From Blasia pusilla (lineage: Eukaryota): a DNA stretch of 64,000 nucleotides. A program made the position numbers and the translations under genes. Location of the stretch: positions 36,084,001 through 36,148,000 of the forward strand of contig CM114271.1 of assembly GCA_050084515.1 (NCBI GenBank), written 5' to 3'. Shown here in pieces: positions 1 through 64,000 of the stretch (position 1 is the stretch's first letter; every line of letters starts with the position of its first letter). A model generated the notes under the pieces. It was not told the DNA's origin and did not search any database. It saw nothing but the letters and a program-made list of their open reading frames with translations.

Positions 1-329
1 TCAACATGATTAAGGATATGATATTAACTCCATGACCCAATCTGATGAAGGTCATAATACTAGCCATGTCAAGCCAACGGGTAAGAAAAGAGTTAAGCAT
101 TTACATTTACCGATGAACTCAATTGTGTGAAACCAGTTTTAGGCAACTCGCTTCTCTCCGTATATTCTAGCCCCGTGCCCAAGGACTCCTTTGAGGTACG
201 TTGTTGCACCTGCACATGCTCCTTAAATACATAAATTATGAAATTCATGCATGTGAAAGGATTCATTGCAAATATGGAAATGAAGCAATAATGGAAGTTT
301 TCTACCATTATATAACTTTAGCAAGAAAA

Positions 330-2437
330 CTAGGGAATGCCAAGATGACTTACATCAAGTCCATCTAAACCTGCACGGCCGGAGAAATTTAAAGTCTGGA
401 CCTTGGCCCTTGCTCGAGCCATCTTTTCTGCCTTCATTTTGCCTTCCTCGGAGAGCCAATAATCTACTAATCGATTCCATGACTCCTCATTGGTATCAGG
501 GTGACATGGGACTGCTCGATGAGCCCCATGTAATGTCCAATAGTTCTTGACATTGGATCGCTCGGTTTTCAATAGTTGTGCTATTTTTTTCTTCATGAAA
601 TCAAGCGAAAGAGATGATGCACCCACATATGTGTATGCCTCAAGGATATGATTCAAGCAATGACCATGTTGATAGAATTCTGTTTACCAATCTCAATACA
701 TGATAAGTCCAAGTACCTCATCACCCATACCTTCAATTCATTTAGCCAAGGCTCATAACGAGGAACTCTAGGCGACGGAATACCATTTGGCATGAGCTCA
801 CATCTAGGTTTTAAGTTTTGCTCCTTCCTAATGGAGACATCACGAGTCCACAAATCACGCTTTGTGCGACTCTGCCGCTCTCCTACAAATATACCACCAT
901 CCCAATTCTCAGATATAAAAAATATAGGGCCGACAATTATAAACTCACCAAATCATAATTATGTTGAACTATATTAACTATAAGACCAACTTATACTAGT
1001 AACAATTTCACACCTTTCATAATACAACAACCTATTTTAGTATAAATTTGCAAACTTGGAACCAAGTGAGAAGTCACCTTTAGATGCACCTGCTTGCGGG
1101 GTCAAATTTTTTGATGGGCTTGGTGTTGTGCAAGATTGAGACCTACTACGGTATAATTCATCATCCGTATTCCCGTTGGCCAATGGAGGTACCAATGGTG
1201 TTGGGGGCAGCGGTTGGGATGGCCCATGTCCCTTGTGTCCACAAAAGAAATACAATTAACTAGTTAGACTTCCAATTAATTGAATTCCCGTGTGCAAAAC
1301 AAGAAAGAACAGAATAGTAAGCCTGCTTACCCATGGGGGTGGGATGTTCATGGATGATTGAGCTCCATTGGTCCATGGTGGCTGAAATTGACTTCCATAA
1401 CCCATCGGTGATTGCATCATCATTGGTACCCACCACGGCATCGGCTTTGTGCCCATGGGGGTGGATGAGGGGATATGCTTGCGAAGGCATTATGGGTTGT
1501 GATGGAGTTCCATCCATGGGCTGCACATGCAAGTAAATGGATGAATAAACTAAACTAGAGACCATTTGATGAGCAAAGATTAGTGAAGTCATAATGATAG
1601 GCTTCTACCACTCAATTTATTACATACCAATCATACATATAGAGATAGTTGAATATTCCTCCATGTATACAATTACATTACCGCATCGTTTGTATTGGTG
1701 GAATTTTGTACACTTCCTTGTTTGGATGGTTCGATTGGACGCTCCTTTGCTTGTTTGGAAAATTGGACGCTCCTTCAAAACAGACATTTCGTTGTGAGTT
1801 AACAGAGTCGTCATAATTCTGAAATCTGAAGAGAGTAGCAAAACAACAAGATGTGAAGAGAAAGTACCCTCCCATCCTCCAGCCACAAGTCGTCATCCTC
1901 TTGGTCCCCAAGAAGTCCATCTCTAGGAGTGGATTATAATAGGGGTCTTTGGAATCACTATCTGAACAATCTTTTCGAATCTCCTCGGGATTACACTTTG
2001 GTTAGTGGCCTTCTCCTCCAACCGTAAGGCTGCGTCTTTGTGGAAGGAAGGATTCCAAAATGGCAAAGGCTTGCGCTCCTTCACAACCCTTGGAGCAACA
2101 AACCTTCAAAATATGATCACACAAATTTTGTCATATTTTCTAATGTACAACCACTATATGAACATGATACACTTGACCAAATAAAGCAAAAGAAAAAGAT
2201 TATCCAAGATCATACTTACCAATCCTTCAACCCACCAAACAACTCCGCCTCTTTGGCCTTTCTCTCTTTCACTCTACGATTCCTTTCTTCTTCGTATGGA
2301 TTAGGACTTTGTTGAACATTATCTATACCATCCCAAGATGAACTCTGATTGGATTCCATGTTCTCTTCAGTCATATCAGGTACACCGTTCCAAGCGCCTC
2401 CCTCCCTCTGTAGACGACAAGTTAGCAAGAATAACAC
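330..2437 (-). pseudogene. CACTA TnpA/ORF2-like multi-exon gene, frameshifted, continues beyond window start
   Basis: ORF 330-656 (EESWNRLVDYWLSEEGKMKAEKMARAR...SGRAG) resembles the Ptta/En-Spm (Transposase_24) region; Pro-rich exons; lies downstream of TnpD on the same strand. Confidence 0.7.
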
Positions 2438-2604
2438 CTAACTTGACGGCAATTCGAGAGTTCTACTTGTTGCCGTAGAGTTTCATTCCATTATGCCCAA
2501 CAACACCAGAATTCACTTACATCCTCGTAACAAAAGTCAATTATTTGAATCATAAAAAAAAAAAAACACAATGATGAGTACCAAAGAAACAACTATGAAT
2601 TAAT

Positions 2605-5600
2605 CTAATCTGATTCTGAGTTATTAGAGTCTGAATCAACATCTTCTATCATATCGCATACATGGATTATTGGCACATGTTGCACATCCACTCTAGCTGT
2701 TTCCATCTCTGCATCACTTAGGACTCTAGCTCCTAAGGTACTTGCATCTAGTAGATTCCCTGGTTCCATGCATGTGGCATGGAAGGTGGGCAAAACATTA
2801 CAAGCTCCATCTAGCGACTCTAAGTCATCAAAATAAACTCTCCGAGCTCTAGCTTCCTTCCTCATTACCACTTTCCATCCTCCACCCTCATCGGCATCTC
2901 CATAAAACACTTGTTGCACTTGTGATGGGAAAACAAATGGCTGGTGATCTAATGGCTCGCATGACCTCAAGTTGGCCATGAGAAAAACCCTCCTTATCTA
3001 ATTTCATGGATCCTACTCTTGAATCCCAATTTGCTTTAACCCACCGCCCTCGCATTAGTATTATGGGTTGTTCTACAACCCCATAATCAAGTAAGAGAAT
3101 ATCAACCAACACCCCAAGGTATGAGTATAGACAATTCTGGTTGGAACTTTTTTCATCAACAAATCGCACCTATTCCACTATCATAAGTAGAGAAGGGTGT
3201 CGCACCACTTGGCCCTTCTACCCTGAAGTGGTTTCCGTAGGCTTTCATACTCTTGAATGACAATGCCCTACTATTAGGAGGTATAGCTAACGATAGTAGG
3301 TGAGCATCAGGATCTTTTGAGTTGTCAATTGCATCCTGTGTAATGGCAAGCGAATCCACTTTTCAAAAGGAATGTCTCTCGAACATGACTGATATTTCTG
3401 TTCAATAACAATGTTAATGGTATAAGTACATTCTTTTGTATTTAATGTGTCAATACCAAAATAATATACACTTTGAGAGTCCGAACTGTAATTCACATAA
3501 CTATAACCTTGAAAAGCATATATTGGAGAGTTTTACCTTTGCCAATCAACCATGACCTCTGTATTATGCAACACATAATGATGTGCTAAGTTGATCATTT
3601 TCTGAAAGTCGAACCGGAGTGCTGCACCTTCTAGCTCCTCACCAACAACCCCTCTTCCTCCCCATCATCCCACACTCGCGTCCGCACGTCTTCAAACCTT
3701 TTCATATACTCGGTCACAAACCCTAATGCCTCGTCCTTCACATACCCTTCTCGCCATACATCCCTCTGGTCTAGCTTTAGACCGTACATATTTCTTCATG
3801 TACCCCATATATCGCTCCATTGGATACATCCATCGACATGCTCATGGCCACACATGTCCAACTCTTCTACGACATGAATCAACAAATGTGTCATCACGTC
3901 GAAGAAAGATGGAGGGAAGTGCATTTCAAACAGACAAAGGGTTATGGCAATCTCTTCCAAGAGTTTGTCAAATAAAGCTGGATCATACACCTTTGTGTAC
4001 ACACCATTCTAAAAATGCCGGATAATCTAATAACCACCATTCTCACGTGGTCTTTCAAAGACCACGGATGCAATAAGGAAGGACTTTTTGAATGAAGACA
4101 TGGTAATCATGTGATTTCATATTGCCCAATTTTCGATTAACCACATGCTTGGAGAGTTCTCCACAATATCCAGATGGCACTTTCAAGTTTTGAATCCTCG
4201 AAAGGAAAGTGTTCAAGTCATGGGGAGATAGACAATAATCGGAAACTGGTTTAAGCAAAACTTGGGGTTTACTAGGATGGGGTTGCAACCACAAATGGGA
4301 TCGAATCCCACGGGCCTCCAGATCTCTCCTTACTTTCACAGTATCTTTCACTCCAAATAAGGTCTTGACTAGATTCTCAACGATATTCTTCTCAACGTGC
4401 ATTACATCTAACGTATGGCGTATAAGCAAATTCTGATTGTATCGTCAAGGAAGCATGGACATCTCACAACTTCAACATGATAGCTAATATTCACAATCAA
4501 ATAAAACAAAAGCCATCCTCCTCTATAGCCACTATTTCATAACATAAAGAATGGATAATACAGAGAAGGAGCAGGATACTCGCCAATATGGCAACGAATA
4601 TAGTATACTCAGCCTTTTCACCCCAGTTCTCTTGTAGGGATCAGTAGGGCCGTCTTCTCGACCCCCACTCTCATCATATGCATGTTTTTCATTTGCCCAT
4701 CCAATAATCTCTCTGGAAAGTAGTCTAGGCACGCGTGGTCTAAGTTCTGCACTCCCGTTGAAGTGAGATCCATACCTGCGGGTCCTCCATGGATGGCTCA
4801 ATGGGAGATATCGACGATGACAACCGTATATGGGCTTGCCACAAGACTTTGAAAAATCAGAATCCACTCGAGGCCGCATATAGTACATCCTAATTTTCCA
4901 CCATGGCTCGCTTGACTATAGTTCCGTATGTTAGGGTAATCATTTATGGTCCATAGTAAGGTAGCCCTGAACATGAAGTTCCAACTTCCGCCTACCTTCC
5001 GGACGTCATGAAATTGAACCCCTTTCCACAATTCTTGGAACTCTTCCACTAGAGGAAGCAAGTATGTGTCTATGTTTTTCCCATTTACACTTTCCTTTCT
5101 GGTATGATCAAAGAGAGCATCACAAAGAATTTTTTTGTCGGAGCCAGGAGGCAAGTTATAATTAACAAGAAGCACGGGCCATGTTGACCACGAACTCGAC
5201 TTGTCTGAAAATGGATTCACTCCGTCCAAAGCTAGCCCAAAACTCGCAATTCCTCTTCTCCTCGGCAAAGTCCGGATATAAGTTGTCCATGTGGCGCCAT
5301 GACTTGCAATCTGTATGTCTTACTAAGCTATCCTTGCTCTCGATTCAAGGGGCCCATGTTAACAATTCAGACAACGTCTTGCATCTAAACATACGTCTCA
5401 TCCGAGGTATGACAGAAAATGCCTTAATACCTTACATGGTACCAACGTTCTACCCACTTTCCGGAACCTTGGTTTCCCACATAATGGACAGATCTCGACT
5501 TCACCAAATCACCCCGAATAAAACACATCCACCGACACGCATGAATCTTTGTTGTAACCTAAGCCTAGTTTACCAATGAGTTTTTTGCTACATAATAACT

Positions 5601-6276
5601 CGGTGGCACCAAGTTCCTATTTGGTAGGACCAACTTACAAAGGAGTTTCAGAAATTCGTCAATAGCTACATTTGGGACGCCATGGGTGGTTTGAATGTTA
5701 AATAGTAACATGACAAAAGCCAAAACAGATGTTTTTCTTTGTAGGGAACAAGGGTTTGCAAGCTTCAAACCAAGCTCCTCATATTCATCTCCATGATTGA
5801 ATGGTGGTTCTTCGTTTGATATTCCCTTCGGTAATTCATCGATGAGAGAGATGTCTCTTGATTTCATCCTCGTGTATATGGTGATATTTCTGGAAAATAT
5901 CATTGAGCATTTTATGAACGTCAATATGCTCGTCTATATCTGCCATGGAAGATCTCTCCCTTCCATCCACATGGAAGGTGGGGGCTGACTCCATTGTCTT
6001 ATCCTCTTGGCTTCTTTTTTCAGCAAGATCATGCATAAGCCACTCCTCATCTGAAGAGTCCCATCCATCCCTAGATTTTGGCACTCGACAAAGCACCGAG
6101 CATCCATTTTTTCTCAAATGTGCTTCCACCTTGCCGATGGACAACGTAGACCCACCCTTACAGTCATTGCACGGACACCGCAATCTTTTACAACCCAAAG
6201 ACACTAGCACGTGTGCTTTCCGTTGCCACAACTTGGAATCATGTGCCTTTACTCTAACTAGGTGGTTCAAATCCAT
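2605..6276 (-). pseudogene. CACTA TnpD transposase, frameshifted
   Basis: Motifs in expected order: LRCPCNDCK...VEAHL; GLALDGVNPF..STWPVLLVNYNLPP; LLWTINDYP; RHTLDVMHVEKN; MKSHDYH; FPPSFFDVMTHLLIH; PFVFPSQVQQVFY. Confidence 0.93.
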
Positions 6277-6590
6277 TCTAAGGGATTGAAGTAGATTCCA
6301 AAGCGTGAATGAAACATTCCAAACACATCCAAAACCATGACATCTTGCCTCAATAACAAATTCCATAAACCATGGTGGCTGAGCTATCATCCGAATGCAT
6401 ACTCACGTGAAGTCAAGACAAGTATGATAAGGCACGTATACCTAACCTGGTTCTTATTTCGATGGAGATCTCAATCATCACTAACAATCCTCACCGATGC
6501 GGTCCAATGCTTCCAACGACATTCTGAATGACAATTGTAACACACCCAAATTCAGATAATGACTCAGTCCTTTGATATGTACACTTCATC

Positions 6591-7930
6591 ATGGCCTCGT
6601 CTAATAAATGTTTCCAGCGAATCAGTCTTTGATGAATGCACAAGAGAACTGAATCTGGAGACATAATCTATGTGCCCCTTTCCTTAGTTGGGATCTTTTG
6701 TCCGATTGGAAATTGGTAAAACATAACTCGAACTGATTATTCATGTTTATCTATTGAGCTTTCTGCTTCAAAGAATGAGTTGGTTTCATCGATTATCTAG
6801 TTTAATGCTCTACATTTAATCACTGCGACTCGGTTGGAAACTTTAACTTTTGTTTCAGGAGAAATTGGTGGAAATCTTGAGTAATACTGTAATAGAGTGA
6901 AGGGCCATGAAGACGAGGTGAGTAGACTACTTTTGAGGACACAAATCCCAATCAATCTTTCTAGCATGAAGTAGTTCTACTTGACGCTTTAAGATGAAGT
7001 AGTTCCCAAGAATTGACGCTTAATATTTCTCTGAATAGACAAGAATTAGGCGCAGATTTTTCAATCTATCACTCGGACCAGCGCTCCCGTTCCACACTTT
7101 GGGGACATAGCTCGAAAGGGTAAAATGATTTACATGATTCTATAGCGCTGATGTCATGTGTTTTGGGTGGAGCGCAAATGCAGCTGCCATTCTTTGAGAA
7201 GGAAAGAGAGAGTGAGGTAGTAGAATCGAGCTCCGAAGAGAGTTAATGCACACTCAAGAGCACTCCGTGTAGCTCAAGAAAGACGAGCGACTCACGATAA
7301 AGGACAAGGATGGTCCGAGTGCACATGACTCTGGTGTGACTTCGGTCCTCGGCGTGGGCATGCGGATGATGGGCAAGGTGAAACAAGACGTAACACCCTT
7401 GAAGTGGAGAATGAAGAATTATGCAAAGAATCTGTTTCATACCCTAAAACACCTTCACCTGGTCTACCATCGAACGAGCTTCTCAAGCGGAGAGCGGGTC
7501 CAAAGCGACTTTCAGATCATCAAGAAAATTCTCTTAAAGCACAACCGGACTCGAATTGTTGGCATCCGAACAAAGAATTGGTAGCGAGATCTTAGAAGCA
7601 CAATCAAAGAGACTCAGAACGCGGTTAGAATTGGAACAGAGACATTCCAAACATGAGTCGAGTTACAAAATAAATTAGCAAACATTCAGGGCCGTGAGTC
7701 CGAACTTCAAAAGCGAGATAGTACTCTGCAAGAGCGCTACAAGAGCAAGTCCGTTAGTCTAATGAGCAAAGAACTTGTCGCCAAAATGTAAACAGAGGGC
7801 TTCTTTGAAAGTCCGAACGACTCTACTAATGAACTTCAGAGTGAGTGAAGCGTGCCAATGAACAAGTTGAAACGTTGAAGGAGCAAAATCACTCGTTGTC
7901 CGAGATCACAGAGAGCGATCGAATCTGAAA
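6591..7930 (+). pseudogene. Coiled-coil-like coding region upstream of the PPR-SMR cargo, possibly the N-terminus of the same gene
   Basis: E/Q/K/L-rich translated fragments (ENEELCKES, ESELQKRD, EQVETLKEQNHSLSEI); present in both CACTA copies; possible GT-AG introns; start position uncertain. Confidence 0.4.
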
Positions 7931-7974
7931 TTAAGGCGATGCTAGCATCATCGCAGAGCAATGTACTATAATGC

Positions 7975-9405
7975 AAGCCGAGATGATTCTATTATCCCGA
8001 TTGCAATGGTTGATTGCCTTGGCAAGGTGGCCAATTTCGAGTGCCGCATGAAATCTATTTTTGAGATGAAAGAGAAGGGTCATTCGTTGGACGTGGTTTT
8101 CTACACAAGAATGATTGATATTTGTGGGAAGTGTGGTTACTATGAAAAAGCCGTTGAGTTCTATGATGAAATGCGAAGGTTGGAGTGGAGCCAAATATAT
8201 TTACTTATAACACTCTCATCAATTGCTTGGGAAAATATGGCAATCATCCGCTGCTCACCAAATTGTTTTGTGAGATGCTGCAGCGGCGTGGTTGTGAGCC
8301 TAATGTAGTCACTTACAACACCCTCATAGATCTTTACTCTAAAGCGGGCAAACGAGAACTTAGCATGGAAATCTTGAAAGCTACAAGCAACACGGTATCC
8401 GGCCAGACTCGGGTACTTTCATCACAATGATGGAAACTCTCGTGGGCAAGCAACAAGAAGTTGAGAATATGTTACGGAAGATGAAGGAAGTGGGCATGAT
8501 GTCGGGCTTCCAACATACAATATCTTGATTGATATGTGGGGCAAAGCAGGTAACATTGAGAAGATAATTTTCGGCACAAGGACTTATTAGATTCAGGTTA
8601 ACCCTGGACTACGTCACTCTTAGAAGCATGATATCTACTTATTTAAGAGTGCATATGTATGATCTTTGTGAAAAATGATCATTGATACTATGTCCACATT
8701 GGGCATCGCATGATTGACTCTAGCATGAGTGCAATACTCCTTCAACATTGCTCGGGGCTAGAACACCGGGAACATGTGGATGGTCTGCTGAGTGTGCTAG
8801 CAAACACGAGACACCCGCTTATGCCTTTGTAATCACTCTAATTGGATCTCAAGTGAGGACATCACAAAGATATTGTGAACGCTTCTTTGATTCTTTGCCA
8901 TCGAAGAGAAGGATGGTAAATTAATGTTCCTTGATGCTTTGATCATGTTCCTCCACAATCTCATTTTGCAAAGTGGAAGCAGGGTGTGTTTGGGACTATC
9001 TTTGTTAGCCATGACTTCTTTCCTCAAGCTGTTACCATACAAACTACACCTAGTCATTGGTTTATGGACTTTCATACCATGTTAGTTGGGAGAGCATTAG
9101 TTGCCCTCACAAGGACCTTAGCCACATTCAGGGGATGCTATGATTACGATTTAACTCTGTACCGGATCAGGTCTTTATTATTACCGGTGGGGCAAAGGAA
9201 GCAGGGTGCTGGATGTTCAACAGTCAAACAAGCTGCCCAAGAGAAGTTGTATGCCCTCCGATCTCCTTTCTATGTGAGTGGGATGAACTTGGGTTGCTTT
9301 TTTTTTGCGAAGGGGAACCTTTTCTTGATTGGGTGCAGTGACTTACTCGGGACTAAGCTACCACTATGGATACAAGTTAATGCTACTCCTTGGGTCACCA
9401 AGTGA
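7975..9405 (+). pseudogene. P-class PPR repeats plus C-terminal SMR domain (PPR-SMR), carried inside CACTA
   Basis: PPR motifs DVVFYTRMIDICGKCG, EPNIFTYNTLINCLGKYG, EPNVVTYNTLIDLYSKAG; SMR signature across frameshifts: WFMDFHTMLVGRALVALTRTLA..IITG(W)GKGSRV..STVKQA.QEKL..LRSPF...NLGCF. Confidence 0.88.
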
Positions 9406-10053
9406 CGCTTGAGAAAATCATCTTATTTCGTGCTACAAAGTTCACTTTCGAGTTGCCCTCGCATTGCCTGCCTCATCATCTTTCAACTTCCTTCCCTCAA
9501 TCGTCTCGCCCACTTGTTAGTAGGGTGCGGGAGCTTGCAAACGCTGAACCTCAATCGTGTGCAAAGCCTTCAAAACCTCTAAAGCCCTTTGTTAGTAGGG
9601 TGCAGGAGCTTTTAAAACGCGGGAATGTGCAAAGCCTTCAAAACCGAATCGCATCGCACTTAAAAAAGAGCCAAAGCCTAGGTCCTTGCCACGGCACACT
9701 CAACATGTCAAATAAGCCTACAACCTGACTTTGATTGCCATGTTGGCATAGAAAAAAATGTGATACTCTAGGTGCCCATTCACATGGTGCTAAATTGTTG
9801 TCCATTCTTTTAGCATCCATAAAAATTTGGTGGAGAGATGACCTAAAAATGTTGACCACATTGAGTTGGTTATAATTCCAAGTAGTAAATACCTACCCGT
9901 TTGCTTTGCTACATTAAGCATATGAAAAAAAATTTACACAAAATCCAAACATGCATGCCCGTGATATAAGTAAGAAGGCCCAAATAAGTCTTGAAGATTA
10001 GAGGGGTGGAGGTCACATCGTCAAAGAAAAACCACGCAAGAAATCTCACTCGA

Positions 10054-10565
10054 GAAAAATGGAAGGAGCACTAGGAACATTACTTGTAAGTTACTCCTCT
10101 TCCACTTTCTTGTTCATTTGATGTTCTTATCCTCCAAAACAAGCCCATAAATCATGAAACTTGATCACACCATGCCCTTCACGTTAGGACCAAGGGGGAA
10201 AAAAATAAAACCCCAAATGCTTCTTGGGGTTTGGGAGTTAAAAATCAAAAACCCTTAGCTCAGGTCTTCATTTTTTAATGCAGCATGGAGAATTCTATAT
10301 AAGATCTACACCGTCCAAGTTCAAGAGGGGCATGACCATCCACAAATTTCCAGGTTTAAGCTCCATCCAACGGTGGCATCAAATGATAAGTGGCAACAAA
10401 GGTGAAAAATGGAAGGAGGACTAGGAAAAAGACTTGTAAGTCACTCCTCTTCCACTTTCTCCTTCATTTGATGTTCCTTCTCCTCCTAAACAAGCCCATA
10501 AATCATGAAACTTGATCACACCATGCCCTTCATGGTCAGGGCCCCAAGGAAAAAAATAAAACCCC
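10054..10565. repeat. ~160-bp direct repeat, 350-bp spacing, in the CACTA subterminal region
   Basis: GAAAAATGGAAGGAG..CTTGTAAG..CATGAAACTTGATCACACCATGCCCTTCA starts at 10054 and at 10404. Confidence 0.85.
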
Positions 10566-11079
10566 CTCAACCAAGAGTCGAAAAAAAAAGAAACGGTTCC
10601 TAGATAGCCACCCCAACCCCACGAACACAGGGAAGAAGAAAAAACTTCAAATGATCACTCACACATTGAATAAAAAATCGTAATCCCTAAATAAGGACTT
10701 TGATTTTTGGTACTAGCATAGAGGGCTATGGGATAGATCCGAACCGTTGCAATTGTGGAGGCATTAAATAACAAGGCATGTGCCAACTTTCAAGACCATC
10801 CAATGGTTGGAAGAAGAGTCAACACCATAATAACATGAAATTGCAACAAGGATTCGAAACAATCCTACTTAATGCCCTCCTCCCCCATCATGACACCTCT
10901 TTTTCGACCCTCCCACCTCAACGAGGGGTCCAGTAACAGAGAGAATTAATGCAAAGTCTTGTGCTTACTTTTATCACCATCTTATGGTTGGATGAAAATA
11001 TATCTCCATGTTAACATGAAAATGACACAAGGACTCTGAATAATCCTACTCAAAATGGGAGCATGAAATCATTTAAACA

Positions 11080-11298
11080 TATGAGTCGTTCTTTATGACT
11101 CATCTTTACTAGGCGAGTGAAACAAGTCTGACTCGTCGTGACTAGTGGGTATTGAAAACTTCTTTAGTCATAAGGAGATGACTCAATGAGTTGTACGACC
11201 CTAAATTTTATGACTAAACCATTTAAGTACTAATTTGAGTCATTCTTTTGGTGAGTCATTTAAAGTCTAGTCATAAAAACCACCCATTTCTTCTAGTG
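11080..11298. repeat. CACTA terminal inverted repeat (11286-11298) and subterminal ATGACT/AGTCAT motif array
   Basis: 13-bp TIR matches 50069-50081; multiple short motifs in both orientations. Confidence 0.9.
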
Positions 11299-13481
11299 GT
11301 GTTTGCGCATTCATGGGATTGGCGAACTTCTATCGGCGATACGTCAAGGGATTCAGTTCGATTGCGAAGCCGCTGACCTTGCTCACCAAGGTGGATCACG
11401 AGTGGCACAGGGGATGAGCGGGGAGCGAGCATTTCGATTGCTCAGGGCGGGTTGGCGTCCGCACCCATCTTGAGGAGACCGATCGGGCGTCCTTTCCAAT
11501 TGCACCTGATTGGAGCATGTTGGGGCTTGGAGCGGTGCTCACCCACCATGATGATGAGGGTAGAGAGTTTGTGGTGGCTTACGCTAGTCGCTCGAACAAC
11601 GCTGCAGAGGCGAAGTACAGCTCGTATGAGGATGAGTGCTTGGTTGCGGTGTGGGCTGTCGCGCATTTTAGGTGTTACTTATTCGGCAACCCCTTTACCA
11701 TCATCATCGATCATCAACCACCGAAGTGGTTGATGGAGTCCGACAAGCTTGGGGAAGCTTGCGAGATGGGCTCTGTTGTTGCAGGAGTATGATTTTCGGT
11801 GGTACATAGACCTGGAACGCTCAACCACGATGCGAGATGGGTTGAGTCGTAACCCATGCCCGAGTCGCCGAGATCGGATCGGAGCTCGATGGCATGGAGA
11901 GAGTGATGAGGAGTCGGTGCCAGGATGGCACGCGTCAGCCTATTTAGGCATGTTGGCTATGGAGAGCAGTGTGGAGACTTCGATGGCGAGGTCTAGTGGA
12001 GAGTCTTTGGATCCCGAGGCCGGTGAGGACCACGACAAGTGGCGAGATATTCATGATGATGGAGTAGTCTTAGAGTACCTTCGCATCGTTTGGCGACCTT
12101 GCGAGCACCATGGATGCTAGAGAGCGGATCGGATCTCTGGCCGGGCCAGACGGTTCCGTTGGGAGGGGACACATGTTTTGAGGGTTTGGGAGGATGGCGA
12201 GTGGCGTGAGTGCGCATCCTTTGCAGAGAGCACGCGACTAGTGCAAAGCATGCCCACGAGGAGTTGGGTCACTTTGGGGTGAAGCGGACGTATAGCTTGC
12301 TCCATTCAGTATTAGTGGCGAGGCATGCGGCGACGCCAGCTTTGTTGCCAGGTGCATGGTGTGTGATCGGTCCGAGCATCATTCAATGCTCCGACTCACG
12401 ATTGCATCCATTACCGATCATGGGCTTAGGGTATAGATGGAGTTTGGATTTTGCGGGACCTTTGCCCTTGACAGAGCGTCGGTCGTTATGTGTTGGTGAT
12501 GGTGAGCACTTCTCAAAGTGGATCGAGTTGGTTGCATTGCGTGACAAAGCAAGTGAGGGAGTAGCTTATGGCTTCCTTGACAGAGTGTTGAGTCATTATG
12601 GCGCACCACGGTGAGGTGTTGATGGACCAGGGTACGGAGTTTCGCGGTGAGTTCCAGGCCTTGTGTGATCGGCCGACGATCGACCACCGCACGACGACCC
12701 CGCGAGATCATCCCGAGGCGGATGGATTAGCGGAGAGAGTTGTGCGAGGCGGTGAAGAGGGTTTACGCAAGTATGGCTTGCGAGAGGTCACCTAGGAGAT
12801 TGGGACCTCCGTTGCCATGGTTGGCGATGGGATCTGATTCAAAGACGACGCATCCTTAGCGTCTTTTTCACCGTATTTGCTACTTTATGGCGAGAGCCGA
12901 TTTACCTGCGGCCATTCATCGAGATGTTGGTGAGGTCTGAACCTTGATGACCCGAGATGTATGGGTGCGAGCATGTTCTCGAGGGCTGAGTTATTTCTGG
13001 AGAGTGATGCCCATGGCGTTCGAGAACTTGGCGATTGCACAAAGATCGGGATATGTTGAGGTATGCGACTATTCGAGGTGGTGGTTATCGACCAACTATC
13101 CGGAGGTTTCATCGGGAGATTATGTCTATTTGCGAGACGGCGGCACCGGCGGCGTTGGATGTGATCAGTAGGGCGCACTATCCGAGAGTGCGTGACATTT
13201 TGCCATCGGGTGTTCTCTTGCTAGAGGGACGCGATGGTATGGTATGGAAGGACCATGTGCGTAATTGTGTGCCATGTCACCTTCCTAACATTGATGGTAC
13301 AGTAGATCCGAGCTTAGTAGTAGTTCCTACAGGCTTGCGTTGTATGTTGTGTGGTTCTTCCCATGGTGCGACCACGATGCTAGTCTGTGATGGGTGTTCG
13401 AGAGGATGGCATATGGCATGTTTGACGCCACCTCTCACTAGGGTTCCTGAGGGACAATGGATGTGTCCCATATATACATAG
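11299..13481 (+). pseudogene. pol: Gypsy pol fragment: RT end, RNase H, integrase, PHD finger
   Basis: VVAYASRSNNAAEAKYSSYE, DHQP.KWL, GKLARWALLLQEYDF, HEELGHFGVKRT, WSLDFAGPLP, DQGTEF, ADGLAER, CMLCG..MLVCDGCSRGWHMACLTPPL..VPEGQWMCP. Confidence 0.9.
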
Positions 13482-13789
13482 AGAAGGTAGTTCTACATTC
13501 CGACTTGTGTCTATGACATGGATGACAAGGAGGCAACTAACGATGGGGCCACATGAGCACCCGGCCTTCTTGCTCTTAGCGTCCGAGAGATGTATGTCAT
13601 GGTAGGTAGGGATAGATGGCTATCTAGAGCTAGAGGGACCTAACCACCAGCTAGGGGGGCGATTGGAGATATTTTGGTTCTTCTTGTCTCGTTGTTTGGA
13701 TGCCATGAGTTAGCATGGGATCATGCGTGTTTGTGTGTGTGTTCGGTGACAGCGATGTATGTTGTGTAGCGATGTGTATGTGCACAACA
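11299..13789 (+). mobile_element. Ty3/Gypsy retrotransposon 3' half with PHD-finger integrase, interrupted by CACTA copy 1
   Basis: RNase H, integrase and PHD motifs; purine tract AGCTAGGGGGGCGA near 13650; short terminal segment ending CACAACA at 13789, homologous to the end of the element at 19861-23990. Confidence 0.88.
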
Positions 13790-16590
13790 GACTCAAAACT
13801 ATATTTGTCTGTGAGGTAAAGGCAGAAGACATTGGCAGTTTGAAGATGTGTTGGTTACTCTTATTGGAGGTGGTGAAGGAAAACAAAAGGCCACCTCCGG
13901 AAATTTATGGGTTCATGGCAGACAATGCATAACTGGGTGGATTGCTATCCGGGAAGTGTTTTGGGGTGGAGAGGTTCAACTTTGAGAGGGAAAGGTCGGA
14001 TGCTTTCCATTGGCAACATCTCAGGACCGGTACACCAAATCTTGCATCAAGGAGAATAAGAGGAGAGCATGTCACTCTACTCCAACGCTGCAAGGACAAA
14101 GAAACCTTGAAGCAAGCCATGGATGCCAGAAGAACTTCATGGGTGGTGGAGGAAGCATGCGATTGAGGGGAAGTACAAAGAGTTTTGCTCTTGGTTGAGT
14201 TGGTGGACTGTATGTATGAGACAATGGGGAAACTTCATGCGGCAAGTGAGTTCACTATTTTGTCTTGTCAAGCTCACGCTTAGAATTGTTTGTAAAGTTG
14301 TAGCTCAGGGTGAGAAGCGTGGGAATTATATGGATTTCAAACCCAAGAAACCAAGCAAGCTGTCGGATGCGACGGGTTGCCCGAGTGTGCAACCCGACAG
14401 AAACCGACGGGTTGCTCGAGTGTGCAACCCGACGGAAACCGACGGGTTGCATCCAAATTTTTGGTGCAACCCGAGTGTGCAACCCGTCGGGACTCGACGG
14501 GTCACAGAGTCGTTGATGGGATGCCTCGGCCTTGCAACCCGTCGGGTTCCGACGGGTTGCAGTATGTGGGTTTAAGGTTACAACACGTCGGGACCCAACG
14601 GGTCGCAGAGTCGTTCATGGGATGCCTCGGGCCTGCAACCTGTCTGGTTCCGACAGGTCGCTTCTTTCTTTGACTCCTGAGTTATTTTCGTTCCCTTCTA
14701 ACATTGCCGTCGTTGCAGGGATTGAACGTTCATGAAAATGCCCCGCCCCAACAGAAGTGGGCGAAAGTGTTCATTCCTCTTGAGGTCGTCACAAGCATGC
14801 CAACAAATTTCACTTGTGGAGGCATGCCAACAAGACCAGGCAAGAGCAATGCTACGATGTCAGCAAAGATCCCATATCTTCCTCACAAAAGGCATAACAA
14901 AAGGAAAGGGGCCGCGTCGATCTCGAGCTCTATGTCGTGGTGGGAGAGATCGGTGATGAAAAAATGTATGTGGAAGCCTTCAACCGGTGCGTGTGAGGAA
15001 CTCCACTTGAGCAAGACGTACACATTGGTGGGGATAGTCGTGGGCGGGTTTCAAGACGTCCCATACAGATGGTGGTAGAGCAGTCCGAGCGGGACTCGTG
15101 GAGACTAGATAAGTATCTTGACTTTAGGCAGGTGAAGAGGCAACATCGAGGAACGAATCTGGTGATTGATTTGGATGAGGAAATTAGGTATTCAGGGACC
15201 CGGACCCGTCCCAAATCCGTGATGGAGTTACTTCTCCAAAATCAGTGAATGTTTTATTTCAAAAGCCCTCCGTTGCTGGAAGTTCGCAACATCCTATCAC
15301 TGGGGTGGTTCAACAATATGGGATTCCGGTAATGGAGGTGGATTGCAACCTAAAACGGTGGCATATATCTCAGAGCAATCCAGGCGTGGACCGGGCAGGC
15401 GAGGATCGATGGCATTAGGAGAGCATGCGGCACTTTCCTAAATAAGAATGCATAAGGATCGGACGAACACCGCCGGGTTTTGGGGACTCAAAACCTTTGA
15501 TCGTTTCACGAGGACCGGGATCAATTGAAGTACTTCTTACGCCCAAATGAATCTTGCGCTTTTGAAGTCTTATCCGCTGCCATTGCGGCTCGGGAATATC
15601 CCCACGATTTGGCCCATCGCCGCAGTACTGAATCGCACTCAAGACGAAGTGGACAATCTTACAAGTGCCGGTTTCAGACTCGAGACGGGGAAGTTCGAGC
15701 ATGTTCGACATTATGAGACCTTCGCATTTCAGTATTCAACCCTAGATTGATGTCAACATGTACCTGAGAAGGTGGATGATCTCAATCCATTATTTTTGTT
15801 TGAGTCTAGAAATGGGGTGAAGAGAAACAGAATGTGCAGCCAACGGTGGAGAGAGTAAAGCTTTAATTGCATCAGATCCGGAGGAAAAATGGAGATCATC
15901 GCCACGGAAGATGTCTTGAGTGGCAATGGAATAGGAAGGATGTATTAGGTCAGGAACAACACTGTAAATTCAAGTGTCACAGGGGGTGTATGTGGTGCAC
16001 ATATGTTGCTTTCCCACATGTTCATGTGATGACTTTGTCCAAAGAGAGACAAGTGGCAAAAGGTATTTCCTTGTAAGCACATGTACTATGTGTTCTTTGG
16101 TAGTTTTAAGAGAGTCGGAGGTAGGAGTAGGAATCCACCAACCATTCTGTCCCTCAAAGAAGTTCGAAGTATTTTAAACAAACCACTTTGAGGATGCAAA
16201 ATGAGGTTTTAGATTGTACTTTTATTTTTTTTCTCAACCTTCACTTTGAGCTTGAACTCTATTCAGCCCCGGGCAAATGACAGATTTTTTCCAGACCTTG
16301 GATGGAAAAAGTGATTGGTTCCACACTTATGATTCCACCGATTTTTCAGTTTTCTAAATTTTGTGCAATTTGCAACTCGTCGGACTCAGAGGGGTTGCCA
16401 AAATATGGAAAGGAAAAAACTGTGGGACTACTTAATATATGAACAAAAAAGTGCAAAAAAATTCAAACAAAATTTTTCCTCTCTTCAACCCAACGGAAAC
16501 TCTCTTAAAAAAAGTATCTATTTCGGTTGAAGGTAGTTTCCTCTCTCCTCTCTCCTCTCTTCCTCTCTTCCTCTTCTCTTACCGCACCTC
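13790..16590 (+). mobile_element. Mutator-like transposon copy 1: 3' part of transposase and right end
   Basis: Homologous to 34744-37543; FMADNA, DAFHW, SWIM finger CSCDDF..CKH; CT-rich end closing in CTCTTACCGCACCTC. Confidence 0.85.
14370..14660. repeat. Cluster of GCAACCCGTCGG-N3-CCGACGGGTTGC palindromes in predicted transposase intron (~14246-14717)
   Basis: About seven full or partial copies read directly; flanked by GTGAGT donor and TTGCAG acceptor. Confidence 0.85.
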
Positions 16591-17914
16591 TCTTCTTGCA
16601 ACTTCCTCAAGATCAACACCATCATTGTCGCATCTCCTCTTCTCCTCCACACTAGCATCTTGCCAACTCATATGTTTCTCTTATGCTAGGTATGCTTTAA
16701 CACACCCAGCTTCCACTAGATCATCCCATCTAGTCAGATGACGGATAGTCTCTATCCCTCATATCATCACTTCTTAAGGAAATTCTAATGATTCATTTTT
16801 AGCTCCAGATACAATAGGCGCTTCTATTTTTACTGCAAAGGTATCAGAATCTAATATTGTAGTGGCAACTCCTACTTGACTTCTGAATAAGCCTTTAATT
16901 CCTCCTCTACCAAAGTTGGTATCCAACGGCCAACGGCATATCATTCTGCCTTGAATGAATCTTCCCATCTTTGAAGTTTACTATTCCATTTTTAAGAGCT
17001 TTTGAAAACTCCTCACATTCTCGACGTTGATGCTCAACACTATCACACCATATACATCTTCTCAAAAAGTTTCTATTTTGCAAAGCAGCACCAACACTAG
17101 GATTCCTATCTAGTTTAAGCTCAACCATTTCTACTCTCAATTCTCTCAAATCTTTCACCAACTCATCTTTAGCAGAATCTTCAAGTTTTGTTGAAACGGG
17201 CTTAGGCAATGGATTTGAAATTGATACCTCTGACTTGAATAGTGCGGTTCTACGTCTACTTTGATTTTTCTTTGTGAGGATAGTAACAGCTTCTTCCACT
17301 TTCTTCCAATTAGTGCTCACACTTCCTTCTTCGGTCTTGTCCGCCAATATTATGAAAAGCTTGTCCTCCAAATTCTCGTCAACCGCTTCAAGGAATAACT
17401 CAATTTTCCTCAAGTCTAGAGTTGGTCTTTTGGAAGACGGAAGCTGAAAAAATCGCTTCTCAAACTCACGCAAAAATTCATTTGGAGTCATTCCCTTCCC
17501 TGGACGTTGCTCTATTCATTCTAAAAAACTCCTCTTAGTCACCCGATCCACATCATCATCGAAGAATTCTCCTTTCATCAACTGCTCACACTCCTCCCAC
17601 AAGGTTGGATTTAGTGCTCTCAACTTCTGTACTTGACTACGAATCTCTGGTATTACAGCTAACTCAAAACTTGACACCATATCACCTTCGGGTACACGGT
17701 TTACCTCCATCTCACAAACGTACTCTCAAACACACTTGGTGATGTTTCTCCCATCAAATCTCCCCAACTTCTTTACAATCGCTTCAAGAGCCCTTGTTGA
17801 TCTTTGCTCTCCTATGTGAAATCCTCCTTGTTGGCTCAACAATGTTGTCAAAGTTTGGAGAAGATCCTCAGCTCCCTCAATTCCTATTGATGAAATACTA
17901 CCATAATTAGTCAT
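16591..17914 (-). pseudogene. gag: Gypsy gag, frameshifted
   Basis: LGRFDGRNITK, EMEVNRV, LREFEKRFFQL, CxxCx4Hx4C zinc knuckle; directly downstream of PBS. Confidence 0.75.
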
Positions 17915-17960
17915 CTTGATAAGACTCCAACTTGCAAACATAATCTACTCCCTCAAAGAT

Positions 17961-17978
17961 CTCTCAGTCGAAGCACCA
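17961..17978 (-). other. Primer binding site TGGTGCTTCGACTGAGAG, tentatively tRNA-Thr-like
   Basis: Starts with TGG, 2 nt from the LTR CA end; tRNA identity is from memory and not verified. Confidence 0.7.
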
Positions 17979-17980
17979 TT

Positions 17981-19256
17981 TGTCGTATCGAGAGCCTTTC
18001 TTCGAGTGAGGGCAAGTCTTCTAGCTGCGGAAGACGTGGTCGATGCAAGGTGAACTCTCTAAGAAGTTCTTCTTTTTCAATACAAAATTATTATGTATAC
18101 TCTCCATTCTCTCACAACAGGTATCACAAATGGAAGTGCCGAGGCGATCGCTTCTTCGTAACATCGGATCCCAAAATTCCTATCTATAAAATCCCTATAA
18201 ACTACTTCACGCTTGTCCACGAGGAAGATAGCACAAATAGTGTTAAACCCTACTTGAGCAAGCCTATTGACGTCCATGGATTGCTATATGAGGACATACA
18301 AAGTACAATCCCATGTCCTTCCATATATAACGATAGGAAAAATCACCGGAGTTGGAGATTGCATGACTTGGTTCATGAACACCTCCCCAAAGTGATAAAC
18401 TAAATAGCGAGTGAACCCGTGCCTATCTACAAAGAGTACCTTGACATGATAAGGATTGAGGAAAGGAAATTCGGGCACAACTCGTGTTCCATCTCTATCC
18501 ACGCTTGACAGACATTCTCTACTCTCCTAAAAAATGGGCTTTTGCAGAATTATTCTCCCAGGAGGGTTAATCCACTCTCATTGGGAAAATAACAAGCCAA
18601 ACCATTCACTATTTTAGTATGACTAAACTCCTCTAAGGTGACAAGCCTCTCATCTTCACACACACCACATTCTAGAAACCTCTCAAAGAATAGACCATGG
18701 TCAAGTTACTCTCCCAAGAGGGGTGATCCACTCTCATTGGAAGAGTAAGCAATCCCAAAACCATACACTCAAGAGTGACTCAAACGACTCAAGATGTGAA
18801 ATAGAAGTTGATAAACCCTTGAAGGTTCCTCCTCTTTATATATTCACAAGGGATTCACAAGAGTATGAAATAGAGTTAATCTTATCTTGTGCCATATGGC
18901 TTCCTCTCAAGGCTTAGCCAATCACATTTTGACACAACTAGATTTTCTCTTATATCTTCCAAAATATCTTCTTTTACCCACTTGATATTTTCCAAATTAC
19001 TCCAACTAACCTAGCCACCAACCAAGACTACTTTTGTTTTTCATTAAAGTACCAACCTCACTACTTTATTTTTATGAAGTCATATTTTATTTATTACCTC
19101 TTTTCCTAAAGTTGGGCCCGCATAAAAGAGGCACCATAAAGAAGTTTAAATATGGGAATTTCCTTTCCTTAAGCTAATTTACTTAATACTAATAAAATTC
19201 TATCTAACACTTAATGAGGAAGGAGTTTACACACTAGCTGATTTTACTATACGACA
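17981..19256 (-). repeat. 5' LTR (~1276 bp)
   Basis: 8-bp inverted termini; homologous in opposite orientation to 38769-40050. Confidence 0.88.
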
Positions 19257-19860
19257 ACATAAGGCCAACAAGTATGAGTATTTAGTGAAGTAGAAGGACT
19301 ATCGTGTGAAGGAGTTAGTCGGGATTTGAAACATGTACAAGAGGTGTTACAAGACTTCAAACAAATGTAGGAAAAGCTTGGTCTCACCTTAGCGTCGGCA
19401 AGACAGATCACTCTGTCTTGGGACTTTGGGTGATCTTACTTTTGATGGCATGAGTGAACTTAGTGACGCGTCTAAGTCAAATACAAGAGCAATCCAAAAG
19501 TAGTATGACTTATGGACTTTGTAAATATATGGGATGTTTACGTATTGTGAGCAAGTGAAATCTTAGGTAGCAGACCTAGTTAGCTTATTTGATAGGTTAG
19601 ATTAGTTCAAAGGAACTGATCTAGTCTTATCAAAGAAAAGAAACTAAATGTTTCTAAGTGGTGCATTCGACTACCTAAGACTTAAGCCAATGGAGGAATT
19701 TTGGATTAGCTACGAGAACACAATTCGGTATCGAGGAGTCCGCTTCCCAAAAAGACTTTATATCATAAGTTTCTCATTGATGAGGGCATCAATCTCTAAA
19801 GAGGGGTGATTTTCGTGACCCTCATAACCAAATATGTGGTGATGTGGAACATCAAGATTC
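19257..19860 (+). mobile_element. Degraded 3' end of a chromodomain-type Gypsy element
   Basis: KYEYLVK*KDY near 19270 resembles the chromodomain YLVKWKGY motif; purine tract AAAGAGGGGTGA near 19798. Confidence 0.4.
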
Positions 19861-22800
19861 TGTCGTTCGAATCCACATTATCATACAACATACATCACTG
19901 ACATACCATACTCACATATCTACATAACATAGTCGAGAGCATCCACAAACACAAGTGTACCACAACTGAAATCCGTGAAAGACCTACTGTCATAAAACAC
20001 GTATAGAATCACATACAATCGAGCCAAACCCACTCCATGATGGGAGAATCCAGGTCAAAGCTTGCGGGAACCACCATAGCCAAGAGCTCTACTCACTACC
20101 AAGGCTAACTCCCAACGCAACAGGCTCAACTCAAAGAACTAACTGTTTTTTGAATGCACTCCACATTATATCCTCCAACCTAAGAGCGGGCCCTACTGGA
20201 AAAGTCATCCTCAACTGAGTAACCCCCAACCCTATGTATGAAACTGTATCTCTACCTAGACACTACGGCCCTACATAAGGTATGGCCTCTACTAGCACAC
20301 TATACTCTACGACATAATCCGTATGGTCGTAGAATATAGTATCGTCAGCTGTTGTGCGAATCCACATCGTCATACAACATACATCGCTGACATACCATAC
20401 TCACATACCTCCATAACATAGACGAGATCATCCACAAACACAAGTGTACCACAACTCGCACCCCTAACTGGCGGTTAGGTCCCTCTAACTCCCAAGTAGC
20501 CCTATACATCTACTACATGCTATACACCTTCGTGGGTGCACGAATCAGAAGGTCGGGTGCTAGGTTGCCCCATTGTTAGTCGCACATCTGTAATCCATAT
20601 CATGCAAAGATCAAGTCATCTACCTCTCCTAAGTACATTGAGGACAAACCCACCTTCTAGTAGGAACAACATCCATACGTGGAGTCAAACACATCATGTG
20701 CCAACCCCTAGAACACCGATCACACACCAACATACGGGCTGCGTTACCAGCAGACCCACACAACATGCACCTCAAGTTGGCACGTATCATGGCTAAGCTT
20801 GGGTCAACAGTACCATCCACATTTGGAAGATGACATGGTGCACAATTACGCACATGGTCCTTCCAAACAACTCCATCACGACCCTCCAACATGATAACTC
20901 CATAAGCTAACACCTAGCACTCGTAAAATAGTGCGGCTTGCCATCACATCCAACGTTGTTGGTGCAATTTGCTGCAAATAGACATAGTCCCCCACATGGA
21001 ACCTACGAATCAATGGTCGATAATCTCCACCCCGAATGGTTTCATACCGCAACGTATCCCTGTGTTGAGCAATGGCAAGATTCTCAAAGGCTGCTGGCAT
21101 AACTCTCTGAAAGAGCTCTGCCCGCTAAGAACACACTCTCATCCACATGTGTGGGTCATCAAGGTTCACAACCTCACTACACTCTCGACGAATTTCTGGT
21201 GGCAAGTCTGGATCTCGGCCGTAGAACACAAAATAAGGTGAGAAGGAAGCCAAGGATGCTTGGTGACTGAACCTATACCCTATGGCTAACCATGGCAACT
21301 AAATATCCCAATCTCCAAGATGCCCCTTCTATAGGCCATACTTGCGCAATGCCCTCTTCACCGTCCGAACCACACGCTCAGCCAAACCATCCACCTCTGG
21401 ATGATCTCGAGACGTGGTCCGATGATCAATCAACGCCTTGTCACACAAGACCTGAAACTCACCCTGAAACTTTGTACCCTGGTTTGTCAGCACATAGCCT
21501 GGAGACCAATATTGGTAGGGCACTAGTACCTCCACTAGTACCCCCACTAGTACCTCCATGGGTACCTCCACTGGTATCCCCACTCCGGCTCGTACTCGTA
21601 CCACTCAACGTCGAGCTAGCTGGCATAGTAGGAGCACTACTACCAATACCACCATGGGTAATAGACACATAGCCTAGAGACCAATATTGTCTCCATGCCT
21701 CAATCTCAGCAACATGGTCCTTCCTGAACTCATGGTAATCATCCATGGGTGGTCCCTCCAAGTGCTGAAACAACTCCTTCCAAGCCAAGAAGGGTGTAAA
21801 CAACGTGGCATTCCGCAACATTTGCACATCACACCATGTATCAAACTCCTGCATAAAGTCCTCCAACTCAATGGTGCCCACTGCACCCGAGTATCATTGT
21901 GGTCCCTTCATGGCCCCATATATCCCATCCATGTCCCAAATCAATCGAGCTGCAACACTCGATAACAATGTAGAAGACTTGGTGTTTGGAATACCCTCGT
22001 CCTCCTCTTCATCAACCGTCGGAAGTGGAAAAGGTAGCCGATACCTCAATCCACTCCATGTAAAACCACCACTGTTTGCACCACGGTCCCCAACCAGACC
22101 ACCAGACAGCTCCGTGATGACCAACGCCGATGCCGCACCACCACCAAATTACCACCACGAAGTAATCAAGTGACGTCGATGTCGCTGTACTATTCTAGCT
22201 CTACTAGCTATGGGTGTAGGCAACCTAATCTTTCATCACCACAAGAATCCTCCCATGGTCTACTGGTCATCACTCCAGCCTCACTATTGGTAGCACACAA
22301 GAGTAACACTACTCTGGAAATCAGCGTCAACCCTAAAAATGGGCGCGCAAGCAAGAAGCAACGATGGAGGGGATCCAAACATAGGAAGTCCAACGACAAC
22401 CCTCCAATCGCAAATGGAAATCAAGGTAACACAATCCACCAAACGTGGTGCCCCCTGAATCCACAGAACCCACCACACAATTCTAACGCCATAGCTACTC
22501 GGCAGCGGGTCGATGACGTACTAGTCGGACTCGCAGCACCTGAAAATATCACCTCCATGGAGAGGCTACACCATACTATGCACTAGAGGTCCATCAACCA
22601 AAAACCTACGATGCATAAAGCGCCTAACACATCTCCAAACAACACCAAATGAGCTACACCAGTGTGTACACTGACATAGTTAAGAACTCAGCAGTTAAGC
22701 TTCTTCCAGGCAGAATAGCCCAAACATGGCTGACCAGTTATGCAACACTCAAATCACCAATCCTGCAAAAAGTGCCTCACACCCAAGCAAGCAAGCTTTC

Positions 22801-23990
22801 TTGCTTGCTCCTTGCTCCTTACTCTACCTCTCACGCCCACTCGCCCCGAGCTACCACGAGTTGCCTCGAAGCCTCAAAACGTTGAGAAATGCTCGAGACA
22901 TGCCCCATTCGCCATGCTTTGCTATGGAGAGAGGCCCAACCAGGGCACACCCAACGGGATAGGCGTCTCCAAAAACAAACGAGTCACCAACCAACTAGCC
23001 CCTCCGATCCCCTATCCACCAAAGCCAGACCTTGAGCTAGTCTGCAAAATTTCGATCAGCAATTACGCCACAAATCCTCAACCAAAATTGAATCTGTTTC
23101 AACCAGAATTCAATTGACCACCATAGCTATCTCTCCACAAAAAATCAGCTACAACCGAGCTCTGTACTCTGAGCTAAAAATCAGACAAACTTGCTGTCCA
23201 TACACCTTCAGAATCGCAAATCCGACAGCGCTTCCGCCCAGGCAGAAATCCGAAACGCTCCACACACTCAAGCAGATAGCTTCACATGAGATCACAATAC
23301 AAGTAGCAAAAGGAACCTCTCACCCAGTCTGGATGAACTTCAACAGAGCTTCTGCACTCCAAGCTCTCCACATTAGAAAACCATCGAACACGAACCAGAA
23401 TCTTCAATCCTTGATAACTTCAAACTTCCTAGACGGAATCCGGCAATCTAAAGCGCGTTGGAAAGCTCTTAGCAAGGCGCTTCTTTTCCAACCAACCACG
23501 CACCAAATTCCCACCTCCAACATAGGCCACAAGCCATGAACATCCACGGCTAAGTACACAATCAGCCCTAACCAGATCCTACTGATCCACAATCGAAGCT
23601 ACCATCAATCTACTCTAGTTCTTTGAGTGAAATCCGTGAAAGATCTACTCTCATAAAACATGTATAGAATCACATACAATCGAGCCAAAACCACTCCATG
23701 ATGGGAGAATCCAGGTCAAAGCTTGCAGGAACCACCATAGCCAAGAGCTCTACTCACTACCAAGGCTAACTCCCAACGCAACATGCTCAACTCAAAGAAC
23801 TAACTATTTTTTGAGTGCACTCCACACTATATCCTCCAACCTAAGAGCGGGCCCTACTAGAAAAGTCACCCTCAACTGAGTAACCCCCAACCCTATGTAT
23901 GAAACCGCATCTCTACCTAGACACTACGGCCCTACATAAGGTATGGCCTCTACTAGCACACTATACTCTACAACATAATTCGTATCGTCA
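19861..23990 (-). mobile_element. Internally deleted PHD-integrase Gypsy element with split terminal repeats
   Basis: gag-like ORF 21459-21881 joined to integrase C-terminus and PHD (20629-21500); repeat B at 19967-20347 and 23628-23990; repeat A at 19861-19966 and 20350-20456. Confidence 0.8.
20629..21500 (-). pseudogene. Gypsy integrase C-terminal half plus PHD finger
   Basis: LTNQGTKFQGEF..DHPEVDGLAERVV; AFENLAIAQHRD; CMLCG..MLVCDRCSRGWHMMCLTP..RWVCPQC (complete C4HC3). Confidence 0.88.
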
Positions 23991-25400
23991 TGATAACTCT
24001 CATAGGCTCATACTAGGATGGATTCATGTTGAAGAGGTCTCTTGAAGGAGACACAAGATGTGAGATGCAAGCAAGATTGAGCATTTCATATGTTAATGGT
24101 CGCAACTTGGGGAAACTTGGATCAAACACGAACCAAGACTTAAGAAGAGTAGAGTCTAAGACGAGTGAGGTCCCAAAGAGGATGAGAATCGAAATTGAAA
24201 CTTGACTAGCATTTGGGGTTTGATTGTGTTTTAGGTCATAACGGTCTGACCAAAGATGTATTTTGGAATAAATAAGTTGGAGTTGGAAAGCTTATGCAAA
24301 GTCAATTCCAATAAACCAAATATTTTGACAAAGACATAAGAAGAGATTGAGAAATTGACCAAAAACTTTTGGAAAGACAATTGGATTGAGGGCCAAGAGG
24401 AGTGATCCGAGAGTACTTTCTTAAAGGTAGGGGGAGGTTGGAGAACCTCAGAAGTATATATAAGAGGGAGGGTCTTCAAGGGTACTTGGGTCCTAAACTC
24501 CACTTTGGGGAGCCACGAGGTGAACTTACGACACGAAATAGATCTGAAGGTTGGCATTGGGGGTGAACACCAAGCTAAGTCCAAGGGGGTGAATTTCGGA
24601 GGCAATCCTTTGATTACAATCCAAGATCTTGGATCTCGGTTAGGGAATTATGTGAGGTTCATCAGCATGAGGCGACAAAGCTATGGTCCTCCTTGTTTTG
24701 CCAAGGCTCTCTACTAGATCTCGTCGATCTATCCTTAAATACGTTATAGCCTAGACTATTTAGAAAGTATGTCCCAAGTCTAGGAAGACTTTCCCATGTT
24801 GGGAAGTGAGGAGTTAAGACGTGTTGAGCTTGATGAATCGCCAAGTTGAGAACTCCGGGAGTTGGAAGGTTTGTTGAATCAAACCAAGACTAATGAGAGT
24901 ATGTTTGGATACAGATCAACAGAGTAAGCGTGAACTACTAAACGTATGCTTCGCAACATTTGAGATTGAAGTTCAAGAGGAATAGGCGCACAATAATTTA
25001 CAAAAGTGGATGGAGAACGCAAACCAAATATAGTGCTCCTCACCAATTTTGATCAATTAGAGCATAAGATTTCTAGTGCAATGATGATGTTATCGGTGAA
25101 GGATATAGAATGAAGGACGTCCAACTTCTCTTCAACCTCCACATTATATCTAGATTTTAGCGGTCTAGGATTGTTGTGCGGAATAATTTCACTCTATTTT
25201 TTTGATGACTCAAGGTTCAAGAGTGATTGAACCTCAAGGAGTTTGGATAGACCCACGAATGGGGATATATGGATGAATATATGGACGTATTAGCTCTTGT
25301 AGAAATTATATGGTTATAACACCATCGCGAGAAAGGGTCGTTGCTACTCGTCGAGAAAAATACAAGGTAAGGCAAGCAAAGTTTAAGAGGGGGCTGGTAT
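23991..25400. mobile_element. Unclassified repeat or LTR-like remnant
   Basis: Patchy homology: ~24500-24710 to ~41200-41360 (AGCTATGGTCCTCCTTG) and ~24930-25015 to ~40055-40135 (TAGGCGCACAA). Confidence 0.4.
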
Positions 25401-27749
25401 TCTGGCAGGAGAGAGTAAGAGAGGAGAGGAAGAGAGGAGAATCTCTCTTAAAAAAAAAGGGCCAAATCCGCCTCCTCTCTTCAAAACTTTTTGACATATT
25501 TGAAATTTTCGTTTGCTTTCAAATTTAGGAAATCTTTAGAAGAGAGTAGGTAGTGGTCCACATTTGGCCCTAAAACCTCCTCTTTCTTGGGGCGAAAAAA
25601 AGGAGACATCATAAGACACACCTAAACATTTTTCCATCATTGTCCATGTGAGCCTAAGTTTCTTAACATTCCAGATCGGTCAACAAAAGCAAAGGTGCCC
25701 TTGGTATTTTTGTTGGAGGACCATCCGGATGGGTACCTCTCTTTTGCCTGATTGTTGCTCGCATCATGGCCTCCCCTAAATTGCCCCATAACCAACTTTC
25801 TACATCGGTTATGAATGGTGTCTGCTCAAGACCAACTTTCTGAAATGTGAAAAATCGATCCTAAGGCTCGTAAACGAGAAGTGCACCTCCCAACCCGTAA
25901 GAAAGCTCACCATAAGAAACGAAAGATTTTTAGAAGTGATTTTCTTCCACCCTGCACCCACGACGATCTAACGGGTTGGGAATCCGAAATGGCAATCCGA
26001 CAAGTAGTAGGAATCTTGCACATCTTAGACAAGAAAAAGAAGCCTACAATGGTTGGACGAATGAAGGGGAACGAGCCAAAAGTCAAGAAGCCCGCCACAA
26101 TGCGTCAGAAGTTGGTCTCACCGGGATAGAGTCCCATCACTCAAGCAGTCAACCTGTCGGAATCCGAGAGGTTGCCTAGAAATGGTTAAAAAGTTGCAGT
26201 GGGCAAAAAGCAAAAAGTCGGAATCATACGGGTTGCAGAATTGCAATTTCTGAGTAGCTAAAAGAACACAATCCACAAGTCCAAAAACATATTCCAGAAA
26301 ACTTTTACAAACACCATTATGGGTTGATAAAATCGCCTTTATTACCTCCGAAGGAACTCGAAATGTACATTGAACCTAGTCTATGATTTCTTCACCTCTT
26401 CATCTACAAATTTACTCCTAACTCTCCTCGTGTGCAGTACCAAAGGAATGTCCCGGGATTCAAGTGGCTCCTACGGCCGGTTGTAGACGGGGATAAAAAT
26501 GTTGGCGACCCGAGAGCCTTGGCCCCCCTAGGTACACCATAACGGTCCCATGTAACCTGTCTCGAGTCCCACCGCCTTCCTCGGCGGTATACCTTGTACG
26601 CTCCGCAATGTGACACCTATCCAAGATCAATATCGCTCCGCCCCCGATAATACCACTATGGCAACCGCGGTAGAAGGAATCCAACACGCCGAGAAGAAAA
26701 GAAGCCTCGCTGCGCTTTTACGAGTTGAGGGGAAGGTGCCAAGGGAAGAAGCCCGCCGATCGCCGATCCGAAAGGGTCGATCAGGCAACTGTCGGAATCA
26801 GACAGTTGCCTGGAGGTGGCAAAAGGGTCCGATGGTCAAAAGCGAAAAGTTGCAAGGAGGATAAATCCGACGGGTTGCAGTGGTCATAAAGTGAAAATTG
26901 CAAGCAGGAGAAATCCGACGGGTTGAAAAGTAGAAGACTGTGGAGTACATAGATGATCACATTCGAAAAGACAAAATGATCAAGACAAACATTTACAAGC
27001 ACCACCATCGATCGAAAAAATCTTTTGCTTTATATCATCCAAAAAAGCTCGGAACTGTACATTTGATCTATTCTATGAAATCTTTTGCCAAATTATCAAA
27101 AAACTCCCTACTCCAAACGCTGCAGTCAAGTTGGGTCGTTGAGTTCTTTGAACTCACTCGTTATCGTCCGAGAGCTCTTGCAAAATCACTTTCGGCCTTG
27201 CCCTCCCGATTTTGGGAATCGTTGGAAGTGACGATGGAGTCACTACCAAGGGTGGCTCTGGAACCGAGCTCGGCCGATGGAGAGTTGTACGCCTAACGAG
27301 CCTTCAGATTTTGCCTTTGCCTCCTTGCAAAGGTCAAAGCAGCCTGCGTTCCCTCGAGGCGAGAATGTTCCCGCCACTCGCAAGCGCCTCGATACTCGCC
27401 CCTGAAAGGCCCACTAAGTCGAACACCAAGTCACCCGGCCTTGAGCAGAGCTCGATGAGCGTTGCATCGTGGTGCCGACTTTCCCTTCCTCCCGAAGTGG
27501 GTCTTGTCTTGCATGTAAATTCCGGGGAATTGTACAAACTATCTAAGCTGCACCCATCGAGCATGGATCCACAGGATCCTCGATCTTGAACACCTGGAAA
27601 TTGTGCTTGGGCGAACAAAGCAAAGACACGAGGAGTGGTCCATCTGAAAATCAGCACGAAACAATGTCGAAACTAAAAAAGTCGCCTTGAGAAGATTTTC
27701 AATAATCGACTTTGGATCAACGTCGAGTCCCGACAGGTTGTTTGTCTCT

Positions 27750-27980
27750 GACCAACCGCCGGAACCCGACGGTTGCGATTGCTTTGGGTTTTCCAAGTTG
27801 ATTTTGGTTTTCAGATGCAACCCGTCGGAAGGCGGCGTGTTCCGCCTAGACCAGCCCTTGCTCGCCTGAGAGCAACCCGTCTAATAGCAACCCGTCGGAC
27901 TCCGATGGGTTGCATCCAAAACCAAAATCAACTCGGAAAACCCAAAGCAAGCGCAACCCGCCGGGTTCACGGGTTGCTCT
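27750..27980. repeat. Intronic inverted repeat (~57-bp arms) containing palindrome motifs
   Basis: 27773-27829 is a near reverse complement of 27901-27956. Confidence 0.85.
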
Positions 27981-30093
27981 GTTAAAACAAAAAAACCAGA
28001 TTGGTGATTCTACACATCATTATAAGATAATTGAAATTATTGTACAGAATTGAGCCTTACCCGAATTTGACTCGTCGCGGATCGGAGTGGGTACTTGTTT
28101 TTGATGATCCACGATTGTGCCGTCCTCCACTTTAGCGACCTCTTGACACACTGGAGGTTGAAGAGCTCGTCCTCGCTCCCTCCGATCAACACCAAGAAGA
28201 AGCCCCTGTCACTCGGACAGGCGTGCGCAAAGGAGAACAAAAGTGCAATCTGGTCATAAGTGAGCGGCGATTCCACTCGGTACTTCGTCCGCCGGATTTT
28301 CGCCCCAAAGTCGCAACCCCGAGGGCAGATCGGCGATCAAGAGATCCACCATAACCTCTTCCACCACTCCATTCACCGCCCTGCAGCGTGCCCGTTTCGT
28401 TGGAGCTTCCGCCCCAGCGTTGTCAATTTTTCGATGGCGGTTGTCGATGCTTGAGAATCAAGCCGTTTCACTCATCCAAGAAAGAGGTGAATCAAGGAGG
28501 ACGCTTGTCCGGTCGTTGTTTGTCTCGTGTCTTCCCAAGGATGATGGGTGTATTCTCCTTGGGACAACCGGGCACCTCTCGCTCCGCTTCTCCCTAGTCA
28601 GGGACGGCTTGTCGGGGTTTCTATGACCTCGGATTCTCGTGGCATTTTCTTCGCCGAGGACCTGGTCCGACCCTCTCTCCCTCGCTCGTGGGGACGATTC
28701 CGCCTCTAGCCTCTCAACTTCAGGCTCTCTTTGGGAAGTCTCGGCCTCTGAATTTTTCCCTCCTCGCCTTACCTTTGAGACCCTCGTGGATTTGTCTTTG
28801 GTGTCCCGACCTTGAAGCCAACTCACTGTCTCGTGGGCCTGCTCTTCTACATCTCCTCCGAAGAAGTCAGCCGGACGACATTGGGGATGTCGTCTTGTCC
28901 CGAGGCCATTGCATCATGAAGCACTCGTAAGTCCTTATCCGTGATGTCTTCAAGGTCATTGAAGTCGAGCCAAATGGGGCAATTCTCCACCTCCCAATCC
29001 GAACATGTTCGACCCATCTCCACGCCGTACATGGAGAATATCTCGCATCCCGCGCGGCCCACAATTTCAAAGTCTGCGGTAATTTTCCCCACATACTGCG
29101 TTCTTACATCGGACGAGGTACTGAATACCATCCGTTGGGCAGCTTTTAGTCGAACATTATCGGCCGTTTGCTCTCAGAGATCTCGCTTCTTCTTCGCTTG
29201 ATCCCGTTTGTTACCCTCTACTTCTTCGTCAAGCTCGCCGAGGGAGGACGCAAACCTTGAACATGGTCTTGAATCCTGGGTTTTTTGTTGGCTTGTCCCG
29301 GATGTCGCCGAGCCAAACCTCGTAATCTCCAAAACTTTCAAGGTTTGCTTCGGCGGAATGGGCTCTAATCTTCGAGCTCCGCTTGGACCGCCCAAAGACG
29401 GACTTCCCGACTACCCGCAACGCGTCCCGTAACGGCCATTCGCGTAGCCAATGTGAGATCACCGGATCGACACACCCGGAGGATCCGTGCCGCCTCTTCG
29501 GGCCTCTGCGCCCTCAAGACTAATTTTCACGGGCCGTATCCTCCGAACTCGCTAATCCCGGATAGCGCAAAACGATGCACGCGATCCGACACTTTCTCCC
29601 AATCCGACCATGCGGATCTTCATCCTCTTCCTCTCGACGCTTGATAATTGCCTTGAGCTCCTTGTAGAACTCCGGACCAAGTTCGGGTTGAGAATGCTTG
29701 ATGTATTCTTGCATCTTGCTCGCCGTGTATTTCGTTGCGGTAGATACAAAGAGCTTGATGAAATTGGCGCGCTCAGACGTAGATACCTTCTCCCTCCGCT
29801 CCAGCTCCAGTGCAGCGCTTTTCTTCGCGGCCTGTATCTTCGACGAGCAAAGGATGGTTATGGCTGCATCTTGAGAAATAAACTTGTTTGCCCAGGTTTT
29901 CTTCTTAATCTGAGCACCCTTTGCAAGCATCTGATTGACGAGGGAATCGCCCAAGAACCCCCTGTACTCTCCCGGGTGCGTCGTAAGCCCCTTCCTCACC
30001 CGATCGCAGTCCTGGATCCAATGGTGGGTGACATTCCCTTCCGATACAATCTTACACATCCAAACTCAACCCGTCAGGAAATTACATGGGTTC

Positions 30094-30811
30094 CTGCAAC
30101 CCGTCGGACACTGACGGGTCGTCACAGCTCAAGGTCGGATTCTAGCAACAAGCTAAATGATGCAACCCGTCGGAGTCCGACGGTTTGCATTCAGATTTGC
30201 TAATGGTAGGTAAGCAACTTGTCCGACTCACGGGTTTCGAATCAGACGCTTTTTGATGTTTTTAAGATTGCAACTCGCCGGACTCGACGATTTGTTTGAT
30301 TGAACATAGATTTAACTAGTTTTTTGGCCCAAAGCAAACCGCCGGAGTCCGACATGTTGCCGATAGGCCGCTTAAGAGGTTGTTTTTAAGAATGCAACTC
30401 GCCGGAGTCCAACGAGTTGCATTCTTAAAAACAACCTCACAAGGCGCCCTATCAGCAACCCGCGGACCACGGTTTGCTTTGGGCCAAAACTAGTTAAATC
30501 TATGTTCAATCAAACAAGTCGCTCGGAGTTCGACGAGTTGCACTCTTCAAAAAACATCCTCACAAGGCGGCCTGTCGAGCAACCCGTCGGACTCCGAAGG
30601 TTTGCTTTGGGCCAAAACCTAGTTAAATCTATGTTCCATCAAACAAGTCGCCGAGTCCGAGTTGCAATCTTAAAAACATCCGAAAAGCGTGGAGTCTAGC
30701 AACCCGCTGAGTCCGACGAGTTGCTTTCGCCTAAACAAACCTAACCCATTCATCAATCGAGCAACTCGCCGGAGTCCGACGAAAGTTGCGAAAAGTGTTA
30801 AAGATACTCAC
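30094..30811. repeat. Intronic palindrome array and long inverted repeat centred near 30406
   Basis: TTGAACATAGATTTAACTAGTTTTTTGGCCCAAAGCAAACC pairs with GGTTTGCTTTGGGCCAAAACTAGTTAAATCTATGTTCAA; right-arm unit is duplicated. Confidence 0.85.
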
Positions 30812-32238
30812 GTGTTTATGGCATGCATTGCCATCTCCACCGTCGCCATGTGATGAGGGTATGGGTGAAGGACCACCGCCTTCACGCAGAAATGTGCCTC
30901 CAATGAGTTGGGGCGCCCTCCGCAAACTTGGTCCACGCCATGAACTCGTGATTTCCATCCCAGATGAAGAAATGCGATTCCTTATCCGGCTGAATTCGTG
31001 CCCTCAACTTGCCTTCTCAAGTGTCTGGTCTCGCATCCTCCAAAATGTGTCGAGATTTTCCAAGTCCTCCTCGGTAACAGAGCTTGGGTTCCATGCTCGT
31101 CGTAAAGGCCGAACATAGAAGGGAGGAAAGTCCTCACGATGATGTTGTCGCCGATTGTTTTAGCTTTGCAATGTCCTCGCGGATCAGATTTGTGGACGTA
31201 TTCCATTGTCCTTAATCGGGCAGAGTGGAATCCTCGGGGCGTTGTGGCCCTCCATGAGTGCCATCGCTTTACCACCGTCCGAACAGGACAAGAGGAATAA
31301 GCTACACCTGAAATCCCAATGAATTGCAATTCACATAATTAAAACCGAGAACCTCTCTTACCCGCCGAAAATGGAGTCGGTTTCTTGACCAGCTAACTTG
31401 TGCGAGACAGGGCCGCAAATCGACCGGGAACTCGCCGATCCGATAGAGGTCGATGTCCTCCGCCGGGCTTGAGTCGAATGACCGCTCTCCGCTTCTTCGC
31501 CATGTCCACCATCTCCACGTTGGCGATCCTCATGACCTCGCTGCGCCATCGATTTGAATCGGTGTTGATTCCACTATGTTGATTGTGTCCCCGGACTTCG
31601 TGGGGACATTTCCGCATCTCAACACTTGCGGTTGGACACGCTGGGCTATCGCCAATGGCTATCGCTTTTCCCCGCCGCTTTAGCCAATTTTGCCCTCTCA
31701 CCGACGCGTCCAGGACGCTTTTTTTCTCTTTTCATCGGCGATCCTTTTCTTCAAGGCGTCACGCCTCGGCCTCTTCGTTTCTATTTATCTAGCGCCGCTT
31801 GAACACGTCTCGCGAAGCACTTGGTTGTGCATCTCCGCTTCCCTTTCCCCGCTCCTCGATTTCCCGCCGCTTTCATTTCATTCACAATAACGAGGCCCGT
31901 GAGAAGCCGACGCAGAGTCCTAATGGACTTGGGAGTGAAGCTCCAGACTTGTTGGCTTGTGTTTTTTTCCTCCTCATTTTTTCCGAAATGCCTCCACCTA
32001 TGCCCACAACAAATCCCTTGATCATCGCTTTGCTGATGTCGAGATGGGAGCCTCGTCTCGCCTTGATGGTTAGCTCGACCGCCCCGGATATCGCCGGTCG
32101 AACCGTCTCGCCTGCTCCTCCTATCGACTCGCGATGTGTTGCCGCGTGAAATGCCCCTTCAGATTCGATCACTTGTCGGAGAGTGAGGAGGAGGAATGAA
32201 GATCGCGAAATGAGAAACCGAAATGAGCGATTTCGCCC

Positions 32239-33185
32239 TATTTATACTTTTCAGCCGTTGGTGACCGTTGGGTCCTCGGCTGCCCTTTCGACGCGGCGTC
32301 GTAATGTTACGGAAGTCCGACGTGAAAAATCGCAACCCGCCGGAGTCCGACAGTTGCGCGGCTTTGCCATCCTGGTACGCCGCCACGCGCGCGAGCAACC
32401 CCTTGAGATCGACGGGTTGAGCGCCTCCGCCGCCTTTCGAAAAGAACGCGAGGTACCGCAACCCGCCGGAGACCGACATGTTGGCGCGCTCCGCCATCCT
32501 CGCGAACGCCGCCACTTGCGCGAGCAACCCGCCGGAGACCGACGGGTTGAGCGCCCGCGTTTTCGTGAAAACAACGCGAGGTACTCGCGCAAGCCGCCGG
32601 AGACCGACATATTGCGCGCCTCGCCGTGTTTGGGGCGAGAACGGGGACGTATTTTGGGCAATCCGCCGGAGATTGTTGGGTTGCACGCCTCATCAAGGGT
32701 TAGGAACGATGGCTTCCCGTGCAAGTAAGTCGCCGAGTCCGGCTCCTGCACCACAAGGCGACGCCCTTTCGCAGAACCCGTTGGACGGCGACGGGTTGCA
32801 CGCCGCCGTCTTTGGGCTAAAAGGCGAGGCACCCGCGAACTCATCGGGAACAGACGGCTTGCACGCCTCCGGCATCTTCGAGCAAGAAGGAGCGGTATCC
32901 AGAAAGTCGCCGGAGAGCAACGGGTTGCTCGCCGACAATGTTTAGCAGCGCGCAACCCGTCCGATGCCGACGGGTTGCGTGCTCGATAAGCACCGGGTAA
33001 TTTCGAGTTACCAGACTCCGACGGGTTCCAAGTGATGCGCAACCTCGCTTCCCAAACGGTAACATATTGCAACACAATTGAATGTGTTCTGCACTGGATC
33101 CATTGTGTCGGACAATCTCCCCACCGAATTCATCTTGTCAATAAAAATCTGTCAGAGTATCATGCTTTCCTATTCACTATAAATT
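32239..33185. promoter_or_regulatory. Putative bidirectional promoter: two outward-facing TATA boxes enclosing a palindrome array
   Basis: TATAAATA on - at 32239-32246; TATAAATT on + at 33178-33185; about 11 palindromes, mostly 60-69 bp apart; same layout at 47295-48325. Confidence 0.65.
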
Positions 33186-33235
33186 AAATATTCTCATTCT
33201 CATTCTCAGTCTCCTCCGTAGGGAATCTTCTTGGA

Positions 33236-36200
33236 ATGGATAATTATGTTAAGCTCACTTGTGGCCTATCCATGCCCTTCCTCAATCGTAAATCATTCGA
33301 CCCCAAGCTCGTGAGTCTTTCGTGAGTGATGGATGAAAATTTTTCTGTCTATTCGATTTCTTCTTCAATTGGAACCATCTTTGTATCCAAAGATGTTAGG
33401 TGGAAGGTACGGAAGACATAATAGGTGAGACGGTCCATCCAAAGTGACCTCGCATCGTAAAAAGTATGGAATCTCCTACACCAGAGCAAATGGTCAATAA
33501 GAGTTTACGGCCCGCCCTCGACTCCGCCTCTTCCCAAGTAGACGGTCTAGAATTTCCTAGTGCTCCAAGTCAGGTTTGCAACTCCAAGCTCGCAGATCCG
33601 GCCGACTCCAACTTTGCACACTCGTAATAATGTTGTTCTTCCGAAGAGATTCCGGATGTTATCAACTCGCCTGATCTGCCTGACACCAATCGGGCCCTCG
33701 TGGTCCGCCTACTGCGTTCCTTCTTCGAGTAGTATCGGCAATAGTTTGCTTGTCTCGCTCTTGAAAATGTTCAAGCACATTCTTGTCGACAAGATGCCGC
33801 CACGCACGATGGTAATTGCATTTTTGAGTTGCCTCCACTTGCCGCCCCGCTCAAAAGAAGGATGGAGGACGCCAAGGGTATGGATAGAAAGTCCGATTGT
33901 CATCGATGTGCAAAGCTTCAACGGACTAGTGCTTCCATCCCGAGATGGTTCTGGATTGTCTCCCCCGCCAATGCGTGGGAGCCTTGGAATGTAGAAGTCC
34001 AGCATGCCCGATCTAGAGCGCAACGGGCGAGTCAATACGCCGCAATTCCCCAAGAATGCAGAAACTCCATACGAGGTGGGTGCCACAATACCGCCGGAGG
34101 CCATCGATGTCCTCATTGCGTGCACGCCTTCAGCGCTGGAGCGTGTCCCGCATACATATTTTTCATTGTCCATGACTTGGGCTCCACGCCGAGTATACAA
34201 GGTCGGGCGATTCATGTTGGCTCCACACTCATCCGTGACCGATGCAATTCAAAGACACATCAAGGAGGATGTGGTAAGAAAGTAGCCGAGGTCTTGAAAC
34301 TCTCCGGTTCAAAGCCCAAGGTGATCAAGCTCATAACGGCATCACAAATTTGTGAACAATTGCTTGAACTCGACAGGCGAGATCACGCGGTTGAGGAGAA
34401 ACAACTGGGAAAATCTCAGATTTCTCGCTGATCCCGAATGCTTCCGAATTTGCCGCGCCGATACGAAGTTCGGATGGAAAGACGGCCGAAATGGATGCCA
34501 TCGCTAATCAAGGCCAACCCAGATTTCCATTCATTCAGAGATGGCAGTTCATGGGCCAAGGAGGCGAGGGATCCAGGGCCTATGTCTTCAAAATGTCAAC
34601 CACAGTCCTCGAGTGGCCTCGATCTTATAGATTGAATGAGGGAAGGGGAAGATCTTTACTGAGTGGGTCAGCTTTGATATTTGCTACAGAGTCGAACGGA
34701 TGGTTGACGATGGGTGCTCACATTTATGACCATGTGGAGAAGGGACTCAAAACTATATTTGTGTGTGAAGTAAAGGTAAGACGTTGGCGGTTTGAAGATG
34801 TGTTGGTTACTCTTATTGGAGGTGGTGAAGGAAAACAAAAGGCCACCTCCGAAATTTATGGGTTCATGGCGGACAATGCACAACCCAGGTGGATTGCTAT
34901 CCGGGAAGTGTTTTGGGGTGGAGAGGTTCAACTGAGAGGGAAAGGTCGGATGCTTTCCATTGGCAATGTCATGACCCTGGTACACCAAATCTTGCATCAA
35001 GGAGAATAAGAGGACAGAGCATGTCACTCTACTCCAACGCTGCAAGGACAGCAAAACCTTGAAGCAAGCCATGGACTGCCAAGAAGAACTTCATGGGTGG
35101 TGGAGGAAGCATGCGATTGAGGGGAAGTACAAAGAGTTTTGCTCTTGGTTGAGTTGGTGGACTGTATGTATGAGACAATGGGGAAACTTCATGCGGCAAG
35201 TGAGTTCACTATTTTGTCTTGTCAAGCTCACGCTTAGAATTGTTTGTAAAGTTGTAGCTCAGGGTGAGAAGCGTGGGAATTATATGGATTTCAAACCCAA
35301 GAAACCAAGCAAGCTGTCGGATGCGACGGGTTGCCCGAGTGTGCAACCCGACAGAAACCGACGGGTTGCTCGAGTGTGCAACCCGACGGAAACCGACGGG
35401 TTGCATCCAAATTTTTGGTGCAACCCGAGTGTGCAACCCGTCGCGACTCGACGGGTCACAGAGTCGTTGATGGGATGCCTCGGCCTTGCAACCCGTCGGG
35501 TTCCGACGGGTTGCAGGATGTGGGTTTAAGGTTACAACACGCCGGGACCCAACGGGTCGCAGAGTCGTTCATGGGATGCTCGGCCCGCAACCTGCCTGGT
35601 TCCGCTGGGTGTCGCTTTTCTTTGACTCCTCGAGTTATTTTCGCTCCCTTCTAACATTGCCGCGTTGTGGATTGAACGCTCATGAAAATGCCCTCCGCCC
35701 CAACAGAAGTGGAGAGAAAGTGTTCATTCCTCTTGAGGTCGCCACAAGCATGCCAACAAATTTCACTTGTGGAGGCATGCCAACAAGACAGGCAAGAGCA
35801 ATGCTACAGGTGTGCAGATCCCATATCTTCCTCACAAAAGGCATAACAAAAGGAAAGGGGCCGTCGATCTACGAGCTCTATGTCGGGTGGTGTGAGATCG
35901 GTGATGAAAAATTGTATGTCGGAAGCCTTCAACCGGTGCGTGAGCTGGAACTCCACTGAGCAAGACGTATACATAGGTGGGGATATTCGTGGGTGGGTTT
36001 CAAGACGCCCCATACAGATGGTGGTAGAGCAATCCGAACGAGACTCGTGGGAGACCGAGATAAGTATCTTGACTTGTGCGGTGTGAAGAGACAAAGATCG
36101 AGAACTAATCCGGTGATTGATTTGGATGAGGAAATTACACCGCCAGGTATTTGGGGACCTAACCCGTCCCAAATCTGTGATGGAGTAACTTATCCAAAAT

Positions 36201-37123
36201 CAGTGAATGTTTTATTTCAAAAGCCCTCCATTGCTGGAAGTTCGCAACATCCTGTCACTCGGGTGGTTCAACAATATGGGATTCCGGTAATGGAGGTGGA
36301 TTGCAACCTAAAACGGTGGCATATATCTCGAGCAACCTAGGACGTGGACCCACCACAGGCACGATCTCGATGGCATTAGGAGAGCATGCGGCACTCTCCT
36401 AAATAAGAACTGTACAAGGACTGGACGACCTTTGGGGACTCAAAACCTTTGATCTTTTCACGAGGACCGGGGATCAATTGAAGATTTTCTTCGCCCAAAT
36501 GAATCTTGCGCTCGAAGTCTTATCCGCTGCCATTGAGCTCGGGAATACCCCACGATTTGGTCCATCGCCGCAGTACGAATCAAGCGCCAAGATGAAGTGG
36601 ACAATCTTACAAGTGCCGTTTCAGACTCAGAGACGGGGAAGTTCGGAGCATGTTCAGACGAGAGACCTCGTTTGTATTCAACCCAAGATTGATGTCAACA
36701 TGTACCCGGAGAAGGTGGATGATCTCAATCCATTATTTTTGTTTGAGTCTAGAAATGGGGTGAAGAGAAACAATGTGCAGGCCAACTTGGAGAGAGCAAA
36801 GCGAATTGCAGCAGCTCAGGAGGCAAAATGGAGATCATCGCCATGAAAGATATCTTGAGTGGCAATGGAATAGGAAGGATGTATTGGGTCAGAACAACAC
36901 TGTAAATTCAAGTGTCATGGGGTGTATGTGGTGCACATCTGTTGCTTTCCCACATGTTCATGTGATGACTTTGTCCAAAGAGAGACAAGTGGCAAAAGAT
37001 ATTTCCTTGTAAGCACATGTACTATGTGTTTTGTAGTTTTAAGAGAGTCGAGGTAGGAGTAGGAATCCACCAACCAATTCTGGTCCCTCAAAGAAGTTGA
37101 AGTATTTTAAAAAACCACTTTGA
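33236..37123 (+). pseudogene. Mutator-like transposase with Cys/His N-terminal domain, DDE-like core and SWIM finger, frameshifted
   Basis: C.GSLECRSPAC..RCPHC..C..H..H; GWLTMGAHIYDH; GFMADNAQP.WIAIREVF; DAFHW; WLSWW; FPTCSCDDF..CKHMYYV; predicted intron from ~35200 with palindromes. Confidence 0.78.
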
Positions 37124-37543
37124 GGATGCAAAATGAGGTTTTAGATTGTACTTTTATTTTTTTTCTCAACCTTCACTTTGAGCTTGAACTCTATTCAGCC
37201 CCGGGCAAATGACAGATTTTTTCCAGACCTTGGATGGAAAAAGTGATTGGTTCCACACTTATGATTCCACTGATTTTTCGGTTTTCTAAATTTTGTGCAA
37301 TTTGCAACTCGTTGGACTCAGAGGGGTTGCCAAAATATGGAAGAGGAAAAAAAATTTGTGGGACTACTTAATATTTGAACAAAAAAGTGCAAAAAATTTC
37401 AAACAAAAATTTTCCTCTCTTCAACCCAACGGAAACTCTCTTCAAAAAAAAGTATCTATCTCGGTTGACCCTAATTTCCTCTCTCCTCTCTCTTCTCTTC
37501 TTCTCTCCTCTCTTCCTCTCTTCCTTTCCTCTTATCGCACCTC

Positions 37544-40050
37544 GAGGGTGGTGGATGACAATGGGACAAAAATGCAAGTGCTCCAAGAATTCTATAATTC
37601 TTTATGGGCAGAACACAGAGGTACTTGGGCAACTTTCACCAAGATAAAAGAGAGGTATTGGTGGAAAGGTCTATATAAGGATGTTGAGAGATATGTTGGG
37701 TCATGTGTTCAATGTCAGTTTCAATCAAAAATCATGGTGAGAGATGGACTTAAACCCACGTATCCGTTGTCTATTCATCATCAATGGATTATAGATCTAG
37801 TTGCTATCCCACTAGATCTTTGGGGAATATGCTACTTGCTCCTAGCACGAGAAGAATTGTCCAACTTTGTAGAAGGGAGGGCTTTACGAACTAAAATAAC
37901 AGAGCCTATATGTCATTCTATTCTAAAGGATATGGTTTCTTGATATGGGAGTATTGGGAGAATCCGTGTAGATAGAGGAGAGTTGAATGCGGAGGAAGCA
38001 GGAGAGTTCTTCAAGAGGTATGAAGTCTCGTTGAGATTAACAACCTCCATGAATCCGCAGGCAAACAGCAAGAGCAAAAGGGGACATTTGCTAATCATTT
38101 AAGCATTGGTGAAGGCGTGTGCAGAGAATTATGCTGCTTGGCCTAGATTTCTTTCATTTTCTTTATGGGAAGATGAACCACTCATAGCACCGTTACAGGG
38201 TTCATGTCTACAAAGTTGATGAGAGGTAAAAAGCCGATAATGCCAGCAGAAGGAGATATTCCTACTTGGATGGGTTTGCTCTGGGAAGACGGGCTCAATA
38301 GAGAAGAGCTCCTAGCACTTCGAATGCAGCAGCTAGAGCGGCGTAAAGAAGATTTTGCAGAAGCATTAGTCAAAATGAAGGAAGCAAGGTTGAAAAATAA
38401 GGAGCGCTTCGACAAAACTCATCGACTTTAGAAGGAGCCTATAAGAGAAGGAGATTGGGTCTTGGTGCACGACAACAGTCTCGACAACCAACATAATACA
38501 ATTAAGAAGTTTGCACGTCGTTGGTTTGGTTCATACGTTGTAGTCTTTGCTTTTGACAATGCCACTTACAAACTACGTGAACTAGAAGGTATAGTTCTCA
38601 AGCTACCCATTGTAGGAAAAATGATCAAGATTTTCCGTAGACGTGAGGGATTTCTTGATTTTGATTCAATGTGTCTAGAGGCACAAAATAAATAAGTATG
38701 AGTAAAATAGTAAGAAGTCTCGATATTTTCGGTACGTATAGGAGGATGTGTAGGTTTGGAGGGATGAATATCGTATGGTAAAATCATCTGCTATGTAAAC
38801 TCCTCTATCATTAAGTGTTAGAGAGAGTTTTATTAGTATTAAGTAAATTAGCCTAGGAAAATCAAATTCCCATTTTTAAACCTCTTTAGGATGACTCATT
38901 TACGCGGGCCCAACTTTAGGAAAAGAGATAATAAATAAAAGATGGGATTAGAAAAGTAAAGTAGTGGGGTTGGTGTTTTAATGAAACAAAAGAAAAAAAA
39001 ACTCTCGGTTGGTGGCTAGGGTAGATAGGGAAGTTTGGAAGATATGAAGGGAGTAAAAGAGGATATTTTGGAAGAGATAAGAGATAATCTACATGTATGA
39101 AAATATGATTGGCTAAGCCTTGAGAGGAAGCCATATGGCACAAGATAAGATTAGCCCTATTTCGTACTCTTGTAGATCCTTTGTGAGTCTATAAAGAGGA
39201 GGAACCTTCAAGGGTTCATCACCTTCTACGTCACATCTTGAGTTTCTCGTGTTATCCTTGAGTGTATGACTTTGGGATTGCTTGCTCTTCTAATAAGAGC
39301 GGTTTACCCCTCTTGGGAGAGTAACTTGACCTTGGTTTATTCTTCGAGAGATTTCTAGAGTGTGCTATGTGTGGAGATGAGAGACTTGTCACCTTAGATG
39401 AGTTCAGTCATACTAGAAATAGAGGATGGTTTGGTTTTTTATTTTTCCAATGAGAGTGGATTACCTCTCTTGGGAGAGCAAATCCGCCAAATCCCATTCT
39501 AGAAGAGAGTAGAGGATGTTTGTCTAGTATGGATAGAGGTGGAGCACGAGTTGTGCCGAATTTTCCTTTCCTTAACCCGTACCACGTTAAGATTCTCTTT
39601 GTAGATAGGCAGTGGTTCACTCACTACCTAGTTTATCACTTTGGGGATGCGTTCATGAACCAAGTCATGCAATCTCCAACTCCGGTGATTCTTCCTATAG
39701 TTACGTACGAAAGGACATGGGATTGCACTTTGTATGTCCTTGTATAGCTATCCATGGACGTCAATAGGCCTGTTCGAGTAGGGTTTAACACTAGTTGTGC
39801 TATTTTCCTTATGTACAAACATAGAGTAGTTTATAGGGACTTCATAGTTAGGAATTTATGGGTTTCATGATATGAAGAAGTGATTGCCTCGTTACTACCT
39901 TTCGTGATTCCTGTCGTGAGAGAATGGAGGGTTTAGATAATAATTCTCTATTGAAAAAGGAGAAATTCTTATAGAGTTGGACTTGCATTAACAACATCTG
40001 CTGCAGCTAGAAGGTCCGCCCTTACTCGAAGAAAGGCTCTTCACACGAAA
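37544..40050 (+). mobile_element. Gypsy element 3' part: integrase, PPT, 3' LTR
   Basis: LWAEHRGTWATFTKIKERYWW..SCVQCQ; IDLVA; VEGRALRTK; DRGEL; KFARRWFGSYVV; purine tract GGAGGGATGAA before LTR. Confidence 0.88.
38769..40050 (+). repeat. 3' LTR (~1282 bp) with mutated termini
   Basis: Colinear with the reverse complement of 17981-19256. Confidence 0.85.
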
Positions 40051-42346
40051 ACGTGATCTACTAAACGCACGTTTCCGCAACAACAAAGATTAACGGTCAA
40101 GGAGAGTAGGCGCACAACATCTAAAGTGGAAGGTGGATAAAACCTAGAATTGCAAGTACCAAGCCCATCTTGTTTACATATTTGGTGAATTCCTCCTCAA
40201 TCTCGATGAGGAATCACCTCCCTTTAGCAAGTTGCTATCTATATATTCCCCAAAGATATCCTAAACGTGGAATGGATATCGTAGAATCTTTCCACTATCA
40301 TGGAACTTGGATCTCTAACTTCATGATCTAGCTAGAGATCCAAGTTCCATGAATAGAAGAGATGTAACTTTTTCTATAATGGAACTTGGATCACTAGAGA
40401 TCCAAGTTTCTTCCATTCATCAATGAAGTTTCCTAAATATATGCACTTGATTTGGCTCGTCATGTCCACATCGGATTGATCAACAAATTGCATCTATTTT
40501 GAGCTTAGAAATACCTCAAAATAAGATCCAAAGGTAGTCTAAAATGGAAAATGCTATGTGGATGGTTCATGTGCATGATGGATGAGAGGGTGTTCGGATG
40601 TTGAGCTGGTTTGGTTCAATCCTATTCTCGGGTTGGAGAAAAGAGATTGCCATACTGCAGGTTCAACTCTACTTATATTAGCAGGTAAAGGCAATGTTTC
40701 TCTGGGCACATGTATGATGACTAGAGCTCGGTCGCTTGGGGTGGATATATAGTCAAGAACTTTGAAGGATAATCTTTTCTACAAGAAACGAATATGCTTC
40801 TTGGGATATGGATCATGACTCCTCTAACTAGATTTTGGTGACGTCAAATATTCCTTGCGCTTTCTTGATCGAGGGAATTCATTCAGCACCCTTGGTGTGG
40901 TAGCTTGAGTGACTGATCTAGGTCTCAAAGACAACACATTCTAATCCACGTTCATCCCCTGTGTCACGTCTTTTAGATAGATCCGTGAGATCTTGTAGAG
41001 TTCCTTTGCAAGTAGTGGGGGACAAACTCAGGAGGTCGAGGATGACCTGTTGAGGCCCTAGGAAACCTGAGAGAGCAGGTTTTCCCTTCGTTTTGGCTCA
41101 TTTGGAGCCATATTGAGAAACTTACTATTTTAGGTAAGTATCCTTTTGAATATATGGTCTATTTTCTATTTTTGAAAGTAGCCGTTGACCCCCTACATCA
41201 GGTCAAGAGCCAAGGAGGTGACTTGGGAGCATAGGTTACTATGGAGAGAACTTGGGAGAGGAGAAGGGTATACCTCAAGGAGAGAGATCTTGAGAGCTCA
41301 TTCTCTCTTTGTTGAACCTCTTGACATGAGGAGGTGGAGCTATGGTCCTCCTTGCCTTGTGTGTGTAGCCCAAGTCTCTCATTAGGAGAGTGGGTTTGGT
41401 TGGACATGAGAGAGAGTGCACACCATGGAGAGCTTGGTGTGAGATGTGATGTGAGATCTACTTGTTTTTACAATGAGAGAATGAGGATTTGAGAGCTACA
41501 ATGGAGGAGCTTGCTAGTATTCGTAGTTTGTTGCAGGTTGGGGGACTGTGTAGTCGGCTTCATGGCTCACGAGAGTGCTCATGGGAGCAAGAGCCATTTG
41601 TTTCATGTTATTTCTTGCTGATTTTTTGTTCAAGAGAGTGGCACGCGAAAATGCTGCCCAAATTTTGGTAGAGATTGAGTATGGGGGCGGGTTGCTCCAT
41701 GCCAATGCTCTCCAGAGCACCATGTAGCTCTTTGATTGTTTTTAGAGGTTTTCAATTTTCTTTGGAAGAAATCAGCACGGAAGTGTTGCCAAAATTTATG
41801 TAGGAGAAGAGACGTTGGGACTTACGACAGTCTTTGTCAGTTTTTATTCGAAGGTCCGATTCAAAAAACTTTTTAACCCCATTCTAGATTGCAAAGCTGT
41901 GCAGGGTGTACAATAGACAGTGCGTGATTTGGAGCTGCAAGCAAAAAGTTATGGTCAATCTTGCAAAATTGTCATTGTTAGGCAATTTTTACGGTAAAAT
42001 TGTTCAAACCCTAAACCAGCCTCCGCGTTGGCAGCGGCCGTTTCCGTTAAAGTCATCGTCAATGGTCAACTGTCACCGTGAATGGTCCACTAATGCTGTA
42101 ATTGGTCCACCGTCATCATCAACAGTCCATCGTCCACCGTCCACCGTCCACCGTCAGTTGCCACCGCCGCTAGCTCGCTTTCGAGCGCGTTCGGTCGTTG
42201 TCCGCCATTACCGCCATTACGGAGTGGAAAATCTTCCACAATGACCATTGATTCTTTGACTTGCGCCGCTACCAAGTACTTTATTGTGGCCGCCACTATC
42301 ATTGCAGTTTCGTCATCAAGTAGTGATGGAAAGTGACCTCGGGTTA

Positions 42347-45300
42347 TGATGTTTGAGATTTCATTTCATTTTGCTATGTTGTGATTGGTAGCCGCTCGAC
42401 GATGATCGAGTACCGTGCGGTGACTGTGGAAAAGTGCGAAACAAGAATAATTGGTGGAAAACGGCTTTCACACACACACACACACCACCATGGAGAACGA
42501 AATTTGCAATGAGAGAATAAGTGGAGGCTGGTCCTCTTCTCAATTATATAAGGTATGTACAAGCAACCCTAATCCTACCCTTAACCATAGTCTTGAGTTA
42601 GCCTAACTGTGATTGACTAACTCTAGTTAAGATAATCGTGCTTAACTGACTAACTAAGATTAAACTTCCCTACTTCATGTGAGTGCCAAATGTAGCAGTT
42701 CAGGTGTCTCATGAGCTTGACTGTAACTCAATCTTCAATACTCCCCCTCAAGCTCATATCGATATCTCTAACGCCTAAATTCTTTCTAAACATCTCAAAC
42801 TTATCTCTAGACAATGCCTTTGTAAAGATGTCAGCAATTTGCTGCTCTGTACCTATATACACAAGATCAATTTCTCCTGCAAGCACTTTCTCTTTGATAA
42901 AATGATAGTGCACCTCAACATGCTTTGTACGAGCAGGAAACACAGGGTTATTAGCAAGCTTGATGCTACTAATATTGTTTGCATATATTACACTAGGTCC
43001 TAAGTTACTAGCATCAATCTCAACAAGTAATCGATGAAGCCACACCGCCTCACATGCTGCGTTGGTTGCTCTCTGTTGAAGATAAAGCAAGCAGAGGTTG
43101 CTTCTTTGAAACGTAACTTATAGGTGCGCTTCCCAAAATAAATGAATAACCAGATGTGGAGTGTTGATCGACACGCTTCCCTTGCCAATCAAGATCTCGT
43201 GAATCCTGTAATTGAAAACTCGGAGAAGGTTCAAATTGAAGCTCGAATTGAATAGAGAATTTCACATACCGCATAATCCTCCTTACAACATCAAGGTGAG
43301 GTTTTCGAGGTGCTTGCATAAACAACCTCACTAGGCCAACAGCAAAGCTCAAATCTGGTCTAGTTATAGTTAGATAGATCAAACTTCCAACCATACGCCT
43401 ATATATATTGGAATCTGCAAGCAACTCTTCTTCATCTACTCTTTGCTTCACGCTATGGTCCAACGGTGTAGAGATTGGCTTACAAGGCGTCATACCATAT
43501 TTTGAAAGCATATGAAGAGCATATTGTCGCTGTAGTAACCACATGCTCTCTCCAACCTTGATAAACTCAATACCAAGGAAGTACTTGAGTTCTCCCAAGT
43601 CCTTCATATAAAATTCTGCTTGTAATTTAAGCTTGACTTCTTGTACCATTTCTTCAGTAGTCCCAGTAATCAAGAGATCGTCAACATACAACACAATGAG
43701 AACTGTATGATCTTGTCCTCTCAAGACATATAATGAGGAGTCATAATCACATATCCTAAGACCCAACTCTTGTAGGATGAATGTAATCTTCTATAACAAG
43801 CTCTTGGAGCTTTTTTGAGCCTGTATAGAGCTTTCTTCAACCTGCATACGCAAAATGGAAACTTGGGATGCTCGTATCCAGGTGGTTGAGTCATATATAA
43901 CTCCTCGTATAGATCTCCATTCAAGAAGGCATTCTTGACGTCCATATGATGTAATCTCCACTTCTTACTTACTGCAACTGCAACCACTATTCTCGTAGTC
44001 GCCATCTTTACAACAAGGTCAAATATTTCCTCATAATCAATACCATATTGTTGTGCATAGCCCTTAGCCACCAATCTCATTTTGTCATCAGAATTGTATC
44101 ATCTTGATTGCGCTTGATTTTATAAACCCATGGCAACCAATAGCTTCCTTAGGAAGGTATATCAACCAACTCCCATGTTTTTGATGTCTTAATGCAAAGA
44201 AGATCTTCCTCCATAGCTTCAATCCATTCAGCTTTACTCGTAGCTTCTTCAAAATAACTCAGCTCCTGCTCTTGAAGGGTAGTCATCATATATACATGAT
44301 GTGTTGCAAGGAAACCTTCATTTATGAATCTATGAACTGGATGTGTAACTCTACTTGATCTACAAAGTTGTTGTTCCGAGGTAGATGCCTCTGACACCTG
44401 AATCGAGCTTTGACTAGTGTCAACAGACTGAATATGTACTCTTCCCATCCATGGACTCATAGATTTAACTGATGAATCTAGGACCTCTCCTAATCCTGCA
44501 CTAGTATTTGGGGAAGTTGAAGACAATGTCTATTGGTTTACAATCATATTCTCCCCCTCAACAGACAAGTTTAGAGGTGGGATAGGCTCAGATGGAGCAT
44601 ACCATAACTTTAGCTCATCAAAGACAATATCCCGACTAACAATAAGCTGCCTAGAGGATGGAATGTAGCACTTATATCCGTTAGTTTTATCAGCATAGCT
44701 AATGAAGATACATCTTTCAGACTTGGGGTCTAATTTCTGACGTCTCTCAGAAAGAACATGAGCATAATAGATAGAGCCAAATACTTTCAAGAAGGAAAAA
44801 TCAGGTTTACTTCCTCTGAAGACTTCGAATGGAGTTTTATCACGAACTCCTGCTATTGGCGTTCGGTTGATTAAGAAGACTGCACATGCTACAGTTCTCT
44901 ACCCAATACACCTTGGGCATGTTCTTCTCATTCAGCCTAGCTCGTGCCGCTTCAGCAATATGTCGATTTTCCTCTAAGCCACTCCATTTTGTTGTGGAAT
45001 GTAACGGCAAGTCACTTGAAGTTGGATGCCATACTGACGTAAATAGTCATCAAAATCTGCTGAAAGATACTCTCCTCCTCCATCACAACGCATTTTCAGA
45101 ATGTGTTGTCCAATCTGCTTCTCTACTATAACTCTGAATATTTTGAACATTGAGAATACCTCTGACTTGGCTTTCAAAAAGTATACCCATATATACCTAG
45201 AGAAGTCATCAATAAATAAAACAAAGTACTGGCAACCACTAAGGCTATCTTGTGATGCTGCCCAGACATCACTGTGGATCAACTCCAATATCTTGCATGC

Positions 45301-47188
45301 TCTACCTTGCTTTGGAAAAGGAAATCTAGCTTGTTTTCCAAATTGGCAAGCATGATATACCTCTAACGTAGCAGGACTCGCTAATTTAGGGATTTCTATT
45401 ACTATATTAGATGATGAAAGACTCTGTAATCTTTGAAGATTCATAGGTCCAATTCTTTTATGCCAAACATTTAGATGTGTGACTTGTTGGCCGGTTTGAC
45501 CATACATTGATGTTTGAATCTCTGGCATAGAAACATCTAATTTGAACATTCTGCCAGATCTAGTTCCTTTGGCTATCGTAGTCTGGTCATCCATTATTTC
45601 CATGAAATAACCATCTGCGTTAAACTTCACTTGATAACCCTGTTCTACTATCTGTCCTACAGTGATCAGATTTCTTGCAATGGTAGGAACATACAGAATA
45701 TTTCCAAGAGCACAAAGACCATCAGATGTTATTGGAACTTTACCGGTATGCGTGATATAATGTTGAGTGTCATCTCCCGTAAGCACAATTGCAGGATCTT
45801 TCACCGGCTCCAAACTACTAAACCATTTCGCTTGTGAGATCATATGATTTGATGCACAGGAGTCAATGTACCAATCTGCTGTCAAGTCTTTCTTGACCAT
45901 TGCTTCCATATGATGAGTCATGACCAAGAGATGCTCCGTTTGTGAATGTTGTTGTTCTTCGTACTGCTCTTGGTGTTGTTGCTCCACATAGTTTTGTTGC
46001 TGTAAGGCTCCTGTCCTCATATCTACCTTCTTCTTGAAGCAAAACTTTGCATAGTGACCCTTTATCCCATAGTAATTGCAAGATCCAGGGACCCTCTGCT
46101 GTTGACCTCGACCCCAACAGTTTCCACCATCACCACCATGTGATTGTGTCTGGTACTAGTTCCTAGTTGATTGAGTGACGATATATTGAATGTCTCTTCC
46201 TCCATATACTTGATATCCACCACGACCACGGAAGTTTGTGCCACAACCCCTACCTTTGTTTGATCCATAACCTGCGAATAGCGCACTCTCTTGCAGACTA
46301 GACGAGCTATCGCTACCTACTAGGTACATCTCTTCACTGATCAACAGAGGAACTAACTCTTGAAAGGTTGGATACTTCTCTCTCATAGAGATAGAGGTCT
46401 CAAAGGACTTGTAATCCTTTGGAAGGCCTTGAAGAGTGAATAAGATCAGATCATCATCTTCTACTGTCACTCCACTGCTATTCAATTGATCAATAATATG
46501 TCTGATACTCAAAATATAATCATTGATGCTCTGCAATCATTTCCTCACTTTGTTCAATTTTTTTTTCAATTAAAGCTTTCTGGCCTTTATAGATGTCTGG
46601 AACAGCTTTTCCAATGCATCCCAATTCTCCATCGGACTATCAACATCTTGGATGTGACCTATCATTGGCGAACTGATCGTTATTGAAATTTAGTGGATTA
46701 CTTGCCTTGCTTGTTTGTTCCAAGCGCGAACATTCAAGTATGTTGATTCATCTTTTGGCTTGGTCTCATCACCTGTGACAAGCTCCCATAGATCTTGACC
46801 CATGAGTAATTGTTTCATTTGAAACTTCCAGACATTGTAATTCTGCTTGTCTAGCTTCTTGCATGTGATTGTTGCTGAGGAATACTCCATGATAAACGAT
46901 TTCACTCACTAAAAATGTAATTTCAAGCTTTCTACTCCTCCAATTGAAGCATAGACCACTTCTTCACAGAAATTGACCTGAAATTTTCCAAAATTGATCA
47001 ATTGTTTAAAGAACTAGTCAAAATTGGCCTATAGAGAGCAAACTTCACAACCTTTCTTCACTAATTGCACTTTCCTACACTGAAATTGCTGCTATAGGAG
47101 CTCAAAGTGTCAGAATCGAGCAATTTTGGATGTGTCGGAAAGCTCTCGACGAGCTCCACACAACTTGTAGAGCTCTACACAAGCTCTA
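42347..47188 (-). mobile_element. Ty1/Copia retrotransposon lacking 5' LTR and PBS
   Basis: gag-PR-IN-RT-RH order; PPT TGAGGGGGAG; probable 3' LTR 42347-42737 (TGA..TCA, outer boundary inferred). Confidence 0.93.
42728..46905 (-). pseudogene. Copia gag-pol, frameshifted
   Basis: KLDKQNYNVWKFQM; WYIDSCASNHM; LELIHSDVW, FIDDFSRY, DGGGEY; RLVAKGY; YVDDLLITG; NPVFPARTKHVEVHYHF. Confidence 0.95.
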
Positions 47189-47189
47189 A

Positions 47190-50068
47190 GTGGTGATGTA
47201 ACCGAGTTTGGCAGCGGAAAGGTAACGTCAATTGCTACGAGGAAGAGCACATGAAATTGCGAAATGAAAAACAGAACTGATCAAAACCTCAGCCTTTTAT
47301 ACTTTTCAAGCCATTGAGCTAACCGATGGGTCATACCGATGGCAACGTATAGGCCATTATGGATCTTTGCACATGTGAACCCAAACAATCCGTCGGTCTC
47401 CAATGGGTTGCACGCTTCCCTCATCTTGGAGATATAGGGCGAGTTACCGAGGCAAAGTGTCCCTCGTCCTTGGGTAACAAGGCGAGGTATCCAAGCAACC
47501 CGTCAGAGACCAACGGGTTGCACGTTTCCCCGGTCTTGGGGTAACAACTCGAATGCAGCGTGCAACCCGTCGGTCTCCGACGGGTTGCACGCTTTCCCCG
47601 TCTTGGGATAGCAAGGCGAGATACCCGTGCAACTTGTCGAAGATCGACGGGTTGCATGCTTCTCCCATCTTGGAGTAACAAGGCGAGGTACCCACGCAAC
47701 CCATCGGAGACCGATAGGTTGCACGCTTCCCGCATATTGGGGTAAGAGGTGAGGTACCTGGGCAACCCCTCGGAGACCGACGCGTTGCACGCTTTCCTCG
47801 TCCTTGGGTAACAATGCGACAAAGCATGGTCCTGAGGCAAACGGTTGCCTTACAACGGGTTACAAGCTCTACCCTGGGTTGGACACTTCCCACCATCCGG
47901 CAAATCTGCACTTTTGGTTTGCATGGTTCATTGGACAAGAGAAATCGACGCGAGATCCAAAAGGGAAAGCGAGGTTAGGTGCTTTTGCAACCCGTCGCAG
48001 TCCCCAACAAGTTTCCGTAGCAAATCCATGCGATGTCTTGTGTCTCGATGTTAGCAAATCCCGACTCGAATCACATAGGTCTGACAATCAAGGGGTACCA
48101 ACCGAACGGACTCCAACGGGTTGCAAGTTGCACTCGGACTCTTACAGAAGATGGTAATCCGTGGCTTTGCAACCCACGTGTCTGAGTCCCAAAATTTGCA
48201 ACCCGTCGGGCTCTGACAGGTTGCAATAGGATTGAATCCATTTTGTCACACAATCTCACCTACCAAACAACATCTTGTCAGTTGAAGTTTGTGAGGGGAA
48301 TAACGGTCACTATTTACTATAAATTAAACATTCACATTCTCATTCTCCACCCAGTGGAATTATTTTGGAATGGATAATTTTGTGAAACTCACGTGTGGCA
48401 GTCATCTAGCGGCCCTTCTTCAATCACAAATAGTTTGACCGCAAGCTTGTGAATCTTACATACCAGTGGATGAAAATTTCCTTTCAGTGCGATTTCTTCT
48501 CCAAATTGGAACAATCTTTGTTTCCAAGGATGTTAGGATGGACGGTACGGAGGACGTTGTAGGTGAGACAATCCAGCCAGTGATAGCAGACCGTAAAGTA
48601 TGGAATCTCCTACCTCTAGAAAATGGTCAATACAGAGTTTATGGCTTGTCTCTGAATTCCTCTGTTTCCCAAGTAGACGGTCTGGAATTTCCTACTACAC
48701 CGAGCTCTACGTTTTCCATTCCAAGCTCAGTAGATTCGGCATTGACTCCAACTCCACACGTTCGTAACAATGTTGTACTTCCTGAAGATATTTTGGATGT
48801 CGTCAATCTCAGTGGAACTGTCGGACACCAACCGGATCCTCTGTCTGCCTACTCTTTCCTCTTGCGAGTATCAAGGAATAGTTTTTTGTTGTATCTGCCC
48901 TTTAAAATGTTCAAGCACATTCTTGTCGACGAGCTGCCGCCCACGTACGATGGTAATTGCATTTTTGAGTTGCCTCCACTTGCAGGTCCTGCTCAAAAGA
49001 AAGATGGAGGACGCTTGAAGGGTATGGACAGAAAGTCTGATTGTCATTGATGGTACAGGCTTCAACAGACTAGTGCTTCAATTCCGGATAGTCCTTGGAT
49101 TGTTTCTCGCTGCCAATGCGTTGGATCCCTGGAGTGTAGAAGTCCAGCTTGTCAGTATCTAGAGCGCAATGGGCGAGTCAATACGTCACAATTCCCCCCT
49201 AAAGAATGCAGAAAATCCATATGAGGTCGGTGCGACGATACCGCAGGGAGGCCATCGATGTCCTCATTGTCAATCATCCCCTTTCTACGTTGGAGCGTGT
49301 CCTACATACATTTTTTTCATTGTGCAGGACTTCAGTTCTACGTCCGAGTACACAAGGCTGGCAGTTCATGTTGCCTCCCACATTCATCTTGTTACCGGTG
49401 CAATTCAGAGACACATCAAGGAGGATGTGGCAAAGAAAGTGGCCGATGTATAGAGAAACTCTCCGGGATCAAAGCCAGGAGTGATCAAGTTAACAACAAC
49501 ATCAAAAATTTGTGAACAATTGCTTGGAATCCCTGAGCAGGGCGAGATCACGGTTGTTGAGGAGAAACAACTCTGGGAAAATCTCGCATTTCTCGCTGAT
49601 CTTGAATGCTTATGAATTTTTTTGCGTCAAATATGGGTATTGGATGGAAAGACTGCCAAAATGGATGCCATTGCCAGAATCAAGGCCAACTCTAAATTTC
49701 CATTTATTCAGAGACGACAGTTCATGGGCTAGGGAGGCGAAGGATCCAGGGCTTATGTCTTCAAAATGTCAACGACAGGGCCGTCGAGTGGCCTCGATCT
49801 TATAGATCGAATGAGGTAAGGGGAAGATCTTACGGCAGTTGGATAAGCTTTGATATTTGCTACAGAGTGTTGAATGGATGGTTGACCATGAGTGCTCACG
49901 TTTATGACCATGTGGAGAAGGGACTCAAAACTATATTTTTCTGTGAGGTAAAAGCATAAGACATTGGTAGTTTGAAGATGTGTTGGTTACTCCTATTGGA
50001 GGTGGTGAAGGAAAAGAAAAGGCCACCTCCAAAAATTTATGGATTCATGGCGGACAATGCACAACCTC
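47190..50068 (+). mobile_element. Mutator-like copy 3 (diverged): promoter array and 5' transposase, cut by CACTA copy 2
   Basis: Homologous to ~32190-34885; ATG at 48370; sequence breaks just after GFMADNAQP at the CACTA TIR. Confidence 0.85.
47385..47830. repeat. 67-bp tandem repeat, each unit carrying the palindrome
   Basis: GCAAC starts at 47495, 47562, 47629, 47696, 47762; perfect 14+3+14 palindrome at 47560-47590. Confidence 0.92.
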
Positions 50069-51096
50069 CACTAGAAGAAATCCTTGGTTTTATGACTAGG
50101 TTATATGATTCATGTGAGTTATATTTTACATACCACGACTAACAATGACTAACGACTACTTTAGACACAAAAGCCAAGTCATATTTGTTTGGCGACTAGG
50201 CTAACTAGGATGGTCAGCTTAGGTGGAGGTTGGTATATGACTAGAGGGTGTAGTCATGAGGCCATGACTAACACGTCACTCAGATGATGTGGAATAATGA
50301 CACATCATCAATGACATGGACTATTTAGTGTGATATGTCACTGATGACATGGACTATTGTTGTGACATGTCACTGATGATGTGGACTTGAGTACGACTTG
50401 TCTAGTCATATGTGTATATTTTTCTAGTTACCACCAACGACTCCTTTAGTCATGGTTGGTGTGCAAAATTTCAGGATATTCTATCAAAATGCACCAAGTA
50501 TAGTCCATTGAGTTATAGTTGGCAACTCATGTAGTCATTTTATTTTATTGAAATGTTGGTATAGACTCATGTAGTCATGTACTATGACTAGAAGAGTAGA
50601 GTTACATGACTACTATAAAAGAGGACACAACTGGTTTAGTCGTGAAGATATGACTATATGAGTAGCGGAAATTATATAGCCATTGAATCTGCATGAGTCA
50701 TACAATTATGACTAGAGAGAACTTGAAGCTTACTACTTTAGTTTTTGAAGAGTCTTTGTGCAAGTTATATTGATATGACTAGTGGGAATATAAATTTTGA
50801 TATTTTGGAATATTTATTATGCCTTTTGAACGGTGCAAGAATGAATGGATCTGAATTATTGAAATCCTCTTTTGAAAACAGATTTTGAGGGGTGGAATGT
50901 CACTTAAGAGTAGCTTCCATACACCAAATTACAAAATTAATCATTATTACATGGGGTTATCATTCAAAAATAGATAAAAATACAAATATCAAATATAATA
51001 GGGTTTATGATCTCATCTTGAAAGAGCAAGAGAGATTATGTCATCCATGAAAACAAAGTTATTGCACCTTAGATAGTTGGATGCCAAAAGAAAAGA

Positions 51097-54000
51097 CTAT
51101 TCTATTGATTCATCTTTCTCATATGCATCTCTCGCCGAGCATGCTTGAACCAAGAGCATCACCAAATGTTTCGTGTGCAGGTTCGTCTATCAAATTCGGC
51201 ATCCACAAAGCATGTTCGCTTTGTTGAACACCTCGCTTAGATCAACCCTCACCACGCCTAAGGGGATGTCTTTGGCATGGAACTTGTCTCTCCCACCAAA
51301 ACCTGATATAACTCTGACCCAAGCATCATCCTACTCAACTTTGGCTTGGTGAGTAATACGTGATCACCAATTCGTAGCTAAAAAAAATACACAGGCATTT
51401 AGTTAGTACCAATTCAAATTCTTTCCACATGCATTTGCACCATTAATCTGAAAATAAAAAACTGCTATGATATACCTGTTTGAAAGACCATCCCCATTTC
51501 GAAGATGACGTGAAAAGTTCACAAGTCTTAGACGACCATTTGATTTGTCCACAACAAGAATTATCGGTGTCGTCACATAAACCTTGAATAGAAGAGGCCA
51601 TTATAGATGAGATAAATTACCTTAGTTATTTTCTTAGACGGGCCTGATCTGATTTCACTTTCTTGCTCATTCAAACCATCAGATTGTAGCCTAGACTTCT
51701 GTCTTTTGGATGGTGATGATTTGGCTTGGCTATCCATACTCACGTTTTCTGCACATTATGCACGACAAAGTCCATTGAAGGTTGTAGGAAGAAATGAGTT
51801 TTGTTTCGTGGATAGTTTGAAAACTATGCCACAGATAAATTCATTATGCCAAGGATGACATACTTACGAGTGATTCGAGTATCACCGTCTGCACTTTCTC
51901 GTGGAACTTCTCCTTTTGTTGCTCCGTTCTGGCACTTCAACAAACAACCCAAGTATTGAGAAATGAATTGTAAAACCAGATTCTTCACTTCAACAAGTAA
52001 TTATATTATACGACCCTACATGTAGTGAAGCTAAACTCTCTACTTACCACCAGATTGTGTAGTTGGCATTGCCTCTTTTTGTGTGGAGATCTTCCTCTTC
52101 CCTAATTTTCCGGTCAGAGACGTTGGTATAGGTTCAACACCGATCGTAAGTTACTCAAAACAAAGAAAGTCAGTTGTGAAATGCTCATGCTGGAAAGGAC
52201 AAGTAGTTATAACCATTGAAAACCAAGGGGAAGAATGAGAATGGGCTACCGATGTGAGTTTCTCATCCTGTTGTTGCATATGGTTGAGAATTGGATGGCG
52301 GGGAACTAGAAATCTGGTGTGGTGTTGAAGACACATCCTTTGAAGTAAGTTTGGACACCATTTCCATGAGTACACTTAATGCCTTGTTCCGCTGTTCCAT
52401 CCGCAACTTCACATCATCCAAATCTGCGCTCCACTTCTTTTCCACTTCTTCCAATTGAATAGTGACTCTAGATTCCACACTGCATATATAATCCAACGAT
52501 CAATTAGGTACCAAAAAATATGGTTTTGCAATTACACACTTAGATACAATCATGATACTAACACCATAATTCAACATGATTAAGGATATGATATTAACTC
52601 CATGACCCAATCAGATGAAGGTCATAATACTAGCCATGTCAAGCCAACGGGTAAGAAAAGAGTTAAGCATTTACATTTACCGATGAACTCAATTGTGTGA
52701 AACCTGGTTGCTTAGGAAACTCGCTTCTCTCCGTATATTCTAGCCCGTGCCCAAGGACTCCTTTGAGGTACGTTGTTGCACTGCACATGCTCCTTAAATA
52801 CATAAATTATGAAATTCATGCATGTGAAAGGATTCATTGCAAATATGGAAATGAAGCAATAATGGAAGTTTTCTACCATTATATAACTTTAGCAAGAAAA
52901 CTAGGAATGCCAAGATGACTTACATCAAGTCCATCTAAAACCTGCACGGCCGGAGAAATTTAAAGTCGGACCTTGGCCCTTGCTGAGCCATCTTTTCTGC
53001 CTTCATTTTTCCTTCCTCGGAGAGCCAATAATCTACTAATCGATTCCATGACTCCTCATTGGTATCAGGGTGACATGGGACTGCTCGATGAGCCCCATGT
53101 AATGTCCAATAGTTCTTGACATTGATCGCTCGGTTTTCAATAGTTGTGCTATTTTTTTTTCTTCATGAAATCAAGTTTAAAGAGATGATGCACCCACATA
53201 TGTGTATGCCTCAAGGATATGATTCTGAACAACAGCCATGTTGATAGAATTCTATTTACCAATCTCAATACATGATAAGTCCAAGTACCTCATCACCCAT
53301 ACCTTCAATTCATTTAGCCAAGGCTCATAACTAGGAACTCTAGGCGACGGAATACCATTTGGCATGAGCTCACATCTAGGTTTTAAGTTTTGCTCCTTCC
53401 TAATGGAGACATCACGAGTCCACAAATCACGCTTTGTGCGACTCTGCCGCTCTCCTACAAATATACCACCATCCCAATTCTCAGATATAAAAAATATAGG
53501 GCCGACAATTATAAACTCACCAAATCATAATTATGTTGAACTATATTAACTATAAGACCAACTTATACTAGTAACAATTTCACACCTTTCATAATACAAC
53601 AACCTATTTTAGTATAAATTTGCAAACTTGGAACCAAGTGAGAAGTCACCTTTAGATGCACCCGCTTATGGGTCAAATTTTTTGATGGGCTTGGTGTTGT
53701 GCAAGATTGAGACCTACTACGGTATAATTCATCATCCGTATTCCCGTTGGCCAATGGAGGTACCAATGGTGTTGGGGGCAGCGGTTGGGATGGCCCATGT
53801 CCCTTGTGTCCACAAAAGAAATACAATTAACTAGTTAGACTTCCAATTAATTGAATTCCCGTGTGCAAAACAAGAAAGAACAGAATAGTAAGCTTGCTTA
53901 CCCATGGGGGTGGGATGTTCATGGATGATTGAGCTCCATTGGTCCATGGTGGCTGAAATTGACTTCCATAACCCATCGGTGATTGCATCATTATTAGTAC

Positions 54001-54987
54001 CCACCACGGCATCTGGCTTTGTGCCCATGGGGGTGGATGAGGGGGATATGCTTGCGAAGGCATTATGGGTTGTGATGGAGTTCCATCCATGGGCTGCACA
54101 TGCAAGTAAATGGATGAATAAACTAAACTAGAGACCATTTGATGAGCAAAGATTAGTGAAGTCATAATGATAGGCTTCTACCACTCAATTTATTACATAC
54201 CAATCATACATATAGAGATAGTTGAATATTCCTCCATGTGTACAATTACATTACCGCATCGTTTGTATTGGTGGAATTTTGTACACTTCCTTGTTTGGAT
54301 GGTTCGATTGACGCTCCTTCAAAATGCAGACATTTTGTGAGTTAACAGAGTCGTCATAATTCTGAAATCTGAAGAGAGTAGCAAAACAACAAGATGTGAA
54401 GAGAAAGTACCCTCCCATCCTCCAGCCACAAGTCGTCATCCTCTTCAGTCCCCAAGAAGTCCATCTCTAGGAGTGGATTATAATAGGGGTCTTTGGAATC
54501 ACTATCTGAACAATCTTTTCAAATCTCTCGGGATTACACTTTGTTAGTGGCCTTCTCCTCCAACCGTAAGCTGCGTCTTTGTGGAAGGGAAGGATTCCAA
54601 AATGGCAAAGGCTTGCACTCCTTCACAACCCTTGGAGCAACAAACCTTCAAAATATGATCACACAAATTTTGTCATATTTTCTAATGTACAACCACTATA
54701 TGAACATGATACACTTGACCAAATAAAGCAAAAGAAAAAGATTATCCAAGATCATACTTACCAATCCTTCAACCCACCAAACAACTCCGCCTCTTTGGCC
54801 TTTCTCTCTTTCACTCTACGATTCCTTTCTTCTTCGTATGGATTAGGACTTTGTTGAACATTATCTATACCATCCCAAGATGAACTCTGATTGATTCCAT
54901 GTTCTCTTCAGTCATATCGGTACACTGTTCCAAGCGCCTCCCTCCTCTCAGAGGCGACAAGTTAGCAAGAATAACACCTAACTTGAC
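51097..54987 (-). pseudogene. CACTA TnpA/ORF2-like multi-exon gene, copy 2
   Basis: Homologous to 330-2437, plus coiled-coil exon 52263-52496 and a final exon with FHAKDIPLGVVRVDL; ends approximate. Confidence 0.65.
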
Positions 54988-55144
54988 GGCAATTCGAGAG
55001 TTTACTTGTTGCCATAGAGTTTCATTCCATTATGCCCAACAACACCAGAATTCACTTACATCCTCGTAACAAAAGTCAATTATTTGAATCATACAAAAAA
55101 AAAAAACACAATGATGAGTACCAAAGAAACAACTATGAATTAAT

Positions 55145-58100
55145 CTAATCTGATTCGAGTTATTATTAAGTCTGAATCAACATCTTCTATCATATCGCAT
55201 ACATGGATTATTGGCACATGTTGCACATCCACTCTAGCAAGTTTCCATCTCTCGCATCACTTAGGACTCTAGCTCCTAAGGTACTTGCATCTAGTAGATT
55301 CCCTGGTTCCATGCATGTGGCATGGAAGGTGGGCAAAACATTACAAGCTCCATCTAGCGACTCTAAGTCATCAAAATAAACTCTCCGAGCTCTAGCTTCC
55401 TTCCTCATTACCACTTTCCATCCTCCACCCTCATCGGCATCTCCATAAAACACTTGTTGCACTTGTGATGGGAAAACAAATGGTGGTGATCTAATGGCTC
55501 GCATGACCTCAAGTTGGCCAACAGAAAACCCTCCTTATCTAATTTCATGGATCCTACTCTTGAATCCCAATTTGCTTTAACCCACCGCCCTCGAGATTAG
55601 TATTATGGGTTGTTCTACAACCCCATAATCAAGTAAGAGAATATCAACCAACACCCCAACGTATGAGTATAGACAATTCTGGTTGGAACTTTTTTCATCA
55701 ACAACATGCACCTATTCCACTATCATAAGTGGAGAAGGGTGTCGCACCACTTGGCCCTTCTACCCCTGAAGTGGTTTCCGAGGCTTTCATACTCTTGAAT
55801 GACAATGCCCTACTATTGGAGGTATAGCTAACGATAGTAGGTGAGCATCGGGGATCTTTTGAGTTGTCAATTGCATCTGTGTAATGGCAAGGTGAATCCA
55901 CTTTTCAAAAGGAATGTCTCTAACATGACTAATATTTCTGCTCAATAACAATGTTAATGGTATTAGTACATTCTTTTGTATTTAATGTGTCAATACCAAA
56001 ATAATATACACTTTGAGAGTCCGAACTGTAATTCACATAACTATAACCTTGAAAAGCATATATTGAGAGTTTTACCTTTGCCAATCAACCATGACCTCTC
56101 AGATATGCAACACATAATGATGTGCTAAGTTGATCATTTCTCAAAGTCGAATCGAGTGCTGCACCTTCTAGCTCCTCACCAACAACCACCCTCTTCCTCC
56201 CCATCATCCCACACTCGCGTCCGCACGTCTTCAAACCTTTTCATATACTCGGTCACAAACCCTAATGCCTCGTCCTTCACATACCCTTCTCGCCATACAC
56301 CCCCTCTGGTCTAGCTTTAGACCGTACATATTTCTTCATGTACCCCATATATCGCTCCATTGATACATCCATCGACATGCTACTGGCCCACACATGTCCA
56401 ACTCTTCTACGACATGAATCAACAAATGTGTCATCACGTCGAAGAAAGATGGAGGGAAGTGCATTTCAAACAGACAAAGGGTTATGGCAGTCTCTTCCAA
56501 GAGTTTGTCAAATAAAGCTGGATCATACACCTTTGTACACACCATTCTAAAAATGCCCGATAATCTAATAACCACCATTCTCACGTGGTCTTTCAAAAGA
56601 CCACGAGTGCAATAAGGAAGGACTTGCTTTGAATGAAGACATGGTAATCATGTGATTTCATATTGCCAATTTTCGATTAACCACATGCTTGGAGAGTTCT
56701 CCACAATATCCAGATGGCACTTTCAAGTTTTGAATCCTCGAAAGGAAAGTGTTCAAGTCATGGGGAGATAGACAATAATCGGAAACTGGTTTAAGCAAAA
56801 CTTGGGGTTTACTAGGATGGGGTTGCAACCACAAATGGGATCGAATCCCACGGGCCTCCAGATCTCTCCTTACTTTCACAATATCTTTCACTCCAAATAA
56901 GGTCTTGACTAGATTCTCAACGATATTCTTCTCAACGTGCATTACATCTAACGTATGGCGTATAAGCAAATTCTGATTGTATCGTCAAGGAAGCATGGAC
57001 ATCTCACAACTTCAACATGATAGCTAATATTCACAATCAAATCAAACAAAAGTTATCCTCCTCTATAGCCACTATTTCATAACATAAAGAATGGATAATA
57101 CAGAGAAGGAGCAGGATACTCGCCAATATGGCAACGAATATAGTATACTCAGCCTTTTCACCCCAGTTCTCTTGTAGGGATCAGTAGGGCCGTCTTCTCG
57201 ACCCCCACTCTCATCATATGCATGTTTTTCATTTGCCCATCCAATAATCTCTCTGGAAAGTAGTCTAGGCACGCGTGGTCTAAGTTCTGCACTCCCGTTG
57301 AAGTGAGATCCATACCTGCGGGTCCTCCATGGATGGCTCAATGGGAGATATCGACGATGACAACCGTATATGGGCTTGCCACAAGACTTTGAAAAATCAG
57401 AATCCACTCGAGGCCCGCATATAGTACATCCTAATTTTCCACCATGGCTCGCCCTGACTATAGTTCCGTATGCCGGGTAATCATTTATGGTCCATAGTAA
57501 GGTAGCCTGAACATGAAGTTCCAACTTCCGCCTACCTTCCGGACGTCATGAAATTGAACCCCTTTCCACAATTCTTGGAACTCTTCCACTAGAGGAAGCA
57601 AGTATGTGTCTATGTTTTTCCCATTTACACTTTCCTTTCTGGTATGATCAAAGAGAGCATCACAAAGAATTTTTGTCCGGAGCCAGGGAGGCAAGTTATA
57701 ATTAACAAGAAGCACGGGCCATGTTGACCACTTAACTCGACTTGTCTGAAAATGGATTCACTCCGCCCAAAGCTAGCCCAAACTGAAATTCTTCTTCTCC
57801 TCGGCAAAGTCCGGATATAAGTTGTCCATGTGGCGCCATGACTTGCAATCACTGTATGTCTTACTAAGCTATCCTTGCTCTGATTCAAGGGGGCCCATGT
57901 TAACAATTCAGACAACGTCTTGCATCTAAACATACGTCTCATCCGAGGTATGACAGGAAAATGCCTTAATACCTTACATGGTACCAACGTTCTACCCACT
58001 TTCCGGAACCTTGGTTTCCCACATAATGGACAGATCTCAGCTTCAGCCAAATCACCCCGGAATAAAACACATCCAGCTGGACACGCATGGATACTGTTGT

Positions 58101-58822
58101 AACCTAAGCCTAGTTTACCAATGAGTTTTTTTGCTACATAATAACTCGGTGGCACCAAGTTCCTATTTGTAGGACCAACTTACAAAGGAGTTTCAGAAAT
58201 CGTCAATAGCTACATTTGGGACGCCATGGGTGGTTTGAATGTTAAATAGTAACATGACAAAAGCCAAAACAGATGTTTTTTTCAGAGGGAACAAGGGTTT
58301 GCAAGCTTCAAAGCAAGCTCCTCATATTCATCTCCATGATTGAATGGTGGTTCTTCGTTTGATATTCCCGCTTCGTAATTCATCGATGAGAGAGATGTCT
58401 CTTCAGATTTCATCCTCGTGTATATGGTGATATTTCTGGAAAATATCATTGAGCATTTTATGAACGTCAATGTGCTCGTCTATATCCGCCATGGAAGATC
58501 TCTCCCTTCCATCCACATGGAAGGTGGGGTCGACTCCATTGTCTTATCCTCTTGGCTTCTTTTTTCAGCAAGATCATGCATAAGCCACTCCTCATCTGAA
58601 GAGTCCCATCCATCCCTAGATTTTGGCACTCGACAAAGCGCCGAGCGCCCATTTTTTTCTCAAATGTGCTTCCACCTTGCCGATGGACAACGAGACCCAC
58701 CCTTACTGGTCATTGCACGGACACCGCAATCTTTTACAACCCAAAGACACTAGCACGTGTGCTTTCCGTTGCCACAACTTGGAATCATGTGCCTTTACTC
58801 TAACTGGGTGGTTCAAATCCAT
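55145..58822 (-). pseudogene. CACTA TnpD transposase, copy 2
   Basis: YNSIHACPAGCVLFRG..CPLCG..KVLRHFPVIPR; TINDYPAYG; RHTLDVMHVEKN; FPPSFFDVMTHL. Confidence 0.93.
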
Positions 58823-60519
58823 TCTAAGGGGATTGGAAGTAGATTCCCGCAAACTATGAACTGAAACATTCCAAACACATCCAAAACCATGACATCTTGC
58901 CTCAATAACGAATTCCATAAACCATGGTGGCTGAGCTATCATCTGAATGCATACTCACGTGAAGTCAAGACAAGTATGATAAGGCACGATACCTAACCTG
59001 GTTCTTATCTCGATGGAGATCTCAATCATCACTAACAATCCTCACCGATGCGGTCCAATGCTTCCAACGACATTCTTGAATGACAATTGTAACACACCCA
59101 AATTCAGATAATGACTCAGTCCTTTGATATGTACACTTCATCATGGCCTCGTCTAATAAATGTTTCCAGCTTAATCAGTTGATGAATGCACAAGAGAATG
59201 AATCAAGACATAATCTATGTGCCCCTTTCCTTAGTTGGGATCTTTTGTCCGATTGGAAATTGGTAAAACATAACTCGAACTGATTATTCATGTTTATCTA
59301 TTGAGCTTTCTCGCTTCAAAGAATGAGTTGGTTTCATCAAGATATCTAGTTTAATGCTCTACATTTAATCATCATGACTCAGTTGGAAATTTTAACTTTT
59401 GTTTCAGGAGAAATTGGTGGAAATCTTGAGTAATACCTGTAATAGAGTGAAGGGCCATGAAGACGAGGTGAGTAGACTACTTTTGAGGACACAAATCCCA
59501 ATCAATCTTTCTCGGCATGAAGTAGTTCTACTTGGACGCTTAAGATGAAGTAGTTCCCAAGAATTGACGCTTAATATTTCTCTGAATAGACAAGAATTAG
59601 GCGCAACATTTTTCAATCTATCACTCGGACCAGCGCTCCCGTTCGGACTTTACAGGACATAGCTGAAAAGGGTAAAATGATTTACATGATTCTATAGCGC
59701 TGATGTCATGTGTTTTGGGCAGAGCGCAAATGCAGTGCCATTCTTTGAGAAGGAAAGAGAGAGTGAGGTAGTAGAATCTGAGCTCCAAGAGAGTTAATGC
59801 ACACTCAAGAGCAGCTCCGTGTAGCTCAAGAGAAGACGCAACTCACGATAAAGGACAAGATGGTCCGAGTGCACATGACTCGTGTGACTTCTGGTCCTCG
59901 ACGTGGGCATGCGGATGATGGGCAAGGTGAAACAAGACGTAACACCCTTGAAGTGGAGAATGAAGAATTATGCAAAGAATCTGTTTCATACCCTAAAACA
60001 CCTTCACCTGGTCTACCATCGAACGAGCTTCTCAAGCAGGTGAGAGCGGGTCCAAAGCACTCAGATCATCAAGAAAATTCTCTTAAAGCACAACCGACTC
60101 ATAATTGTTGGCATCCGAACAAACAATTTAGCAGATCTTAGAAGCACAATCAAAGAGACTTAGAACGCCGGTTAGAATTGGAACAGAGACATTCCAAACA
60201 TGAGTCGAGTTACAAAATAAATTAGCAAACATTCAGGGCCGTGAGTCCGAACTTCAAAAGCGAGATAGTACTCCTCCAAGAGTCGCTACAAGAGCAAGTC
60301 CGTTAGTCTAATGAGCAAAGAACTTGTCGCCCAACGTAAACAGAGGGCTTCTTTGAAAGTGCTGAACGACTCTACAAATGAACTTCAGAGTGAGCAAGCG
60401 TGCCAATGAACAAGTTGAAACGTTGAAGGAGCAAAATCACTCGTTGTCCGAGATCACAGAGCGAATCTGAAATTTAAGCGATGCTAGCACAATCGTCGCA
60501 GAGAAGCGTGTACTATAAT

Positions 60520-61961
60520 GCAAGCTGAGACGATTCTATTATCCTGATTGCAATGGTTGATTGCCTTGGCAAGGTGGGCAATTTCAGTGCCGCATGAAAT
60601 CTATTTTTACAGATGAAAGAGAAGGGCTGTTCGTTGGACGTGGTTTTCTACACAAGAATGATTGATATTTGTGGGAAGTGTGGTTACTATGAAAAAGCCG
60701 TTGAGTTCTATGATGAAATGCAAAAGGTTGGAGTGGAGCCAAATATATTTACTTATAACACTCTCATCAATTGCTTGGGAAAATATGGCAATCATACTTC
60801 GCTGCTCACCAAATTGTTTTGTGAGATGCAAGCAGCGTGGTTGTGAGCCTAATGTAGTCACTTACAACACCCTCATAGATCTTTACTCTAAGGCAGGCAA
60901 ACCAGTAACTTAGCATGGAAATCTTGAAGCTACAAGCAAGCCTTCGTATCCACCTGATTTCGGTACTTTCATCACAATGATGGAAACTCAATAAGTCGGG
61001 CAAGTACAAGAAGTTGAGAATATGTTGTGGAAGATGAAGGAAGCTGGGCATGATGTCAGGCTTCCAAAGATACAATATATTGATTGATATGTGGGGCAAA
61101 AAGGTAACATTGAGAAGCTAAGTTTTTAGCACAAGGACTTATTAGATTTGGTTAACCCCAGACTACGCTCACTCTTAGAAGCATGATATCTACTTATTTA
61201 AGAGTGCATATGTATGATGTTTGAAAAGCGATCATTGATACTATGTCCACATTGGGCATCGTAGATTGACTCTAGCATGAGTGCAATACTCCTTCAACAT
61301 TGCTCGGGCTAGAACACCAGAACATGTGGATGGTCTCGAGTGTGCTAGCAAACACGAGACACCCGCTTATGCCTTTGTAATCGCCCCGATTGGATCTCAA
61401 GTGAGGACATCACAAAGATATTGTGAACGCTTCTTTGATTCTTTGCCATCAGTAAGAGAAGGATGGTAAATTAATGTTCCTTGATGCTTTGATCATGTTC
61501 CTCCACAATCTCGGCCGCAAAGTGGAAGAAGTGGGTGTTTGGGACTATGTTGTTAGCCATGACTTCTTTCCTCAAGTCGTTACCATACAAACTACACCTA
61601 GTCATTGGTTTATGGACTTTCATACCATGTTAGTTGGGAGAGCATTAGTTGCCCTCACAAGGACGTTAGCCACATTGAGGGATGCTATGATTACGATTTA
61701 ACTCGCACCAAATCAGGTCTTTATTATTACTTGGTGGGGCAAAGGAAGCAGTGGTGCCTGGATGTTCAACACTCAAACAAGTCTGTCCAAGAGAAGTTGT
61801 ATGCCCTCCGATCTCCTTTCTATGTGAGTGGGATGAACTTGGGTTGCTTTTTTTTTTGCGAAGGGGAACCTTTTCTTGATTGGGTGCAAGCACTTACTCG
61901 ACTAAGCTACCACTATGGAGACAAGTTAATGCTACTCCTTGGTCATCAAGTGACGACGTAA
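60520..61961 (+). pseudogene. PPR-SMR cargo gene, copy 2
   Basis: Same PPR motifs; SMR tail QEKLYALRSPFYVSGMNLGCFFFCEGEPFLDW. Confidence 0.88.
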
Positions 61962-63918
61962 AATCATCTTATTTTCTGTGCTACAAAGTTCACTTTCCAG
62001 ACTTGTGAGTGTATCTTCGATCATCTCTCGTTTCGATTTCCTCATCTCTGTATATATTTTTGAGGGACCAAGTTTTGTCTACCTTCGATTGTGTCCACTT
62101 CTTTTCATGTCCGTGTGCAAAATAAATTCCCTAGAGTTTATCAGTACTACCTTGAGTGATATTTGCTTATGGAAGATAGACCATCCAGTTAAAATAGTTG
62201 TCCTCCTTTCTTAACCTGGATGATCTACCTTCCATAAGCAAAGTACTGTGCTACTCAACGTTTTGGTTTCAAAGCACATATGCTAAATTTCTGAGAAGGA
62301 TGTATGGGCAGTATTCAAGAGAATATTTCTCACCCTCAAGCTTCAAATTATCTACAAGATATCCTCTTTTAGAGCCTTTTGAAAAGTTCTGCAGTGAAAG
62401 AAGCTTTACATGTTCTTTGACACTCACCAATCATAAAAGGTAGAATCGAGTTTGACTTGAAAACTCGTGTTAGCCAATTTTTACCTAGCCTAATTAGCTA
62501 CTTTCCATACAGCGTAAAAAGAGAAAGAAACTTTCAATTTTAATGAATTTCGTGTCCTTGTTCAGAATTAGGAAATGCAATGGACATCCAGATTCAAGAT
62601 TGTATTCTCTGCAATCGATGCTTATCATAGTTGTGTCGCACCAACATTCTTGGTGTATGCACACCTTTGGATGTGGAAAGATGTTGGGGTATCTAGTTGG
62701 AAGCTCAAATATGTTGGAGGTTTGTTGAAAAGCAAGCACATGATGGCATGTTAGAGACGGATCTCAAGGAAAATTCATTACCAATCAAGTCTAAGAATAT
62801 GTTGAGACTCTGAACTTTCAACATAATATTGAACCCATATGGTTGTGGGCCATGTGTTTCCACTCTATGGGCATGTTGGAGGGCACAGCAGCTTTGTACA
62901 GCATCTATGACTACCCAATGTCTATTACCTGGGGAGAAATTTGTGGGAGCTCTGAGATTAATTTGCACGACATTGTGCATGAGGAGTGATTGTGAAACTT
63001 GTTCAGAGTAACTCATGTGGCAAAGCGGATGAAGTGAGGTGGTGGATTTGTTAAAACTTTAACAAGGGTAATCCCTCACAAATGTTTTAATGTGGAAACA
63101 AAGCATGGTGGTGAAGATACTTAAATTGATCTCAAACGCCAACAACTTCTTGTGACTTGGGATTGACTTATCGACGAATGGATTCGTGTTGTAATGCACG
63201 ATTCTACCTCTGAGGATGGGTGCAAGATTTGTGAGAAGGATATCGTGAATCGGAGAAAACAAGAAAAGCGGCATTCGGAAATTTCCAAACGAACTACGAT
63301 TACAGATTCGATTGGAAGAGAGAGAAAGGCAAAACTCCCAAGATCTACAAACTGAAACACAACACTTCAGATTACCCGAGAACTAAACACATCAATCGGA
63401 TTCAATTAGAACGGAGACGGCTTTGAGATACACAAATATCTACAATTTATAGATTACCTAAAACGGGAGATGTCAAATGCGATTAGAGAGAGAACAATAC
63501 GGAATCGATGATTACACACATAAGTGAAGACTTCAAGAGGTTGCGTAGAAACCTTGCAATTTCAGTTCAATTATAGGCACAAGAGAGAAAATACTATCCA
63601 GAAAAATTGACGACTATCCGACCTCTCAAACAACTCAACAACATGCGGACGATAGACAACTTTCCAAGTTCCCTTTAAAATATTACAATTTCAAGTCAAC
63701 CACGAGAGGGAATAGATGTGTGATCAAGCATGTCGAGAAATCTGTCACTTCGATTAGTGAGTCACCTTCAAATTCAGGTGGAAGGAGAGATAGAGTAATG
63801 AATAAAGATAAAGGCAACTTACAGTTTCCAATCCCAAGGAATCAGAAGAGTGGAAGCCGAGAGTGAAGACGAAGAGCGATGGGAGAGGTGGGTGCTGGAG
63901 TGGGCACGACGAGAGAAC

Positions 63919-63920
<2 letters not shown>

Positions 63921-64000
<80 letters not shown>
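63921..64000. repeat. (GA)n microsatellite, at least 40 units, runs off window
   Basis: Direct reading. Confidence 0.99.

Follow-up and report, generated by a model that had tools for sequence, protein, structure and literature searches.

The minus strand of the window (the whole 64,000-nt stretch of DNA analysed) carries the pieces of a long, interrupted gene at 27068-32172, embedded in a repeat that extends over roughly 25.99-33.03 kb, with both limits approximate. The interval 26500-33000 was matched by 30,587 contigs of run X1 with 80-100% likeness, and all 30 of its bins were covered in each of the four runs, which together represent three organisms. A 27-nt palindromic motif, GCAACCCGTCGG, occurs 45 times in the window, against 0.13 matches expected, with clusters flanking the gene on either side. 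Nine of these 45 matches lie directly 5' of the gene in an array of ~126-nt units (32331..33029), where 32331-32495 and 32457-32625 match each other at 80.6%. Between this array and the first ORF pieces stands TATAAATA (32239..32246, minus strand), a putative TATA-box-like element. The 3' flank (25990..26930) contains additional copies of the palindromic motif, some full and some half, together with a 48-nt tandem unit, and may represent the other subterminal region. No terminal inverted repeat was found around 25.3-26.3 and 32.6-33.4 kb, the only match there being 8-12 nt of the palindrome motif.

The 5' part of the gene (31362..32172) consists of ORF pieces in three frames, with no recognisable domain and no relevant family match. 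It is followed by FFIWDGNHEFMAW (30933-30971), a string seen directly in the sequence and read earlier as a ParB core, and by a long central exon-like stretch (28061..30050) whose ORF pieces (181, 94, 108 and 151 aa) shift in frame and show no known domain. A protein homologue search with the 181-aa piece, covering longer and near lengths, returned no homologue. At the 3' end lies a methyltransferase-like domain (27299..28382) made up of motif IV, a central region and motif X/I, with an intron and three or more frame breaks interrupting it. Alignments to a profile HMM and by hhalign place VDLLIADLPSG (28317-28349) at motif IV, where it has DLPS for DPPY, while TLIELCSRPGDLVFDLVGLSGASIEALASGG (27370..27462) occupies the SAM-binding motif X/I position, with Leu for the first Gly of GSG; LIELCSRPGDLVFDLVGLSGASIEALASGGNILA can be read directly within 27355-27462. 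All of these features are on the minus strand, and FFIWDGNHEFMAW, VDLLIADLPSG and LIELCSRPGDLVFDLVGLSGASIEALASGGNILA were recovered where a first-pass annotation of this DNA had placed them.

The same annotation had proposed three introns and the joining of these motifs into one spliced ORF. Three GT..AG intervals do exist on the minus strand, but the frame is kept across only one of them. A stop follows directly after the junction of the interval 31361-31308 in this copy, and the same is true of 30811-30051, which holds a 129-nt tandem unit and nested hairpin or MITE-like inserts in which the palindromic motif is abundant. Most of this second interval (30183-30791) is missing from other copies, the contigs of runs X1, X5 and X7 skipping 601-616 nt. 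The third interval, 28060-27644, is intron-like: it begins and ends in phase 0, and its junction is crossed by the methyltransferase HMM alignment. A 230-nt inverted-repeat insert lies inside it at 27750-27979, so that two intron-like intervals of the gene hold MITE-like inserts. In a six-frame ORF reading, the gene pieces at 27068-32172 fall in different frames with stops between them, and therefore no single spliced ORF can be assembled from this copy; stops and frameshifts intervene between the motifs. Indels at 28526 and 29597 are private to the window copy in comparison with nearly all covering contigs of runs X5, X7 and X9, whereas in run X1 the window differs at these sites from only a minority of the covering contigs. 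With its many stops and frameshifts, the copy at 27068-32172 is a pseudogene, and hence no writing of DNA marks and no protection can come from this locus.

To compare the gene with methyltransferases, an HMM was built from 19 phage PF01555 proteins (15 in an earlier version), ten of which were verified as PF01555 by Pfam and the other nine by record annotation, and was run against the 3,423 ORF pieces obtained from the window in six frames. Relatives of the phage methylase at or above 89% (viral-contig loci) and 76% identity (proteins) were left out of the profile, and a PF01555 profile search of three proviruses added nothing to the sequence set. The first-ranked of the 3,423 pieces was 27337-27672 (minus strand), which holds motif X/I, at 13.1 bits (E 0.008) with the 15-sequence and 13.3 bits (E 0.006) with the 19-sequence HMM. 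The second was 28257-28457 (minus strand), which holds motif IV, at 3.7 and 4.9 bits, respectively. These two pieces lie colinearly on the same strand, within a stretch of 1.1 kb, and along the gene the motif IV, middle and motif X/I pieces occupy HMM positions 13-35, 61-122 and 184-209. With the 19-sequence HMM, the best scores obtained from twenty residue-shuffled ORF sets ranged over 2.5-6.2 bits. A read-through of the pieces with X at the breaks, its join points chosen by the analyst, scored 23.7 bits, against a maximum of 3.9 bits after shuffling, and none of 300 shuffles scored as high. Against the 19-sequence alignment, hhalign gave P 2.7e-6 (Prob 88.6, template columns 193-223) for the motif X/I piece, P 0.0074 (columns 22-39) for the motif IV piece and P 0.15 (columns 61-110) for the middle piece. 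Extension past the frame break after ..ILAS brought no gain (14.3 versus 14.2 bits, in an earlier read-through that used another frame for piece 1).

Two further matches are weak pointers in the same direction. The sole PHROG match of the C-terminal piece was phrog_3008, a DNA methyltransferase family, at E 0.37, and the last-ranked of the ten phage records returned by tblastn with this piece at E<=10 is annotated as a DNA methylase. The latter is a PF01555 protein of a lambdoid phage, with 16 of 30 residues identical at motif I. On the other hand, the curated PF01555 profile (cut-off 26.7 bits) did not match the three single-frame pieces in Pfam at E<=10, nor was there any methyltransferase match on 20 gene fragments in Pfam (E<=10) or on ten in NCBIfam. 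With the C-terminal piece as query, phmmer returned only two matches among 1.84 billion representative proteins, both to spurious repeat proteins, and from the PDB only pheromone-binding proteins (E 0.16-0.22), which are irrelevant. Since Pfam, NCBIfam and the 1.84-billion-protein search found nothing real, the likeness to methyltransferases is remote.

Such results might also arise by chance, from short strings in GC-rich repeat DNA that resemble the motifs but have no methyltransferase ancestry: the curated libraries and the billion-scale protein search are blank and the strongest signal spans only ~30 residues. We regard this as extremely improbable in view of the colinearity of ranks 1 and 2 of 3,423 on one strand within 1.1 kb, of scores reached by none of the 20 whole-set and none of the 300 piece shuffles, and of the hhalign P value of 2.7e-6. 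As judged by sequence comparison, the methyltransferase-like pieces exceed chance. HMM ranks, hhalign and shuffles thus support the earlier assignment of a beta-class domain (motif IV before motif X/I) resembling amino-methyltransferases, within a gene that belongs to a repeated element of transposon-like character.

The motifs of this domain are degenerate. Motif IV reads D-L-P-S rather than (D/N/S)PP(Y/F/W); neither the first Pro nor the aromatic residue is present, while the second Pro (P37, invariant in the 19-sequence alignment) is retained. The SAM loop reads D-L-V-G-L-S-G, compared with D-P-F-x-G-S-G, and Leu replaces G312, which is invariant in the 19 sequences. DLPS in place of (D/N/S)PP(Y/F), together with Leu in GSG, suggests that the domain is most likely a non-catalytic remnant. 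The first-pass annotation had offered two options, an active enzyme writing 4mC/6mA and an inactive, DNA-binding protector; because the catalytic motif is degenerate, the inactive option appears the better of the two. DLPS and LSG, read here from one copy, are probably common to the repeat family, and the absence of any well-supported difference at DLPS among the inter-copy differences listed is a weak hint that DLPS is shared. The phage and prophage PF01555 "DNA methylases" resemble the window domain in the order of motif IV, central region and motif X/I, in the colinear HMM and hhalign matches, and in the 16/30 identity of the lambdoid-phage enzyme at motif I. The window domain differs from them in having DLPS for DPPY and LSG for GSG, in scoring below every curated threshold, and in being intron-interrupted and embedded in a eukaryotic gene of far greater length.

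The ParB/Srx motif is a DGxHR (GxxR) box with a conserved Arg. The window string reads DGNHE, with Glu at the position of this Arg, and the pattern DG.H occurs 18 times, and DG.HR not once, in the 111,811 residues of the six-frame ORF pieces of the window. An HMM of 12 phage ParB domains placed the FFIWDGNHEFMAW piece 1044th of 1819, at -2.3 bits, hhalign against ParB gave P 0.58 and 0.18, and the X-joined N-terminal region scored -1.6 bits with the ParB HMM, a value matched by 47 of 300 shuffles. Pfam, NCBIfam and PHROGs gave no ParB match for the gene fragments. The N-terminal ParB/Srx domain (PF02195) claimed earlier is thus not borne out by profile signal or by the motif, and on sequence grounds the ParB-like piece does not exceed chance.

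The Mutator-like label fares no better, as neither a transposase domain nearby nor a target-site duplication (TSD) was found. Pfam scans (E<=0.1 and E<=10) detected no MULE, MuDR or SWIM domain on eight neighbouring ORFs, four belonging to the gene at 33.5-35.5 kb itself and four to copies of it at 14.1 and 48.4-50.0 kb, and Pfam found none of these domains on 20 fragments of the methyltransferase-like gene. The remaining ORFs in the scans of the neighbouring gene were retrotransposon-related. A neighbouring 204-aa ORF had a best score of 0.76 in the ESM Atlas, with no family. An inverted repeat of 1.28 kb is present (17980-19254 and 38771-40051, 83.5%); no TSD was found at it, its flanking direct repeats being two misplaced 7-mers only. 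The only EnSpm-type transposase ORFs of the window (Transposase_21, 101.6 bits) stand more than 20 kb from the gene, within a duplicated block of their own.

These results bear on the proposal that a phage-type ParB-methyltransferase fusion serves as the accessory gene of a Mutator-like element and writes 4mC/6mA on it or shields it. A methyltransferase-like domain is present, the palindrome arrays beside the gene recall the logic of parS, and such fusions are, as had been stated, common in phages: the N-terminus of a Wolbachia phage methylase, which bears ParB according to Pfam, matches 613 phage records. Moreover, failure to detect ParB in a decayed copy carries little weight, because in red algae the ParB-like domain emerged only when consensus proteins were searched with HHpred, and then at E 0.29 (bioRxiv 10.1101/2025.02.11.637652). 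Even so, DGNHE lacks the Arg, HMM, hhalign, Pfam, NCBIfam and PHROGs are all negative, there is no MULE transposase domain, the long inverted repeat has no TSD, and the copy itself is a pseudogene with degenerate catalytic and SAM motifs. We therefore consider this fusion very unlikely.

The same preprint reports that red-algal Plavaka/EnSpm, Mutator and Zisupton elements carry PAG2 (PF01555 plus SET) and PAG3 (ParB-like plus 2OG oxygenase), that tandem inverted-repeat arrays adjoin PAG3, and that these elements were at first misfiled as MULEs because of their PAG accessory genes. Going by that description, the window resembles the red-algal elements in a DNA-transposon-borne PF01555-type domain, inverted-repeat arrays by the accessory gene, mostly degenerate copies and a tendency to be filed as a MULE. 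It differs in showing no SET, 2OG or ParB signal, in having one gene instead of a three-gene cassette, and in its land-plant-like host. A land-plant relative of the PAG cassette, i.e., a known kind of gene in a new host lineage, would account for a PF01555-like domain with palindrome arrays beside it, as published for PAG2 and PAG3, but seems unlikely given that SET, 2OG-oxygenase and ParB signals are absent from the 20 gene fragments and that the EnSpm-type transposase ORFs stand apart.

A further alternative is Pack-type capture, in which a fragment of a host methyltransferase gene was taken into a transposon and passively amplified with no role for the element. Spliceosomal-type introns, one of them frame-consistent, agree with such an origin, the degenerate motifs and heavy decay suit unselected sequence, and a host PF01555-type enzyme is described for at least one land plant, namely Marchantia DN4MT1 (bioRxiv 10.1101/2021.02.12.428880). 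The position of the gene and its TATA-like string directly behind the palindrome array, as for an element's own gene, makes capture distinctly improbable. DN4MT1 and bdelloid N4CMT (PMC8885841) resemble the window in being prokaryote-type permuted amino-methyltransferases in intron-bearing eukaryotic genes. Both are encoded by host genes, single or in tandem, and are active enzymes in which (T)SPPY is intact, whereas the window holds a repeated, degenerate, transposon-associated pseudogene. DIRS1-type retrotransposons encode an inactive methyltransferase domain with substituted catalytic and substrate-binding residues (Iyer, Zhang and Aravind 2016, PMC4738411). Like the window domain, this is a transposon-encoded amino-methyltransferase with substituted residues, and it is thought to bind and not to methylate; it differs in belonging to another, PCIF1-related clade and in being part of an intronless retrotransposon polyprotein.

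With moderate confidence, we favour a decayed internal gene of a multi-copy, transposon-like repeat, a gene whose tail comes from a beta-class methyltransferase and is most likely non-catalytic. The segment 27068-32172 (minus strand) would be one decayed copy of this internal gene in a plant-like genome, and its last ~230 codons would go back to a DNA amino-methyltransferase of the PF01555 type (beta class, circularly permuted), a kind common in phages and bacteria. The protein of intact members may act on its own element, for which the flanking 27-nt palindrome arrays are obvious candidate target sites, and the methyltransferase-like domain, if retained at all, would serve the binding of DNA or of a partner. 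A bolder version, which we hold to be unlikely, is that of a self-recognition gene of a land-plant transposon, in which a diverged N-terminal DNA-binding part reads the 27-nt palindromes and is fused to a phage-derived amino-methyltransferase fold by which the element is marked, or shielded, against 5mC silencing by the host, as a one-polypeptide counterpart of red-algal PAG2/PAG3.

PF01555-type amino-methyltransferases are rare among eukaryotes. The bdelloid paper describes its enzyme as being without eukaryotic homologues (PMC8885841), and the further published eukaryotic cases that we found are Marchantia DN4MT1 and red-algal PAG2. As the 2025 preprint already describes PF01555 and ParB-like accessory genes in red algae (bioRxiv 10.1101/2025.02.11.637652), the novelty of the window is lower than had been assumed. 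Nonetheless, the presence of such a domain, albeit degenerate, in a repeated element of a plant-like genome would bring in a further lineage and would tie transposon accessory genes to DNA-modification folds beyond red algae. It also provides a concrete target for asking whether transposons recognise or protect themselves through dead methyltransferase folds; since the copy is dead and the signal remote, the value lies in this lead and not in the sequence itself. As for the host, it looks like a land plant from the Transposase_21 and PPR sequences of the window.

The minus-strand gene at 27068-32172, a decayed copy in a multi-copy transposon-like repeat, had been read in the first-pass annotation as a fusion of ParB-like and amino-DNA-methyltransferase (MTase)-like domains, and the MTase-like half of that reading held while the ParB half did not. 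The window yields 3,423 six-frame stop-to-stop pieces 10 aa or longer (111,811 residues), all of which were scanned with our own profile of 19 diverse phage methylases (PF01555 members by Pfam in 10 cases and by record annotation in 9) and with an earlier model of 15. The piece at 27337-27672 (minus), with motif X/I, ranked first (13.1 bits, E 0.008, 15-sequence model; 13.3 bits, E 0.006, 19-sequence model), and that at 28257-28457 (minus), with motif IV, ranked second (3.7 and 4.9 bits, respectively); top scores of 20 residue-shuffled ORF sets were 2.5-6.2 bits. The intervening piece gave a weak alignment (1.1 bits) to HMM positions 61-122, in the middle of the model, and the three pieces follow the family order on one strand within 1.1 kb. 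When aligned by hhalign to the 19-sequence alignment, columns 193-223 gave Prob 88.6 and P 2.7e-6, columns 22-39 P 0.0074, and columns 61-110 P 0.15. The same pieces, joined with X at the breaks, scored 23.7 bits versus a shuffle maximum of 3.9 (n=300), a score somewhat inflated by hand-chosen join points, a choice of which the whole-window scan is free. From these alignments we conclude that the domain probably descends, remotely but genuinely, from a beta-class amino-MTase.

Regarding the METHYLTRANSFERASE claim in curated libraries, no MTase match was found in Pfam (20 fragments, E<=10) or in NCBIfam (10 fragments of the gene). With the C-terminal piece, phmmer found two matches among 1.84 billion representatives, both repeat proteins, and no relevant match in the PDB. 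Weak pointers came from a PHROG search, whose sole match was a DNA methyltransferase family (E 0.37), and from tblastn at E<=10, where the last-ranked of 10 phage records is annotated as a DNA methylase. This methylase is a PF01555 protein (1.1e-44), and 16 of 30 residues at its motif I are identical to those of the window.

Motif IV of the window reads DLPS, the family pattern being (D/N/S)PP(Y/F), and at least three base changes are required to turn DLPS into DPPY. The SAM loop reads D-L-V-G-L-S-G, with Leu where all 19 profile sequences have Gly (G312). An adenine-type MTase may have been the ancestor, to judge from the leading Asp of the motif and from the closest phage matches. The stretch 26500-33000 is a repeat: all 30 bins were covered in each of four public runs (X1, X5, X7 and X9) from three organisms, and X1 alone contributed 30,587 contigs (6,891 at >=99% identity, 10,449 at 95-99%, 10,326 at 90-95% and 2,921 below 90%). 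Indels at 28526 and 29597 are private to the window relative to nearly all covering contigs in X5, X7 and X9, and distinguish it from only a minority of X1 contigs. Among the contig differences listed, well-supported private changes occur at 28351 and 28352, two codons from DLPS, and none is well supported inside the DLPS codons, which weakly hints that the degenerate motif may be common to the whole family.

The defining residue of the DGxHR box of ParB is Arg. The window string is DGNHE, so this Arg is missing; in six-frame ORF pieces of the window, DG.H occurs 18 times and DG.HR not once. A ParB profile was built from 12 N-domains of phage proteins, several of which are true ParB-MTase fusions; against it the DGNHE piece scored -2.3 bits (rank 1044 of 1819) and gave P 0.58 with hhalign, and the X-joined N-terminal region scored -1.6 bits, equalled by 47 of 300 shuffles. 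Gene fragments had no ParB match in Pfam, NCBIfam or PHROGs. A ParB domain is thus not supported here. Since the red-algal ParB-like domain was detected by HHpred alone (E 0.29, consensus proteins), according to bioRxiv 10.1101/2025.02.11.637652, a miss on a single decayed copy is no proof of absence.

The three strings on which the fusion had been built are all present on the minus strand: FFIWDGNHEFMAW, read as the ParB core, at 30933-30971, VDLLIADLPSG, at the motif IV position, at 28317-28349, and LIELCSRPGDLVFDLVGLSGASIEALASGGNILA, at the motif X/I position, within 27355-27462. They lie in differing frames with stop codons in between, and the same-strand ORF pieces (181, 94, 108, 151, 67, 99 and 112 codons in a three-frame view) shift frame repeatedly; this copy is a pseudogene. 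Three GT-AG introns had also been proposed, and three such intervals can be drawn, but in this copy only one is frame-consistent: 28060-27644 (minus; phase 0 on both sides), which contains a 230-nt inverted-repeat insert. At 31361-31308 and 30811-30051 (both minus), stops follow immediately past the acceptor. This insert (27750-27979) and another at 30183-30791, likewise inside an intron-like interval, are small, MITE-like and made of a 27-nt palindrome motif. The latter is absent from other copies of the repeat: a gap of 601-616 nt inside 30182-30806 recurs among the contigs of three runs, so that the middle "intron" consists in large part of a later insertion.

The 12-nt motif GCAACCCGTCGG, mostly found as arms of 27-nt palindromes, occurs 45 times in the window versus 0.13 expected. 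It clusters directly upstream (32331-33029) and downstream (25990-26930) of the gene, inside its two larger intron-like intervals, and at 14.4 kb, 35.4 kb and 47.5-48.2 kb; the string TATAAATA lies in the interval that separates the first ORF pieces from the upstream array. A 67-nt tandem array at 47460-47819 (5.4 units, each with a 27-nt palindrome) precedes a copy, at 48.2 kb, of a plus-strand gene-like repeat whose copy at 33.5-35.5 kb adjoins the MTase-like gene. Decayed copies of this neighbour lie at 48.2-50.1 and 13.8-16.6 kb (33095-34885 vs 48233-50066, 80% identity; 34732-37515 vs 13778-16576, 91.6%). Its ORFs matched no transposase or other family in Pfam, and ESM Atlas gave no lead. 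No TIR or TSD was found around the presumed ends of the element. The only long inverted repeat, 17980-19254 / 38771-40051 (1.28 kb arms, 83.5% identity), encloses about 19.5-22 kb, retroelement pieces included, and has no target-site duplication, the flanks outside its arms being unmatched. On these results the assignment to a Mutator-like class is not supported.

Transposon accessory genes built on a DNA-modification fold are known already, and the window gene is a variant thereof. By description, the closest parallel is in the red alga Bostrychia, where bioRxiv 10.1101/2025.02.11.637652 describes giant Plavaka (EnSpm) elements with accessory genes PAG2 (PF01555 methylase domain plus SET) and PAG3 (ParB-like N-terminus plus 2OG oxygenase, with inverted-repeat tandem arrays alongside), homologues in Mutator and Zisupton elements, and families at first misfiled as MULEs. 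In DIRS1 retrotransposons there is an amino-MTase domain that is inactive and comes from a different clade (PMC4738411), bdelloid rotifers (PMC8885841) and Marchantia (bioRxiv 10.1101/2021.02.12.428880) have active PF01555-type host enzymes, and cytosine-5 methyltransferases are reported to be borne by retrotransposons (PMC5890265). For land-plant transposons, our literature search found no report of a PF01555-type gene. The value of this locus, itself a dead copy, is as a lead towards intact family members.

The window is plant-like and rich in transposable elements, and includes a PPR repeat and copia pol. Block 1-7488 has a direct copy at 52571-60037 (93-100% identity, ~52.5 kb spacing), representing either a segmental duplication or one large element present twice; inside it is an EnSpm/CACTA-type transposase gene (Tnp2/Transposase_21 ORF, 101.6 bits; Transpos_assoc). 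Downstream of pieces of a Ty3-type integrase, an ORF carries a PHD finger at 13008-13481 (E 1.7e-11), and the region may be a retrotransposon bearing a chromatin-reader domain. A 202-aa minus-strand ORF at 16907-17515 had nothing above noise in Pfam and carries a CCHC zinc-knuckle pattern, which we take to be gag-like. The 300-nt direct repeats 19967-20266 / 23628-23927 (96% identity, 3.66 kb apart), flanking a strongly C/A-skewed stretch, resemble a pair of LTRs from a small retroelement.
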